Under the pieces are notes generated by a model, which had not been told where the DNA came from, searched no databases, and saw only the letters and a program-made list of their open reading frames with translations. The position numbers were made by a program, and so were the translations under genes. From IMG/VR virus record IMGVR_UViG_3300043416_000094, positions 1 through 56,909 of that record: a DNA stretch of 56,909 bases; one strand, given 5' to 3'. The stretch's first letter is position 1. Each line of letters starts with the position of its first letter. Source of the DNA: a virus (lineage: Duplodnaviria > Caudoviricetes). Below are positions 1-56,909 of the stretch, piece by piece.

Positions 1-546
1 CCCAGCAGGAAATGAAACGCCAGTGCTGCCATCAATCGTTGTTGCCATGTTTACACCTAATCTGCGCCAACAAGCGCCATGATTTCGTCAATGGTTTCTT
101 TAACTTCCCACGAGTTGCCATTCATACCAAACGCTACGGTAATTTTTGTGCCGTCTTCTTGCGAACTTTCAAAGAACGACATCATCGCCTCGGTGTTCAA
201 GATCAAACTTTCACCGATACGGCCCTTGGTTGCGTTGGTCAGTTTGATCAGCTTCATACTTGCTCAACCCAAGAAGTGGTGGCTTCATCCCACGAATACC
301 GCTTGTCATCAGTCGGCATAGGCACTGGCGCATACCAAATGCAGGAATCTTCATTCAACACCCATGACGCATACGGTTTGGGAGAAATGAAAGCATCGCG
401 CTGCGCGTCATAGGTGTAACCGATGCCCGCATAATTCTTACGGTAAGGCGTACCGCCGAGCGCATGAACACCGCCGTGCGTGTTGTACGAGGTTTGCTTG
501 TAGACATCGCCAGTACGCGCAGTCAGTTCAGCTTCTTTGCCATTGT
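1..546. repeat. Imperfect terminal direct repeat, left copy (matches 56364-56909)
   Basis: Positions 1-101 and 420-546 are identical to the right copy. The middle is colinear with many substitutions. Confidence 0.95.
57..257 (-). CDS. Hypothetical 66-aa protein in tail-fibre cluster
   Basis: ORF overlaps the stop of the upstream gene (ATGA). Protein is identical to the copy at 56420-56620 despite about 13 synonymous differences, implying it is coding. Confidence 0.85.
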   Translation of the reverse strand: MKLIKLTNATKGRIGESLILNTEAMMSFFESSQEDGTKITVAFGMNGNSWEVKETIDEIMALVGAD

Positions 547-613
547 CCTCGTCACGACCTACAGTAACGAAAGTTACGACATTGTTTGAGTCAAGTTTTG
601 CAAAATGCGCCAT
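254..613 (-). CDS. Tail-fibre-associated small protein (MAHFAKLD... type)
   Basis: AAGGAG RBS; follows the Gly-rich gene; Trp/Pro-rich C-terminus typical of fibre accessory proteins. Confidence 0.75.
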   Translation of the reverse strand: MAHFAKLDSNNVVTFVTVGRDEDNGKEAELTARTGDVYKQTSYNTHGGVHALGGTPYRKNYAGIGYTYDAQRDAFISPKPYASWVLNEDSCIWYAPVPMPTDDKRYSWDEATTSWVEQV

Positions 614-622
614 GATTACTCC

Positions 623-3600
623 TTATGCAAAAGATACGGTTTCTGATCCGGTTGATGTTGCAGTGACAGTGTAGATTTTATACCCGCCGCCAGTAGTAGA
701 AGTTTGCGTTACGCCACCGGAGAAAGTTGCAGTGTAGGTGCTAGGTATCTTGATGATGACAACGCCTGAACCGCCAGATTTTCCGTTTCTAGTTGCTCCA
801 CCAGCATATCCATTGCCTGCCCCACCGCCGCCGCCAAGATTGGCAGTTCCTGCGCTTCCGTTGGTGTTATTGGATGAGCCATTGCCACCGCCGCCCGTAC
901 CGCCATCGGTAACGGTTGCGCTGTTGCCTGATGCCCCGCCTCCGCCGCCCCCATAGGTGACGCTCGATCCCGAGATGCTTGAGGCCACGCCAGCGCCGCC
1001 TATGCCTATGTTTCCTGCTGTGTTGTTTCCGGCAGTTCCTACTGCACCTGCACCGCCGCCCCCGCCTCCACTAGAAGAATTATTGCTGCCTGTGCCGCCT
1101 GCGTAACCTTGATTTGCTGTTCCAGTTCCACCGCCGTGACTGCCTGATCCAGCGCCTGATCCACCCCCGCCCGATCCACCGTTTGAGCCTGCTAGTGCGG
1201 CGCTTCCGCCACCGCCCCCGCCGGTTGATGTAATGGACGAAAAAACAGAGTTTGATCCGTTAGTTCCATTTGGACTAGACGATGATCCAGCGCCACCTGC
1301 ACCTACTGTTACGGTGTAGTTAGTGCCAATAACAATAGGCAAAATTGATTCAGCAGAACCCCCGCCGCCACTTGTTCCTGCGGATGTTCTAAATCCACCT
1401 GCCCCACCACCGCCTGCTTCGTCCCATCCTCCGCCACCGCCACCAGCTACAACAAGGTATTCAGCAAGAAAACCGGGGGCAAACGAAACAGTCTCGTTGC
1501 CCGTGCTTGTTGCCGTAACCGAGTAGATGTTGTAGCCACCCGAAGTTGATACGGTTTGCGTTACGCCACCGGAAAATGTTCCCACATGAGTGTCAGGAAT
1601 TTTGACTATCACTATGCCCGAACCACCATTGCCGCCAGCAAATTCTGCGCCGCCTGCTCCACCACCCCCGCCGCCACCAAAGTTTGCCGTTGCATTTCCA
1701 CCTACGGTTGTGCTCGACCCATTGCCAGCATTCGTACCGCCTGTACCACCCGTTCCTGTCGGACTACCCGTATTTGTGCCACCGCCACCACCGCCTGAGT
1801 ACGATTGCGATGTGCCAGATAGCGAAGAAGTCGATGCCGCGCCACCTGCTCCACCCGTTGAACTTGCGCCGTTTGCACCTGCCCCCCCTGCCCCACCTCC
1901 ACCTCCACCGGGATAAGGTGCGGTATTAAGACCGTTACCGCCGTTGTTGCCGTAGTTTGCGCCTGTTCCGCCAGTCCCTGCATAACCACCGGCATTAACT
2001 GCGCCGCCACCGCCAGATGCATTTGCAGACGAAGTGCCGTTTGCCGTTCCACCGGCAGTTACCGACCCACCACCGCCACCGCCAGCAGATGTGATGCTGC
2101 TTAATACAGACGAACTGCCATCCGCGCCGTTTACGGTTCTAACTGTTGATCCTGCGCCACCAGCGCCAACGGTTACCGTGTAATTAACTCCCGGCGCTAG
2201 TACAAGTCCTGTTGCCGTTCTAAATCCACCGCCACCGCCACCGCCCCCATAGGCTTTGCCGCCACCTGCACCGCCACCAACAACAAGATACTCGCCAGAA
2301 ATTGCAGCAACAAATGTCACCGTCTCCGAGCCAGTCGAAGTAGCAGTAACGGTAAAGATGTTAAAGCCGCCCGATGTAGACGATGTGTATGTAACGCCGC
2401 CTGAAAATACTGCGCCAATGGTGTCGGGTACTCTAAGGATAACTACGCCGCTACCGCCAGCTTTTGCAACACCGGAAGTACCATAACCGCCACCGCCACC
2501 ACCACCTGTATTGGCAGTTCCAGCAACAGCCTGACCCAAGTTAATACCACCCGCCCCTCCACCACCTGCGCCACCTGCGCCACCAGTAGCATTGGAAGCT
2601 CCACCCCCGCCGCCAGCATAGGTGACAGATGAACCTGTAATTGTTGAGGCCGTTCCCGCGCCACCAGCACCTCCAGTGCTAGTTCCGGGCGTTGTTCCTC
2701 CAACGGCAGATGCACCGCCGCCGCCTCCACCGCCATTATCGGCTGCGCTTGGAGTTCCACCATTATTACCTTGTGAGGGTGATGTTGATGGAGTATTTCC
2801 TGTGCCGCCGGTTCCACCATTGTGACCGCCACCACCACCGGAAGCACCTGTTTTTCCTGCTCTAGCTGCCCCGCCAGCGCCACCTCCACCGCCACCGGAT
2901 GAAGTAAGCGTATTAAAAATTGAATCGCTGCCATTAGTTCCGTCACCGGACGCACTAGATGAATTTGTTGCACCTGCTGCGCCGCCCGCCCCGACAGTTA
3001 CTGTGTAGCTTGTTCCAAGCGTTATACCAAGTCCGTTGGCTGTTCTAAAGCCTCCTGCACCGCCGCCACCGCCACCACCTGAATTTGAACCTGCGCCACC
3101 CGCGCCACCCGCAACTACCAAGTAGTCAACCGAAGGCGTAGTCGCAAAAGTCACAGTCTCCGAAGTTGTTGAAGTCGCTGTGACTGAATAAATGTTGTAG
3201 CCGCTAACTGCGCTGCTGAATGTATATGTCACGCCGCTTGAGAATGCAGCATAGGCAGTCGATGGCACTTTGATGATGACAACGCCCGAGCCGCCTGCTT
3301 TGCCCTGATAATACGAAGATGATTGATACCCGCCCGCGCCGCCGCCGCTGCCCGTGTTAACTGTTCCGGCTGTTCCTGCGTCTCCATTTGACCCGCCGCC
3401 ATTGCCGCCGCCGCCCGAGCCACCCGTTCCACCTTGGGCCGAGCCGCGACCATCTCCACCCCCTGCGCCGCCGCCAGCACGAGTGACGCTTGATCCAGTG
3501 ATACTGCTTGCAGTACCTGCCCCACCGTTGCCCGCATTGCCTGACGGGGAACTTACACCAACTGCACTAGAACCACCTCCTCCACCGCCAACAACATCAC

Positions 3601-4015
3601 CCGTGCCGTTGTTGTGTCCCGTGCCTCCGTCTTTGCCTTGTCCAACCGTTCCACTTCCAACTGTGCTTGTGACTGTACCTCCACCCGAGCCGCCGCTTCC
3701 TGCGTTGCCGTCTGCTCCAAAACCACCACCAGTCGAAGTGATGGAACTAAAAACAGAGTTTGACCCCGCCGTGCCAGCGCCACCGCCAACTGCGCCTGTT
3801 CCACCAGCGCCAACTGTGACGGTATATGCGATGCCATAGGAAAGTGTTAGTGCTGCTTCAGCAGACGAGCCGCCACCGCTAGTTCCCGCGCTTGTGCGGT
3901 AGCCGCCTGCACCCGCGCCACCAAATCCACCACCACCGCCACCGCCTGCTATAACGAGGAAATCGGCAGTAATCCCCGCAGCACCAGTAAAGAAAAAGTT
4001 TTTGGCGGCGAACAT
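623..4015 (-). CDS. Glycine-rich receptor-binding/tail-fibre protein with four tandem Gly-rich domains
   Basis: Start re-called at MFAAKN (TAATG overlap at 4015). Four repeats of YLVVxGGGGG...GGFRT...YTVTVGAGG...GGSGxVIxKxP. Confidence 0.8.
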   Translation of the reverse strand: MFAAKNFFFTGAAGITADFLVIAGGGGGGGFGGAGAGGYRTSAGTSGGGSSAEAALTLSYGIAYTVTVGAGGTGAVGGGAGTAGSNSVFSSITSTGGGFGADGNAGSGGSGGGTVTSTVGSGTVGQGKDGGTGHNNGTGDVVGGGGGGSSAVGVSSPSGNAGNGGAGTASSITGSSVTRAGGGAGGGDGRGSAQGGTGGSGGGGNGGGSNGDAGTAGTVNTGSGGGAGGYQSSSYYQGKAGGSGVVIIKVPSTAYAAFSSGVTYTFSSAVSGYNIYSVTATSTTSETVTFATTPSVDYLVVAGGAGGAGSNSGGGGGGGAGGFRTANGLGITLGTSYTVTVGAGGAAGATNSSSASGDGTNGSDSIFNTLTSSGGGGGGAGGAARAGKTGASGGGGGHNGGTGGTGNTPSTSPSQGNNGGTPSAADNGGGGGGGASAVGGTTPGTSTGGAGGAGTASTITGSSVTYAGGGGGASNATGGAGGAGGGGAGGINLGQAVAGTANTGGGGGGGYGTSGVAKAGGSGVVILRVPDTIGAVFSGGVTYTSSTSGGFNIFTVTATSTGSETVTFVAAISGEYLVVGGGAGGGKAYGGGGGGGGFRTATGLVLAPGVNYTVTVGAGGAGSTVRTVNGADGSSSVLSSITSAGGGGGGSVTAGGTANGTSSANASGGGGAVNAGGYAGTGGTGANYGNNGGNGLNTAPYPGGGGGGAGGAGANGASSTGGAGGAASTSSLSGTSQSYSGGGGGGTNTGSPTGTGGTGGTNAGNGSSTTVGGNATANFGGGGGGGAGGAEFAGGNGGSGIVIVKIPDTHVGTFSGGVTQTVSTSGGYNIYSVTATSTGNETVSFAPGFLAEYLVVAGGGGGGWDEAGGGGAGGFRTSAGTSGGGGSAESILPIVIGTNYTVTVGAGGAGSSSSPNGTNGSNSVFSSITSTGGGGGGSAALAGSNGGSGGGGSGAGSGSHGGGTGTANQGYAGGTGSNNSSSGGGGGGAGAVGTAGNNTAGNIGIGGAGVASSISGSSVTYGGGGGGASGNSATVTDGGTGGGGNGSSNNTNGSAGTANLGGGGGAGNGYAGGATRNGKSGGSGVVIIKIPSTYTATFSGGVTQTSTTGGGYKIYTVTATSTGSETVSFA

Positions 4016-4587
4016 TATGGGGTGTATCCCTGTGCAATCGAACCGTACCAGTTCGTTCCATCGCTGATAAACGTCAGAATGTCCATCTTGCCCGCAGTAG
4101 CGGTAATCGTTGGCGCACCGCTTGTGCCCCACTTCACACTGGTAAATGTAGCGCTTCCATTCCCCGTTGATGCAGCTTGCTTGAGGAATAACATAAACGA
4201 TTTACCCGCAGTAGCGGTCGGCATCGTGAACGTGCAAGCCGTCGAAGCCGTCAGGGTTGCAGTTTGCACCGTGCCGTTGGTCAGGGAGAGAGTGTTGGAG
4301 GAAGTCACCGTACCAATTGCAACTACAGCCTCGGTATATGCTCCAGACAAGTTTAAACTTTTTGCGGTATCAATAGTAACGGCAGTTGTGGTTCCGTTTG
4401 AAGCAAGAATCAACGAAGTTGCAGAAGTAACTTTGCCCGCAAAAGTAGCGTTCTGACTTGTGTCTAGCGTAATAGCAGCTGTGCCTCCAGACCCAGTATC
4501 ATTGGTCTTGAGTACAAGAGTTCCATCTGTATTGCCGGTAACAACAATCGGGTTGGTTGAGCCAGTCCCTGCGGTAATGGTACTCAT
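4015..4587 (-). CDS. Tail-fibre module protein
   Basis: Start MSTITAG (ATGA overlap). Thr/Gly-rich; C-terminal WxxxxAPTITATAGKxDILTFxSDGTNWYG motif. Confidence 0.7.
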   Translation of the reverse strand: MSTITAGTGSTNPIVVTGNTDGTLVLKTNDTGSGGTAAITLDTSQNATFAGKVTSATSLILASNGTTTAVTIDTAKSLNLSGAYTEAVVAIGTVTSSNTLSLTNGTVQTATLTASTACTFTMPTATAGKSFMLFLKQAASTGNGSATFTSVKWGTSGAPTITATAGKMDILTFISDGTNWYGSIAQGYTP

Positions 4588-5063
4588 ACTATCACCCACC
4601 TTTGTCCTGAAGATACGGTTACGGCAACGCCGCTGTTAACGGTTATCGGGCCTACGGAAAAACCGTTTGTTCCAGTTGCAATAGTGTAGCTACTGGATAC
4701 TGCGGTACTATTAACAACGATTCCGTTGCCCATGATTTTGTTGGTCAAAGTCTGCGCCGCGTCAGCGGTTACAGCAGTAGCGGCAGTAAGCCGCAGTTCT
4801 ACCGTGTCGCCAGTGAGCCATGCTACCGCCGTAGTTCCTTCTTGCGCCCTTACAATGGTAAAAGTGTCGGTAGACCGAGCAGTAACCTTGACAATTTCTA
4901 CGGCAGCTGCGGAGTTCTCAAGGGTGACAAAAGTGTAATCACCGCCACTCAACGTGGGAAACAGCGCCCCCTTACCAGTAGCTACAGTAAGTGAGGTAGC
5001 AACGCTAGAAATTCCGCTAGCAAGCGTGGTTGAAGCATTATTAGTAGCTAGGTAAGCGGCCAT
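4584..5063 (-). CDS. Tail-fibre anchor/module protein (N-terminus paralogous to 54149-55219)
   Basis: Shares EIVKxTARSTDTFTIVRAQEGTTA...VELR...QTLTNK with the 55219 gene. Confidence 0.75.
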   Translation of the reverse strand: MAAYLATNNASTTLASGISSVATSLTVATGKGALFPTLSGGDYTFVTLENSAAAVEIVKVTARSTDTFTIVRAQEGTTAVAWLTGDTVELRLTAATAVTADAAQTLTNKIMGNGIVVNSTAVSSSYTIATGTNGFSVGPITVNSGVAVTVSSGQRWVIV

Positions 5064-5064
5064 A

Positions 5065-5652
5065 TCAACCCTTCATCTTGGCCACAAACGACTGTAGGAA
5101 AGCTGTAGCCCTCTGTGAATCTACGTTCTCTGAGTCTTTAGACTCAGCACGGTAGACAACATAGTCCTCAAGCGCAGGCTGGTACGTGACCGGCAAGTCG
5201 GTAATTGTGTCCGTCAACGCAAGGGTAGTTGGGTTACGCACGTACCGAACATCCAGAACTTGGTTTACCGGAGCCTTGGGGTAGACGTAGAACTTGAGCG
5301 GGTCGTTGGCAAACTTAACATACTGCGTAGCCGGGCCTGCAGTGTCAGTTCTCCATGACCGGTTGAAGGTGCTCATGGACATGAAGTCAAACGCCGTAAT
5401 AGACGCCCCGTTGTGGATACACAATACTTCCACCAGAGTAACTGCATCGGTAAACGAGACAGTCTGTTCGCACTGACCAGAAATACAGGTGTAGTCACCT
5501 ACGGTAAAAAAGAGTTCTGGGCGAAGGATCAGAGCCTCGCGCATTGCGTCGTTAACGTACGACAACAACTCGGTATCCGTCTGGCGTGGAGAAGTTGTAC
5601 TGGTATCGTTAAGGATGTACCTAGCCGCTGTAATGATATTTTGTGGAGTCAT
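5065..5652 (-). CDS. Putative head-tail adaptor / tail tubular protein
   Basis: ELLSYVNDA, YVYP and LEDYVVYRA pattern of podoviral adaptors; located downstream of the capsid genes. Confidence 0.65.
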   Translation of the reverse strand: MTPQNIITAARYILNDTSTTSPRQTDTELLSYVNDAMREALILRPELFFTVGDYTCISGQCEQTVSFTDAVTLVEVLCIHNGASITAFDFMSMSTFNRSWRTDTAGPATQYVKFANDPLKFYVYPKAPVNQVLDVRYVRNPTTLALTDTITDLPVTYQPALEDYVVYRAESKDSENVDSQRATAFLQSFVAKMKG

Positions 5653-5653
5653 G

Positions 5654-6394
5654 TCAATGCACCGTTAGGGGCGAACTTCCAGTATGCGGAGTCAGCGAAT
5701 TGTACCCAGTATGTGGAGTAATGGGGTCAGAATCTGCATGGCCCTGCCAGTAGATACCAAGTACAGTTACAGTGAAGAGCGTGTCCCCGGCTTCAGTAAT
5801 CGTTCCAGTTCCAGAAACAGACGCACTTCCTGAGAAAGTAAGGGTGTTAGATGCTTGTGTAACCGACAAAGACCCAGACCTGCCGAGTACTGCTACAGCG
5901 GTAACCGTATTAGCAGCTTGAGTTAGCGACGAGTTTCCGTCTAGCGTAGCTGTACCCGTAAAGGATAGAGTATTGTTGCCCTGCGTCATAACCGAGATGC
6001 CGGTTATCTGCAAAGTACCCGCAAAAAGTAGCGAGTTTGAAGCTTGAGTCTGTACCAGACTTGCTAGAGTTGAAACCAAACCAGCCGAAGTTACAGTCTG
6101 GCTGTCTTGAGTCTTCGACAAACTACCTGCCAACGCAACAGCTGCGCTAGCAGTTATGGTGTTACTAGCCTGTGTTTGGCTGGATGCTCCGGCGATAGAC
6201 ACCGCAGACGAAGCCGACAGCGTTTGATCATCCTGCGTTTTGCTAAGCGCCCCCACCAATGTGAGAGCGCCAGCTGCAACAATAGCGTTGGAAGCCTGCG
6301 TTGCGTCCAGAACCCCAATGCGTCCGGAACCACCCCTAGAGCCATTTAGAGCCGCGCCGTTAAGCTGGACTCCGTTAATAGCCCCAAACGCCAT
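5654..6394 (-). CDS. Virion structural protein with ~22-aa internal repeats
   Basis: Repeated GxLSxTQxxxTL units; translationally coupled within the structural operon. Confidence 0.6.
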   Translation of the reverse strand: MAFGAINGVQLNGAALNGSRGGSGRIGVLDATQASNAIVAAGALTLVGALSKTQDDQTLSASSAVSIAGASSQTQASNTITASAAVALAGSLSKTQDSQTVTSAGLVSTLASLVQTQASNSLLFAGTLQITGISVMTQGNNTLSFTGTATLDGNSSLTQAANTVTAVAVLGRSGSLSVTQASNTLTFSGSASVSGTGTITEAGDTLFTVTVLGIYWQGHADSDPITPHTGYNSLTPHTGSSPLTVH

Positions 6395-6810
6395 TACGAG
6401 TTACCGGCAGTCAGTGTAAAGGTGCTGATTGCAACAGCTTGGCCAGAGGCAATGCTAGTGTTGTCTAGGGTAAGGTCTCCACCGCCGCCAGTAACCGTCA
6501 CTGTGCCTTGAAGGTGGCAGGTGGTAACCGTAGAGTCCCAAATACGCCAATAGCCAGCAGCAGTGCCAGTACTAGCGCCAGCATCTCCGGTAGTTGACCA
6601 CGTACCAGACTTAACTTTAGTACCGCCAGAAGCAGCAGCCATCCAGTCAGAGGGCAAGGAGAAGCTGGCCAGCATGGTTCCCGACACTGCCGTAGCAGTG
6701 GTAGCGGGAACAGAACCGGAATACAGCCGAAGAACGGCAGACGTACCAACAGTAGATTCAGTTTGATCCAGTTGGTTGTTGCGCAGAGTTACTGAGTACT
6801 GAAGGGCCAT
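6394..6810 (-). CDS. Putative virion structural protein
   Basis: AGGAG RBS; LRLYSG...GGGDLTLDNTSI pattern; structural operon context. Confidence 0.65.
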   Translation of the reverse strand: MALQYSVTLRNNQLDQTESTVGTSAVLRLYSGSVPATTATAVSGTMLASFSLPSDWMAAASGGTKVKSGTWSTTGDAGASTGTAAGYWRIWDSTVTTCHLQGTVTVTGGGGDLTLDNTSIASGQAVAISTFTLTAGNS

Positions 6811-6818
6811 GACTACTC

Positions 6819-7463
6819 CTACGAGAAGGGTTTCATCTGTACTTCGACGGGCAATTCAGCCCGAAACCGTTGCTGCCGAATACGAGCATCGGTAGCACGA
6901 CCGTCAAACTGTCGATACGCAAACGCCGCTGCATCCGGGTTAGACCACGGCTTATTAGGCTGAATCATCAGCCAGTACTTAGCGTAAGCCGTAACTCCCT
7001 CCAAGTACCACCCGTATAGCCTGTCATCCACAGAGGTCACAGTTATGGTCGGCATTACAATAGTTTTGACCAAAAAAGTCTCTACCGCTGTAGGAGTGGG
7101 GTAGAACCTAAGAGACAGCGGGTAGGTCTCCAACACCGCATACATATTGGGAGCACCGGTAGCTACAACTTGCTTGTCTATCTCAGCTTGCGACTTTGCG
7201 TCCAAGAACTCTATGGCTGTAGCCGTAGCACTGGTAGGACGGTTAATACTAACGATGGTTACAAGCTCAGTGCCGGTAGCCAATGTCAAAGCATAGTCAG
7301 TCGTACTAACTACCATAGGCAGAGAAACATCCTGCGTCAAAGCGTACGTAAGTTTGGAAAACTCCCGCGCCCCCCGGCGAATAGCATCGTCTAAGAGGGG
7401 GATAGGAGCATCCGGGCAATCTACAGCCACCCACGGGTAGAACTGGCTGAGCGTAGCGGCCAT
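6819..7463 (-). CDS. Putative head-tail adaptor protein
   Basis: CPDAPIPL...AREF, LRFYPTP and PNKPWSNP motifs typical of podoviral adaptors. Confidence 0.6.
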   Translation of the reverse strand: MAATLSQFYPWVAVDCPDAPIPLLDDAIRRGAREFSKLTYALTQDVSLPMVVSTTDYALTLATGTELVTIVSINRPTSATATAIEFLDAKSQAEIDKQVVATGAPNMYAVLETYPLSLRFYPTPTAVETFLVKTIVMPTITVTSVDDRLYGWYLEGVTAYAKYWLMIQPNKPWSNPDAAAFAYRQFDGRATDARIRQQRFRAELPVEVQMKPFS

Positions 7464-7468
7464 GCTTC

Positions 7469-7954
7469 TTACATACCTTCGGCAAAGAAACGAGCAAACA
7501 TCGTAGTTCCGCTAGCAGGTGTATAGCCGCCAACGGTCACTAGATAGCCGTACATAGTGCCGCCGGGAGGAAGAATCAACCCTTGGTAAATGGCGTTTGA
7601 GTGTACGTACAGGGTAGAACCATAGTCAGCGGGAGTGCCAAGATCAAGATGCCCCATGTAGTACGTACGATCTCCAGCGGGCAAGTCCCACGGATCGTTG
7701 TCGGCGTAAGCACTAGGCGGGGAAGCACTGTACAGATGCAGGCGGAACGAAGTCATGCCTGACGGAACTGCCGCCAGATCAACTCTAAACTCATTGCTGA
7801 TAATGGTGAGCAGCAGGTGGTCTCCACCGGTGCTAGGAATAGTGATAACACCGCCGCCAGCTGCGGTAGAAGAGCCAATTACGTCATTTGCGGCGTAAGT
7901 CGTAGTGTTAGCGGGGCGCGTAATATTTATATCGCGGTAAATATTGTTCTTCAT
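7469..7954 (-). CDS. Hypothetical structural protein
   Basis: Start re-called at MKNNIY with GGAG RBS; ITRPANTTTYAANDVI motif. Confidence 0.65.
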   Translation of the reverse strand: MKNNIYRDINITRPANTTTYAANDVIGSSTAAGGGVITIPSTGGDHLLLTIISNEFRVDLAAVPSGMTSFRLHLYSASPPSAYADNDPWDLPAGDRTYYMGHLDLGTPADYGSTLYVHSNAIYQGLILPPGGTMYGYLVTVGGYTPASGTTMFARFFAEGM

Positions 7955-7965
7955 AGCGGCTCCAA

Positions 7966-8000
7966 ATAGGGAAAGGAGGAGGCTTGTGGCCCCCTCCCCC
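7966..8000 (-). terminator. Probable intrinsic terminator after the capsid-decoration gene
   Basis: Minus strand GGGGAGGGGGC-CACAA-GCCTCCTCCT followed by TTCCCTATTT. Confidence 0.5.
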
Positions 8001-8011
8001 AACTACAACAC

Positions 8012-8365
8012 TTACGCTGCCAGTGCGCCGGTAACCCAAGTCAGGCCATCGGTACCGACCTGATAAAAGATTGCGCCCTTGGCGTTGGTCACGCTGACCG
8101 AACCCGAAGTAGCAGTACCGCCGTTGATGGTTGCACCAGTGTTCGGAAACACAGCGCAAGCTGCTGCACCGCTGTTACGAATCACCACTTCCGAACCCTG
8201 CGGTTGCGCAGCGGGAAGAATAACGCTATCAGCGGAGGTAGCGCACGTAGCCACCACGTTAATGTTGCCAGTCAGCAGAGTAGCGCCAGTAGCGCCTCCG
8301 CCAGCCAAAGCAGTAAGACCAGTAGCAACGGTGGTGTTTTGGAGTTGAATGCCGGAACTTGCCAT
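8012..8365 (-). CDS. Putative capsid decoration/cement protein
   Basis: Small Ala/Gly/Thr-rich ORF directly after the major capsid gene; AGGAG RBS. Confidence 0.6.
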   Translation of the reverse strand: MASSGIQLQNTTVATGLTALAGGGATGATLLTGNINVVATCATSADSVILPAAQPQGSEVVIRNSGAAACAVFPNTGATINGGTATSGSVSVTNAKGAIFYQVGTDGLTWVTGALAA

Positions 8366-8391
8366 GATGTGTTTCTCCTGAATTAGATAAT

Positions 8392-8417
8392 CGGAAGGGG
8401 GCGACCGCCCCCCTCCT
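8392..8417 (-). terminator. GC-rich hairpin after the major capsid gene
   Basis: C-rich and G-rich arms flanking a short loop immediately after the capsid stop codon; weak U-tract. Confidence 0.4.
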
Positions 8418-8422
8418 AGGTA

Positions 8423-9454
8423 TTACTTGACGACGCCGAGAGCCAGAGCTTCGGGCTTGACGACCTTGCGGCCATACACGTTCAAGCCACGGATGAAGTC
8501 ACCAAAGTCCGACGGGTTGCGTACTTGCTCGGTCTTGTTGACTTGGCTGGCAAAGCTGATTGCGTCTTTCGTACCAGCAATGACGCAACGGCGGTTAATC
8601 GCGCTGCCCATCGTTCCGCCAGAAGCCAGAGCCGATTGACCCGAGACCCAACCTTTGCCAGTACCACCACGCGGCAGCATGTTGCTGACGTAGACGGTAA
8701 AGCGGTCGATCATGCCAACTTTGCCGGTGCGAACGATAGAATGTTGGTCACCAGTGAAGTAGGCTTGAGCAAGGGTGGTCGTCATCAACAGCTGACGGTC
8801 GTACGGGGACATAAGCAGCCAACGGCCAGTTTCCGGCACGTTCTGTTCGTCCAGCACAGCGCCCATGTTCAAGATCAGGGTCAGCAGGTTAGCCGAAGAG
8901 GTGGTCGCATCAATCGGTACCAGATCGGTACCGAGGTTCAGGATACCCGACTTAACACCAGCAGTAGCGCCTTGGTTTTCAGCAGCGCAGGTACGGGTGT
9001 TAGCTGCAGTGGTGCTGGCCGTGTTCGGGGTAGCGCCGATGAACGTGTTGTAGTACGTCTCGTCAGTGATAGAGATTTTCAGCTGCTTGGACGCATCTTC
9101 CATGTACATGTTCAACAGGTTCAGGTCGGCTTGCGCTTGCTGAACATCATTGCACTGGAACGCGAACGACTTGGCCTTTTCGATCTGCATGTCTTGGTAG
9201 ACCGGGGTCGGCACTTCGTACTGCAGGCTTCCGCCGATAACATAGTCGGAGATGGTCAGCGTCGGGGCAGTCCGGATACGCACGGTGTCGCCCTGATTCT
9301 TGATCTCGCCTTCCCAACTGGTATTGACGATCTCGGTAAGCTGGTTATCTACGTAGTACTTGGCGTTGAGCTTTTTGCTCCACAGCATCGGGTTGAAGAC
9401 TGTGGACTGAAGCGGACTGGTCAGAAACGGGGCGGCTGGGGTAAGAATAGCCAT
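8423..9454 (-). CDS. Major capsid protein
   Basis: 343 aa; FNPMLWS, WEGEIKNQGDTVRI, LDEQNVP..GRW and RGLNVYGRKVVKPEAL motifs; follows the scaffold gene. Confidence 0.92.
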   Translation of the reverse strand: MAILTPAAPFLTSPLQSTVFNPMLWSKKLNAKYYVDNQLTEIVNTSWEGEIKNQGDTVRIRTAPTLTISDYVIGGSLQYEVPTPVYQDMQIEKAKSFAFQCNDVQQAQADLNLLNMYMEDASKQLKISITDETYYNTFIGATPNTASTTAANTRTCAAENQGATAGVKSGILNLGTDLVPIDATTSSANLLTLILNMGAVLDEQNVPETGRWLLMSPYDRQLLMTTTLAQAYFTGDQHSIVRTGKVGMIDRFTVYVSNMLPRGGTGKGWVSGQSALASGGTMGSAINRRCVIAGTKDAISFASQVNKTEQVRNPSDFGDFIRGLNVYGRKVVKPEALALGVVK

Positions 9455-9510
9455 GAAATACTCCTAAGAGGTAAGTGGGGGTTGGTTGCTCCGAGCTTAC
9501 CTCCATGCAC

Positions 9511-10458
9511 TTAGCCGCGAACGCGACCCTGCATGTAAGCTTCGCTCAGTTCATTTTCAAGCTTGGCTGCTTCATCGTATTTACCTGACACGTTCAGTTC
9601 CCGTACCTTGTCAAATTCCATCGTCATCTGTGCTTCTGAGTAGATGCGATCTTTGACAGAGGGGGTAGTGGACGGTGCGGTATTGGCACGAGTCGGCGTG
9701 ATTTGACGTTCAAGTTCGGTCTGTCGTTGTTGACGATCGACGTTGGCAGAAGTTTGGTTGGTACTGGATTTGTAGAAGTCCACTACTTTCCTTATCTTTG
9801 CTACGTCACCGTTGTTGTACGCGAGTTCAGCAAATGCGCGTCGTGGTTCGCCAGTGTAGGGGTCGGTCTCTTCCAGCCAGTCAATCCACTTAGGATCAAC
9901 ATTGATGGCAGCAAAGTCTGGGACTTCCATCGCCAATCTTTGCTCGAAAGACATGACAGCAACATCGCCGCCGGTCTTGTTGAGAGCTTTCTCTAACTGG
10001 GCAATCTTCACGTCTCGCGCCTTAAGTTCCGAGGACAGAACTTCGCGGGCTACACGGCGTTGCACATCAATCAACTCTTGTCCGTAATCTTCAACATCTT
10101 TGTCGGAGACCAGTCTGTCTTCAGCAGAAGTGGAAGGAGCAGCCGCATCTAGTAACTCTACTTTTTCCTGCAGAGATTGGAGCGTTGTAGCTAGCTCTTT
10201 ATTCTGCTGGTGCAAGCGAGGTACTTCAGCGTTGTACTTCCCCTCTAGCGTACGGTACTTATGTTCCCAATCGCTAGTCGGTTTTACTTCAGGCTCTCTA
10301 ACTTCAGGTTCCGGTGCGATAGGCTCTTCAGCAGTAGCAGGGTCGGTTTGTTGATTGTCCACAGCGGTAGTCTCCTCGGAGTCACCAAGGGCACCCATCT
10401 GTTTCTCAATTTCCTCAACTTCACGCAGTTGCTGCTCGACTTGCTTTGGTAGGGCCAT
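9511..10458 (-). CDS. Capsid scaffolding protein
   Basis: Acidic coiled-coil protein with WEHKYRTLEGKYNAEVPRL, ending AYMQGRV; directly upstream of the capsid gene. Confidence 0.8.
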   Translation of the reverse strand: MALPKQVEQQLREVEEIEKQMGALGDSEETTAVDNQQTDPATAEEPIAPEPEVREPEVKPTSDWEHKYRTLEGKYNAEVPRLHQQNKELATTLQSLQEKVELLDAAAPSTSAEDRLVSDKDVEDYGQELIDVQRRVAREVLSSELKARDVKIAQLEKALNKTGGDVAVMSFEQRLAMEVPDFAAINVDPKWIDWLEETDPYTGEPRRAFAELAYNNGDVAKIRKVVDFYKSSTNQTSANVDRQQRQTELERQITPTRANTAPSTTPSVKDRIYSEAQMTMEFDKVRELNVSGKYDEAAKLENELSEAYMQGRVRG

Positions 10459-10546
10459 ATCAATCTCCTAAGCTCCAACTCCGCTTTTGCTCCGTCTCTA
10501 CGGTCTGCGTTAAGCGTAATGGTCAGCTACAGTTAAGGGGTAGTTG

Positions 10547-10780
10547 CTATCGCAACTTCTCTACTACATCCGCCGATGTTTCGACGGCAATCAAAAATTC
10601 TTGTAGCAAGGCTGCTCGTCCTTGAAGCCGGGCGAACGTGTCGCTATCGGCTCGTATGAGAGCATCCTTTGTTTGCGTATCTAAATTTTTAAAGAACTCC
10701 AGAAGAGGTCGCATTTCTACTGACTTCATCCGGTTCAGGGCTTGCGCTACTGGTAAGTCTACAGTATTGAAGCCCTTCAT
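10547..10780 (-). CDS. Small head-morphogenesis-region protein
   Basis: RLQGRAALLQE motif common in genes between portal and scaffold. Confidence 0.7.
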   Translation of the reverse strand: MKGFNTVDLPVAQALNRMKSVEMRPLLEFFKNLDTQTKDALIRADSDTFARLQGRAALLQEFLIAVETSADVVEKLR

Positions 10781-10786
10781 GCGAGC

Positions 10787-10815
10787 ACATTATCAGTCAT
10801 AAAGTAAGGTGTCAA
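10787..10815 (-). promoter_or_regulatory. Sigma70-type promoter, probably giving a leaderless mRNA
   Basis: TTGACA-17 nt-TAATGT-6 nt-ATG on the minus strand; no SD sequence. Confidence 0.65.
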
Positions 10816-10853
10816 TCAAGTTTGGGGCTTATCAGCCCCTATTTAGGGGTAAC

Positions 10854-11012
10854 TTACTTCTTTTTGGCAGATTTCATGTTCCGCATACCCATCATCATAT
10901 GCATTCCTTCCTTCTTTTCAGCCTTTTTGTAGGCTGCAGGAGCCAATTTACGCTCCTTTTTTTCCATTTTCTTGGGTTCTTTCGACTCGTACATTGCCAT
11001 CATTTTAGCCAT
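10854..11012 (-). CDS. 52-aa Lys/Met-rich basic protein (not in ORF track)
   Basis: GAGGTG RBS; translates as MAKMMAMYESKEPKKMEKKERKLAPAAYKKAEKKEGMHMMMGMRNMKSAKKK. Confidence 0.7.
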   Translation of the reverse strand: MAKMMAMYESKEPKKMEKKERKLAPAAYKKAEKKEGMHMMMGMRNMKSAKKK

Positions 11013-11086
11013 AAATCACCTCATTTTTATCAAAGTTTGGGCTAAAAACGCCCGTTGGCCCATATTTCTGGGTATTTTTGCTGCAA

Positions 11087-11320
11087 TTACCTGTATCCCG
11101 CTGTCTTCTTGGCGATACTCTTTGGTTGAGCTACAAACTGCTTACCTGCGGCCTTGCCCTTGCGTTTAGCTTTGGTTGTTGCTGCGTACTCGGCAGGGGT
11201 AAGGGCTTTAATAGCAGCTTCAGGCAGGTATCGTTCACCCGTCTTTGACGAGGGTTTACCTGACTTAGTACGCCATTTCTGGTCACCCCAATCTTTAAGA
11301 GATTGTTGTTGCGCTTTCAA
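11087..11320 (-). CDS. Small basic protein
   Basis: TTG start overlapping the upstream TGA; QSLKDW..QKWRTKSGK..ERYLP motif. Confidence 0.75.
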   Translation of the reverse strand: MKAQQQSLKDWGDQKWRTKSGKPSSKTGERYLPEAAIKALTPAEYAATTKAKRKGKAAGKQFVAQPKSIAKKTAGYR

Positions 11321-11496
11321 TCTTTGTAACCCCCGCCAGCGGCTTTATACTTCTTGGCAACTAACTGGGCTTTACGAGCAGACCACTGGCCAGCGTCAGT
11401 TCCTTGAACAGCAGCGGCTTTAACCGAAGACACTATCCGTTTACGTAAGGTAGGTTTGGTGTAGTTGCCCGCAGCGTTCACTTTAGACTTGGCCAT
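11317..11496 (-). CDS. 59-aa basic protein (not in ORF track)
   Basis: Translates as MAKSKVNAAGNYTKPTLRKRIVSSVKAAAVQGTDAGQWSARKAQLVAKKYKAAGGGYKD; RBS-like GGGGGTG upstream. Confidence 0.75.
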   Translation of the reverse strand: MAKSKVNAAGNYTKPTLRKRIVSSVKAAAVQGTDAGQWSARKAQLVAKKYKAAGGGYKD

Positions 11497-11512
11497 ACAG
11501 GATCACCCCCTT

Positions 11513-11767
11513 TCAACACTTCCAAGCCCGAAGGCTTTTGTTGATACGGCTATTCGGGTCTTTCGCTGTCTTCTCGGAAGTCAGCTTCTTCTTCATACCG
11601 GTCATTCTGGCGCAGAACGAGTCCTTGCGCTTGCCACCTTCCGGTTGGGGGGCTTTGAGTCCGGGTTTCCCCGGATTCGCTGCGTTGTAGGAGGCTCTGC
11701 CTTTGGCGTTCAAACCACCACTCTCGGCTTTGCCTTCTTTGCGTTGCCATGCAGGTGTCTTAGCCAT
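11513..11767 (-). CDS. Small basic protein (DUF6321-like)
   Basis: PAWQRKEGK..GGLNAKGRASY..RKDSFCARM..SLRAWKC, recognised by eye as a recurrent phage family. Confidence 0.75.
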   Translation of the reverse strand: MAKTPAWQRKEGKAESGGLNAKGRASYNAANPGKPGLKAPQPEGGKRKDSFCARMTGMKKKLTSEKTAKDPNSRINKSLRAWKC

Positions 11768-11769
11768 GA

Positions 11770-12159
11770 TTATTTCAGGAAACGAAGTTTATAGATGGTA
11801 CGGTCAATCAACGCAGCGATCTCGTCGATGATGTTCTGAATGTAGCTCTCTTCGCACACCATTTCACGATTGGAAGACACGTACTCTTTCAAGTACATCA
11901 TGTACTCGATCGGTTCGGTAGGGATAGTGAACGTGCTCGGGTACTTCATAATGATTCCCCGCGCCTGATACACCTCTACGAGACTGTCAGTCAGACCGAC
12001 AATGTTCTCGTAGTACTCTCCAAGGGCACTATGCTGGGAGAACGACGTAGACTGCAGGTGCAGGATGTGTGCATTGGTAGCACTGTGCAGCAAACACATA
12101 ACAAAGTCTGCGGTAGCAGCATCGTTAACGGGCATGTTTAAACCAAGACCTTTGGCCAT
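11770..12159 (-). CDS. Ferritin/Dps-like four-helix protein
   Basis: HILHLQ..SFSQHSALGEYYE..DSLVEVYQ..QNIIDEI..YKL pattern. Confidence 0.65.
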   Translation of the reverse strand: MAKGLGLNMPVNDAATADFVMCLLHSATNAHILHLQSTSFSQHSALGEYYENIVGLTDSLVEVYQARGIIMKYPSTFTIPTEPIEYMMYLKEYVSSNREMVCEESYIQNIIDEIAALIDRTIYKLRFLK

Positions 12160-12176
12160 AGCAGTATCCTAAGAGG

Positions 12177-14366
12177 TTATCCGTTAGCGCCAGTGACTTG
12201 GTTAACCATCAAACTACCCTGACGGCCACCAGCTACCTGCCCATCGGGGAGTGTAACAGGGGGTTTTGCATTTGGATTAGGTTGAGGCAAGCTAAGCCCA
12301 CCGCCGCTTGGAGCACTTCCGTCAGCAGCAGGGCCTACGGTCTTTATTGCACCGGTAAGTGTGCCGTACTCATCTTTTATGTACTCAATCTGTTCTTGGC
12401 GCGGCTGCATAGCTGCCTGCATTGCGGCTTGTTGCTGCTGTGCTGCTTGCTGCTGCTGGGCTTGCAAAGTCTCAACGTTAGGAACAATCTTGTCTATGTT
12501 CATGTCAAGCATTGAAGCGTGTTCGCGTAGCAGTTCAGCCGTACCAAGCGGCCCAACAATACTCTGAGCAATTTGGTTAGTGAGCACCAGTTGCAGGAAC
12601 TCAGTCCTACGAACAGCCGCCGACTCCTTGGCCACCAGACTCATAGCGCCTTTGGCAACTATGTTCACATCACCAATCAGATCGGGGTCTTGGCTATAGC
12701 GCAGGTTGTGTTGGTACAACCGCTCCAGTAGGGGAGTGAGTACACCTTGGTCAATCGAACTGATAACAGACTTGATCGACTTGGAAGCGTTGGAGATCAA
12801 CATCGACAGACCAGATGCCGTACGCCCAGCACCCGGAGCATTCTCGCCGGTCATGTAGCGCGGAATGCCAGAGTACTCGTCCGCCAAAGACTGAAACTTC
12901 TCAAACACGCCCATAAGCTCGTTGGCGTTACTCTGCGGTTGGAAGAACGTCATAGGCTGGCTGGCGTCTTGGTAGTCCGAGTTCTGGAACTGCCAAATCT
13001 TCCACGGGTACATCTGGGTGATCGGTTCCCCAGCGGGCAAGCGACTGACGTTGATGCCAACTTGCGGGCCTGATGAAATACCCATGTTATTTGACAAAGC
13101 CCGCGCTGCGGCATTGCACATGCTCTGGCAGTCACGGATCAAATCAGCCACGCCGTTGCCCCAGAACGCGCCGGGTACTTTCTCGTACGAAGCCGTGTAG
13201 TACGGCTTACGAGCTAGCGGATCGTAGTTCAACACCGCCTTGATGACGGTAGAGCCGATCAACCAAATCTCACACGGGTACATCTTTTCTTTGTCAGGAA
13301 CGTCATCAGCGGACATGCCCCACTCTACAAGCAACTTGCCCTGCACCGAGTCCCACAGTTGGAGCGCGTCGATCACATCCTTGGCTCGCTCGGTTTCAGC
13401 GGTGTACTTGCCAATAGCTGTGCTGACTTCCTGATCTATTGAGATCATGTCGTGCATTCCGCCCCCAGTCTGGAAGTTTTCCAGAATGTTACGTAGGGCT
13501 GGCTCACTGTACCCCTCAACGCCGATCAGAGCTTGAATGTCTTCTCGCGTAAGACGATGGCGCTCAATAAAGTATCCATCATGCGGAGACGAAGCCCAAG
13601 GTGAGGGGTAGCACATGAACGGATCAACGCGCTCCCATTCCAACACGATTCGTTCGATTGGAACAAGTCCACTACCCTGCCACTGCAACGACTTGCGTTT
13701 GCGGGCAACCGGCCCTTTCAGTATGGCCGTCGGGTAGGTAACAATGTCATCTATGAAAGCGGACATAGCGTCGCGGAAGTGACCTTCCTGCAACTGATCT
13801 TCCATTTTCATCGACATCCGATCAACGCGCTTATCAGCTTCGTCTTTCAGATGGCGCATTGCCTCGTCGCGCATCCGTTCCCACTCAGCACGGACTACTT
13901 CCTCAGTGGGAGGTTCTCCGGTAGTCTCAACCAACATCTGTACAGCTTGAGTAAGTGCAGCCTCAGCCATACGATTAACGTCTGGGGGTAGATCAGGAAT
14001 TGGAGTGCTGTCAATAGTCCACGGCTTGTCACTGCCAGAACCCAACAAAGTATCACGAAGCCAGCTTGCTGCTCCACGACACTTGGTGGAAGTCAGCATC
14101 ATAAAAATCTCAGAGCCGCCCATCTTCTTGATCTGAGTCAAGATGTCCGGATCGTACTCGCCATTGCGTTGACGCAAGCACTGCAGTAGACGTTGCTCGG
14201 GAATCTGCTTGGCAGTACGAGCTGCTTGCCATCGGGTTCTTACATGAGCAGCGAGTCCCTGAATGACGGGATTAGTTTGCTGTGCATCGTACTCAGCTTG
14301 CTGCTGAGCTTGCTTCTGAGTTTCCAGTTGCGTCGAACTGGATACAGGAATCAGGGCCAAAGCCAT
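12177..14366 (-). CDS. Portal protein
   Basis: 729 aa directly after TerL; FWGNGVADL and RTASGLSML motifs; Gln-rich tail. Confidence 0.88.
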   Translation of the reverse strand: MALALIPVSSSTQLETQKQAQQQAEYDAQQTNPVIQGLAAHVRTRWQAARTAKQIPEQRLLQCLRQRNGEYDPDILTQIKKMGGSEIFMMLTSTKCRGAASWLRDTLLGSGSDKPWTIDSTPIPDLPPDVNRMAEAALTQAVQMLVETTGEPPTEEVVRAEWERMRDEAMRHLKDEADKRVDRMSMKMEDQLQEGHFRDAMSAFIDDIVTYPTAILKGPVARKRKSLQWQGSGLVPIERIVLEWERVDPFMCYPSPWASSPHDGYFIERHRLTREDIQALIGVEGYSEPALRNILENFQTGGGMHDMISIDQEVSTAIGKYTAETERAKDVIDALQLWDSVQGKLLVEWGMSADDVPDKEKMYPCEIWLIGSTVIKAVLNYDPLARKPYYTASYEKVPGAFWGNGVADLIRDCQSMCNAAARALSNNMGISSGPQVGINVSRLPAGEPITQMYPWKIWQFQNSDYQDASQPMTFFQPQSNANELMGVFEKFQSLADEYSGIPRYMTGENAPGAGRTASGLSMLISNASKSIKSVISSIDQGVLTPLLERLYQHNLRYSQDPDLIGDVNIVAKGAMSLVAKESAAVRRTEFLQLVLTNQIAQSIVGPLGTAELLREHASMLDMNIDKIVPNVETLQAQQQQAAQQQQAAMQAAMQPRQEQIEYIKDEYGTLTGAIKTVGPAADGSAPSGGGLSLPQPNPNAKPPVTLPDGQVAGGRQGSLMVNQVTGANG

Positions 14367-14392
14367 TATTAGGCTCCCACGGTTGTTTCCCT

Positions 14393-14422
14393 ACTGTAAC
14401 AGGTTACCACGATACTACGCAA
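14393..14422 (-). promoter_or_regulatory. Possible sigma70 promoter for the portal operon
   Basis: TTGCGT-18 nt-TACAGT with an extended -10 TG, just downstream of the TerL terminator. Confidence 0.4.
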
Positions 14423-14425
14423 TAG

Positions 14426-14460
14426 AAAAACCCCCCACACCCGGAACCGGGTGCGAGGGC
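14426..14460 (-). terminator. Intrinsic terminator after terL
   Basis: CCCTCGCACCCGG / CCGGGTGTGGGGGG hairpin followed by TTTTT. Confidence 0.7.
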
Positions 14461-14513
14461 CAAGTGCCAGAGGATGGTCTGGCAACGAAGGAGATGAAGC
14501 AGATGGCATTATA

Positions 14514-15932
14514 TCATGCCGCCCAGCCTGCGGAAGAAACTGTCTGAACTTCCCGTCTAGCACCAGACGACATGGCCGTCGCCCCTGCATTATCTATACC
14601 CAGAGCCAGATACTGCAGCGCATCCTGATCGTGGCTGAACGCATCTTTCATAGGGGAAGTCTCGTACTCCCCGTTCTGCTTTCGCTTGTACTTGTACCCG
14701 CCGTACAGTCCCTGTATCAAGTGCTTGCACCGGGGGTCGATCAGGAACATGGCCTTGCCATCTATTTGCTTAGAAAATAGTTTTTCTACAGCAGCTATCC
14801 GTTTCTCTGGAATATTCGTAGGCGCTCGCATGGCAGACATACCCTGCCTTCGGAACACGTCGGCCACCGATTCCTCACTTATCTGGGTTTTAGCCCACCC
14901 CGCAGGGTCACCAATTACCAGAACTCTGTTACGTGGAAACCTCTTTGCAAGCAAGGGCTTGACGTATTCTTCTAGAAATTTCTCTAGGCCAATGTTCTCC
15001 TCGTACAAGGAGTCCAGCACGTTGACCGCCCCCTTCGGGGTGCGCTGGCCAAACACCGCCGCCGGGGTTCTTCCGAAGTCCATCCCAATCATTATCGGGT
15101 AGTTCTCAAACTCTATGGGCAGCAGGGGTTCTTTGGCAACGTGGAAGTCTTTGACAAACGACGTTTCATACACCGCCCGTCCTACCAACGACCGACCGTA
15201 CTCGCCGTGGACATGCACCCGAATGAAGTCCTCGGACGCCCCATCCATCATGTCCTCGTAGTAGGTAGGCCCGAGCGCATCCAAGTTCTCGGCATGTGGG
15301 GACGTGCCGCTGGGCTGTTTGAATATCTCCCAACCGTTTGGCTTCTTCACTTCAAACTGCTCGTACAGCCAAGAATCTTCGGACGGCGGGTTTGTATCCA
15401 TGATCAACCCAGACCAGTACTGCTTCTCTCCGGGCGGCAGCATGGCCTTTGACGGGTAGCGCGGCATCCGGGTACGGGCTGCAATTATCAGGTCAGGATG
15501 TACTTCACGGGCTTCATTGACAAACACTCCGGTCACTTCAAGGGACAGCAGTCGGCGTTGGTCATCCGGGGTATCCAATGGGATGAACATGATCTCTGCC
15601 CGGATGTCGTCTAGCTCCAAATAGAAAGTCGAGTCCGACTCCTTCCAGTGGCCAACTATCCCATCAGGAAACCACTGAGTCCAAGTTTTGAACGTGGTTT
15701 TCTTTAACTGATCTCTTGTGTTACGCACGATGACCCACCGGCTTCTGCGAAAGCCATCTTTGCACTTGGGCATCTCGTAGCACCGGCGCAGTATCTCAAA
15801 GCAACACACCGTGGACTTGCCAGAGCCAACCGGCCCCATGATAAGGCGCACCGAAGAGGTAGCCGCCATGAACTTTTCGCCCGTGGGCGTGGTGGTGTAG
15901 TCAATCTCGTGCTTGGCTGAGACTTTACTCAT
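14514..15932 (-). CDS. terL: Terminase large subunit
   Basis: Walker A GPVGSGKS, Walker B VFVNE, coupling motif DTNPP, nuclease motifs GMDFG and SHDQDALQY. Confidence 0.95.
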   Translation of the reverse strand: MSKVSAKHEIDYTTTPTGEKFMAATSSVRLIMGPVGSGKSTVCCFEILRRCYEMPKCKDGFRRSRWVIVRNTRDQLKKTTFKTWTQWFPDGIVGHWKESDSTFYLELDDIRAEIMFIPLDTPDDQRRLLSLEVTGVFVNEAREVHPDLIIAARTRMPRYPSKAMLPPGEKQYWSGLIMDTNPPSEDSWLYEQFEVKKPNGWEIFKQPSGTSPHAENLDALGPTYYEDMMDGASEDFIRVHVHGEYGRSLVGRAVYETSFVKDFHVAKEPLLPIEFENYPIMIGMDFGRTPAAVFGQRTPKGAVNVLDSLYEENIGLEKFLEEYVKPLLAKRFPRNRVLVIGDPAGWAKTQISEESVADVFRRQGMSAMRAPTNIPEKRIAAVEKLFSKQIDGKAMFLIDPRCKHLIQGLYGGYKYKRKQNGEYETSPMKDAFSHDQDALQYLALGIDNAGATAMSSGARREVQTVSSAGWAA

Positions 15933-16389
15933 CGTCAGGATCGTCAGCAAAGGGTTCGACTTCTTCTGGTACGGCGTACTTTTTCTCTGGTAAAGCTAGA
16001 GTTGCTTCTTCTACAGTTTCTTCATCAGAAGACATGCTGGCGCTCTCTATTACTAAAGGAGAAGAGTTTTTAGAAGGCATGTTGATCGTGATGGATACAA
16101 GGCCACCGACAACTTCCTTTGCCAAGTTCTTGGCAGCTAGACCGGATAGTTTGTAGTTGGCATCCAACGCATCGACCAAAGTCTTAACAGAGGCAGCGTC
16201 ATCAACGGCTCTCTTGGTCAACTTCTCAGCCAGTATATCCACGTTTACCAACGCCTTCTGTCGAATGAACTCGGATAGGAATTTCTCCGCATCCGTTTCG
16301 GACAAGGTTGGTGGTACGCCAGAGATAGGGCCAGTCGGTAATGCAAACCCAAGATCAACGGCGGGAGCGATCGTATCGTAATCGGGCAT
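15925..16389 (-). CDS. Putative terminase small subunit
   Basis: Overlaps the terL start; 154 aa with a VSITINM strand. Assigned by position only. Confidence 0.55.
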   Translation of the reverse strand: MPDYDTIAPAVDLGFALPTGPISGVPPTLSETDAEKFLSEFIRQKALVNVDILAEKLTKRAVDDAASVKTLVDALDANYKLSGLAAKNLAKEVVGGLVSITINMPSKNSSPLVIESASMSSDEETVEEATLALPEKKYAVPEEVEPFADDPDDE

Positions 16390-16544
16390 ACCTTAACTAT
16401 ACATGATGTTTAGAGAAAATGGTAGTAAAGTTAAACTTTATAGGGTGAAAAAAGTAGCTGGGATATATGAGAGTCCATTCAGTGGGAGGGTGGGGGCGTT
16501 GCCTCTGTGTCCCTGTGGGGCGGGGGGTCGGTCGGTCAAAAAAT

Positions 16545-16581
16545 CTACACACACGCCGCCCCTATCCTACACACACGCCGC
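16545..16581 (+). repeat. 15-bp direct repeat CTACACACACGCCGC x2 (22-bp period)
   Basis: Copies at 16545-16559 and 16567-16581, next to a G-tract region. Confidence 0.8.
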
Positions 16582-16600
16582 GCCGCGCTTTACAGCATCC

Positions 16601-17160
16601 CCCTATTGTAGGGAACGCAGCGAAGATAGACGATTCGAAACGGACAAAACTGCATAAGGAAAACGGCGGGACGGCATGAATCAGCCCCCTGATACGCTCC
16701 AAATGCACAATGCGGGATCGTTGATTACATAGTGCGTGAACTACTTGGCAGTTAACCGCGACTTGGTTAACTCGGAAAACCCTAGGGATGAAATGCGATC
16801 TCCGGAAAAATTGGGTGTAGGCAAAGGTGAAGAGCCGAATTATCTTCATCCGTTGAATTGAGCGCATTAGCGCAGTCCGATTGGACTAATCAATTCAGGT
16901 AGGCACAATAATCTACTGTACGCTTGTCCGGACTACCGGATCGGCAATAAAGATAGAGGGTCGTTCTCACAGGCTGAATTTTCCTGACGACAGTGCCGCT
17001 TCCTACCAATCAGGTAGGTAAGGCTGGGGAGTCTATCCCTAACCTACGCACCGATTATGGTGCAGGGTTAGGCTTACCTTTGGCAAGGGTAAGTGACTCC
17101 CTAATCAATCTTAGATAGTTAGGGTTAATTAGGGAGTCAGCATCCGCTGATTCCCAGCCT
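16601..17160 (+). ncRNA. Candidate large structured RNA (~560 nt) of unrecognised family
   Basis: About 15 hand-identified stems in nested multiloops, many with G-U pairs that work only on the + strand; no convincing ORF. Confidence 0.65.
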
Positions 17161-17177
17161 AATTATTGGAGATATCC

Positions 17178-17687
17178 ATGAAAGCTAAATTCCTCGAAGT
17201 AGCCAAAGCCAGCACCATGATTACCAGTATCGCCAAGCGATCGGCAAAGCTGGATACTGATATTCAGCAAGTGGCAATGGCTGCAATTTTTCATTGCAAC
17301 ACGCACAACAATGCGTCCATTGGCATGAATCTGGTGGGGGCGTTGTCTGGCGGTACGCGCCGCACTAGCCTTATCGTTTACTTGTGCACTCACGGAAAGT
17401 TCGAGTGGAACAAGGACGCTAAGGCGTTGGAGTTTGCTAAGCGCGATGATGTTCTGGTCGATGCCGACGCCCTTCATGCCGTGTTGTCGGCTAACCTTTG
17501 GCATGATGCCGTGCAAGAGAAAGACCCGTCCGAGTACCTTGATGTAGCTAAGTCTGTCGCCAGTCTTATCAAGCGTATTCAGAAGGCAACCGCCGAGGGA
17601 CAGCGTATCGAGTGGGGCACAGATTCCACCGCCATGCTGTTGAAGGCTGTTGTTGTCGATGGTTGCGAGATCAACATTGCAGAGTAA
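17178..17687 (+). CDS. First early gene, conserved-looking hypothetical phage protein (169 aa)
   Basis: GGAG RBS just after the structured RNA; followed by a terminator. Confidence 0.85.
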   Translation: MKAKFLEVAKASTMITSIAKRSAKLDTDIQQVAMAAIFHCNTHNNASIGMNLVGALSGGTRRTSLIVYLCTHGKFEWNKDAKALEFAKRDDVLVDADALHAVLSANLWHDAVQEKDPSEYLDVAKSVASLIKRIQKATAEGQRIEWGTDSTAMLLKAVVVDGCEINIAE

Positions 17688-17705
17688 CCACCGCACCGCC
17701 AACCC

Positions 17706-17735
17706 GCCCCCATGCTTCCACAGATGGGGGCTTTT
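17706..17735 (+). terminator. Intrinsic terminator
   Basis: GCCCCCAT-10 nt-ATGGGGGC followed by TTTT. Confidence 0.75.
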
Positions 17736-17743
17736 CCGTTTGT

Positions 17744-17810
17744 TAACGCTTAAGGTACATCGCCTTAAGCTGATTTATTAACTAACGCTTAAGGTACATT
17801 GCCTTAAGCT
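17744..17810. repeat. Two 28-bp palindromic direct repeats separated by 11 bp
   Basis: TAACGCTTAAGGTACATYGCCTTAAGCT at 17744-17771 and 17783-17810. Confidence 0.9.
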
Positions 17811-17825
17811 ACGATAATACTACCC

Positions 17826-18210
17826 TGCCCTATAAGGTTTTATTGATTGACGAAAAGGTAAAGGTAAGGTTGATCTCACTGCCCTAACTGCCCTAATCGT
17901 TAAATTAGTACGGGCACCGTAATTCCAGTGCAATATCAAGAACTTAACTGCATGGTGCCCTAACTGCCCTAATTTATAAATAATATATACCCCTTTGTAA
18001 ACCGATAACTAATCGTAAGATTTGGCTACTGCCATTACGGTTAGTTACTGCCACTTACAAATTGGGGTATGTCTTTCCAAACTTAGGGCAGTATGCCTTT
18101 TACCCCCCTTTTTCCATCTATTTTCCTTTGATAATCAAGGGGTTACTTACTGCCCTAACTCGAATACCCCTACAGGGCAGTGTTATAAAGATGAACTTAC
18201 AAGTAGGGCA
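17826..18210. promoter_or_regulatory. Probable replication origin: TGCCCTAA iterons, AT-rich core and two IHF consensus sites
   Basis: About 12 direct and inverted TGCCC(TAA)-like units; AT-rich 17971-17989; WATCAANNNNTTR at 17934-17946 and 18133-18145. Confidence 0.6.
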
Positions 18211-18243
18211 CAATAACTTAGCTTAATTCTTAAGGAGATAGCC

Positions 18244-18453
18244 ATGTTCCGCATCATATTCACCATGCTTTTGACCATCATTACCTGCTTTATCTTTTCC
18301 GAAGCGCATGAAAATACCGCGCCAATCGTGAGCGCCATGTTGTTCATGGGTGGTGTTGTGTGGGGCGCATGGTTCAGCTACGCGGCAATGGCAATTAAAG
18401 CCGAGGCAATAGCAGAAGAAGAAAAGGACACTATCAATGTCAACATCATCTAG
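18244..18453 (+). CDS. Small two-TM membrane protein
   Basis: AAGGAG RBS; two hydrophobic segments. Confidence 0.75.
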   Translation: MFRIIFTMLLTIITCFIFSEAHENTAPIVSAMLFMGGVVWGAWFSYAAMAIKAEAIAEEEKDTINVNII

Positions 18454-18475
18454 ACCCGCCCCCGAATCCTGCGAA

Positions 18476-18503
18476 CACGGTTCGACTCCATGACGGCTCG
18501 CCA
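18476..18503 (+). other. tRNA 3'-half-like fragment (T-arm, acceptor 3' strand, NCCA)
   Basis: CACGG-TTCGACT-CCATG-ACGGCTC-G-CCA with canonical 5/7/5/7/1/CCA spacing; no 5' half seen. Confidence 0.5.
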
Positions 18504-18533
18504 TTAACACCTAACCTTTAACGGAGATACTTT

Positions 18534-18830
18534 ATGAACAACCTTACGATTCGTTTTTGGGTGCAGCAATCCTTGAACGCTCGGGTCACGCCAGACCCAG
18601 AGGGAGACTACAAAGACCACGCTGCGAGATGGCAGAGTGCCGCGCAAGGGTTTCTGTGGGACGCGCACAATTCACTGGCGATCGACCGTAACGGGGGGGA
18701 ACGCCTCACCAAGCTGGAATTGCTTGAGTTGGGGGCAATACGCGGAGCGATTCGAGAGGTGCAGGACATCAACGCCTATGACTGCCCTAACGCTTGGGGT
18801 GAGTGGGCGCGTGCAACCATTAACTACTAA
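18534..18830 (+). CDS. Hypothetical early protein
   Basis: GGAG RBS; 98-aa ORF in the early operon. Confidence 0.75.
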   Translation: MNNLTIRFWVQQSLNARVTPDPEGDYKDHAARWQSAAQGFLWDAHNSLAIDRNGGERLTKLELLELGAIRGAIREVQDINAYDCPNAWGEWARATINY

Positions 18831-18842
18831 CACGGAGGTAGC

Positions 18843-19142
18843 ATGAAACCAGCCCCCGAATCTTTCATTGTAGTAGGTACAAACCAAGGGCAGACCGTGC
18901 CGACTTGGTTCTACTCATTCCGCACCCTGTCATCCTCGCTGTTGTTCGTGGATAAGGCACGGGTGCAATTCCCATCCATAGACTGGATGCCAATGTGTGT
19001 GCCCCAAGACTTGGCAGTCGATGCGCTGCGCCATGTTCAGGCAGTACTAGATGACCCGCATGGACTGCTTTACATAGAGCCATCAGAGTACGAGTTCGTA
19101 GGTGACTATCTCGAACCTTGGGATAGCTTAGCTTTACAGTAG
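18843..19142 (+). CDS. Hypothetical early protein
   Basis: GGAGG RBS; 99-aa ORF. Confidence 0.75.
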   Translation: MKPAPESFIVVGTNQGQTVPTWFYSFRTLSSSLLFVDKARVQFPSIDWMPMCVPQDLAVDALRHVQAVLDDPHGLLYIEPSEYEFVGDYLEPWDSLALQ

Positions 19143-19184
19143 TACCCCGCAATAATAAGAAGTTACATAACCAAGGAGATGACA

Positions 19185-20210
19185 ATGTCTAGCAATGCAA
19201 TCGAGCAAGATTCTGAGTTGGTAGAGATGACTCCCAAGGAGTTGCTCCCGATACTTATTGACCATGCCAAGGCTGGTGAGTCAGTTGGTATCGAAGGGCC
19301 ACCGGGCGGGGGCAAGTCGGAGTTGGTCTTACAGGCAAGCATTGTGGCAGGTAAGCCTATCCTCGCGCCCTATAACCTTGAGTTGTCTGACACTACCGAT
19401 GGCAAAGGACTGCCGTTCCGTGACACAGAGAATCCCAATCAGTTCGTGTGGCTCAAGGACAAGCGCTGGCTGGGTGACTACGCGTTCACCAATTTCATGG
19501 ACGAGTTGCCACGCGGTACTGTGCCGGTGCAAGGCACTGCCGCCATGATGCTGCTAGAGAATCGGGTTGACGATGTTTACCTGCCCAAAGGTACATGGCA
19601 TGTGTGGGCTGGTAACCGGACTAGCGACAAGGCAGGTGCTAACCGTGTGCCGTCCATCATCTACCAGCGTAGTTACATGTACGGCATAACTTATGACGCA
19701 GAGTCACAAGTCGAGTTCATGCTTACCCAACCGGACATGGACTTGCTCACGATGCGATTCCTGCGCATGAAGGGTGATGCTGCGCTGCAGTTCGACCCGA
19801 ACAAGAAGATCAACCCTACCCCGCGTAGCTGGTCTACTGTCGCCCGACTGCTTAGTATCCGACCCAATACGGCATTCGCCACTATCGCTGGCAAGCTGGG
19901 TAAGGGCATGGCATCCGAGTTGTTGTCGTTCCGTGACCTTGCCCCAACCCTGCCCTCACCCGAGGAAGTACTGCTTAACCCTACCAAGGCGCGTGTACCG
20001 GAGAATACATCTGCCCAGTTCCTTGTCACCGATATGCTAGCTGACCGTGCTAACCCAACGACCTTTGATGCACTGGTTCAGTATGCACAGCGTCTAGCGC
20101 CCGAGTTCCAAGGCAAGTTCGTCAAGGACTCTATGACCCGTGATCCGAGTGTTATGACTACCCGCGCATTCGTAGAGTGGGGCGTCAAGTTTGCTGAAGT
20201 CCTTAGATAA
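19185..20210 (+). CDS. MoxR-like AAA+ ATPase
   Basis: Walker A GPPGGGKS, Walker B NFMDEL, AGNRTSDKAG and PTPRSW motifs. Confidence 0.88.
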   Translation: MSSNAIEQDSELVEMTPKELLPILIDHAKAGESVGIEGPPGGGKSELVLQASIVAGKPILAPYNLELSDTTDGKGLPFRDTENPNQFVWLKDKRWLGDYAFTNFMDELPRGTVPVQGTAAMMLLENRVDDVYLPKGTWHVWAGNRTSDKAGANRVPSIIYQRSYMYGITYDAESQVEFMLTQPDMDLLTMRFLRMKGDAALQFDPNKKINPTPRSWSTVARLLSIRPNTAFATIAGKLGKGMASELLSFRDLAPTLPSPEEVLLNPTKARVPENTSAQFLVTDMLADRANPTTFDALVQYAQRLAPEFQGKFVKDSMTRDPSVMTTRAFVEWGVKFAEVLR

Positions 20211-20240
20211 TTAATCATAATTACACAGGAGATACATAGC

Positions 20241-21158
20241 ATGAATATGCCGATTAATGCGGGGGTATTGCAGGAAAGTACCAGCATCGCCAACCGTGCG
20301 ATGAAGTTCAAGTTGTCTAGGGGTGGCACTGCCAAACGCATACGAGACAAGGATGCCGAGTCTTTGGTCAAGGCTACGCTTGGTGACGAAGGGCAGATCG
20401 TTAGCCGCGAGTTGTTCAGCGACAAGGGAAACTTAGTCCATAAGTATCAAGGACTTAGCAACGAGATGTACACCTACCACATCAAGGCTACGCTGCCGTT
20501 CGGCGACGACTCATCACGCGCCCTACCCAATGCGTGTTACTTCGACTACACCGGCAAAATGCAGGACTTCATTAGCCGATTGGATGCGCTGAAGGGTCAT
20601 ATCCTTACACAGTGGGATTCTTTGGTGCAAGTAGATATGCAATCTCGCAACAATCGACTGACCGCGCAGGGTAAGGCAGCATCTGCCAAGTTTGACGATT
20701 ACCCTACCCGCGAGCAGATGGATAGCCGCCTGTATGTGAACTGGTATCCCGAGCCGATCAGCACTAGCGGTGACTTCCGATTCACTGTGCCGCCCGAGAT
20801 GCTGGTCAAGCTGGACGCGCAGTTGGCAGCGATGGTAGAGGAAGCTGGTCGCAGTCTTTACATACGGATGCTTTCGCCTGTAACGGCATTCATCAAGAAG
20901 CTGGACGGGTTCAAGGGTGACAAAGGTCAACGCTGGCACGACAGCTTCATCGACAACCTTAACGCCCTGACCAGCGAGTTGCCGCCTCTCAACATCAACG
21001 ATGACCCGATGGTGACTAGCTTACTCAGTCAGATCGACGCGATCATCAAGCCGTATGTGTTCCAACCCGATGCACTCAGGGAGGATGAGTTCGCCCGTAC
21101 TGAAGTCAAGTCCAAGCTCGAAGCACTCGAAGCCCAGTTGAAGGGTTACGCATTCTAA
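20241..21158 (+). CDS. Hypothetical protein of the AAA/VWA module (DUF3150-like)
   Basis: TLPF..R.LP and DYPT motifs; located between the ATPase and VWA genes. Confidence 0.65.
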   Translation: MNMPINAGVLQESTSIANRAMKFKLSRGGTAKRIRDKDAESLVKATLGDEGQIVSRELFSDKGNLVHKYQGLSNEMYTYHIKATLPFGDDSSRALPNACYFDYTGKMQDFISRLDALKGHILTQWDSLVQVDMQSRNNRLTAQGKAASAKFDDYPTREQMDSRLYVNWYPEPISTSGDFRFTVPPEMLVKLDAQLAAMVEEAGRSLYIRMLSPVTAFIKKLDGFKGDKGQRWHDSFIDNLNALTSELPPLNINDDPMVTSLLSQIDAIIKPYVFQPDALREDEFARTEVKSKLEALEAQLKGYAF

Positions 21159-21171
21159 CTAGGAGATAACC

Positions 21172-22335
21172 ATGTCCGTACCAATGCCAGCGCAACAGCC
21201 AGTTGTTGTAACAGCAGCTATGCGTATGCAAGCCGAGGCTTTGCTCAAGAAGGGTAAAGTTCAGCTTGTATTGCATCAGCCGTTCTTTGCTTGCATCGTG
21301 CTCAAGCGCCGTATCAGTTTGCGTGACGATGTGCCGACTGCGTATATCACTGCCAGAGGTGAGATCAATGTCGGTGTCGCGTTCCTGTGCAAGCTGACCG
21401 TGCAGCAGGTAGTGTTCCTATTTGCACACGAGGCGATGCACTACGCCATGCTGCACCATATCCGTGTCGGTGCTAGGAAGCCTCGCGCTGCCAACATCGC
21501 AATGGACAAGGTGATCAACGACATTCTTGTCGAGTCCCGAGTTGGCGAGCCTATTCCCGAGGGTGTCTACATGGAGGGTGCGCGAGACTACGCTTGGGAG
21601 CAGTTGTACGACGAGAGCGACGATGACGGCAGCGGTGAGTACCAGCCGGGGACTGGCAACGATGACCTGTCCTCTGAGGGCGTTAACGATGTCACTGATC
21701 AGCAGCTAGAGGAGATCAAGCGCGAGTTGATCGACGCGGTGACCGCAGGTAAGAAGGCTGGCAACACACCCGCTAGCATCGTCAAACTTGTTGACTCTAT
21801 CGTGCATCCGGCTACGCCTTGGTATCAGTTGACCGAGCGTTACATGCTGCAGCTTGTCAAGGCAGGTACATCGTGGAAGCGTCCTAACCGTAGGTTCTTA
21901 CCGCACGACCTGTATCTACCTAGCACTGACAAAGAGCCGCGCATGGGTACGCTGGTCATTCAGTCTGACGAGTCTGGTTCTATCGACGTAATCACAACTC
22001 ATCACTGGAACGGGCACATCAACAGCATCATTGATAAGTGCCGACCCGAGCGAGTCATAGTTTTGCATACCGATACCCGCGTAGCCAAAGTCGAGGAGTT
22101 CGAGGCGGACGATTACCCCATTGAGTTCAAGTCCTATGCCGGTGGGGGTACTGACATGACCGCAGGGTTTGCTTGGTGCGAGGAGAACGGTATCGAACCC
22201 GAGGTATTCATCTGTCTTACTGACGGTGAGACGCCATTCGGTGAGCCGCAGTCGTATCCGGTGCTGTGGCTTATTACTACCGAGGGTATCGAAGCAACGC
22301 ACGGTGAAACTATCTATTACGAGGTGACAGAATGA
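21172..22335 (+). CDS. Metallopeptidase-like domain fused to VWA-like domain (DUF2201-like)
   Basis: PFFA, HEAMH (HExxH), NIAMDKVIN, SWKRPNRR, DESGS, GGGTD and LTDG motifs. Confidence 0.85.
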   Translation: MSVPMPAQQPVVVTAAMRMQAEALLKKGKVQLVLHQPFFACIVLKRRISLRDDVPTAYITARGEINVGVAFLCKLTVQQVVFLFAHEAMHYAMLHHIRVGARKPRAANIAMDKVINDILVESRVGEPIPEGVYMEGARDYAWEQLYDESDDDGSGEYQPGTGNDDLSSEGVNDVTDQQLEEIKRELIDAVTAGKKAGNTPASIVKLVDSIVHPATPWYQLTERYMLQLVKAGTSWKRPNRRFLPHDLYLPSTDKEPRMGTLVIQSDESGSIDVITTHHWNGHINSIIDKCRPERVIVLHTDTRVAKVEEFEADDYPIEFKSYAGGGTDMTAGFAWCEENGIEPEVFICLTDGETPFGEPQSYPVLWLITTEGIEATHGETIYYEVTE

Positions 22336-22580
22336 AAACGGAAAATAAAGTCCCTACAGATGATGAACTGGACGAATTGGCCGGTAAGTATTTAGATGGA
22401 GGAGAGACCGAGGCCGATCTTACGGAACTCGTAGATGCTTGCGATAGGGCAGTCCAAAACGACCGCGATGTAATAACAGCGTTCTATAAAAGAAAAATGG
22501 GCCAAGCGTTAACGGAAGCCGAGGCCAACACGCTCGACACAGCGTTCGCTAATGATGCCGAACATAAAGGAGATGAGTGA
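22332..22580 (+). CDS. Small acidic hypothetical protein
   Basis: ATGA-type overlap with the upstream gene; GAGGTG RBS. Confidence 0.7.
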   Translation: MKTENKVPTDDELDELAGKYLDGGETEADLTELVDACDRAVQNDRDVITAFYKRKMGQALTEAEANTLDTAFANDAEHKGDE

Positions 22581-22581
22581 A

Positions 22582-22740
22582 ATGAAAACGTACACAGGCA
22601 TGGTGACTGCAACCTACTGGCATATGGTAACGGTGGAAGCAGAAGACGCGGACGAAGCAGAAGAGAAGATGCAGGAGGAGTTCGACATCATCTCCGCGAG
22701 TGGAGAGATGGAAGTAACTGGAATTAAGGAGGTGAAGTGA
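22582..22740 (+). CDS. Small acidic hypothetical protein
   Basis: AAGGAG RBS; VTVEAEDADEAEEK motif. Confidence 0.7.
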   Translation: MKTYTGMVTATYWHMVTVEAEDADEAEEKMQEEFDIISASGEMEVTGIKEVK

Positions 22741-22741
22741 T

Positions 22742-23206
22742 ATGTCGTTGAATATACCGCAGTCTTTGCTTAACCACTCCAAGCAAGTCAATGCCGTAGT
22801 TAACTTGGACTCTCTAGGCCCGCGCCAGATAGTCAGTTACAAGCGGTTCTTAGCTACGGGCATTATCAAAAGCAACAGTGTTAGCGCAACCTTGGCTCTT
22901 GCAGCAAGGCGTAGTTACGGATTTCCTTCACTAACTGTGAGTAAGTGGGGGGTTAATTGGTATGACATTTGCCCTTCCCAAGATGAGGAATTACTCAAGT
23001 TATTTACCGCCATGATAGTAGCGCAGAAGTTATCTGGGGAACGTAGCTGGTTTGCCGTGCATAACGAAGTAGAAGCAGACCTTAGTAATAGCAAAGGGCG
23101 TTTGAGGATTATTCCTTCTATAACAGCTAATATACTACGAGGATTTAAATTTGCCCCAGCGCCAGCGCCTACTACTGGGCTGATTACTATTCGTTTGTGG
23201 GAGTAG
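22742..23206 (+). CDS. Hypothetical protein
   Basis: GGAGG RBS; contiguous operon. Confidence 0.7.
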   Translation: MSLNIPQSLLNHSKQVNAVVNLDSLGPRQIVSYKRFLATGIIKSNSVSATLALAARRSYGFPSLTVSKWGVNWYDICPSQDEELLKLFTAMIVAQKLSGERSWFAVHNEVEADLSNSKGRLRIIPSITANILRGFKFAPAPAPTTGLITIRLWE

Positions 23207-23208
23207 CA

Positions 23209-23889
23209 ATGAAGATACCCAAGTATGAGGACATAGATACTTCCAACTACTCAGGTTCGGAGTACAAGATAGACTGGCACAAGGGGCATCGCAAGTACAA
23301 AGAACCAGTACCGGGAATGCGCGTGTATGAGCACGGGATGGTGGAGTTGTTTAAGTCAGGTTACCGTGACCCAGCATGGCGTTCCAACATCAGTTGTAAG
23401 TACGGAATTACATTCAAGATGTTGTCAGAAATGACCGACTGCAAGTTCATAGACCCTAACAGTAGAGTACGCGTCAAGAAGTCTTGGCTTGAGGAAACCC
23501 TGTTCTTTGTGCATGGCGACAAAGCGTACGCATCGCCTTATTGGAACGAGAGCATTAGCTTGCATAGTGAGCATGCTCTACCTAGTACTTTGGGAATCAT
23601 AAAGTACTTCACTAGAAACAAGCAGGCAGAGAAGAACTTTAAGCAATCACTGCAGGAGCACATTTCTTTAGGCAAGACACTTAACGCCCTCAGTAGTACT
23701 GTTACATACTGGTACTACGACACGGAAAAACGCTTAAGTATTATGGATATTCCATCTAACTTAACTTCGGAGGAAGGACAATCTTTTTGTAAGCAAATTG
23801 CAAGGTTTGAAACGAAGGTTGACGGTATCATTTCTAAAAAATGCCGTAATAAGTTTGAGACTAAGTACCTTGAGATTGAGGGGGTTTGA
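23209..23889 (+). CDS. Hypothetical protein
   Basis: Long ORF in a contiguous operon; start re-called at MKIPKY. Confidence 0.75.
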   Translation: MKIPKYEDIDTSNYSGSEYKIDWHKGHRKYKEPVPGMRVYEHGMVELFKSGYRDPAWRSNISCKYGITFKMLSEMTDCKFIDPNSRVRVKKSWLEETLFFVHGDKAYASPYWNESISLHSEHALPSTLGIIKYFTRNKQAEKNFKQSLQEHISLGKTLNALSSTVTYWYYDTEKRLSIMDIPSNLTSEEGQSFCKQIARFETKVDGIISKKCRNKFETKYLEIEGV

Positions 23890-23890
23890 T

Positions 23891-24544
23891 ATGGCACTCG
23901 TTCGTATATCCAAAGATTTGCTTGGTGCAGTTGAACGCAACATTAGAAACATGTCTATTGCAGTACGTGCAAAGTATGTTGATCCGTTGAAACCAACTAA
24001 TATTCCAGAGTTGCGCGTTATGGTGCGAGACGCAGCCACAGAGGTTCTGTGGGGTACTCACAAGCATTTGCTTCATGCAATGCCACCCGACTGGATTGAA
24101 ACTAAGTCACGGGTAGATGCTAGGTTTGCCAATTTTACCGGAGAACTTGGTTTTTCTATAGACATACAAATTCCTCCTTCTGCAGCTAAAAAATATGGGC
24201 AGTCTTCTTATGTAGAAGTAGACTTTCGCAACCGTGAGCACTTAGTTCCTGTCGAGGTATCAGACGCACTCACAAAGTACAAGAATGCCGATTTAGATCA
24301 CGATGCCAAGTATGATAAGGTTAAACAACAGGTACTTGCGTTCTTGAAGGATTGCAAATCTCTCAACGATGCATTGCGTAAGTATCCTGACCTTGCTATG
24401 TATGTACCGCAAGAGTTCAAGGATAGGGTTGAAGAAGTTAGAGAGCGTGTAACTAAGGAGAAGGAAGAGACGACTCATCAAAACGTAGAGTTCGACCGAG
24501 GTTTAATTTCATCCGTAGCAGTGATTGCAGAGTTGTCCAAATAA
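23891..24544 (+). CDS. Hypothetical protein (possibly Nmad5-like)
   Basis: Start MALVRIS; C-terminal FLKDCKSLNDALRKYPDL pattern. Family assignment is tentative. Confidence 0.65.
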   Translation: MALVRISKDLLGAVERNIRNMSIAVRAKYVDPLKPTNIPELRVMVRDAATEVLWGTHKHLLHAMPPDWIETKSRVDARFANFTGELGFSIDIQIPPSAAKKYGQSSYVEVDFRNREHLVPVEVSDALTKYKNADLDHDAKYDKVKQQVLAFLKDCKSLNDALRKYPDLAMYVPQEFKDRVEEVRERVTKEKEETTHQNVEFDRGLISSVAVIAELSK

Positions 24545-24554
24545 AGGAGATTGC

Positions 24555-24956
24555 ATGAAGCGCAAGACCAGCAGTTCAGCAAAAATTCGTGCCGCCCTTG
24601 CCAAAGGGTTGTCTGTGAGTGAAGTGGTATCCAAGTTAGGTGTGCAAAGGAACTTGGTGTATGTAGTCAAGAGCGCCATGAATAGGAAAAACCTTATATC
24701 ATTTGGCACACTAGCTGAGCCTACAGAGGAAAGGACAGCTGCTGTGGATATGATCAACCACCCTCCGCACTACAAGGTGGGTGGCATTGAAACGATTGAG
24801 TACATACGAGCCAAGCTAACACCTACTGAGTACGTCGGTTACTTGAAGGGTAGCGTGATCAAGTACTCAAGCAGGATTGGGCATAAAGGTGAAGCACTGC
24901 AAGATGCAGGGAAGCTAAGTTGGTACGCAACGGAACTTACCAAGGCACTTGCATAA
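24555..24956 (+). CDS. DUF3310 (T7 gp1.7-like) protein with N-terminal HTH-like segment
   Basis: DMINHPPHY..GIETIEYI..YLKGSVIKY..R.GHKG..QD..K..WY. Confidence 0.8.
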   Translation: MKRKTSSSAKIRAALAKGLSVSEVVSKLGVQRNLVYVVKSAMNRKNLISFGTLAEPTEERTAAVDMINHPPHYKVGGIETIEYIRAKLTPTEYVGYLKGSVIKYSSRIGHKGEALQDAGKLSWYATELTKALA

Positions 24957-24973
24957 CGACCGTGGGGGGAGTT

Positions 24974-25243
24974 ATGAACATTATCGACACGCTGTACAAC
25001 TTGCTGGACTATGACGCTGAAGCACCTGTGTATGTCAACGTCATGTCTTTCAAGCCGCTATCGCCCGACAGGTACAAGGAACGCTTAGAGAAGCAGTCCA
25101 ACTACTTGTTGAAGCGTGGCATTCACTACCTACACGATGGCTTCAAGCCTACGCTTGCCGTAGACACCAACATCTGTGCCACATGGAAGAAGCATGGGTT
25201 TGAAGTATCGCCACATAAAATCTTTTATTGGGGATTTAAGTAA
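24974..25243 (+). CDS. Hypothetical protein
   Basis: GGGGGAG RBS; contiguous operon. Confidence 0.65.
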   Translation: MNIIDTLYNLLDYDAEAPVYVNVMSFKPLSPDRYKERLEKQSNYLLKRGIHYLHDGFKPTLAVDTNICATWKKHGFEVSPHKIFYWGFK

Positions 25244-25615
25244 ATGAAACTTCCGCTAGTACTGACGAGTGCCGCACTTGCAGGTTGTACTTCTATGCCT
25301 GATCCGTGTAAGCCTGTGTTCATTATTCCAACGCTTACAAGCCTTGCGATAACTGGAGCCGTACTAGCGGGATGCGCTGCCCTACCTAACAACAATGCCC
25401 CAGCTACTACAGCTACTACTGCCGTAGTAGAAGCTAACTCGGCGCTAGCCGTTGACAAGGAGATACCACCCATGTCTAGACAAGAAGTCATTCATGGCAT
25501 CAGCGAATGCGAGAAAGCAAATATGCGACCCTACGTAATCACCACTAGACGCAAGGTGAACAACCAGTTGATCCCTGCTGTAGTCGAGATCACCTGCTTG
25601 CCGATTAGCAAATGA
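25244..25615 (+). CDS. Putative lipoprotein
   Basis: N-terminal MK-hydrophobic-LAGC lipobox, with a second LAGC 29 aa later. Confidence 0.7.
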   Translation: MKLPLVLTSAALAGCTSMPDPCKPVFIIPTLTSLAITGAVLAGCAALPNNNAPATTATTAVVEANSALAVDKEIPPMSRQEVIHGISECEKANMRPYVITTRRKVNNQLIPAVVEITCLPISK

Positions 25616-25983
25616 GAGTTGCGGCTAGGAAGGTTATCGTAGCGATGCGTGAGGTGCGATTGGCAAACAAAGAAATCACCACGCACAACATAGCCGGACA
25701 GCTTGGCATCAAGGTGCAGACCGTGGGTGCAAACTTGCAGAAGATGTTACGCGAGGGGTTGATCCGCAGACACGGCATGATCTTGCAGTTCGACGGCAAG
25801 AACCGAGCGAAGAACATGCTGTGGCGCATCAACACATTGTATGTACGCAAAATGGAGGCAGAGGCAAGTGCCGAAAACGACAAGAACGAAGAGGCCGATG
25901 GATCGACCGGCACGATGCACGATGTGCAAGGTAGTCAAGCAACCAAGCGCGTACCGCAAGACCAAGTACAGAACGCTGGCTAG
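25612..25983 (+). CDS. Putative winged-HTH DNA-binding protein
   Basis: ITTHNIAGQLGIKVQTVGANLQKMLREGLIRR. Confidence 0.6.
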   Translation: MRVAARKVIVAMREVRLANKEITTHNIAGQLGIKVQTVGANLQKMLREGLIRRHGMILQFDGKNRAKNMLWRINTLYVRKMEAEASAENDKNEEADGSTGTMHDVQGSQATKRVPQDQVQNAG

Positions 25984-26050
25984 TTGGTGCAAAGCATGCG
26001 TTAACGAAAGTTGTCTACAGGCATACCATTCGAGGAAGGATAAGACATGA
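25868..26050 (+). CDS. Small Zn-finger protein (CxxC...CxxC), overlapping the upstream gene
   Basis: RCTMCKVVK...SWCKAC; stop overlaps the next start. Start position uncertain. Confidence 0.55.
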   Translation: MPKTTRTKRPMDRPARCTMCKVVKQPSAYRKTKYRTLASWCKACVNESCLQAYHSRKDKT

Positions 26051-26235
26051 TATTTTTTGGCGGGTTGTTTATGATTGTTTTGTCGTTCGTTGTGTTCGTA
26101 ATGTTCTGTGATCCGATCAATAGCAGCAAAGACCGAGGTACGTGGCTTGAAGATACCTGCGCAGCCACGATGATGATGGGTTTCGGTGTCGCTGTGATCG
26201 GTGCGTTGTTGTGGATTGGGAGGTGGTTGGGATGA
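26047..26235 (+). CDS. Small two-TM membrane protein
   Basis: Two hydrophobic helices; ATGA overlaps on both sides. Confidence 0.7.
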   Translation: MIFFGGLFMIVLSFVVFVMFCDPINSSKDRGTWLEDTCAATMMMGFGVAVIGALLWIGRWLG

Positions 26236-26447
26236 CTCCCGACATCACGATGTGCCCCGGCGCGGGATGCAACAAAAAAGATACGTGCTACCGACACACA
26301 GCTACACCGAGACGACCGTATCAAGTACAGGTACAACAAGCACCGGAGGACTGCACCCACTACTGGCCGATTGACGGACGGCGCGATGCTGATGGCAAGT
26401 GGGAGATGGACCTGATCCGCGACCCCAATACTGGAATTGTTTTGTGA
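26232..26447 (+). CDS. Cys-rich small hypothetical protein
   Basis: PDITMC..C..KDTCYR..C.HYWP motif. Confidence 0.7.
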   Translation: MTPDITMCPGAGCNKKDTCYRHTATPRRPYQVQVQQAPEDCTHYWPIDGRRDADGKWEMDLIRDPNTGIVL

Positions 26448-26476
26448 CCGCCTACGGATGGAGAAAGAGGCAAGTT

Positions 26477-26692
26477 ATGCAGTGGATACCGGAAGAGAAA
26501 GGTGTGATTGACAAGTCTGCGGCTAAACGGATTGCAACCCTACTTGGATGGCAACCGAAACGCGAATGGCAAAGCCTGACCGACGACGAGATCAAAGAAA
26601 TTGTTGGGTCATACTCAGGACCGATCAAAGGCTACACACGCGAACTGTTTGACAAGATAGAAGCCAAGTTGAGGGAGAAGAACGGTGGATAA
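26477..26692 (+). CDS. Hypothetical protein
   Basis: REWQSLTDDEI..IEAKLREKN motif common in phage accessory ORFs. Confidence 0.7.
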   Translation: MQWIPEEKGVIDKSAAKRIATLLGWQPKREWQSLTDDEIKEIVGSYSGPIKGYTRELFDKIEAKLREKNGG

Positions 26693-27194
26693 AGACGAAG
26701 CACTGAAGCCGGAGCAAGAGTTTTTTGTGGTCAAACACTACTCTGCTGATGAGCGCCCAACCATAAAAGGCAATGGCTTTGATGGACTTGAGGTAGGCAC
26801 TGATCGAGAGGATGCCGAGGAATTCATTGCATGGGTCAATGCTCGTATTTCCACCCCACCACAGCGCAAGCCGGATCAAGAGCCGGTGGCGTGGATGCGG
26901 AAAAATGAAGATTGCAGTGACTGCATTGTGTGGGAGCAAACTGAAGAACACACAATTCCCCTCTACACCACCCCACCACAGCCCAAGCAGGAAGCCAAGC
27001 TGCCGGTGATCTACTGCGACCCGAACGATCTGCAAGGATTCATCTTTGGCGGGTACGAAACGATTGCCGTGGGAAAGAAGTCAGAGACGCGCACGTTCGC
27101 TCTGTACTCCGAAGCACCTGAGATGGCACGGAACCGACTGCTGATTGAACCCGCCATGCTTAAGAAGCTGGGCTATGTGCCGAAGGAGAAGTGA
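26685..27194 (+). CDS. Mosaic hypothetical protein
   Basis: QEPVAWM..IPLYTTPPQ motifs. Confidence 0.7.
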   Translation: MDKDEALKPEQEFFVVKHYSADERPTIKGNGFDGLEVGTDREDAEEFIAWVNARISTPPQRKPDQEPVAWMRKNEDCSDCIVWEQTEEHTIPLYTTPPQPKQEAKLPVIYCDPNDLQGFIFGGYETIAVGKKSETRTFALYSEAPEMARNRLLIEPAMLKKLGYVPKEK

Positions 27195-27352
27195 TGCAGT
27201 GGATTCCTAACCGTTACCGCAAGAACGAAGTGCGGCTGCGCTATACCAAGAAGGCATACTGCCGTGGCATGAGCATTGGTTTTGGGCTGGGCTTGTTCTG
27301 CTGCATCAACCTGTTCATGTTCTTCAACATACTTAAATTGGTACTGACATGA
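27194..27352 (+). CDS. 52-aa membrane protein (not in ORF track)
   Basis: AAGGAG RBS; MQWIPNRYRK...GFGLGLFCCINLFMFFNILKLVLT; stop overlaps the next ATG. Confidence 0.65.
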   Translation: MQWIPNRYRKNEVRLRYTKKAYCRGMSIGFGLGLFCCINLFMFFNILKLVLT

Positions 27353-27909
27353 GTACGCTTATCAGTGATACCCCGTACGTAAAAGCGTACGTGCGCAAGG
27401 AATTTTTGTTCGACGAGAAAAAGCATCATGGCGAGTTTGTACCTGCCGTTGTGTTTGGAGTAAGAGCAGAGCCAGCTAGAGTCCCTATGTTCCAAGTCAT
27501 GTTGGAGTCCGGCGCACAGTGGGCACGAGTACCTATCAACGTGCTGTGTAGCAAGCCATGTGACGCACTACCCGTAGAAGACTGCGCATGGTGGGATAGC
27601 TACGGATACGAGTTCTCTGTTCATTCGTTTGCGTTCCTGAAGAACCACACTGTGTCTGCCCTAGGGCGAGATGGGAAGATACGGTACGGTAACTACTTGT
27701 TTACGCTTGACTGGATGCAAACTGGGTGGAGTGAGATAGCTGATCAGCACAAGAACCACCACATCATCGCTCTAAGTAGTGGGCAGTGGATTGCGTACCC
27801 CAACAACAGATTAGTGTGGCATGACTCAGCATGGATAACACCCGCTCCTGACAAAGAGTGGGAAACACCAACAACAGATTACTTTGTAGAAGGACGTACC
27901 CCACTATGA
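27349..27909 (+). CDS. Conserved hypothetical phage protein
   Basis: YVRKEFL, YLFTLDW, HKNHH and YPNNRLVW motifs. Confidence 0.8.
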   Translation: MSTLISDTPYVKAYVRKEFLFDEKKHHGEFVPAVVFGVRAEPARVPMFQVMLESGAQWARVPINVLCSKPCDALPVEDCAWWDSYGYEFSVHSFAFLKNHTVSALGRDGKIRYGNYLFTLDWMQTGWSEIADQHKNHHIIALSSGQWIAYPNNRLVWHDSAWITPAPDKEWETPTTDYFVEGRTPL

Positions 27910-28082
27910 TTGACTACGGCGAAAGCATCATCAAGATAAAGATACTGCAACGCGAAGCGCATGACGCACTACTGGATCGTGATTGGCAGACCGCCTGTGA
28001 CAAGGCAGACGAGATCATCGTTGCCGCCCGTTCCATCCGTGTGTTCTGCCTGAGTGAACTTGAAAAGGTATTGACCCAGTGA
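27906..28082 (+). CDS. Hypothetical protein
   Basis: Start MIDYGE; overlaps both neighbours by 4 nt. Confidence 0.7.
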   Translation: MIDYGESIIKIKILQREAHDALLDRDWQTACDKADEIIVAARSIRVFCLSELEKVLTQ

Positions 28083-29995
28083 AACTTGTTCCCGTGTTCG
28101 TAGACTTTGAGACGTACTGGTCTGTCACGCACAGTCTTAGCAAGATCAATCCCATAGTCTATTGCACACACAAGGACACGGAGATTATTTCTTGTTCGAT
28201 AGCAGTAGGATCGAAGGATGCCTACGTAGTATTTGGTGAAGATGCTATTCGATCAGAGTTTGAAGCAATCAACTGGTCAGACAAGATAGTCATAGCGCAC
28301 AACATGAGCGGGTTCGACGCCATGATACTTGCGTGGCGGTTTGGTGTTACCCCGGCTATGTGGGGGTGTACCCTAGCTATGGCTAGGCCATTGCACAGTC
28401 TTACTGTAGGAAATTCGTTAGCCAAGCTAGTTGAGCACTACAAACTTGGGGTCAAGGACAACACCGCCCTGCTCAACACCAAGGGCAAGAAGCTGCGTGA
28501 CTTCACTGATGCTGAGCTTAGAGCCATGTCAGAGTACAACAAGGCGGATACAATTCAGTGTGCCAAGTTGTTCCACATACTACGCAAGAGCACGTCCAAT
28601 ACAGAGATGAAGTTGATCGACTTAACTATCCGAATGCTGGTTGAACCGAAGCTGGTAGTAGATAAGGAGTTGTTGCTAAAGACCTACGGCGAGGAACAGG
28701 AGCGCAAGAAGAAGTCCCTAGAGTTGCTTGCCAAAGATATGGGGTTTAGCGGTGAGGGTGATCAAGCTGAGTTCGTGCGTGGTGAACTAGCATCTGCAGC
28801 TAAGTTTGCTGCACAGTTACGCAAATGGGGTGTAGAGCCGCCGATGAAGGCATCTCCTACCAAGCCCGAGAAGCAGACCTACGCATTAGCCAAGACGGAT
28901 CAGGAACTGCTTGCCCTGCAAGATCACGATAACCCATTGGTTGCCGCTGCCACTCGCGCTAGGCTGGATGTTAAGTCCACTATCCTTGAGTCGCGCATCA
29001 GTTCATTCCTTGATGTATCCGAGGCAGTGCATGGACGTATGCCTATAGCCAAGAACTACTACGCTGCACATACCGGACGGTGGGGTGGCAGCATGGGGCT
29101 TAACCAAGAGAACCTGCCTCGCATACCGTACGACAAGGATGGCAAGGTAGTTGAGCGTCCGTCCAACGCACTGCGCTTTTCACTAAGAGCACCCAAGAGG
29201 CACAAGGTTGTCGTAGCTGACCTATCCGGCATTGAGTTACGGGTAAACCACTTCCTGTGGAAAGTACCGTACTCTACTAAGCTGTGGGCTAGCGATGCCA
29301 ACGCAGACTTGTACCGTGCTGCCGGTGCTGTTGAGTACCGATGCACTCCCGCCGAAGTAACCAAGGATCAACGTCAGCTTGAGAAGGTAAAGGCACTTGG
29401 GCTAGGGTTCGGTGCTGGTGCAGCTACGTTTCGTAGAGTAGCTAAGTTGATGGGAGGCATAGACCTGTCCGAGATAGAGGCTATGGACACTGTGAGTTCG
29501 TGGCGTAGCAAGCATCCGGAGATCGTAACAGGGTGGAAGATTTGCCATAACGCGCTGAAGTCGATCGACTTTGGTTCAGACAAGCAACTGGATGATTGGG
29601 GACTATGTAGTACATCAGCCGAAGGGATACGTACCCCGAAAGGCTTGATCCGTTACCCCGACTTACGTAAAGAAGCAGTAGATGGTAAGGAAGAATGGTG
29701 GTACGGGCAGGGGCGTAACAAGACTCGAATATATGCCGGGAAGGTAACAGAGAACATTGTGCAACACTTAGCCCGTTGCATACTTGGCGACATAATGCTC
29801 GACGTGTACAGTAAGACCGGATACCGCCCCACACACAGCGTACACGATGAACTTGTCTACGTAGTACCCTCCGAGGATGCGGACGAGCAGCTTGAGGCTG
29901 TACAGAAGGCAATGCGTACTCCCCCGGTATGGTGGCCTGAGTTGGTCACTTGGAGCGAAGGTGATGTAGCTGATAGTTACGGAGCAGCAAAATGA
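28079..29995 (+). CDS. polA: DNA polymerase family A with 3'-5' exonuclease
   Basis: ExoI DFETY, ExoII AHNMSGFD, ExoIII YNKAD, HTGRW, motif A DLSGIELR, motif C VHDE. Confidence 0.95.
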   Translation: MKLVPVFVDFETYWSVTHSLSKINPIVYCTHKDTEIISCSIAVGSKDAYVVFGEDAIRSEFEAINWSDKIVIAHNMSGFDAMILAWRFGVTPAMWGCTLAMARPLHSLTVGNSLAKLVEHYKLGVKDNTALLNTKGKKLRDFTDAELRAMSEYNKADTIQCAKLFHILRKSTSNTEMKLIDLTIRMLVEPKLVVDKELLLKTYGEEQERKKKSLELLAKDMGFSGEGDQAEFVRGELASAAKFAAQLRKWGVEPPMKASPTKPEKQTYALAKTDQELLALQDHDNPLVAAATRARLDVKSTILESRISSFLDVSEAVHGRMPIAKNYYAAHTGRWGGSMGLNQENLPRIPYDKDGKVVERPSNALRFSLRAPKRHKVVVADLSGIELRVNHFLWKVPYSTKLWASDANADLYRAAGAVEYRCTPAEVTKDQRQLEKVKALGLGFGAGAATFRRVAKLMGGIDLSEIEAMDTVSSWRSKHPEIVTGWKICHNALKSIDFGSDKQLDDWGLCSTSAEGIRTPKGLIRYPDLRKEAVDGKEEWWYGQGRNKTRIYAGKVTENIVQHLARCILGDIMLDVYSKTGYRPTHSVHDELVYVVPSEDADEQLEAVQKAMRTPPVWWPELVTWSEGDVADSYGAAK

Positions 29996-30654
29996 GAGCA
30001 TGGTCATTCAGCAGCCTTAACCTGTTCCAAACATGCCCTAGGCAGTACGAACTGACGAAAGTACGAAACGTCATTCCGTATACTGAAACGGAACAGACCA
30101 AGTGGGGTACTGAAGTTCATGCCGCACTAGAGGACTACATTAAAGATGGCATTCCTTTAGGTGAAAAGTTTATTGAATACAAACCCTATGCTGACAAAAT
30201 CCTGTCATTGCCGGGGGATAGGGTTGTGGAATGGGAATTTGCCCTCACAAATAACTTGACGCCGACAGGGTTCAAGGATCAGAATGCGTGGTGTCGAGGC
30301 ATCATTGACATAGGCGTAATACACGGCAACAAAGCATTCGTTGGTGACTGGAAGACAGGCAAAGTAAGACCTGATTCCGACCAACTCAAGCTATTTGCGG
30401 CAGTGACTATGCAAACGTATTCTGAGGTGGATGTGGTGAAGACCGCATACATCTGGTTGGCGCATGGTAAGACTACTGTTGAGACGTACCGTCGTGAGGA
30501 CTTGCCCTCTTTGTGGGAGCACTTTCTCGCAAAGGTTGCTCGGCTTGAAAAGGCATACGAGAAGGATGTATGGGTTCCGAAGCCATCGGGTTTGTGCAAT
30601 GGATGGTGTGGGGCGGGTAAAGATCACTGCGAATTTTGGAGTCCGCGACGATGA
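29992..30654 (+). CDS. PD-(D/E)XK exonuclease (Cas4/RecB-like)
   Basis: WSFS..CPR, GTEVH, RGIID, DWKTGK, QL, and C-terminal C..WC...C. Confidence 0.88.
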   Translation: MRAWSFSSLNLFQTCPRQYELTKVRNVIPYTETEQTKWGTEVHAALEDYIKDGIPLGEKFIEYKPYADKILSLPGDRVVEWEFALTNNLTPTGFKDQNAWCRGIIDIGVIHGNKAFVGDWKTGKVRPDSDQLKLFAAVTMQTYSEVDVVKTAYIWLAHGKTTVETYRREDLPSLWEHFLAKVARLEKAYEKDVWVPKPSGLCNGWCGAGKDHCEFWSPRR

Positions 30655-30941
30655 CGCCTGAAGGTAGAGTCAAAGAGAAGGTAAAGAAGATTTTTCGTAA
30701 GCACAATGCTTACTACCACATGCCAGTGCAGAACGGCATGGGCGCACCGAGTCTTGACTTCGTGGCGTGTGTAGCAGGACGGTATGTAGCAGTAGAGACT
30801 AAAGCCCCCGGTGGCAAGCCTACTGCTAGACAGTTGAATACGATTGGTGAGATAGAACAAAGCGGCGGCTTGGTGTTTGTACTTGATGGAAACCAAGACG
30901 CGATGGATGACTTCGATAGCAGCATTGGAGAACTAACGTGA
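30651..30941 (+). CDS. VRR-NUC family nuclease
   Basis: TPEGRVK, LDFVAC, AVETKAPGGKPTARQ motifs. Confidence 0.85.
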   Translation: MTPEGRVKEKVKKIFRKHNAYYHMPVQNGMGAPSLDFVACVAGRYVAVETKAPGGKPTARQLNTIGEIEQSGGLVFVLDGNQDAMDDFDSSIGELT

Positions 30942-31207
30942 CTAAATCAAGTAAGCAAGAACTCGCTACAAAAGCGGAGTACAACAAACGAAAAGATGTG
31001 CAAGACAAACGAGTTGCACAGAACAGAGCAAGACGTCAGGCAATATCTGCTGGCAAGGCAAACGTGGGTGATGGTACGCAAGTTGATCACAAGGTTCCGC
31101 TAGACAAAGGAGGTGCAGCTACCAAAAGTAATACACGGGTTGTACCTGCAGAGTTCAACAAAGGTTGGCGCGGTAGGCAACCGGAAATGTATGGGAAGAA
31201 AAAGTAG
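30938..31207 (+). CDS. HNH-like small nuclease
   Basis: VDHKVPLDKGG...SNTRV...N. Confidence 0.75.
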   Translation: MTKSSKQELATKAEYNKRKDVQDKRVAQNRARRQAISAGKANVGDGTQVDHKVPLDKGGAATKSNTRVVPAEFNKGWRGRQPEMYGKKK

Positions 31208-31209
31208 CC

Positions 31210-32781
31210 GTGATAGTCAACCACAAAAAGAAGTGCTTGCTTTTGCGGCTGAGAAATCCAAACAAGGTGCTCTCAGTCATACCGACAGCTAAGCCGTTTA
31301 CACACAATGGAATCAACTATGTAGCAGTTAAGCATGGGCCGGAAGAAACAAAGGTACTACGCAACATAGGCATCAATGCACCGTCTCCCATACTGCATCA
31401 CTACAACTGGCCGTCAAGGTTCACCCCGTTTGCCCAACAGAAAGAAGCCGCTGCGTTCATGTCGTTGGAACGTAGGGCGTTCAACTTGTCGGATATGGGA
31501 ACTGGTAAGACGTTGGCTACTCTGTGGGCGTACGACTTCCTGCGTAGCGTAGGTTTGGCGAAACGAGCATTGGTTGTTACACCGCTGTCAACATTGGAAA
31601 GGACATGGGCTGACGAAGTATTCACGCATTTCCCGCATCTGAATGTGTCTGTGGTGTACGGCTCTAGGGAAAAGCGACTCAACCTACTGAAGACTAAAGC
31701 TGACTTGTATCTAGTCAATCACGACGGCATCAAGGTATCAGGATTAGTTGAAGCACTTGCAGGGCGTAATGATATTGACCTAATAATTATTGATGAAATA
31801 GCACAGGTAGCACGTAACGCAAGTACTGAACGGTATAGAGCACTGCAAATAATATGCAACAAGCAGACGCCGCGCAAGGTATGGGGACTTACTGGAACTC
31901 CAACACCTAACGCACCGACCGATGCTTGGGCGCAGTGCAAGTTGCTTGTGCCTGAGAAAGTACCACCGTACTTCAATAGATTCAAAGATCAGGTAATGCG
32001 GCAAATAAACCAGTTCCTATGGGTTCCTCGTCCGAATGCACTTGATGTTGTACAAGAAGCAATGCAACCCGCAATACGATTCTCCCGCGAAGAATGCGTG
32101 GACTTGCCGCCGGTTATGTACGAGATGCGGTCAGCCAAACTTACTGCGCAGCAAGAGAAAGCGTACCGCGACATGATGAACAAGCTGTGCATAGAAGCGG
32201 AGGAAGGCAGGATAACCGCCGCAAACGAAGCGGTGAAAGCGCAGAAGTTGATCCAAGTAGCTTGTGGTGTTGTGTACGACGGCAAAGGCAATGAAGCTGT
32301 ACTCGATGTTGGCCCTCGCATGGAAGTTTTACTGGAGGTGATACAGCAATCCAAGAACAAGGTTATTGTATTTGCCCCGTTTGTTGCTGTAGTTAAGAAG
32401 CTGCTGGAAGCAGTACGCAAGGAAGGGTATATAGCCGAAGCCATTTACGGTGAGGTTAGCAAGACTGAACGTGACCGTATCTTTTCTGAGTTTCAAGGTG
32501 ACAGTAAGTTGCGCGTGATAGTGGCACAACCGGGAGCAATGTCGCATGGACTGACCCTAACTGCAGCTAACACTATCGTTTGGTTTGCACCGATTACATC
32601 AAACGAAACGTACTTACAGGCAAACGCCCGTATCACTAGACCGGGGCAGAAAGTTAGCCAGTTGATAGTGATGATTGAAGGTACGGTGATGGAGCGTAGG
32701 TACTATCAGAGGTTGAAGGACAAACAAAAAGTGCAAGGATTGTTTCTTGAGATGGTTCGGGAATCAAGAGCCTACGCATAA
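31210..32781 (+). CDS. SNF2-family DNA helicase
   Basis: DMGTGKT, IIIDE, LTGTP, HGLTLT and QANARITRPGQ motifs. Confidence 0.92.
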   Translation: MIVNHKKKCLLLRLRNPNKVLSVIPTAKPFTHNGINYVAVKHGPEETKVLRNIGINAPSPILHHYNWPSRFTPFAQQKEAAAFMSLERRAFNLSDMGTGKTLATLWAYDFLRSVGLAKRALVVTPLSTLERTWADEVFTHFPHLNVSVVYGSREKRLNLLKTKADLYLVNHDGIKVSGLVEALAGRNDIDLIIIDEIAQVARNASTERYRALQIICNKQTPRKVWGLTGTPTPNAPTDAWAQCKLLVPEKVPPYFNRFKDQVMRQINQFLWVPRPNALDVVQEAMQPAIRFSREECVDLPPVMYEMRSAKLTAQQEKAYRDMMNKLCIEAEEGRITAANEAVKAQKLIQVACGVVYDGKGNEAVLDVGPRMEVLLEVIQQSKNKVIVFAPFVAVVKKLLEAVRKEGYIAEAIYGEVSKTERDRIFSEFQGDSKLRVIVAQPGAMSHGLTLTAANTIVWFAPITSNETYLQANARITRPGQKVSQLIVMIEGTVMERRYYQRLKDKQKVQGLFLEMVRESRAYA

Positions 32782-32792
32782 AAGGAGATTGC

Positions 32793-33191
32793 ATGGCAAA
32801 AGTATCAGAGATGCCAAACGACGAATTGGTGAACATATACGTTCAACTACGCGATAGGCGCACAGTACGCAAGAAAGAGTTTGAGATGGTAGATAACAAA
32901 GATAAGGAGAAGCTAGAAAAGATTGAAGCGGTTTTGTTGCAGCGTTATCAGGAAGCTGGAATTGAATCCGCAAGAACCCAATACGGTACGGCGTACAAGA
33001 CGACAGTAGCTTACGCATCAGTTGCAGATAAGGATGCGTTCTTCAATCATGTGAAAGAGAAGGAGGCGTACGAACTGCTTGATGTTCGATGCAATAAGAC
33101 TGGAGTACAGCAGTACATTGACGAGCATGACGACTTACCCCCCGGCATCAACTGGCGCGAAGAAGTGCACATTCGCGTACAACGCGCTTAA
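32793..33191 (+). CDS. Hypothetical replication-module protein
   Basis: AAGGAG RBS; RTQYGT..LPPGI motif. Confidence 0.75.
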   Translation: MAKVSEMPNDELVNIYVQLRDRRTVRKKEFEMVDNKDKEKLEKIEAVLLQRYQEAGIESARTQYGTAYKTTVAYASVADKDAFFNHVKEKEAYELLDVRCNKTGVQQYIDEHDDLPPGINWREEVHIRVQRA

Positions 33192-33211
33192 CACTTAATC
33201 AGGAGAACACA

Positions 33212-34117
33212 GTGTCAAATCTCATTCCTTTGGATAACGTTTCCAAACTGCCCGCTCACCTTCAAGCCTTTGCTACCGAGGGTAACGAGTTCGGGTTCAG
33301 CGGATCATCCTTCCCTGCTATCAGCCTCAAAGGTAAGGTCTTCACAATCGTTCGCGGTAAGGAACGTACTCTCGTCACCAAACCCGGAGGCGAAGGCGAA
33401 CCCGCACCGTCGTTGGAAGTTGTTATCATTAACGTAGGCCCGAAGCAAGGCTACGCCAAGACTTTCTACGCTGAAGGATTTATTGAGGGCAGCGCCGCTA
33501 AGCCCAACTGCTACTCCCAAGATGGCATCAGCCCCGCCGCTGACGCTCAAGAAAAGCAAGCTAGCAAGTGTGCCCTATGTCCGCAGCATGCTGTTGGCTC
33601 CGGTGCGACCAACCAAAACCCCAAAGCACGGGCTTGCAAATCGTCCAAGCTGCTTGCCGTAGCCCCTGCCGGTCAACTGAACGACCCCATGCTGCTGCGC
33701 GTCCCCGGTGCGTCTACAATGGCGCTGTCCGAGTATGGTGATTTCCTTTCCAAGCGCGGAGTCAAAGCTGCCGCTGTGGTAACTCGCATCGGATTCGACT
33801 ATTCGGTGGCCCACCCGTCCTTGACCTTCAAGGCTATGGGCGGCATCACTGCGGAAATGGCGGCAGAAGTTGGCCCACAGGTTAACTCTGATATAGTAAA
33901 AAGCATCATCGGCGAGAAAGTTGTACCTGCTTTTGAATCCGACGAGTTTGTGGAAGTTCCTGCCCTGCCAAAGAAAGCAGAACCCGTAGCAGCTGCAGAA
34001 GAAGCCGCACCTGCCGAAGCACCTGCGCCCAAGAAGCGTGTAACCAAGCCAGCGCCTGTAGTTAAGGACGAAGGTTTGGATGACGCCATTGACGCTCTGG
34101 ACTTCGACGACAAGTAA
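33212..34117 (+). CDS. Putative ssDNA-binding protein
   Basis: PNCYS.DG, C..CP, ACK and LRVP..S motifs; acidic C-terminal tail ending DFDDK. Confidence 0.65.
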   Translation: MSNLIPLDNVSKLPAHLQAFATEGNEFGFSGSSFPAISLKGKVFTIVRGKERTLVTKPGGEGEPAPSLEVVIINVGPKQGYAKTFYAEGFIEGSAAKPNCYSQDGISPAADAQEKQASKCALCPQHAVGSGATNQNPKARACKSSKLLAVAPAGQLNDPMLLRVPGASTMALSEYGDFLSKRGVKAAAVVTRIGFDYSVAHPSLTFKAMGGITAEMAAEVGPQVNSDIVKSIIGEKVVPAFESDEFVEVPALPKKAEPVAAAEEAAPAEAPAPKKRVTKPAPVVKDEGLDDAIDALDFDDK

Positions 34118-34177
34118 CAGTCCCCCCAACGAGGGGCGCGTCTCGTCAAAAACGCGCACTACTTCTAAGGAAAAACC

Positions 34178-34450
34178 ATGATTGATTTTGCAATCGCAAG
34201 GCGGGCTGCACTCACGCAAAAGCGCGAACTTGAGAGACTGTTCAAAGTGTCGTACCCGATGGTCAATGCGTACATGAAAGATAAGTCATACCCTCGGGGC
34301 GCTCGTCGTGTGTACATAGAAAAAGTATTGGCACACGTTTCCAAACTGCTGGCCGAAGGAACTCTGCCGTTCTCTGCAGATATGGATTCCGAAGGTAGGC
34401 TGAAAGCTATTGACGAGATAGTAACGACAGTAACAACCGCGCAAGCATAA
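34178..34450 (+). CDS. Putative HTH transcriptional regulator
   Basis: LTQKRELERLFKVSYPMVNAYM..YP resembles an XRE/Cro-type HTH. Confidence 0.55.
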   Translation: MIDFAIARRAALTQKRELERLFKVSYPMVNAYMKDKSYPRGARRVYIEKVLAHVSKLLAEGTLPFSADMDSEGRLKAIDEIVTTVTTAQA

Positions 34451-34470
34451 TGTCCATACGGGGGTAGTTT

Positions 34471-37449
34471 ATGGACATGCTGTCCTTTTTCCAGACGATA
34501 GTACCGTCTGATGGATTCAAATACCTTGTCGAGATCATTCCCGGCAACAAGAAGCACCACTATCCGTTTGCTACATACGAAGAAATGACCGAGAAAGCCG
34601 CCGAGATGGTGGCTGAAGGTAAGTCGTTCTACTACGCTTGCTCGTCGTACATAGAGATCAAGTACAACGAATGGGGTCACCCAGTTGGACGAACTCAAGA
34701 TAATGTTAAGTTTGTCAAGGCTCTGTGGCAGGACTTGGATGTAGGCAAGATAGACAAGAAAACGGGCGAGTTACGGCCAAACAACTACGCATCTAAGAAA
34801 GATGCGGTGGCTGCTATCAAAAACGTGATGGAAGCTACGGGGTTACCCAAGCCGCTGCTAGTTGATTCGGGCAATGGGTATCACTGCTACTGGCCGTTTG
34901 AAGAGGCTATTTCTCCGGTTGAGTGGAAAGAGATTGCACTGCTGGCTAGAATTGCTATGACCCATGCAGGGTTTATGGCTGACACTTCCCGCGACGTAGA
35001 CTCTGCATCCATACTGCGCCCAGTTGGTAGTTTCAACGGCGACAACGAAGTGGTAGTGCTGCGGGAGCAAGAACCAAAATCCCATAATTTCTACCGTGAG
35101 TTGTTTGTTCGGTACATTGACAAGCACAACTTATCAGCCCCAACTGCCAAGCCGGTGTTTGAGAACGAATTTGCCGGTGCGCCTATGGAGTTTCCTCCAT
35201 CCAGCATGGCGCTTATTGCTGAGCGATGCAATCAGATTCAGATTTTCCGAGACACTGGCGGTGCTTCTGAACCGATATGGCGACTCAATCTTGGTGTAGC
35301 TAAGCACTGCACTGATGGAGAGGAACTTGCTCACTCTTGGGGAGAGCAGTATCCCGGCTACACATACGAGGAAACTCAGAACAAGATAGAACGCTGGAAC
35401 GCTGGGCCGACTACCTGCGAACGGTTTACTGCCGAGAACGCCAGCGGCTGCGCCGGTTGTGCCTTTGCCGGTTCAATCAAGAGTCCGATTCAGCTTGGCT
35501 ACGCCATAGAAACGAAGCCGCCCGAGATCACAGTCGTGGAACCGGATGGTTCAGTCAATACCGCATCCATACCTAACTGGCCTAGGGGTTTCCGAGTAAC
35601 TAAGTCCGGTGTCATGCAGATCATGGTTCCTGACAAGGACAATGTACCGCAGCCTATACGAGTAGCAGAACCGTTGTTCTATCTGAGCGAACGCATCAAG
35701 GCAGACGATGGAACTTTTGTATACACCGTAAGAATGAACGTGAAAGGTGGCAACAACGGAGAATGGCGCGACTTTGAGATGCCAGCCAAGAACATAGCTG
35801 AAATGCGCTCCCTAAAATCCGTCCTTGCCTCATACGAAATCGTGTCCTACAACGACAAATTCCTAGAGATGTACGTTAAAGAGTACTCGGTATCCATCCG
35901 TAAGTACGCTGACGAGATCAACACATTCAAGCAATTTGGCTGGAACAAGGATCGAACTGGCTTCTTGATTGGAAACTCTCTTGTATGCAAGGATCACCGT
36001 ACCGAAGTTCGGATCAGCAATGACGTTATCCGTGACCCCCGACTGTTGACCGCTGGAGAAGTCAGAGGCGGTAAGCAAGAGTGGGCAGATGGCGTCAATA
36101 CCCTGTACAACCGGGAGCACGGAGAACCTTGGCAGTACACGATCTGCACGGCATTCGGTGCGCCACTTATGGCACTGCTTGACTATGACGAGTGGAATGG
36201 CATTCCATTGGCGTTGACCAGTGAGGGATCAGGATATGGCAAGACAACGGTATCCAAGATAGCCATCAACAGCATAAGCAAGGCGGGGATTACAACGGTA
36301 GCTGATACGTCAGCCAAAGGCATCATCGGCAGGGCAAGCATTATGAACAACCTGCCCATGCTAGTTGACGAGATAACCTACTCGCTGCCCAATCCCGACG
36401 ATATTGCGTACGTCGCGTACTCTTTGTCTAACGGGCGTCCAAGAGTGGGTATGACGGGTGACGGTAGGGAACGAGTCCCACTCCCGCCGTACAAGCTAGG
36501 TTCGATCTTGACTGGCAACAAGAACTTGTACAACTTAGTGACTCTAGCCAAAGTCAACCCGGAAGCAATTCAAATGCGCCTATTTGAAGTTGTCATGGAA
36601 GACTACCCAAGGATGGACTCGTTGGAAGCGGAGTCGGAGATACATGCCAAGCACCACGAACTTGCACTGCATCTAGTGGATAACGTGCATGGGGTGTTCG
36701 CGGATGACTATTTCAACTACATCATAGCTAACATGCCAGCAGTTAAAGATAAGTTGCATAAGACGGCTATGGCATTGGTCAAACTGCTAGGCGGTAACGC
36801 TGCCAAGGAACGGTTCTACGCATACCATGTAGCCTGTACTCTGGTTGGTGGTTTTATTGCCAAGCAGATTGGTGCGGTATCGTTTGATCTGAACAACTTA
36901 AAGCACTGGTCGTTGGAACACATTGAGCGTCTGCGTGGTGTAGCTAGGCTTTACAGCGAGAACGTGGAAGACAATCTGTCCGGCCTATTGTCCGAGTTGC
37001 ACGGCACTATCCTTGTTACTCGCCACTTTGACCTGCTCGATACTAAGTCTGGCGTTACTGAAATGCCTATGCTCCCGATTCGGGAGGGTGTAACTGCACG
37101 GTTAGTACTTGGCTCAGACCGGGAACCGGGAAAGCTATTCATCTCGGTAGCTGCAATAGACGAGTGGTGCGTAAAGAACTCGCGGTCTTCCGTTCAGTTC
37201 AAACGGCAGCTTGCTTCCGCTGGAATGCTCAAGACTGGCGGGGATCAGGGCAAAGGGTTCGACAAGAAGATCAGTATCAGTAAGGGCGTACCGTCTCACC
37301 CACTCGGTAGATGCCGTTGCGTAGAACTTGACTACTCTGTAGCACAGGGTTACGTAGACGAGTTCGTGAACATCAACAATGTCGTAGAGTTCAAGCGCCC
37401 GTTAGCAGAAGACGACTCATCATCCCCAACCAACGGCGCTAAAATTTAG
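34471..37449 (+). CDS. Primase-helicase (AEP/RepB-like primase, Cys cluster, DUF927-like P-loop domain)
   Basis: WQDLDVG, DSGNGYHCYW, ILRP, C..F....C..C, QFGW, GSGYGKTT and LVDE motifs. Confidence 0.88.
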   Translation: MDMLSFFQTIVPSDGFKYLVEIIPGNKKHHYPFATYEEMTEKAAEMVAEGKSFYYACSSYIEIKYNEWGHPVGRTQDNVKFVKALWQDLDVGKIDKKTGELRPNNYASKKDAVAAIKNVMEATGLPKPLLVDSGNGYHCYWPFEEAISPVEWKEIALLARIAMTHAGFMADTSRDVDSASILRPVGSFNGDNEVVVLREQEPKSHNFYRELFVRYIDKHNLSAPTAKPVFENEFAGAPMEFPPSSMALIAERCNQIQIFRDTGGASEPIWRLNLGVAKHCTDGEELAHSWGEQYPGYTYEETQNKIERWNAGPTTCERFTAENASGCAGCAFAGSIKSPIQLGYAIETKPPEITVVEPDGSVNTASIPNWPRGFRVTKSGVMQIMVPDKDNVPQPIRVAEPLFYLSERIKADDGTFVYTVRMNVKGGNNGEWRDFEMPAKNIAEMRSLKSVLASYEIVSYNDKFLEMYVKEYSVSIRKYADEINTFKQFGWNKDRTGFLIGNSLVCKDHRTEVRISNDVIRDPRLLTAGEVRGGKQEWADGVNTLYNREHGEPWQYTICTAFGAPLMALLDYDEWNGIPLALTSEGSGYGKTTVSKIAINSISKAGITTVADTSAKGIIGRASIMNNLPMLVDEITYSLPNPDDIAYVAYSLSNGRPRVGMTGDGRERVPLPPYKLGSILTGNKNLYNLVTLAKVNPEAIQMRLFEVVMEDYPRMDSLEAESEIHAKHHELALHLVDNVHGVFADDYFNYIIANMPAVKDKLHKTAMALVKLLGGNAAKERFYAYHVACTLVGGFIAKQIGAVSFDLNNLKHWSLEHIERLRGVARLYSENVEDNLSGLLSELHGTILVTRHFDLLDTKSGVTEMPMLPIREGVTARLVLGSDREPGKLFISVAAIDEWCVKNSRSSVQFKRQLASAGMLKTGGDQGKGFDKKISISKGVPSHPLGRCRCVELDYSVAQGYVDEFVNINNVVEFKRPLAEDDSSSPTNGAKI

Positions 37450-40400
37450 TCTTCCGCCCCCCGCTGCAGCTTGGCTTCACGTTTCTTGGCTGTGGCGGGG
37501 TACTTAAGCAGGTTACTGATCGGCTGTCTCTTCAATTCGTCGGGCCGGTCATTGAAGTACTGACGCAGGTTGTCTTTACCTGACTGCAAGTCTCTCCATT
37601 CTTCGCGCAAGTCGCTCATTACGTCGCTGTCACCGTCCTTGTACGCACGATAGTATGCGTGCTCAATCTCGGTAGTACGATCTTTGTAAAACTTTTTGAT
37701 CTCGTACTGTTGACCGCGAACCCAGTTCATTTCCGTCATTTGGGAACTGGGAATGCCGACTGCTTCTAGCGCCAGTGCCGCCCCACTAATATCCTCGGGG
37801 CGGAACATTACATCCCCATTCTTCAGTGTGTAGCCTTCGTTCCCAAGACGGAACGACTTCAGTGCATTCTCGACACCTTTGGGCATAAACTTTTCGACGC
37901 CCTTGTAGTAATCTCCGTTTGCAATGTAGCCGATGCCGCTGCCAAACTTGCCAATTTGTGAGAACGCAGGGCCAGCCAGACTAGCTGCAGTTTGTGCAAT
38001 CTCGTTGGTTCCGTTGAACTTCCACTCCCCATACGGCATGATCGAGAAAATCTTGTCGTCCCCCAGCTTGCCTGATAGATTAAACCCGAGGTACGCAGGA
38101 ACTCCATACAGGAGGAGCTTAGCCAAGTCCTCATCCTTAATCGTCTCACGCAAGTACCGTTCAAGGTCTTCCGGTTCATCCCCACCCCCAAACATGCCAA
38201 ACACAATGGCCGCAAGGTTCATCATTGGCCAGCCAATTGCGCCAGCAGCTACACTGGTGTGGAACAATTTGTACGCCAACATCCTACGACCGATTTTTCT
38301 AGTGTTGACGTCAGCCCCACGGAACGCATCGTTGAACGCTTTGACGTAGAGCGCAGCCATCATAAACTGGAACTTCCGGTACATCGTTACTACCTTTGGA
38401 AGCTTCTTCAACAAGAGCGGCGCACCAGTTCGGGACATATCCCCCTGCGTGGTTTGCAGCAGATTGATTGCGTACTGCTGAGCCTGTGCCGTAGTCCGAT
38501 TAGCTTTGAGCGCCATGTTGTAGCCAGCTGCCGCTGCCGAAATCCGGTTCGCCGTCTCCACTGCGCGAGATACTTTACGCAACTGATGCAGGGCGTTACG
38601 AGCCAGTTTGGAAGACTTGTCAATTGCCTCTATGCCAGTCGTAAGTTTTTCAAATTGAGATATGTCCTCGTCCATGCCAACGTCGAGAATTTTCATATCC
38701 GCTGCTTTTTGCAGTGCAGCACGAAGCCCAACGTCCTTGACTTTGGACAGGTCAATATTTCCCCACATCTCAACTTGCTTGACCAGTTTGTAGCCATCCA
38801 TCAGTGCCGACCAAGCACCGGGGTAATCATTGAAGTCAGACGCCAACTTCGGAATCGACACCATTATTCCCTGAGTAGCGTTGGTCAGATGGTAACCAAG
38901 ACTTGTAGCCAACTGCCAAGCCGATGTTCCAGCTACAAGGCGATCCTGCCAAGGGGTTTCTTTGAAGTCTAAGTTGGCAGCGTAGTGCTGGGCAATCAGG
39001 TTCACTTCATCTTGAGAAACGCGCTTACCGGACACTTGGTCTTTGGCTTGATCCTGCATCTTGATGAAGGCGTCGTTTATATCCTTACCATGTTTCATGT
39101 TGGAGATGAAACCGGCTTCCGACTTGGCATGCGACAGGAAAGAACGGATCATGTCCTGATCGAAACCGGCACGGTTCAAACGGCGAAGCCCAGAAGTTCT
39201 AGCGTTTTGCTCGTCTAGTGCTTGGAAGTAGAGTTCTTGGACGATGCGCTCCATTGCATCCCTTGCCCCTTTCGGGACTTTACTATCCATGCTAACTGCC
39301 GACAGTACTTTCTGCAGCACGTTGACAGGGAGAACTCTACCTTCATTGACGCGCTCAGACTTCTCAAAGGCATCGGCCATGTCAAACGAACCGCCGTTAA
39401 CTTTGTCGTTGGCTTGAGCAAATTGCTTGGCTTGGCCGATAGTGTCAAAGTAGGACACCACGTAGTCGTTGGAAGAACCCTTCAACGTCTCTACAGCTTT
39501 GCGATTGGCGGCGTTGTTATCTTGCGCAGCAGCAGCTTCAGCTTTACGCAGGGCGTCCGACTTGAGCACCGCAACGTAATTACCAAAACGTTTGAGCGGA
39601 GCATACGGGCCAACCAGTTTTCCGCCAGTGTTCAAAACGCCGGTCAAACCAAGCTGTTTCAGCGTCTCTTGCTTGAGCAAACTCATCTTTTCGCCGTGGG
39701 CAAACACCGACTTAACCACGTTCTGCTCGGCTAGAGTCAGTTTGGCAAAGTCTGCTGCCATGCCCGGATCAACCACCACCTGTCTGTTGGCAAATTTGGG
39801 ATCGTAGCCCCACTTCTGATCAAACGTAGACTTAGCTAAGAACGAGTTGACCTTATCCGTGCCACCTTTAATGCTGTTAGCGGCAACAGCAATTGTTTCG
39901 GCTTCCTTTTCCAAACGACCGCGAGTAGCAATTGACTCTTGCAGGGAGTCATACCACTGGCCAATCGCAGGTACTTTGGGAGTCAGACGCCCAACTAGAT
40001 CGTGCAGGAACTCCAGTTGACCAACCAAATTCTTGGCCATGTGAGTTGCGTTATCGACAACCATCTCACCCTGTTTTCCAGCAATACGGGATACCGCATC
40101 ACGAACCCCAATGGAGTACTGAAGTTTAGCTTGCTTAGCTGCGGGAGAGTTATCACTGTCAAGAGCGATACCGGCTGCACCGTAAGTGTAGTCAACCAAG
40201 TCCTGTACGGTTAACTTCTTGCCGCGAGACAGGCGACTAGAGATAGCAGCTAGAACAAACTCAGCCAAGTCCTTAAGCCATTTGCCCACTTTGGACACGG
40301 AACCGGGGGTAACTCCAGCGTTGACAGCTTCCTCTGTTGCATACGCAACCAACTCTGCGTTAGAGGTTTCACCGGCACTTTGCATACGAGCTACGGTTGC

Positions 40401-43400
40401 ATCGTATATCTGACGCTCAAGCGACCCGGACTTAGCAGTTGCCCACGATTTAACTTGTGAGGCAAGCTGGTTTTCTGCCTTGGTGCTGAGTCCAAGGTGC
40501 GCTCCAACTTCGTGCATGAACACCGAACGCTCTTGACCAACCGGAATGTTCCCAGCAATCAGGTACGCACGGCCACCATCAAACAGACCTTGAGTGCGCC
40601 AGATATTGGCGCTGCGCTGCTTGTCGCTTTCGGCTTTGTCTCGTACAGACTTTGGAAGATCAGCGTAGGACTGAACGATAGTTACCTTGTTCTTCAGCAT
40701 CTGCGGAGTAAAGAACCATTCCTGCAGGGCTTTCATCGTTGCATCTACGGTTGAGCCATCCAGCACTGAATCTTGGACACTGGCTTTCAGTTGTTCGGAA
40801 TTTGGAATAGCTGCCTTTTCTTCCCTAGCGTACTTGTTAGAACCCCAAGATACGTTGGAGGCAGAGTTGTTCAACCCACCAAAAGTAACGTCAACCGATT
40901 CAGTCAGCCCCTGAGTTGCTTCCGGGAACATCTGCTCAACCGTCATGGTCTCTGGCATAACAACAACAGTGCTGTCGCCAGTAAAGTTCTTGGCAATTAT
41001 GCTGTCGTAGAACTCGTTGGTTACATTTATGCAACCGTAGCTAACGCGGTTATCTGTAGCGGTTTCTGTGGCAAGGCGCTCACCGCGTTTCTCTGTAGCA
41101 CTACCAAGATACACACGATGTATAGCAAGCCAAGAGTTTTTGTTTTCTTTGAACCCAAGGCTTGTACCATAGGCAGCGTCTTTGCCAAACGTGCCAGCAA
41201 ACTTACCAGCTGGAGTGATTTTCTCTCCACGCTTGGTGCTCTCCAAAGTACCTTCCGGGTTCAACTTAACGTCGCCCATGTCAGCACCGTACAGTGCTGG
41301 TGCTTTGGCAAGCAGTTCACCTTTACCGTCAAAGGCATATACCAAACCGTTGGGCTTGTCCGCAATCATAAACGGGTTGCCCTTGGACTGCCGTGTCTGC
41401 CAATCAGCTACCAATCGAACGTCAGCTGCAGCTGCAACACCTTTGAAATCAGCAACAGGGTTGTTAATAGTACGGGTAACGGTTACTTTGTTAACCGGAA
41501 CGGTAGCATCTGCGTTAGAGATTGGGTTGGCGTTCATCAAGTTAACTGTTACGGCAATAGCCATTAGACCGCTAACAGCAGAAACCAACAGCTTCTTGAA
41601 CAACGCTTCTAGTTCGTGGTAGACCTTTCCACCAGCTTGCAGCCACTTAGCGTAGTCATTCAAGAACGCTCGTTTGGTTGCCTTGCCGTACCCGTCTTCT
41701 AGGTTGTAGAAGTCAGTTGCTTGCTGCTTTTCTTTTGAGTTAAGCGCAGTATCAACAGCGGCTTTTGCTTGTTGCGTCAAAGACTTAGCATTGGCAACTT
41801 GCTCGTCAGTTACCGTCAGGAACAGTTGCTCAGCCAGTTGATGTGGAGTTTCCGGTACAACAGAGTACTCACCCTCAATAGCCGGATTAGGTACAGCTTT
41901 GCCGCTCTTAGTAGGCATTAAGTAATTGACCATCAACTCGGCATCTACTCGGCCATCAGGCATAAGAGCAGAACGCGGCGAACCAAATCGCTGCCACACG
42001 GACTTCATTATGTCCGGATTGTTTATCAGTATCACTGCCACTGCGTGAGCCGAATCAAGGTTACCGCCCATTACTTCAGGCAATTCTTTTTCGATAGAGG
42101 CAGCAGCTTCAGAACGACGTTGTGAATCCGCTTCAAATTTACGTTGTTCAGCAAGGCGGTTCTCACGACGGCGACGCAGCATTTCATCTGCGTTCTTTAT
42201 ATCAGCTGCGCTAAGTTCGCCAACTGATGCACGGCCATGCAAAAACAACCGTTGCGCGTTATTAAATTGATCGTAGTCGCGGTGTAGGTCTTTGACCTTT
42301 GCAGTTACATCGTCTACTTCTTTGGTGCTAAGTTTAGCTACAGCAGAGTCAATTTCTTTTTTGGTCTGCTTATCGTCAAGAGCAAGCACTGCACCGCCAG
42401 AGTCCATAGACTGACGAACGGTTACTCCACCACTCTCCAAGGCTTGATCAACAATCTCGTCTGTTGAACTGCCCATCTCAGCGGAGCCTTCCAGCACACT
42501 GTCGTACTCTTCTTGTAGCGCCTTATCCTCAGTGTAAGTCTCTCCAAACACCGCTTGATTTATGTCATTGATAAGTTTGCGCTCATACGAGTACCCATAC
42601 TCTCCAAGTATTTTGTTCCACGTTACGTGGCTGGCAGCTTTCTTTACTGGGTTTGCAACCACTTCACCAAACAAGTCCGTAGCGTTTTCTTCGGTAACTT
42701 CTGCGCTCAGTGAATTGGCTATGCCACGCAGCGACTCCCCAGCCAAGAACATTTCTATTGCTTCTCGGTGGATGTCGTTATCAATATCTTCAGGCGCAAC
42801 TTGCTCTTCGGCTACAAACGAACTGATAGGCGCACTGCGCTTAACAATCTTGATTTCTCCACCAAACATATCCTTGACGATTTGGCTATTGGCTTTGTTA
42901 ACAGTAACGTCACCAATCTTTGAAGCCGTAAGTGGAGTTGTCTTAGCAGCAATTTGGAACCGGGCTTCCTTAAATGCTTTTTCGTACAAAGACTCAGGAA
43001 ATACATCTGCTGCACCCAGCTGCTTACGTACGTTAGCAAGGGCTGCTTTGAACTCAAGGTATCCTAGTTTGATTAGCCCTTCAAACAGCTTAACCAACAG
43101 CGGCAGCACTTTTTTCTGCTGCACTGGCAGCATGTTCAACCGAGTATTTTTTGAAGCAAGGTCTGCAAGTTGAGCAAGAGCGTCCGATATATCAGCTTTT
43201 GCTTGCGCTATTTCATCTTCGGTGGTTGATACGGCTTGTGTTGCTTGAGCGCTGCCACCGGTCTTTGACTCTTGATTGGATACATTTTCGGCTTGCTGGT
43301 CTTCATTCCGCCCCGTACGTACGCCTTCACCAATGTTGCCATTTGCACTCCTTAGATTTAGATATAGGGCAAGAACCTCGTTGTCTGCGTTTCTATCTTC

Positions 43401-46277
43401 TTGTTCGGCAGCTACTACCTGTGCCCATGCTTCTGGAACGGTTGGTGCCCACGCATAGGCTTCGTTTAGGGTTTGGTTGTAGTCAAGGTCTCTACGATCC
43501 AAGTACGCAGCTACTTGCATACCTAATTCTTCAGCTTCAGTTATAGGAGTAATACCTAACTCCGCAAGAACCTCCTCATTTTGCGCAGGCTGTTCTTCTG
43601 CCAAAGTTTGAGCACGTTCACTTTCCTCGGCTTGTAGTCTAACTGCGCGAGTTTCGTTTGAAACAGACCAGTGCTTGCGATCCTGTTTGCTACGAATCGA
43701 GTGATCTTCTTTGATGGCAGCTTGCAACTTACTAACAGCATCGCCAGAATCAATATCGTCTTGGCTAACATAACCATCTTGGGCAAGCAGTGTAGCCATA
43801 TCGTCAATACCGACGCCGTTGCTGGAAAACAAATCTCCTACACCGGGAATCTTTTCGTTACCTTCAACTCCGGTATCTGAGCGTTCGGTAAGCGCAAGAC
43901 CACCATTTTTAATGATGGCAGTGATCAAATCATCTTTGTTAACGTCAATACGCTTGCGTTGAGCATTGCGTTTGCCAACCAACTCATTGGCTTGTTTTTT
44001 TCGTTCGCTAACAACTTGCTGTACAAGCGTGTAGCCATTACCATTTTTTGCTTTGACAACTTTGAATCTACCTTGGCCCGCACGTTTTAGCTGGTTAGCT
44101 GCTTTAATAGCCGCACCTTCATTAGGGTAAGTAGGCTCCGGTTCGGCAGCGGGTATGGATGCTATTTCGCTTTGGGTCGTAACTTGGCTCGGGGCTTGGT
44201 TTTCAATACGTGCTCCGGCAGCTTGCCCTTGGCTTGATATTTCTTCTCCCATTCCTGCGCTAACTTGGGTTCCTTGAGGTGCAGATACCGGCGCTGTGCC
44301 TCCGATTTGAACGGCATTTGATTCTCCTTGAGCTACGGGGGCAGCTACGGGGGCAGCTACGGGGGCAGCTACGGGGGCAGCTACGGGGGCAGCTACGGGG
44401 GCAGCTACGGGGGCAGCTGTTAGTTGTTGCTCGGTTTCTACTTTAGCTACAGCTTCTCTTGCCTTTGTAATAGCGCGTTCCACTTTGCCAAACTTCTTTG
44501 CTTGCACATCAGCAACGTGCATAGCCATACGCTCAGGATCAAACACTCCTTTAGCGTTCAATTCTTCCAGCGCGGACATAATTCTATTGGTGCGCTGACC
44601 CATAACAGAAGCAGTCTGTGCTTTGCGTTGGGCTTTCTTGTCAGCCCGGGTCAACTTAACTTTACCCATTGACTCGGGTTTGAAGGTCAAACCTTCATCG
44701 GCAAGAATCTGCTGCGCTTCCATCATGCGGGTATACAACGGCGAACCAACAACCGGAGGACGGCCAGCTTTTGCTTCACTGCTTGCCAATTGAAGAACGG
44801 CTACTGCATCGCCTTTGTTAGACAGTTCCGGCAAATCTCCAGTGGCAGGGTCGTACGAGCGAGTGTCAAACGTAGGAGCTTCTGCGGTCTGCAACTGGGT
44901 CAGTTCCAACATAGACAACTGACGCTCAAGGCTGGTATCTTTGTCCGTAACGTAAACGCCAGAACCTTCGTTGAACATCTTCTTGTACTCGTTTTCTGTA
45001 CGAGTACGTTGCTTCTGATCTACCGGGGTAATGCCAAGATTGGCATTGATAGACTCGTTAAGCGGACGAGTGCCGTACGTTCCACCAACCGTTTCGATAG
45101 GCTTGGTGCGCAGTGCCTGTTCGTATTGTGCTTGCTCCCGTATCGGAGACAGGTAATTCTGGTAGTCCCTTGACTCCAGTGCGTTGAGCATATCCGCCGG
45201 GGCGTTGGAATTTGGGTCAAGATACCCCTCGGTACGCAATCCGGTAGCCAGATCACGGCGAGCAGACTCTTGGCGCATAGCGCCATAACCACCACGAGCA
45301 CCAAACAACGATCCGGTCATGCCACCTTCAACTGCGGACGCACCTAGCCCCTGACTCCAAGGCTTACCCTCACCGATGTTTTGAAACAACTGTTCGCTGG
45401 GGCTTTGCAGAGCTTCTTCCGCAGTTTCTTTAAACACCGAACGCGGGATAGCGGTAAGCATATTGACCGGACTACCCGCAGCCAACTGCCGTTCCGTAGT
45501 AGATGCTGTTCCCATAACTCGGGCAGCAATTTGACTTTCTAGATCGCCAGCATCGGGCATAAACCGACTTGCGCCACGGGCAATCAATCCTGTAGCAATA
45601 CCTGCCGGTACGCCAACGTACCTTGCAGAAAAATCATTTTCTGGGTTGGCAATAATGCTGGCGGAAGTAGACCCACCGGCCATCAAACCTTCTCCAACGG
45701 CTCCAGCAATAGCAGGATTCTCTAGTGCAGCGGCAGCGCGAGTAAGACCAAGACCTCTAGCGCCAAGCTGCGCACCTTTGGCCAAGTATCCACCACCAAA
45801 CATTTGTGGAATGGCTGCGGCAGCAGTACCAAGAAGCTGCGATGGGTTGGCTGATAGTTGCCTAAAAGCTTCTTTTGCACCTTCTACATTGCCCTGTGCG
45901 CTTGCAGCTTCAATAGCCTGCCGCATTTCCCGTTCTTTTTGAAGCCACTGCTCAGAGTGAAGTTGCTCTCCAAGATACTTAGTGCCTGAATCAATAGCAC
46001 GGGCAACCGGATCGGCAATCAAGTTAACGCCCGGAACCATAGCAGCAAGACCAGCTACTCCGCCCAGACCATAGCCAACACCCTGCACTGCATCGACGGC
46101 AATATTACCTGCTGTACGAAGCGTGGAATCCGGTGCTGGCTGATCTAGGGATAGTCTGTATCTAACTACATTGGGAGTGGTGTTGTTGTTTTTTGCAATA
46201 CGAGAAACTATATCGTCGTCAGAGAACGAACTAAAGTCTGACCCCCACGTTTTGCGAATGTCGGCAATTGATGGCAC
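37446..46277 (-). CDS. Giant internal virion (polyvalent) protein with L,D-transpeptidase-like, zincin-like and PLxRFG motifs
   Basis: 2943 aa; IADK..TPAG..AIHRV..RVSYGCINV; FMHEVGAH; PLKRFG; last gene of the virion arm. Confidence 0.85.
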   Translation of the reverse strand: MPSIADIRKTWGSDFSSFSDDDIVSRIAKNNNTTPNVVRYRLSLDQPAPDSTLRTAGNIAVDAVQGVGYGLGGVAGLAAMVPGVNLIADPVARAIDSGTKYLGEQLHSEQWLQKEREMRQAIEAASAQGNVEGAKEAFRQLSANPSQLLGTAAAAIPQMFGGGYLAKGAQLGARGLGLTRAAAALENPAIAGAVGEGLMAGGSTSASIIANPENDFSARYVGVPAGIATGLIARGASRFMPDAGDLESQIAARVMGTASTTERQLAAGSPVNMLTAIPRSVFKETAEEALQSPSEQLFQNIGEGKPWSQGLGASAVEGGMTGSLFGARGGYGAMRQESARRDLATGLRTEGYLDPNSNAPADMLNALESRDYQNYLSPIREQAQYEQALRTKPIETVGGTYGTRPLNESINANLGITPVDQKQRTRTENEYKKMFNEGSGVYVTDKDTSLERQLSMLELTQLQTAEAPTFDTRSYDPATGDLPELSNKGDAVAVLQLASSEAKAGRPPVVGSPLYTRMMEAQQILADEGLTFKPESMGKVKLTRADKKAQRKAQTASVMGQRTNRIMSALEELNAKGVFDPERMAMHVADVQAKKFGKVERAITKAREAVAKVETEQQLTAAPVAAPVAAPVAAPVAAPVAAPVAAPVAQGESNAVQIGGTAPVSAPQGTQVSAGMGEEISSQGQAAGARIENQAPSQVTTQSEIASIPAAEPEPTYPNEGAAIKAANQLKRAGQGRFKVVKAKNGNGYTLVQQVVSERKKQANELVGKRNAQRKRIDVNKDDLITAIIKNGGLALTERSDTGVEGNEKIPGVGDLFSSNGVGIDDMATLLAQDGYVSQDDIDSGDAVSKLQAAIKEDHSIRSKQDRKHWSVSNETRAVRLQAEESERAQTLAEEQPAQNEEVLAELGITPITEAEELGMQVAAYLDRRDLDYNQTLNEAYAWAPTVPEAWAQVVAAEQEDRNADNEVLALYLNLRSANGNIGEGVRTGRNEDQQAENVSNQESKTGGSAQATQAVSTTEDEIAQAKADISDALAQLADLASKNTRLNMLPVQQKKVLPLLVKLFEGLIKLGYLEFKAALANVRKQLGAADVFPESLYEKAFKEARFQIAAKTTPLTASKIGDVTVNKANSQIVKDMFGGEIKIVKRSAPISSFVAEEQVAPEDIDNDIHREAIEMFLAGESLRGIANSLSAEVTEENATDLFGEVVANPVKKAASHVTWNKILGEYGYSYERKLINDINQAVFGETYTEDKALQEEYDSVLEGSAEMGSSTDEIVDQALESGGVTVRQSMDSGGAVLALDDKQTKKEIDSAVAKLSTKEVDDVTAKVKDLHRDYDQFNNAQRLFLHGRASVGELSAADIKNADEMLRRRRENRLAEQRKFEADSQRRSEAAASIEKELPEVMGGNLDSAHAVAVILINNPDIMKSVWQRFGSPRSALMPDGRVDAELMVNYLMPTKSGKAVPNPAIEGEYSVVPETPHQLAEQLFLTVTDEQVANAKSLTQQAKAAVDTALNSKEKQQATDFYNLEDGYGKATKRAFLNDYAKWLQAGGKVYHELEALFKKLLVSAVSGLMAIAVTVNLMNANPISNADATVPVNKVTVTRTINNPVADFKGVAAAADVRLVADWQTRQSKGNPFMIADKPNGLVYAFDGKGELLAKAPALYGADMGDVKLNPEGTLESTKRGEKITPAGKFAGTFGKDAAYGTSLGFKENKNSWLAIHRVYLGSATEKRGERLATETATDNRVSYGCINVTNEFYDSIIAKNFTGDSTVVVMPETMTVEQMFPEATQGLTESVDVTFGGLNNSASNVSWGSNKYAREEKAAIPNSEQLKASVQDSVLDGSTVDATMKALQEWFFTPQMLKNKVTIVQSYADLPKSVRDKAESDKQRSANIWRTQGLFDGGRAYLIAGNIPVGQERSVFMHEVGAHLGLSTKAENQLASQVKSWATAKSGSLERQIYDATVARMQSAGETSNAELVAYATEEAVNAGVTPGSVSKVGKWLKDLAEFVLAAISSRLSRGKKLTVQDLVDYTYGAAGIALDSDNSPAAKQAKLQYSIGVRDAVSRIAGKQGEMVVDNATHMAKNLVGQLEFLHDLVGRLTPKVPAIGQWYDSLQESIATRGRLEKEAETIAVAANSIKGGTDKVNSFLAKSTFDQKWGYDPKFANRQVVVDPGMAADFAKLTLAEQNVVKSVFAHGEKMSLLKQETLKQLGLTGVLNTGGKLVGPYAPLKRFGNYVAVLKSDALRKAEAAAAQDNNAANRKAVETLKGSSNDYVVSYFDTIGQAKQFAQANDKVNGGSFDMADAFEKSERVNEGRVLPVNVLQKVLSAVSMDSKVPKGARDAMERIVQELYFQALDEQNARTSGLRRLNRAGFDQDMIRSFLSHAKSEAGFISNMKHGKDINDAFIKMQDQAKDQVSGKRVSQDEVNLIAQHYAANLDFKETPWQDRLVAGTSAWQLATSLGYHLTNATQGIMVSIPKLASDFNDYPGAWSALMDGYKLVKQVEMWGNIDLSKVKDVGLRAALQKAADMKILDVGMDEDISQFEKLTTGIEAIDKSSKLARNALHQLRKVSRAVETANRISAAAAGYNMALKANRTTAQAQQYAINLLQTTQGDMSRTGAPLLLKKLPKVVTMYRKFQFMMAALYVKAFNDAFRGADVNTRKIGRRMLAYKLFHTSVAAGAIGWPMMNLAAIVFGMFGGGDEPEDLERYLRETIKDEDLAKLLLYGVPAYLGFNLSGKLGDDKIFSIMPYGEWKFNGTNEIAQTAASLAGPAFSQIGKFGSGIGYIANGDYYKGVEKFMPKGVENALKSFRLGNEGYTLKNGDVMFRPEDISGAALALEAVGIPSSQMTEMNWVRGQQYEIKKFYKDRTTEIEHAYYRAYKDGDSDVMSDLREEWRDLQSGKDNLRQYFNDRPDELKRQPISNLLKYPATAKKREAKLQRGAED
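44331..44414. repeat. Perfect 12-bp tandem repeat x7 encoding (AAPV)7
   Basis: AGCTACGGGGGC x7. Confidence 0.95.
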
Positions 46278-46307
46278 AGTGTTTCCGCCTATATGTATAG
46301 GTATGTT

Positions 46308-48128
<1,821 letters not shown>

Positions 48129-48129
48129 A

Positions 48130-49287
48130 TTAGACCTCTACCATGTCAATGCCGAGCAACGAATAGTTGACCAATGCGTAGCCTCGTGAATCGTAAACAA
48201 CAGCTTCAGGCACAATTGCCTCAACTTCATCAGCCATAACGCCACGGAAACGACGAGAGTCGCCATCAATGTACTCAAACTCGTAGATACCCAAGCCGGT
48301 ATCAGGATCAATGCTTACTTGCTCAATGTTCTTCTTCAATCTGCGGTCAGACCCACCGTACTTCATGTACAACGCTGCACCAGTGCCAATGGCCGAACCA
48401 AGACCTTGCATTCCGGCAGCAGATCGTTGCGCTTCAGCACTGTTGTACTGCGCCAGCATGTTGTTGTAGCTGCCCTGCGCACTGAGTATGTTGCCAAGGC
48501 CACCCATCTGCTGACCGATACCAGTCTGCTGGAAACCAGCGCCTTGCGCCATACCAGTAAGCAGAGCGTTGCCCGGAGCCATAGTGTTTGACACAGCAGA
48601 GTTACCAGCGTTAAGAGTCAACCCATACGCACCTTGCGCAGCACCGGGGAGGTTACGACCAAGACCAGCTGCATCAAGTTGACGTGCCCAGCCAAGGTTA
48701 CGTTGTTGGTTACGCGCACCAGTCATTGCACCAGCTACAGCAGAGGAGTTAGCACCTGCCAACTGTGCTTGCATTGCAGCCATCTTTGCGGGGGAGTACC
48801 CATACCGAAGACCCTGACGCGCCACCATGTTGGCTTGCTGCGCTTGACCGCGACGAGCATCGGCAGCAGCTTGCGCTGCTTGTTCTTCCATACGCTGCGG
48901 AGAACCTTCAGCCGTAGCTTGCGCCACCATCCCTTGTTCTAGCGGACGGAATGTATCAGTCATGTACTTATAGTAATCAGTACCTTGTTGCTCTGACTGC
49001 TTCATCAAAGCAAGCTGCTGGGCAACTACAGGTTCTGCTACGCCACGGTTTATCTCGTACTGACGCTTTGACTCAGCCAACTGTTCACGACCAAGGTCTG
49101 CACCAATCTGTGCAGCTTTTTCAGAGGCAGCGGCTAGCTGCGAATAGTCAGGGGCAGCAGGGGGTGGATTGTCGTTACCGCCAAAGATAAAATCGTTGTA
49201 GACTACCCTATCCCACTTATGCTTGGGAGGGTGATCGGTTGGACAGCCAAGAGGAATATCCCCTGCCGGATTAAGCCGCATACGCAT
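48130..49287 (-). CDS. Internal virion (pilot-like) protein with C-terminal peptidase S74-type chaperone domain
   Basis: AGGAGG RBS; Gln/Ala/Gly-rich body; SDRRLKKNI..GVMADEV..VNYS. Confidence 0.8.
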   Translation of the reverse strand: MRMRLNPAGDIPLGCPTDHPPKHKWDRVVYNDFIFGGNDNPPPAAPDYSQLAAASEKAAQIGADLGREQLAESKRQYEINRGVAEPVVAQQLALMKQSEQQGTDYYKYMTDTFRPLEQGMVAQATAEGSPQRMEEQAAQAAADARRGQAQQANMVARQGLRYGYSPAKMAAMQAQLAGANSSAVAGAMTGARNQQRNLGWARQLDAAGLGRNLPGAAQGAYGLTLNAGNSAVSNTMAPGNALLTGMAQGAGFQQTGIGQQMGGLGNILSAQGSYNNMLAQYNSAEAQRSAAGMQGLGSAIGTGAALYMKYGGSDRRLKKNIEQVSIDPDTGLGIYEFEYIDGDSRRFRGVMADEVEAIVPEAVVYDSRGYALVNYSLLGIDMVEV

Positions 49288-49648
49288 ATTCGCATCCTCC
49301 TGCAAGTTGCTTGGCTGGGGTCATCCCCACCACAGAAACCATTTTTTCTCCGGGACTTCCGGTACGAACTTGTGTCATTGTACAACCTCTGGCTGCTGCC
49401 AAGTTAGCTATAGTAAATAGGCGGTTTTTGGTCGCCCACTTATGCCTCCACTGAGGCAGAATTCCTATGTGGTAATACGGGGTGTTGCAAGCGATTGCGC
49501 CAATGTCTTTACCGTTTAACTGGATAATTACGGCATCCCAAGTCTCTAGTTTAGACAAGAAATCCCCTTCTGTCTCTGGGGTTAAACGATCTCGGTAGGC
49601 TGTGTAGAACACATCTTTGGCGTCCGGGGACTCGACAAACTCGATCAC
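49271..49648 (-). CDS. Putative GNAT-like acetyltransferase in the virion module
   Basis: GTG start overlapping the upstream TGA; HIGILPQWRHKW resembles GNAT motif A. Confidence 0.5.
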   Translation of the reverse strand: MIEFVESPDAKDVFYTAYRDRLTPETEGDFLSKLETWDAVIIQLNGKDIGAIACNTPYYHIGILPQWRHKWATKNRLFTIANLAAARGCTMTQVRTGSPGEKMVSVVGMTPAKQLAGGCEYAYAA

Positions 49649-49833
49649 TGCATAGCCTCTAGAATCTCGTTGATCTTGGCTGCACACGTTGCGGCGGTGG
49701 CAGTTGCGGTATCCAACGGGACAATCTTGCCCTTACGAGCACCCGTAATGATCTCAATGTTCTCTTTGACCGCTATGTTGATGGCAAGTTGGTCAAACTG
49801 AGGGGCTGGGATGGCACGTTTGCGGATTGTCAT
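49645..49833 (-). CDS. Small virion-module protein
   Basis: AVKENIEIITGARKG..AAKINEIL; coupled to both neighbours. Confidence 0.75.
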   Translation of the reverse strand: MTIRKRAIPAPQFDQLAINIAVKENIEIITGARKGKIVPLDTATATAATCAAKINEILEAMQ

Positions 49834-51827
49834 ATTGCTTTCAACCCTGCTGAAGTTTCGGCCATTTTGACGTACAAGACTTGAGCCGTGCCCAGAAGTT
49901 GAATCCTGAACATATCGGCTAACGTACCTGCCGGTAACTTAAAGGTCTCAGTGTCTTGCACCAGATGGGAAACAGCAAGTTCGTCGTCGTAATACAGGTT
50001 AAGCGTAACGTACTCGGTTTCCGGGGTAGACACATCATAGGTGGCTGGCCCCATTCCAACAGCTTTGTAGTTAACATACCACCCGTTAACATTTCCTCTC
50101 GGTATACCGGTGCTGCCGCCGTAAGTTGCTACGATGGTTACGTTAGATGCCGTGTTAGTCGCAAGAGCCGCCAAAATTGCGTTTTCATCGGCAAGGGATA
50201 GCACCCGTTTGATGGCAACTTTAGCAGCGCCCCAATTAATGGGCCTTGGCAGTTCGTATGTCTTGGAAGTCCAGCTGTAAGGAATCCGCAAGCCGCTCTC
50301 AGAGTCAAACTTGTACACGCCGTCCGAAACAAGGTAGTACGCTTCACCGTCGTTAGGGTCTGCGTACAAGGCGTCGCACTGCACAGAAGATGTAGTCAGC
50401 GGAGCACCCTGCTCTAGCAGTTTGAACAGCAGAATTGCCGGTACTTGGCTGGTTGGCTGATACCGAATGAAAACACGGTTTTCAGACAAGGCGCTGATCA
50501 TAGACTCAGGATTGAGCAGTTTCCACTCGACTTCTGTGTAGAAGTCTTTGGTAAAGATAGACGGGCCTGCCTGTCCTATGTACGCAAGGCCAAACGATGT
50601 AGCGTAGAGAACACCGTCTCCTACAGCAACCATGCTTCGTTTAGCTAAACACGGCCAGATAGTGTTAACTTTTTGCAAAGTAGCAGTTGCTGGTTCAACG
50701 CCGTCAGCCATGTACGGGTTAGCGTGAGTAGCGGCTACCACCACCGTGCCGTACGATCTAGTCTGTACTATTGGGTAGTCAGCGCCCAACTGATAGGCAA
50801 TTGGCCAAGCGTGAGCTTGGTAAGGTTCCGAGAAACACAGCAAGTTGTTTACAAACCCAAACGCTGCGCCAGACGGCAGGAATCCTAGACCGCGCAGTCC
50901 TGTAGGCGGGGGAACCCACCCATCCGAAATAAGATCGTCACCCTCAATCTGAGCGTCAGTTAAGGTGTCCGAGTACGTTGTAGCAGTAATGTTATCGGCT
51001 ACTAGCTGGTAAGTTCCAGTAGAACCGGTAGTCCGATACAGACGCCGGTACATGCCAGTGGTGTTCCAGTAAGCTTTACGTGCCCATGAAGTGTATGCGG
51101 AATAGTTGCCGGTTACGGTAAAAGAAGATGTTGTAGGCACGGAAACTACATCTAACGTAACCGAGTTAATTACAACTTGATCTCCTGCCCGAAGCCAATG
51201 CAGTGCGGATGCACTGTTAGTAAATGTGGTGGAAGGGGCCGAGTAGGTAGCCGTACCCGAACCAGTATTGGCCGGAAACGCTTGCATAGCTGTGGTAGAA
51301 CCAATGCTCCACGTACCATCTACTCGTCCAGTAACTTCAGCTGATACGGGGGACGGGGCGGACTCTTCTCCAAGGGCGGTAACAAACGTGTACCGATAGA
51401 AACGGGTCGCTGCCGTACCAGTCCCACCAGCATGAGACACTGAAACAGCAGTTGTAGGTGTTGGAACACCCAGAGCTAGGTCACTAGCAACAGTATTGTA
51501 ATTAGTGTACGTGGTATAGCGTGGTTCACCGTCTCCAGACCAGCAATACCGTCCTTCTACGTCAACAGCCAACGGCACTTTGGCTATATCAATGTCAATA
51601 GTCCAAGTACGCCATATTTCCCCGTTAGTTAGCTCGTTGACCGCACGGTAAGTAGTTATAGGGTTGGTAGCAACAAACGACCGAGCAGAGTACTTGATAG
51701 GGCGTATTTCACCCGAAGTAAGGTTCACGTTAGCGGCATCTGCCGCAGCCCCATCGGGCAACAGACGAGCAGCCGTCCTAGGGTACAAACCCCCAAACGG
51801 CCCAAATTTTATGGCGGAATTAGGCAC
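49830..51827 (-). CDS. Tail nozzle / DNA-stabilisation protein
   Basis: FGGLYPR..LLP..A..A.N..L.SG, LCFSEPY..HAWP and YSWTSK motifs. Confidence 0.75.
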   Translation of the reverse strand: MPNSAIKFGPFGGLYPRTAARLLPDGAAADAANVNLTSGEIRPIKYSARSFVATNPITTYRAVNELTNGEIWRTWTIDIDIAKVPLAVDVEGRYCWSGDGEPRYTTYTNYNTVASDLALGVPTPTTAVSVSHAGGTGTAATRFYRYTFVTALGEESAPSPVSAEVTGRVDGTWSIGSTTAMQAFPANTGSGTATYSAPSTTFTNSASALHWLRAGDQVVINSVTLDVVSVPTTSSFTVTGNYSAYTSWARKAYWNTTGMYRRLYRTTGSTGTYQLVADNITATTYSDTLTDAQIEGDDLISDGWVPPPTGLRGLGFLPSGAAFGFVNNLLCFSEPYQAHAWPIAYQLGADYPIVQTRSYGTVVVAATHANPYMADGVEPATATLQKVNTIWPCLAKRSMVAVGDGVLYATSFGLAYIGQAGPSIFTKDFYTEVEWKLLNPESMISALSENRVFIRYQPTSQVPAILLFKLLEQGAPLTTSSVQCDALYADPNDGEAYYLVSDGVYKFDSESGLRIPYSWTSKTYELPRPINWGAAKVAIKRVLSLADENAILAALATNTASNVTIVATYGGSTGIPRGNVNGWYVNYKAVGMGPATYDVSTPETEYVTLNLYYDDELAVSHLVQDTETFKLPAGTLADMFRIQLLGTAQVLYVKMAETSAGLKAI

Positions 51828-51840
51828 GTATTACTCCAAA

Positions 51841-52353
51841 TTAAGCCAGCATGGTTTCTGCGGCCTTTTCGACCTCAAGCACACGACGCTCCCAACCCTT
51901 GCCAAAGTCAGCCCAAGTGTTCAGTGCTTTCAAGAACTGGAGCCGTTTGGCTTGGTACAGATCAACGATTTCGGCTGGATCGTGGGCTGCAACAGCTTGC
52001 AAAGTACCGTTACCGATCGCTCCGTCTGCTGCTGCCCCAACACACTCTTGAAGCCACTTTGCTGCCCTGCCGGGGCCGGAATTAATGGCGGCGTCGAAAA
52101 CAGCATAGTCTACTCCAGAGGGCAAATTGTCGCCTTTAATTTTGTCCCAGTACGCACGTTTGTACAGGGGCGCTACATCCGCCGGGGTCAACGCCCGCAT
52201 TGCCTTCTCATCCACAGGATGCCCAACGAATTCTTCCCAAACCTTTTTGGTGCAGCCAAGGTTGGTCATGCCGCCCGGATCGGACGGATGGTTCACAAAT
52301 CCACCCTCGTGGTGCAGGACTGCGGCCAGTGCTTTCTCAAAGTTCTCTTTCAT
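51841..52353 (-). CDS. Endolysin, glycoside hydrolase family 108 with peptidoglycan-binding domain
   Basis: HEGGFVNHPSDPGGMTNLG, FDAAINSG, DGAIG..T and FGKGW..R motifs. Confidence 0.93.
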   Translation of the reverse strand: MKENFEKALAAVLHHEGGFVNHPSDPGGMTNLGCTKKVWEEFVGHPVDEKAMRALTPADVAPLYKRAYWDKIKGDNLPSGVDYAVFDAAINSGPGRAAKWLQECVGAAADGAIGNGTLQAVAAHDPAEIVDLYQAKRLQFLKALNTWADFGKGWERRVLEVEKAAETMLA

Positions 52354-52574
52354 TTTTCTATCTTCTCCGTGACTTTTACTGCTGCCAATATTCCGATGAA
52401 CCCGCCAACAATGGTGTTAAACGCCGGGCCAATGATTGGAAAAATGTCGTCATTGTTGACCACGCCGTTGGGCAGGAACAGGCCATAGAGGAACACACCA
52501 ACCATCGACACCATCACCAGCGATAGCGTCACGCTGACCAGAATCGTCACAAAGCAGATCGTCTTCTCTCTCAT
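52350..52574 (-). CDS. Two-TM membrane protein (holin/antiholin candidate)
   Basis: Two TM segments; PAFNTIVGGFIG; directly upstream of the endolysin. Confidence 0.65.
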   Translation of the reverse strand: MREKTICFVTILVSVTLSLVMVSMVGVFLYGLFLPNGVVNNDDIFPIIGPAFNTIVGGFIGILAAVKVTEKIEK

Positions 52575-53008
52575 TGCGGACACCATGACTGTTTGGCGTC
52601 GCCGTAGTACGCACGGGCAAAGCCTTTGTTGATGAGCATGTCGCGCAGACTTACGCGGTCAAGAATCACATCACCCAGCACTCGTCCACCGTACTTATCC
52701 CAAGCATGCAAAGCAACTTCTACTTTCTTGGCTTTAGCAACGGCGGCTTTGGTGAACTCGGTTGCCTCTTTGCCCTTGGCATCTTCTTCAGGACACTTGG
52801 CACGAAACCCTTTTTCAGGCGTATCCACGCCAAAGACGCGAATGGATATTTCCTGTTTAAGTGGTTGGGGCAGGTAGGTTGCTGGGATCACCACGGTATC
52901 TCCGTCGATGACGCGAATGATGGTTGCCTTGTACACCACAGGTTCTACAGCTAACGCAGCTGCAACGTAGGCCAGAGTCAACGCCAGTACTGCAAGCAGT
53001 TGTTTCAT
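52571..53008 (-). CDS. Staphylococcal nuclease (thermonuclease)-family protein with signal peptide
   Basis: RVIDGDTV, IRVFGVDTPE and DKYGGRVLG motifs; N-terminal MKQLLAVLAL...AALA. Confidence 0.9.
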   Translation of the reverse strand: MKQLLAVLALTLAYVAAALAVEPVVYKATIIRVIDGDTVVIPATYLPQPLKQEISIRVFGVDTPEKGFRAKCPEEDAKGKEATEFTKAAVAKAKKVEVALHAWDKYGGRVLGDVILDRVSLRDMLINKGFARAYYGDAKQSWCPQ

Positions 53009-53397
53009 TTCTTGACTCCCATGATCTTCTCAAGGGTGCGGCCACCGAAGTAGAACGACATGATCAGCATGCCCCACTGACCGAGAAGCTGCACGTACTC
53101 CTTGTTCACTTCCACATCCCACGCGGACATCATGCCGAACACGGTGTAGGTAATAAGGATGAAGATCAAGGTCATTGGGCGGATGTTCTTTGACAGCCAC
53201 GAGTCAGAACCCATGTCAGCCTTCAGCCTGTCAGTCAATTCATGTTGCTCACTTACCTCGGCATTCAACAGCGCCAACTCACCGTTCTGCTGCATCTCCA
53301 GCAACTTCAACTTGGCTGCTTCCGCAGCTGCCGGGTCTGGAAACACTTTGTCCAGAATTTTGCTGCCGATGTCGAGTATTGCGCCAAGTGGAAACAT
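53005..53397 (-). CDS. Holin (3TM GTA-type-like)
   Basis: KILDKVFPDP..DSWLSKNIRP..FYFGGRTLEK; start re-called at MFPLG. Confidence 0.8.
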   Translation of the reverse strand: MFPLGAILDIGSKILDKVFPDPAAAEAAKLKLLEMQQNGELALLNAEVSEQHELTDRLKADMGSDSWLSKNIRPMTLIFILITYTVFGMMSAWDVEVNKEYVQLLGQWGMLIMSFYFGGRTLEKIMGVKK

Positions 53398-53398
53398 A

Positions 53399-53932
53399 TC
53401 AACCCCTGTAGTAGATGGCAACAAAGATAAGGATGCCGCCGATACCCAAGAACACAAAGATACCAACCGTCATCAGTAATTCTTCCTGCTCTTGCTTCTT
53501 GCGGTTAGCTCTATCTTTGGCCAACCGTGCCTTGCGTATCTTTTCGCTGTTCTCTGCATCTTGCTCACCGCTGATGCGGTTTCTTTCTTTGCACAACTCT
53601 TCGTACAAATCCATCTCGCCCTTCATGGCGAACATGTCACGCAGCTCCCGCTCAAACTCTTTCATCTGCTTGCGCTGCATCACGATGGTGAATGCTTGGC
53701 TTAGTGCAGACTCTTGCTTTGCAGCCTCTTTCGGGTCTTCCGACTTCGGTTGAGACTTGAGTAATTCTACTTCTTTGGCTGCTTTTTCTATCTGACCTTG
53801 AGCTTTGAAAAACTTGCTCAGGTCGTCGTAGCAATCCTTGATTTCATGGCCAAGATTGATGGCTTCCTTGACGAAGCCAACCGAGGTCTTAGCTAGGGCA
53901 AATGCGGCTCCTATGGTAATTGGATCGAACAT
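53399..53932 (-). CDS. Coiled-coil protein with C-terminal TM helix
   Basis: MFDPITIGAA start; helical body; C-terminal hydrophobic stretch; GAGAGG RBS. Confidence 0.75.
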   Translation of the reverse strand: MFDPITIGAAFALAKTSVGFVKEAINLGHEIKDCYDDLSKFFKAQGQIEKAAKEVELLKSQPKSEDPKEAAKQESALSQAFTIVMQRKQMKEFERELRDMFAMKGEMDLYEELCKERNRISGEQDAENSEKIRKARLAKDRANRKKQEQEELLMTVGIFVFLGIGGILIFVAIYYRG

Positions 53933-53945
53933 TCATAAACCCTCT

Positions 53946-54146
53946 CTAGATTCCCAGAAGTTTTTTGGCGAACTCAGCAGCTACACCCGGCCCAAACAGC
54001 ACAGCAAAAATTACCCCGTACAGCAGGTACTCAATCTTGTCCATGCGTTTAGAGCCTTTATCAAATGACTCTTGAATTTTTTCATACCGTGCAGCGCATA
54101 CGGCTTCATGCACGGAAAGGCGTGTGTCCAAGTTATCGTCGCTCAT
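53946..54146 (-). CDS. Small membrane protein (XhlA/holin-like)
   Basis: HEAVCAARY coiled coil followed by a TM segment. Confidence 0.7.
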   Translation of the reverse strand: MSDDNLDTRLSVHEAVCAARYEKIQESFDKGSKRMDKIEYLLYGVIFAVLFGPGVAAEFAKKLLGI

Positions 54147-54148
54147 AA

Positions 54149-55219
54149 TCAGGTCTTTATGATGTAAGTAACGACCAAGGCTGGCGGCACGTTTTGGCTA
54201 GTACCCGTTCCATAGTCAGCATTGGTAACGCTTGCCGTACCAGAAGCAGTTGTAAAAGTTTTATTACCACTTAAGTTTTCACCGGCTGAATAGATGTCCG
54301 GAGTATCACCACCAGATTTTTTAGTGCTAGCTAGGGTAGCATTGTGAGTATGGCCAGCGTCAGTTGCTACGTGGGTGTGTTGTTGCGTTAGTTGACTACC
54401 GCCCCCTGTACCCAGCGTCGCACCATCAACACCAGAACCAGCCGTAGTCAACCGGCTAGCAGCAGTGCCACCCATATTGTCTTTACCAAACGCAGCGCGG
54501 CCTCGGAAATCTGGCACGTTGAATGTGGTAGTTCCATCTCCTACACCGTACGCGGTGCTAATCGCCGTAAACAGATCGGCGTAGGTGGTTCTAGAGATAG
54601 CTTGTCCGTAGCACAGCAGCCAGCCAGTAGGCGCAGTAGCCCCAGCGTACGGCATCAACATACCGGAAGCAAAGGCAACCAGTGTTTGGAAGGTGGGCAA
54701 AGCCGCAGCGCCGTTGCTGGTAAGAACTTGACCGGATGTTCCTACGCTGGCAACTGATTGATGCGCCCCAGTTGTGGTTGTTCCGCCACACTGAACGGCG
54801 TAGGCAGTTGCAGTTGCGTTTCCAGTACCACCCCCCGACACAGGAACAGCGGTAGTGAACGTAGGGGACGAAATGCTAGGGGCAGTAAGCGTTTTGTTGG
54901 TAAGTGTCTGAGTGCCGTCAACTGTAGCAACAACTGCTGCGGTGTAACGCAGTTCAACAATATCCGCAGACGCATACGCCCGAGCCGTAGTTCCTTCTTG
55001 CGCCCTGACAATGGTAAAGGTGTCGGTAGACCGAGCAGTTGCCTTAACAATCTCAATGTTGTTAGAGGAATCCTGCAGGGTTATGAACGTAAAGTCTCCC
55101 GCACTGATGGACGGAAACCTAGCTCCGTGACCAGCTTGAATAGTCATAGTGGTAGCCGCGCTACCAAGACTGCTTGCTAGAGTAGAGTACGCACCATTAG
55201 TTACTACATAAGCTGCCAT
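54149..55219 (-). CDS. Tail fibre protein with phage tail-collar domain
   Basis: GMLMPYAGATAPTGWLLCYGQAISRTTYADLF..FNVPDFRGR. Confidence 0.88.
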   Translation of the reverse strand: MAAYVVTNGAYSTLASSLGSAATTMTIQAGHGARFPSISAGDFTFITLQDSSNNIEIVKATARSTDTFTIVRAQEGTTARAYASADIVELRYTAAVVATVDGTQTLTNKTLTAPSISSPTFTTAVPVSGGGTGNATATAYAVQCGGTTTTGAHQSVASVGTSGQVLTSNGAAALPTFQTLVAFASGMLMPYAGATAPTGWLLCYGQAISRTTYADLFTAISTAYGVGDGTTTFNVPDFRGRAAFGKDNMGGTAASRLTTAGSGVDGATLGTGGGSQLTQQHTHVATDAGHTHNATLASTKKSGGDTPDIYSAGENLSGNKTFTTASGTASVTNADYGTGTSQNVPPALVVTYIIKT

Positions 55220-55293
55220 TATTGCTGCTCCTCTGCGGGTTCAGGCGTGTTGCCTTCTGCAAGCCATGCAAGGTTGGTTGAGTGTGTAGACAT
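55219..55293 (-). pseudogene. 24-codon remnant of a fibre-associated gene
   Basis: AAGGA RBS; MSTHSTNLAWLAEGNTPEPAEEQQ; stop overlaps the next ATG. Confidence 0.55.
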
Positions 55294-55301
55294 GATGTTC
55301 C

Positions 55302-55499
55302 TTAAGTAACAACTGGCACCGGTTTGATCTGGCTGTCGGCAGTGTCGTAGTAGTGGCCAGAAGTGGTCACATCATCAGCGCACTCAACCCAGAACAACAC
55401 ACCGTCAACATCAATCAAACCATCCTTGGTGTCTTGTATTTGTACAATCCGAACGCCAAGCGAAAATGGTTCTTGCAAAGCAATATATGCGTATTTCAT
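55302..55499 (-). CDS. Small tail-fibre-associated protein
   Basis: LFWVECADDVT...YY motif; follows a Gly-rich gene. Confidence 0.75.
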   Translation of the reverse strand: MKYAYIALQEPFSLGVRIVQIQDTKDGLIDVDGVLFWVECADDVTTSGHYYDTADSQIKPVPVVT

Positions 55500-55508
55500 A
55501 TCTTCACC

Positions 55509-56411
55509 TTAGTATTCAAAAATCACAACGCCAGCAGCGCCAGCATATCCGCCAGTATTTGCATTACCACCGCCAGCGCCGCCGCCATAAGGACGCCCTG
55601 CTTGACCTGCTTGCCCACCCGCAACGGAACCTTGGCCTCCGCCGCCCAAATATGATGAGCCACCAGCGGCAGTAAAAGCATCTGTAGCATTTCCCATTCC
55701 ACCAGCACTTCCGCCGATATTTAAATCTCCATTACTTCCAATGCCACCGCTACCACTTTGATTGCCTGAAGTTGTACCACTTCCTCCGGTTGCAGAAATT
55801 GTGGTAATTGTTTGCGTTCCGGATGCGACTTGCGATGTGCCACCAGTGCCGCCACTAGAAGTACCTCCTGCACCAACGGTATAAAGCAAAGTGTTTCCCG
55901 GCGTAAGTCCGGTCAATGTTTTTATTGCAGTTCCACCGCCGCCACCGCCACCAAAACCATTAGTGCCCCCAACTCCACCACCGCCAGAAACGACAGTGAT
56001 GCGGACTTTGGTAATGCCAGTAGGGATTGTAAAAGTTGCAGAAGTGCCAGTGGTTTTGACATCCATTGTAGGAATCGGGCTAGAGCTGGCAGTTTGAAAT
56101 GTAGGTAAAGCAGCAGCACCGTTGCTAGTAAGAACTTGACCGGATGTTCCTACGCTGGCAACTGATTGAAACGCTCCAGTCGAAGTGGTCCCCCCCGTCA
56201 AAACTGCATAAGCAGTAGCAGTTGCAACTCCAGTGCCTCCATTTGGCACAGAAATAGCAGCACTGAATGTGGGGGTCGAAATGGTTGGCGCAGTCAGCGT
56301 TTTGTTGGTAAGGGTTTGTGTATCGGTCGTACCCACGACAGTACCCGCCGGGTTGCCTGTACCCCCAGCAGGAAATGAAACGCCAGTGCTGCCATCAATC
56401 GTTGTTGCCAT
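55509..56411 (-). CDS. Gly-rich tail-fibre module protein
   Basis: QTLTNKTL shaft; one Gly-rich domain ending GAAGVVIFEY. Confidence 0.8.
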   Translation of the reverse strand: MATTIDGSTGVSFPAGGTGNPAGTVVGTTDTQTLTNKTLTAPTISTPTFSAAISVPNGGTGVATATAYAVLTGGTTSTGAFQSVASVGTSGQVLTSNGAAALPTFQTASSSPIPTMDVKTTGTSATFTIPTGITKVRITVVSGGGGVGGTNGFGGGGGGGTAIKTLTGLTPGNTLLYTVGAGGTSSGGTGGTSQVASGTQTITTISATGGSGTTSGNQSGSGGIGSNGDLNIGGSAGGMGNATDAFTAAGGSSYLGGGGQGSVAGGQAGQAGRPYGGGAGGGNANTGGYAGAAGVVIFEY

Positions 56412-56419
56412 GTTTACAC

Positions 56420-56620
56420 CTAATCTGCGCCAACAAGCGCCATGATTTCGTCAATGGTTTCTTTGACTTCCCACGAGTTGCCATTCATGCCGAACGCTAC
56501 GGTAATTTTTGTGCCGTCTTCTTGCGAACTTTCAAAGAACGACATCATCGCCTCGGTATTCAGAATCAAACTCTCACCGATACGACCTTTAGTTGCGTTG
56601 GTTAGCTTGATCAGTTTCAT
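56420..56620 (-). CDS. Second allele of the 57-257 protein
   Basis: Identical amino-acid sequence. Confidence 0.85.
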   Translation of the reverse strand: MKLIKLTNATKGRIGESLILNTEAMMSFFESSQEDGTKITVAFGMNGNSWEVKETIDEIMALVGAD

Positions 56621-56909
56621 AATTGCTCAACCCAAGAAGTCGTAGCTTCGTCCCACGAATACCGCTTTTCATCAGTCGGCATCGGGGTGGGCGCATCCCA
56701 CAGGCAAGTACCTTCATTCAACACCCAAGACGGATACGGTTTTGGAGAGATGAAAGCATCGCGTCCTGCGTCATAGCTGTAGCCGATGCCCGCATAATTC
56801 TTACGGTAAGGCGTACCGCCGAGCGCATGAACACCGCCGTGCGTGTTGTACGAGGTTTGCTTGTAGACATCGCCAGTACGCGCAGTCAGTTCAGCTTCTT
56901 TGCCATTGT
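56617..56909 (-). CDS. Partial second allele of the 254-613 protein (5' end beyond the window)
   Basis: Open frame reading ...YSYDAGRDAFISPKPYPSWVLNEGTCLWDAPTPMPTDEKRYSWDEATTSWVEQL. Confidence 0.8.
   Translation of the reverse strand, partial: NGKEAELTARTGDVYKQTSYNTHGGVHALGGTPYRKNYAGIGYSYDAGRDAFISPKPYPSWVLNEGTCLWDAPTPMPTDEKRYSWDEATTSWVEQL

What the first reader, a model, noticed from the sequence alone, without database searches (positions are those of the whole stretch)
16601..17160. Candidate novel ~560-nt ornate structured RNA at the start of the early arm
Seen in the sequence: nearly the whole gap pairs into nested stems. A long-range helix 16668-16677/16993-17003 closes a ~330-nt domain. 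That domain contains 16680-84/16689-93, 16703-12/16728-37, 16741-44/16817-20 (enclosing AGTTAACC/GGTTAACT at 16750-57/16765-72), 16826-33/16843-50, a three-way junction 16854-61/16890-97 with GCGC and AGTCC hairpins inside, 16927-31/16936-40 and 16960-64/16987-91. A second multiloop is closed by 17021-30/17151-60 and holds 17038-72, 17073-93 and a 21-position stem 17094-17114/17119-17139 (3 G-U pairs, 1 mismatch). Imperfections are mostly G-U pairs on the + strand, which favours a + strand RNA over DNA cruciforms. Known: phages carry large ornate RNAs such as GOLLD and ROOL. I do not recognise this sequence as either. Inference: an undescribed phage ncRNA expressed very early, possibly a scaffold, decoy or anti-defence RNA.
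Basis: partly seen in the sequence, partly recalled or inferred. Interest (0 to 1): 0.88.

Follow-up and report, generated by a model that had tools for sequence, protein, structure and literature searches.

The report
Large structured phage early-leader RNA
An uncultivated freshwater phage makes a folded, untranslated RNA of about 557 bases in front of its first early gene; it fits no catalogued RNA family, and related phages carry their own versions at the same place.

Summary
The hairpins are real and the region is an RNA, but it is a leader, not a shown free-standing ncRNA. All listed equal-armed helices are complementary, and folding beats shuffles at z -5.0 on + and -5.6 on -. In 3 of 3 metatranscriptome runs a contig starts exactly at 16621. 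One runs on to 17315, inside the 169-aa gene. Three haplotypes differ at 38 leader columns, and 16 of these form 8 pairs changed on both sides that keep pairing. The last ~225 nt are nearly invariant. They have two near-isoenergetic folds, and their arms resemble iterons lying behind the gene, so a DNA operator role is not excluded. Rfam gives nothing. Related phages have non-homologous leaders at the same place, with strong covariation. Best reading: a 557-nt structured 5' leader of a promoter-to-terminator early unit. It acts in cis and probably accumulates. Its function is inferred. The scan noted similar early-arm leaders before on other phage DNA.

The parts
16589..16614 (+). Promoter-like block TTTACA-N14-TAGGGA; its last base lies 7 nt before the RNA 5' end. 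It is not a sigma-70 consensus.
   Evidence: It is the only match to TT[TG]ACA-N11-15-TAG[GT][GA] on either strand of the window. Similar blocks were seen by eye in the gaps of L006 and L012. The sigma-70 scan found 0 sites in 16200-17400. Promoter function is inferred.
16621..16621 (+). 5' end of the RNA (primary or processed, not known)
   Evidence: Contigs of RNA runs X18, X19 and X20 all start at 16621. In X19, 23 adapter-like loose letters are joined directly before it. The DNA run X17 has a contig crossing it, 16548-16698.
16621..17177 (+). 557-nt untranslated structured leader RNA
   Evidence: RNA contigs. z -5.96. 8 covarying pairs among 3 haplotypes. The ORFs inside it are not conserved. 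No Rfam match.
16625..16726 (+).
   Evidence: Covarying pairs 16636/16715, 16651/16707, 16658/16700 and 16670/16688; G-U to A-U at 16668/16690.
16745..16776 (+). Hairpin containing AGTTAACC/GGTTAACT
   Evidence: 12 pairs, invariant in the 3 haplotypes; uninformative for covariation.
16781..16805 (+). Hairpin
   Evidence: Pair 16788/16799 changes from A-T to G-C in L003 and L015.
16826..16850 (+).
   Evidence: Two adjacent covarying pairs in three states: 16829/16847 is G-C or A-T, and 16830/16846 is A-T or G-C.
16853..16898 (+). Three-way junction holding the GCGC and AGTCC hairpins
   Evidence: Perfect helices. Only a loop change at 16866 and, in the X20 RNA contig, 16873 C>T, which gives G-U on the + strand.
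16902..16997 (+). Branched domain including hairpin 16922-16945
   Evidence: Pair 16928/16939 changes from C-G to T-A in L015 and in the X20 RNA contig; 16926/16941 is G-U or A-U. The outer helices are invariant.
17021..17160 (+). 3' multiloop domain. Helix 17021-30/17151-60 encloses hairpins 17038-72, 17073-93 and 17094-17139. An alternative fold pairs 17025-33/17095-17103, 17132-41/17146-55 and 17108-25/17156-73.
   Evidence: Helices are present. Constrained energies are -87.6 and -86.7 kcal/mol. Divergence is 0.45-0.9% against 7-12% at third codon positions of the adjacent gene. There is a weak covariance-model match to cluster A's 3' domain: 10 bits, E 0.0098.
17094..17139 (+). 21-position hairpin whose arms resemble the iterons behind the gene. 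It is a candidate RNase III-type site and/or a protein operator.
   Evidence: 3 G-U and 1 mismatch on +. L003 17109 T>C turns a G-U into G-C. CCCTAA cores lie at 17099 (forward) and at 17119 and 17129 (reverse).
17168..17180 (+). Shine-Dalgarno GGAG (17168-71) and ATG (17178-80) of the 169-aa gene
   Evidence: Read from the sequence. It pairs with 17109-12 in the alternative fold.
17178..17687 (+). First gene of the + arm, 169 aa, PHROG 1448, function unknown
   Evidence: phrog_1448 at E 3.7e-29. Homologues are second genes near the left end of podophage genomes. The model has pLDDT 83.8 and no significant PDB fold match.
17706..17742 (+). Intrinsic terminator-like hairpin and T-run that close the unit
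   Evidence: Sequence and terminator scan.

Best explanation
The stretch is the 557-nt untranslated 5' leader (16621-17177, + strand) of a short transcription unit that runs from a promoter to a terminator. The unit has a conserved promoter-like block at 16589-16614, an RNA 5' end at 16621, the 169-aa first gene of the early arm (17178-17687), and a terminator at 17706-17742.

The leader folds into a chain of stem-loops and small junctions. Selection keeps their pairing while the sequence of the first ~330 nt drifts at about the neutral rate. The last ~225 nt are almost frozen. They form a multiloop domain that ends just before the ribosome-binding site.

Inferred mechanism: the leader acts in cis. 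Its 3' domain sets how accessible the ribosome-binding site is, through two mutually exclusive folds and/or cleavage of the 21-position hairpin by a double-strand RNase, as in the T7 gene 0.3 and lambda N leaders. The compact 5' hairpins protect the RNA, so the leader part seems to accumulate well above the coding part.

Shown: the RNA, its 5' end, the covariation and the lack of a known family. Inferred: the promoter, the early timing, the translational or processing control and the accumulation.
For: RNA. Contigs of 3 of 3 RNA runs start at 16621, while a DNA run crosses that point. The X18 contig 16621-17315 has depth 31 and its TerS neighbour has 6. The X19 contig 16621-16925 has depth 62.6 against 12.3 inside the gene. 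Depth across the phage is very uneven (39.5 over 7001-11010, 0-5 over 17673-27000), unlike DNA.

Strand. The loose letters before 16621 in X19, and those behind 13629 in X18 inside a - strand gene, fit a stranded library only if the 16621 RNA is + sense. This rests on my recalled knowledge of library design. G-U pairs number 6 on + and 1 on -. One-sided changes that keep pairing only on + occur at 16668/16690, 16926/16941 and at 16873 in X20.

Structure. Of 38 variable columns, 16 form 8 doubly changed pairs, 16 are unpaired, 2 are G-U switches and 4 break pairs. The consensus fold has 7 covarying pairs against 0-1 in six slid controls and 0 of 500 shuffles.

Non-coding. The start codon of the 101-aa - strand ORF is lost in 2 of 3 haplotypes.

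Leader, not a separate gene. No terminator-like site lies in 16621-17177, a contig bridges the start codon, and a terminator follows the gene.

Constraint. The 3' part differs at 0.45-0.9% against 7.1-12.4% at third positions of the gene.

Relatives. Leaders at the same place fold better in sense. Cluster A gives -138.8 against -73.3 kcal/mol with 70 of 134 pairs covarying, against 7-18 when slid. Cluster B gives -126.0 against -95.2 with 21 of 121, against 2-4. Cluster A's 3' domain has the same layout: a closing helix around hairpins, ending at the ribosome-binding site.
Against: Contigs cannot formally show strand, ends or level, as the tool itself warns. The depth ratios are one figure per contig. 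The 5' end may be a processing site.

The - strand of the window folds as well as the + strand. Compensatory changes would equally preserve DNA palindromes.

Only 3 full haplotypes and one partial RNA haplotype exist, and several changes are probably inherited together. 4 one-sided changes break predicted pairs.

The 3' domain has no informative variation. Its arms share the CCCTAA core with the iterons downstream, which a DNA-binding reading explains as well.

No sigma-70-type promoter was found. Early timing is inferred only from gene order and from the position of homologues. No experiment bears on translation control or RNase cleavage.
Confidence: 0.6

Rival explanations
1. A trans-acting large non-coding RNA. 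The leader part is released by processing or by stopping before or early in the gene. It accumulates as a stable RNA that works on something other than its own gene, for instance as a decoy or sponge for a host RNase, RNA-binding protein or defence sensor, or as a scaffold.
For: Contig depth of the leader is 5-fold (X19: 62.6 against 12.3) to roughly 13-fold (X18: 31 against about 2.4) above that of the coding part, and is similar to the capsid-gene region at 39.5-66. The size and the amount of conserved structure exceed what control of one ribosome-binding site needs. Cluster A leaders keep invariant loop sequences across 65-89% identical relatives, as tertiary or ligand contacts would. Abundant phage RNAs of unknown role exist: an ICP1 transcript of about 800 nt (PMC7567579, passages) and 29 candidates derived from 5'UTRs (PMC10914365, passages).
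Against: No 3' end was seen. No terminator-like site lies in the leader. One RNA contig runs through into the gene. Contig depths are poor measures of level. No target is known. GGA motifs are not enriched by my eye count, which was not a tool result.
Confidence: 0.2
2. DNA-level control sites. The inverted repeats, above all the frozen 3' domain with the 17094-17139 palindrome, are operators for a sequence-specific DNA-binding protein that also binds the iterons behind the gene. That protein may be the 169-aa product itself. This resembles plasmid Rep genes, which are repressed through inverted half-iterons; that comparison is recalled knowledge. The RNA hairpins would then be by-products.
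For: 10 of the 20 CCCTAA cores in the 56.9-kb window lie within 17037-18153. Four are in the 3' domain in both orientations and six are in the iteron block. ACTGCCCTAA iterons occur 4 times directly, with further inverted copies and an AT-rich stretch, in 17744-18226. The hairpin arms differ from the iteron by one base. L024 shows the same layout of gene followed by iterons. The cumulative GC skew has its minimum at 15-16 kb. The weak top fold hits of the protein are mostly winged-helix regulators, but none is significant. The - strand folds equally well.
Against: This reading cannot explain G-U states that pair only on the + strand. It cannot explain arms that change sequence while keeping pairing in the 5' 330 nt and throughout cluster A, including its 3' domain. 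The region is transcribed at high level. The four cores cover only about 40 of the 224 frozen bases. The fold match to DNA-binding proteins is not significant: best E 0.89, and 0 of 52 hits at E <= 0.001.
Confidence: 0.1
3. A replication primer or origin-activating transcript. A long structured RNA is read towards the iteron and AT-rich block at 17744-18226 and primes or opens the origin, as ColE1 RNA II or transcription at the T7 primary origin does (recalled knowledge).
For: A structured RNA of about 0.55 kb sits just upstream of a probable origin. The GC-skew turning point lies near the gap. RNA-based origins are reported for mycobacteriophage prophages (PMC7157519; I saw only the search listing and the start of the abstract).
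Against: A gene and a good terminator lie between the RNA and the iterons. RNA contig depth falls to about 1.5 in 17673-18339. The 3' helix abuts a ribosome-binding site in the window and in cluster A. There is no Rfam match to plasmid primer or antisense RNAs.
Confidence: 0.05
4. A processive antitermination RNA. Like HK022 put or the boxA leaders of rRNA operons (recalled knowledge), the nascent leader modifies RNA polymerase so that it reads through the terminator at 17706-17742 into the rest of the 20-kb early arm.
For: The promoter-like motif is unique in the window. A terminator separates the first gene from the other + strand genes.
Against: No boxA-like match with up to 3 mismatches lies in 16621-17177: 22 matches in the whole window against 18.5 expected, none in the leader. 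RNA contig depth behind the terminator is low. 557 nt is far larger than known elements of this kind.
Confidence: 0.05

Closest known systems
Early-operon leaders of coliphages: the T7 leader from promoter A1 to gene 0.3 with RNase III site R0.3, and the lambda N leader with its RNase III hairpin (recalled knowledge; also named in earlier notes e1-3505322 and e1-6128794)
   Same: A leader of several hundred untranslated nucleotides lies between the first promoter and the first early gene. A long imperfect hairpin sits immediately before the ribosome-binding site. Homologues of the gene behind it lie at the early end of T7-like phages.
   Different: There is no sequence or Rfam relation and no sigma-70 promoter. 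This leader has far more structure, about 180 predicted pairs with 8 of them covarying. It heads a one-gene unit closed by its own terminator. RNase III cleavage is untested.
5'UTR-derived phage ncRNA candidates found by ONT-cappable-seq in Pseudomonas phages (PMC10914365; passages read)
   Same: An abundant RNA species shares its 5' end with a longer mRNA and maps to the 5'UTR of a phage gene.
   Different: Those are mostly under 250 nt and are made by a terminator inside the 5'UTR. Here the leader is 557 nt and no terminator-like site lies inside it. Whether a shorter species exists is unknown.
GOLLD and ROOL, large ornate phage-associated RNAs (PMC7567579 passages; 10.1101/2024.12.08.627333, listing and start of abstract only)
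   Same: It is a large (over 500 nt), phage-encoded, highly folded RNA with no known function, and it is abundant during infection.
   Different: It has no covariance-model match and no tRNA genes nearby. It is joined to a coding sequence. Only local hairpins and small junctions are supported, with no long-range architecture.
Abundant ICP1 non-coding transcript of about 800 nt in an ORF-less gap (PMC7567579; passages)
   Same: A very abundant RNA from a gene-free gap of about 1 kb in a lytic phage, of unknown function.
   Different: It comes from a different phage group and a different place, beside the lysis cluster. No structure or covariation analysis is reported in the passages I read.
Leaders of related uncultivated phages (clusters A, B and C; loci L021-L026, L034-L048, L019/L044/L030/L045)
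   Same: The position is the same, directly upstream of a PHROG-1448-family gene and in many cases facing a divergent ORF across a 400-930 nt gap. The sense strand is structured and covariation is strong. A 3' closing helix ends at the ribosome-binding site. In L024 iterons follow the gene.
   Different: No detectable sequence homology to the window's leader: blastn, and nhmmer --max at E <= 10 and E <= 1, gave nothing. The covariance model of cluster A's 3' domain gives only a 10-bit match.

Membership tests
GOLLD / ROOL (Rfam families) | Match to the family covariance model | tested here: not met
   cmscan of the whole window at gathering thresholds gave 0 matches. For 16300-17300 at E <= 10 there were 5 chance-level matches, none to these families.
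GOLLD / ROOL (Rfam families) | Frequently next to tRNA genes (PMC7567579 passage) | tested here: not met
   ARAGORN found 0 tRNA or tmRNA genes in the 56.9-kb window.
GOLLD / ROOL (Rfam families) | Free-standing transcript that forms RNA-only multimers | not testable with these tools
   An RNA contig continues into the gene. Multimer formation needs experiments.
T7/lambda-type early leader with an RNase III site | Untranslated leader between the first early promoter and the first early gene | tested here: met
   The RNA 5' end is at 16621 and the start codon at 17178. The gene family sits at the early end of podophages.
T7/lambda-type early leader with an RNase III site | Long imperfect duplex of about 20 bp just upstream of the ribosome-binding site | tested here: met
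   17094-17114/17119-17139 has 21 positions: 17 Watson-Crick, 3 G-U and 1 mismatch.
T7/lambda-type early leader with an RNase III site | Cleavage by host RNase III that changes translation | not testable with these tools
   The host is unknown and no raw reads were available.
T7/lambda-type early leader with an RNase III site | Host sigma-70-type early promoter(s) | tested here: not met
   0 promoter-like sites in 16200-17400. Only a non-consensus conserved block is present.
5'UTR-derived ncRNA by premature termination | Terminator inside the 5'UTR | tested here: not met
   The only terminator-like site in 16200-17400 is at 17271-17284, inside the gene.
5'UTR-derived ncRNA by premature termination | Short species more abundant than the full-length mRNA | tested here: inconclusive
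   Contig depths are 62.6 against 12.3 (X19) and 31 against about 2.4 (X18), but each depth is one figure per contig.
boxA/put-type antitermination leader | boxA-like sequence near the 5' end of the transcript | tested here: not met
   None of the 22 matches in the window (up to 3 mismatches) lies in 16621-17177. The consensus was recalled from memory.
Rep-type operator (inverted half-iterons before the gene, iterons beside it) | Inverted repeat whose arms resemble the nearby direct iterons | tested here: met
   The hairpin arms carry the CCCTAA core of the ACTGCCCTAA iterons. 10 of the 20 cores in the window lie in 17037-18153.
Rep-type operator (inverted half-iterons before the gene, iterons beside it) | The gene product is a sequence-specific DNA-binding protein | tested here: inconclusive
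   The model (pLDDT 83.8) has a helix-helix-hairpin segment. Foldseek against the PDB gave a best E of 0.89, with many weak winged-helix hits. No Pfam or PDB sequence match.

The most novel reading that the evidence does not exclude
The window's RNA and the non-homologous leaders of clusters A-C form a clade-wide class of large (about 350-560 nt), fast-evolving structured RNAs. Podophages with two divergent arms would make them in amounts comparable to capsid mRNA at the head of the early arm. These RNAs would do more than control their own gene. A processed, stable leader would act in trans on a host factor such as an RNase, an RNA-binding protein or a defence sensor. Alternatively it would be bound by the winged-helix-like first-gene protein, whose iteron sequence is mimicked in the RNA's long hairpin. 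That would couple early expression to the start of replication.
Probability: 0.2. Interest if true: 0.8.

Novelty: new variant of a known kind. Interest (0 to 1): 0.6.

Why it matters
Structured RNAs longer than 500 nt with comparative support are rare, and most of them still lack a known function. This one has three kinds of support: expression in environmental metatranscriptomes, compensatory change within one phage species, and much stronger covariation in positional counterparts from related phages. It sits at the single control region of the genome, next to a probable replication origin and ahead of a widespread early gene of unknown function (PHROG 1448). Working out its role could therefore explain how this group of phages starts infection. 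The cluster A leaders, with invariant loops and 66-70 covarying pairs, are ready candidates for a new RNA family and for structure determination. If it proves to be only a stabilising leader, it is ordinary biology in an unusually large form.

Tried and rejected
Searches for homologues of the leader found little.
- blastn (distant mode) of the gap against 50,697 GenBank phage records gave no match.
- Scans of viral contigs with the gene and with TerL found only one other contig that holds the gap (L003 = L004 = L020).
- Two pattern scans found only contigs I already had.
- The single metagenome scan gave one more haplotype, L015.
- blastn and nhmmer --max of the leader against relatives' loci gave nothing.
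- The covariance model R1 of cluster A's 3' domain did not hit the window with default filters. With filters off it gave one 10-bit match, which I treat as a hint only.

The closest TerL in GenBank, from Rhizobium phage RHph_TM3_14A at 40%, is not syntenic, so no cultured relative is available.

For the 169-aa protein: no Pfam family, no PDB sequence match, Atlas neighbours that are all unnamed viral clusters apart from weak leads at 0.80-0.81, and no significant fold match. I therefore do not claim that it binds DNA or RNA.

N4-type hairpin promoter: the 5-bp, 3-nt-loop hairpin at 16601-16613 just before the RNA start looked like one. It is not conserved in the relatives as far as I could see by eye. 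The 2943-aa virion protein has no RNA-polymerase family hit. I dropped this idea.

A protein-coding reading of the gap is rejected.

Parts without RNA contig cover are not used as evidence, since many contig pieces were not listed. These are 16373-16620 in X18 and X19, 16926-17005 in X19, and beyond 16989 in X20.

The sliding scan stopped at about 48.8 kb of 56.9 kb. One search ran 12 of the 15 loci planned; L039, L047 and L048 were not run. Cluster C aligns poorly, with 17% invariant columns, so its counts are weak. Supplementary files of the papers were not opened; the TSS and ncRNA tables of PMC10914365 might bear on leaders of PHROG-1448 homologues in phiKMV-like phages.
Full report
Setting. 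The window is one IMG/VR virus record of 56,909 bp, estimated 97% complete. ORFs run leftwards from 16389 (a 154-aa ORF, then TerL and the portal). They run rightwards from 17178 to 37449 (ATPase, DNA polymerase, helicase, primase-like), and leftwards again from 56411 to 37446. The 788-nt gap 16390-17177 is therefore the only divergent junction of the genome. The cumulative GC skew has its minimum at 15-16 kb. The first + strand gene (169 aa) belongs to PHROG 1448 (E 3.7e-29). tblastn finds relatives in 132 GenBank phage records, all below 60% identity. In two of them that I looked at, the gene is the second gene at the left end of a podophage genome. 'Early' is inferred from this.

Observation. 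The 13th, the long-range helix 16668-77/16993-17003, has unequal arms. The stretch 16601-17160 folds at -200.2 kcal/mol, z -5.0 against 100 dinucleotide shuffles. The reverse strand gives z -5.6. Among 261 windows of 560 nt along the phage, those starting at 17018, 16831 and 16644 rank 1, 2 and 4 on the + strand after regression on G+C (the last 8 kb were not scanned). The structure is thus far above chance, but energy does not choose a strand. Rfam gives nothing at gathering thresholds for the window, and only five chance-level rows at E 2.4-8.6 for 16300-17300. No tRNA gene is present.

It is an RNA. Public runs hold the stretch, and I laid three metatranscriptomes and one DNA run on 7001-27000. 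All are Logan contigs, so the tool warns that ends, strand and level are not formally shown.
- In all 3 RNA runs a contig starts exactly at 16621: X18 16621-17315 (depth 31), X19 16621-16925 (depth 62.6) and X20 16621-16844 (depth 4.2).
- The DNA run X17 has a contig across that point (16548-16698).
- In X19, 23 loose letters that I recognise as a sequencing-adapter tail are joined directly before 16621, so molecules end there.
- By my recalled knowledge of stranded library design, that adapter on the left means a + sense RNA. The mirror case in X18 lies behind 13629, inside the - strand portal gene, and fits a - sense mRNA. It serves as one internal control.
- Depth across the phage is very uneven: in X18, 39.5 over 7001-11010, 1.6-9.5 over 11003-16338 and 0-4.8 beyond 17673. 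This is unlike contaminating DNA.
- The leader contigs are 5-fold (X19) to about 13-fold (X18) deeper than contigs inside the gene's later part, and about as deep as the capsid-gene region. I take this as a hint of accumulation only.
- The X18 contig crosses the start codon. No terminator-like site lies in 16621-17177, and a good hairpin plus T-run follows the gene at 17706-17742.

The unit is therefore: 5' end at 16621, a 557-nt leader, a 169-aa gene and a terminator. This agrees with another first-stage note on this genome (e1-6337484). Seven bases upstream of 16621 ends a block TTTACA-N14-TAGGGA, unique in the window. Look-alikes are present in the gaps of two relatives, seen by eye. It is not a sigma-70 consensus.

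Natural variation. Two other full copies exist. L003 is an IMG/VR contig, 98.0% identical over 4.2 kb but 95.3% in the gap. L015 is a metagenome contig, 97.7% identical over 2.6 kb without gaps. The X20 RNA contigs are a third, partial variant. Differences are concentrated:
- The leader's first 330 nt differ at 8.8% (L003) and 6.7% (L015). This is about the third-codon-position rate of the adjacent gene, 7.1% and 12.4%.
- The last 224 nt differ at 0.9% and 0.45%.
- The 231 nt upstream of the RNA start differ at 1.7% and 1.3%.

In the three-sequence alignment, 38 columns vary. Sixteen of them form 8 base pairs changed on both sides with pairing kept: 16636/16715, 16651/16707, 16658/16700, 16670/16688, 16788/16799, 16829/16847, 16830/16846 and 16928/16939. 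One of these has an intermediate mismatch in L015. A further 16 columns are unpaired, 2 switch between G-U and A-U, and 4 break a predicted pair.

The RNAalifold structure has 7 doubly changed pairs against 0, 0, 0, 1, 0, 0 in six slid controls, and none of 500 shuffles reaches it. The fold predicted from the window alone has 4, with 6 of 500 shuffles reaching it. The X20 RNA contig carries 16928 T with 16939 A, and 16873 C>T, which gives a G-U only on the + strand. The pairs that pass through G-U do so only on the + strand. The 101-aa - strand ORF in the gap loses its start codon in 2 of 3 copies and changes mostly by amino-acid replacements, so the gap is non-coding.

Which fold. Variation supports these local elements: a 16625-16726 stem-loop, hairpins 16781-16805, 16826-16850 and 16922-16945, and, unchanged, the 16853-16898 three-way junction and the 16745-16776 hairpin. 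The long-range helices of the single-sequence fold have 78-87% of cells paired, against 100% for the local ones. The picture is a chain of hairpins and small junctions, not a shown 'ornate' global fold.

The frozen 3' domain. Four segments can pair in two ways.
- Fold 1: 17021-30 with 17151-60, and 17094-17114 with 17119-17139.
- Fold 2: 17025-33 with 17095-17103, 17132-41 with 17146-55, and 17108-25 with 17156-73. This covers the GGAG at 17168-71, at -86.7 kcal/mol.

The only informative change, 17109 T>C in L003, improves fold 1 and damages fold 2. Overlapping pairing demands would explain the near-invariance.

There is, however, a second candidate reason. Behind the gene lies a 0.5-kb gene-free block with ACTGCCCTAA four times directly, further inverted copies, a 28-nt repeat and an AT-rich stretch. 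This is probably the origin or a control region. Ten of the window's 20 CCCTAA cores lie in 17037-18153, and four of them are in the 3' domain, including both arms of the long hairpin. A protein that reads the iterons could therefore also read this palindrome, as DNA or as RNA. The 169-aa protein models well (pLDDT 83.8), but its best PDB fold matches, many of them winged-helix regulators, are not significant (best E 0.89).

Relatives. A profile of the gene family found 31 viral loci. Many have a 400-930 nt gap upstream, often facing a divergent 170-209-aa ORF. In 12 loci the 400 nt upstream have mean z -2.95 in sense and -1.78 in antisense, against -1.48 for the gene, and sense beats antisense in 8 of 12. 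L012 (-5.1 against -1.2) and L009 (-2.6 against 0.0) behave the same way, but L006 does not. The upstream regions fall into sequence clusters, none of which includes the window.
- Cluster A (6 loci) has a consensus fold of 130-134 pairs with 66-70 doubly changed, against 5-18 when slid. Its sense energy is -138.8 against -73.3 for antisense.
- Cluster B (5 loci) has 21 of 121 pairs doubly changed, against 2-4 when slid, with energies of -126.0 against -95.2.

Cluster A's 3' domain is a closing helix around two hairpins that ends at the ribosome-binding site. This is the same layout as fold 1 here. Its covariance model gives only a 10-bit match to 17072-17139. Rfam finds nothing in 21 relative loci except one tRNA. 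L024 also has iterons behind its gene. The feature is thus clade-wide in position and kind, but it is not one detectable sequence family.

Mechanism and rivals.
- Best supported (0.6): a cis-acting structured leader that protects the transcript and sets access to the ribosome-binding site by refolding or cleavage at the long hairpin. In kind it resembles the T7 gene 0.3 and lambda N leaders (recalled knowledge). The control steps are inferred.
- A released, trans-acting RNA (0.2): this fits the depth ratios and the excess of structure, but no 3' end is known.
- A DNA operator reading (0.1): this fits the iteron likeness and the equal folding of both strands. It does not fit the + only G-U states, the sequence-changing arms or the transcription.
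- Primer RNA (0.05) and antitermination RNA (0.05): both are weakly supported. No boxA-like site lies in the leader.

Comparison and novelty. Abundant phage RNAs from gene-free gaps and 5'UTRs are known (PMC7567579 and PMC10914365, passages read). This scan has noted several early-arm leaders in other uncultivated phages (unchecked notes). My searches found no description of this RNA or of the cluster A-C leaders. They were keyword searches of an open-access library and cannot exclude one. I rate it a new variant of a known kind: an unusually large early leader with covariation and expression support, of no catalogued family, with counterparts across a phage clade. Interest is 0.6.

Noticed in passing
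window 17744-18226: A gene-free block behind the 169-aa gene holds ACTGCCCTAA iterons (4 direct copies plus inverted ones), two copies of a 28-nt palindromic repeat (17744-71 and 17783-810) and an AT-rich stretch. It is probably the replication origin or a regulator's binding array. A comparable iteron block (TCTTACAA / TTGTAAGA) follows the homologous gene in L024 at 3064-3427.
   Followed up: partly
window 16487-16600: Upstream of the RNA start lie runs of G (GGGAGGGTGGGGG ... GGGGCGGGGGG), then two 18-nt direct repeats CTACACACACGCCGC(C/G)CC at 16545 and 16567. This part is more conserved than the leader's 5' part (1.3-1.7% divergence). G-runs also occur at the same place in L006, L008, L009 and L012. 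It could be a packaging site, a G-quadruplex or regulator binding sites.
   Followed up: no
L021-L026, about 470 nt upstream of the PHROG-1448 homologue: The cluster A leader is a strongly covarying structured RNA (66-70 doubly changed pairs) with invariant loop sequences and no Rfam match. It is a candidate new RNA family in its own right.
   Followed up: partly
window 17178-17687: The 169-aa first early gene (PHROG 1448) models confidently (pLDDT 83.8) with a helix-helix-beta-hairpin segment at residues 47-86 that resembles a winged helix. The PDB fold matches are not significant. It evolves mostly by synonymous change (19 synonymous against 3 non-synonymous nucleotides in L015).
   Followed up: partly
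window 16601-16613: A 5-bp, 3-nt-loop hairpin CCCTA-TTG-TAGGG overlaps the promoter-like block just before the RNA 5' end. Its loop changes to GTG in L003. It is reminiscent of N4 hairpin promoters, but it is not conserved in relatives.
   Followed up: partly
L005 1-39: This IMG/VR contig, whose TerL is near-identical to the window's, starts inside TerS. Its first 39 bases gave an unexplained 87% blastn match to window 16806-16843.
   Followed up: no
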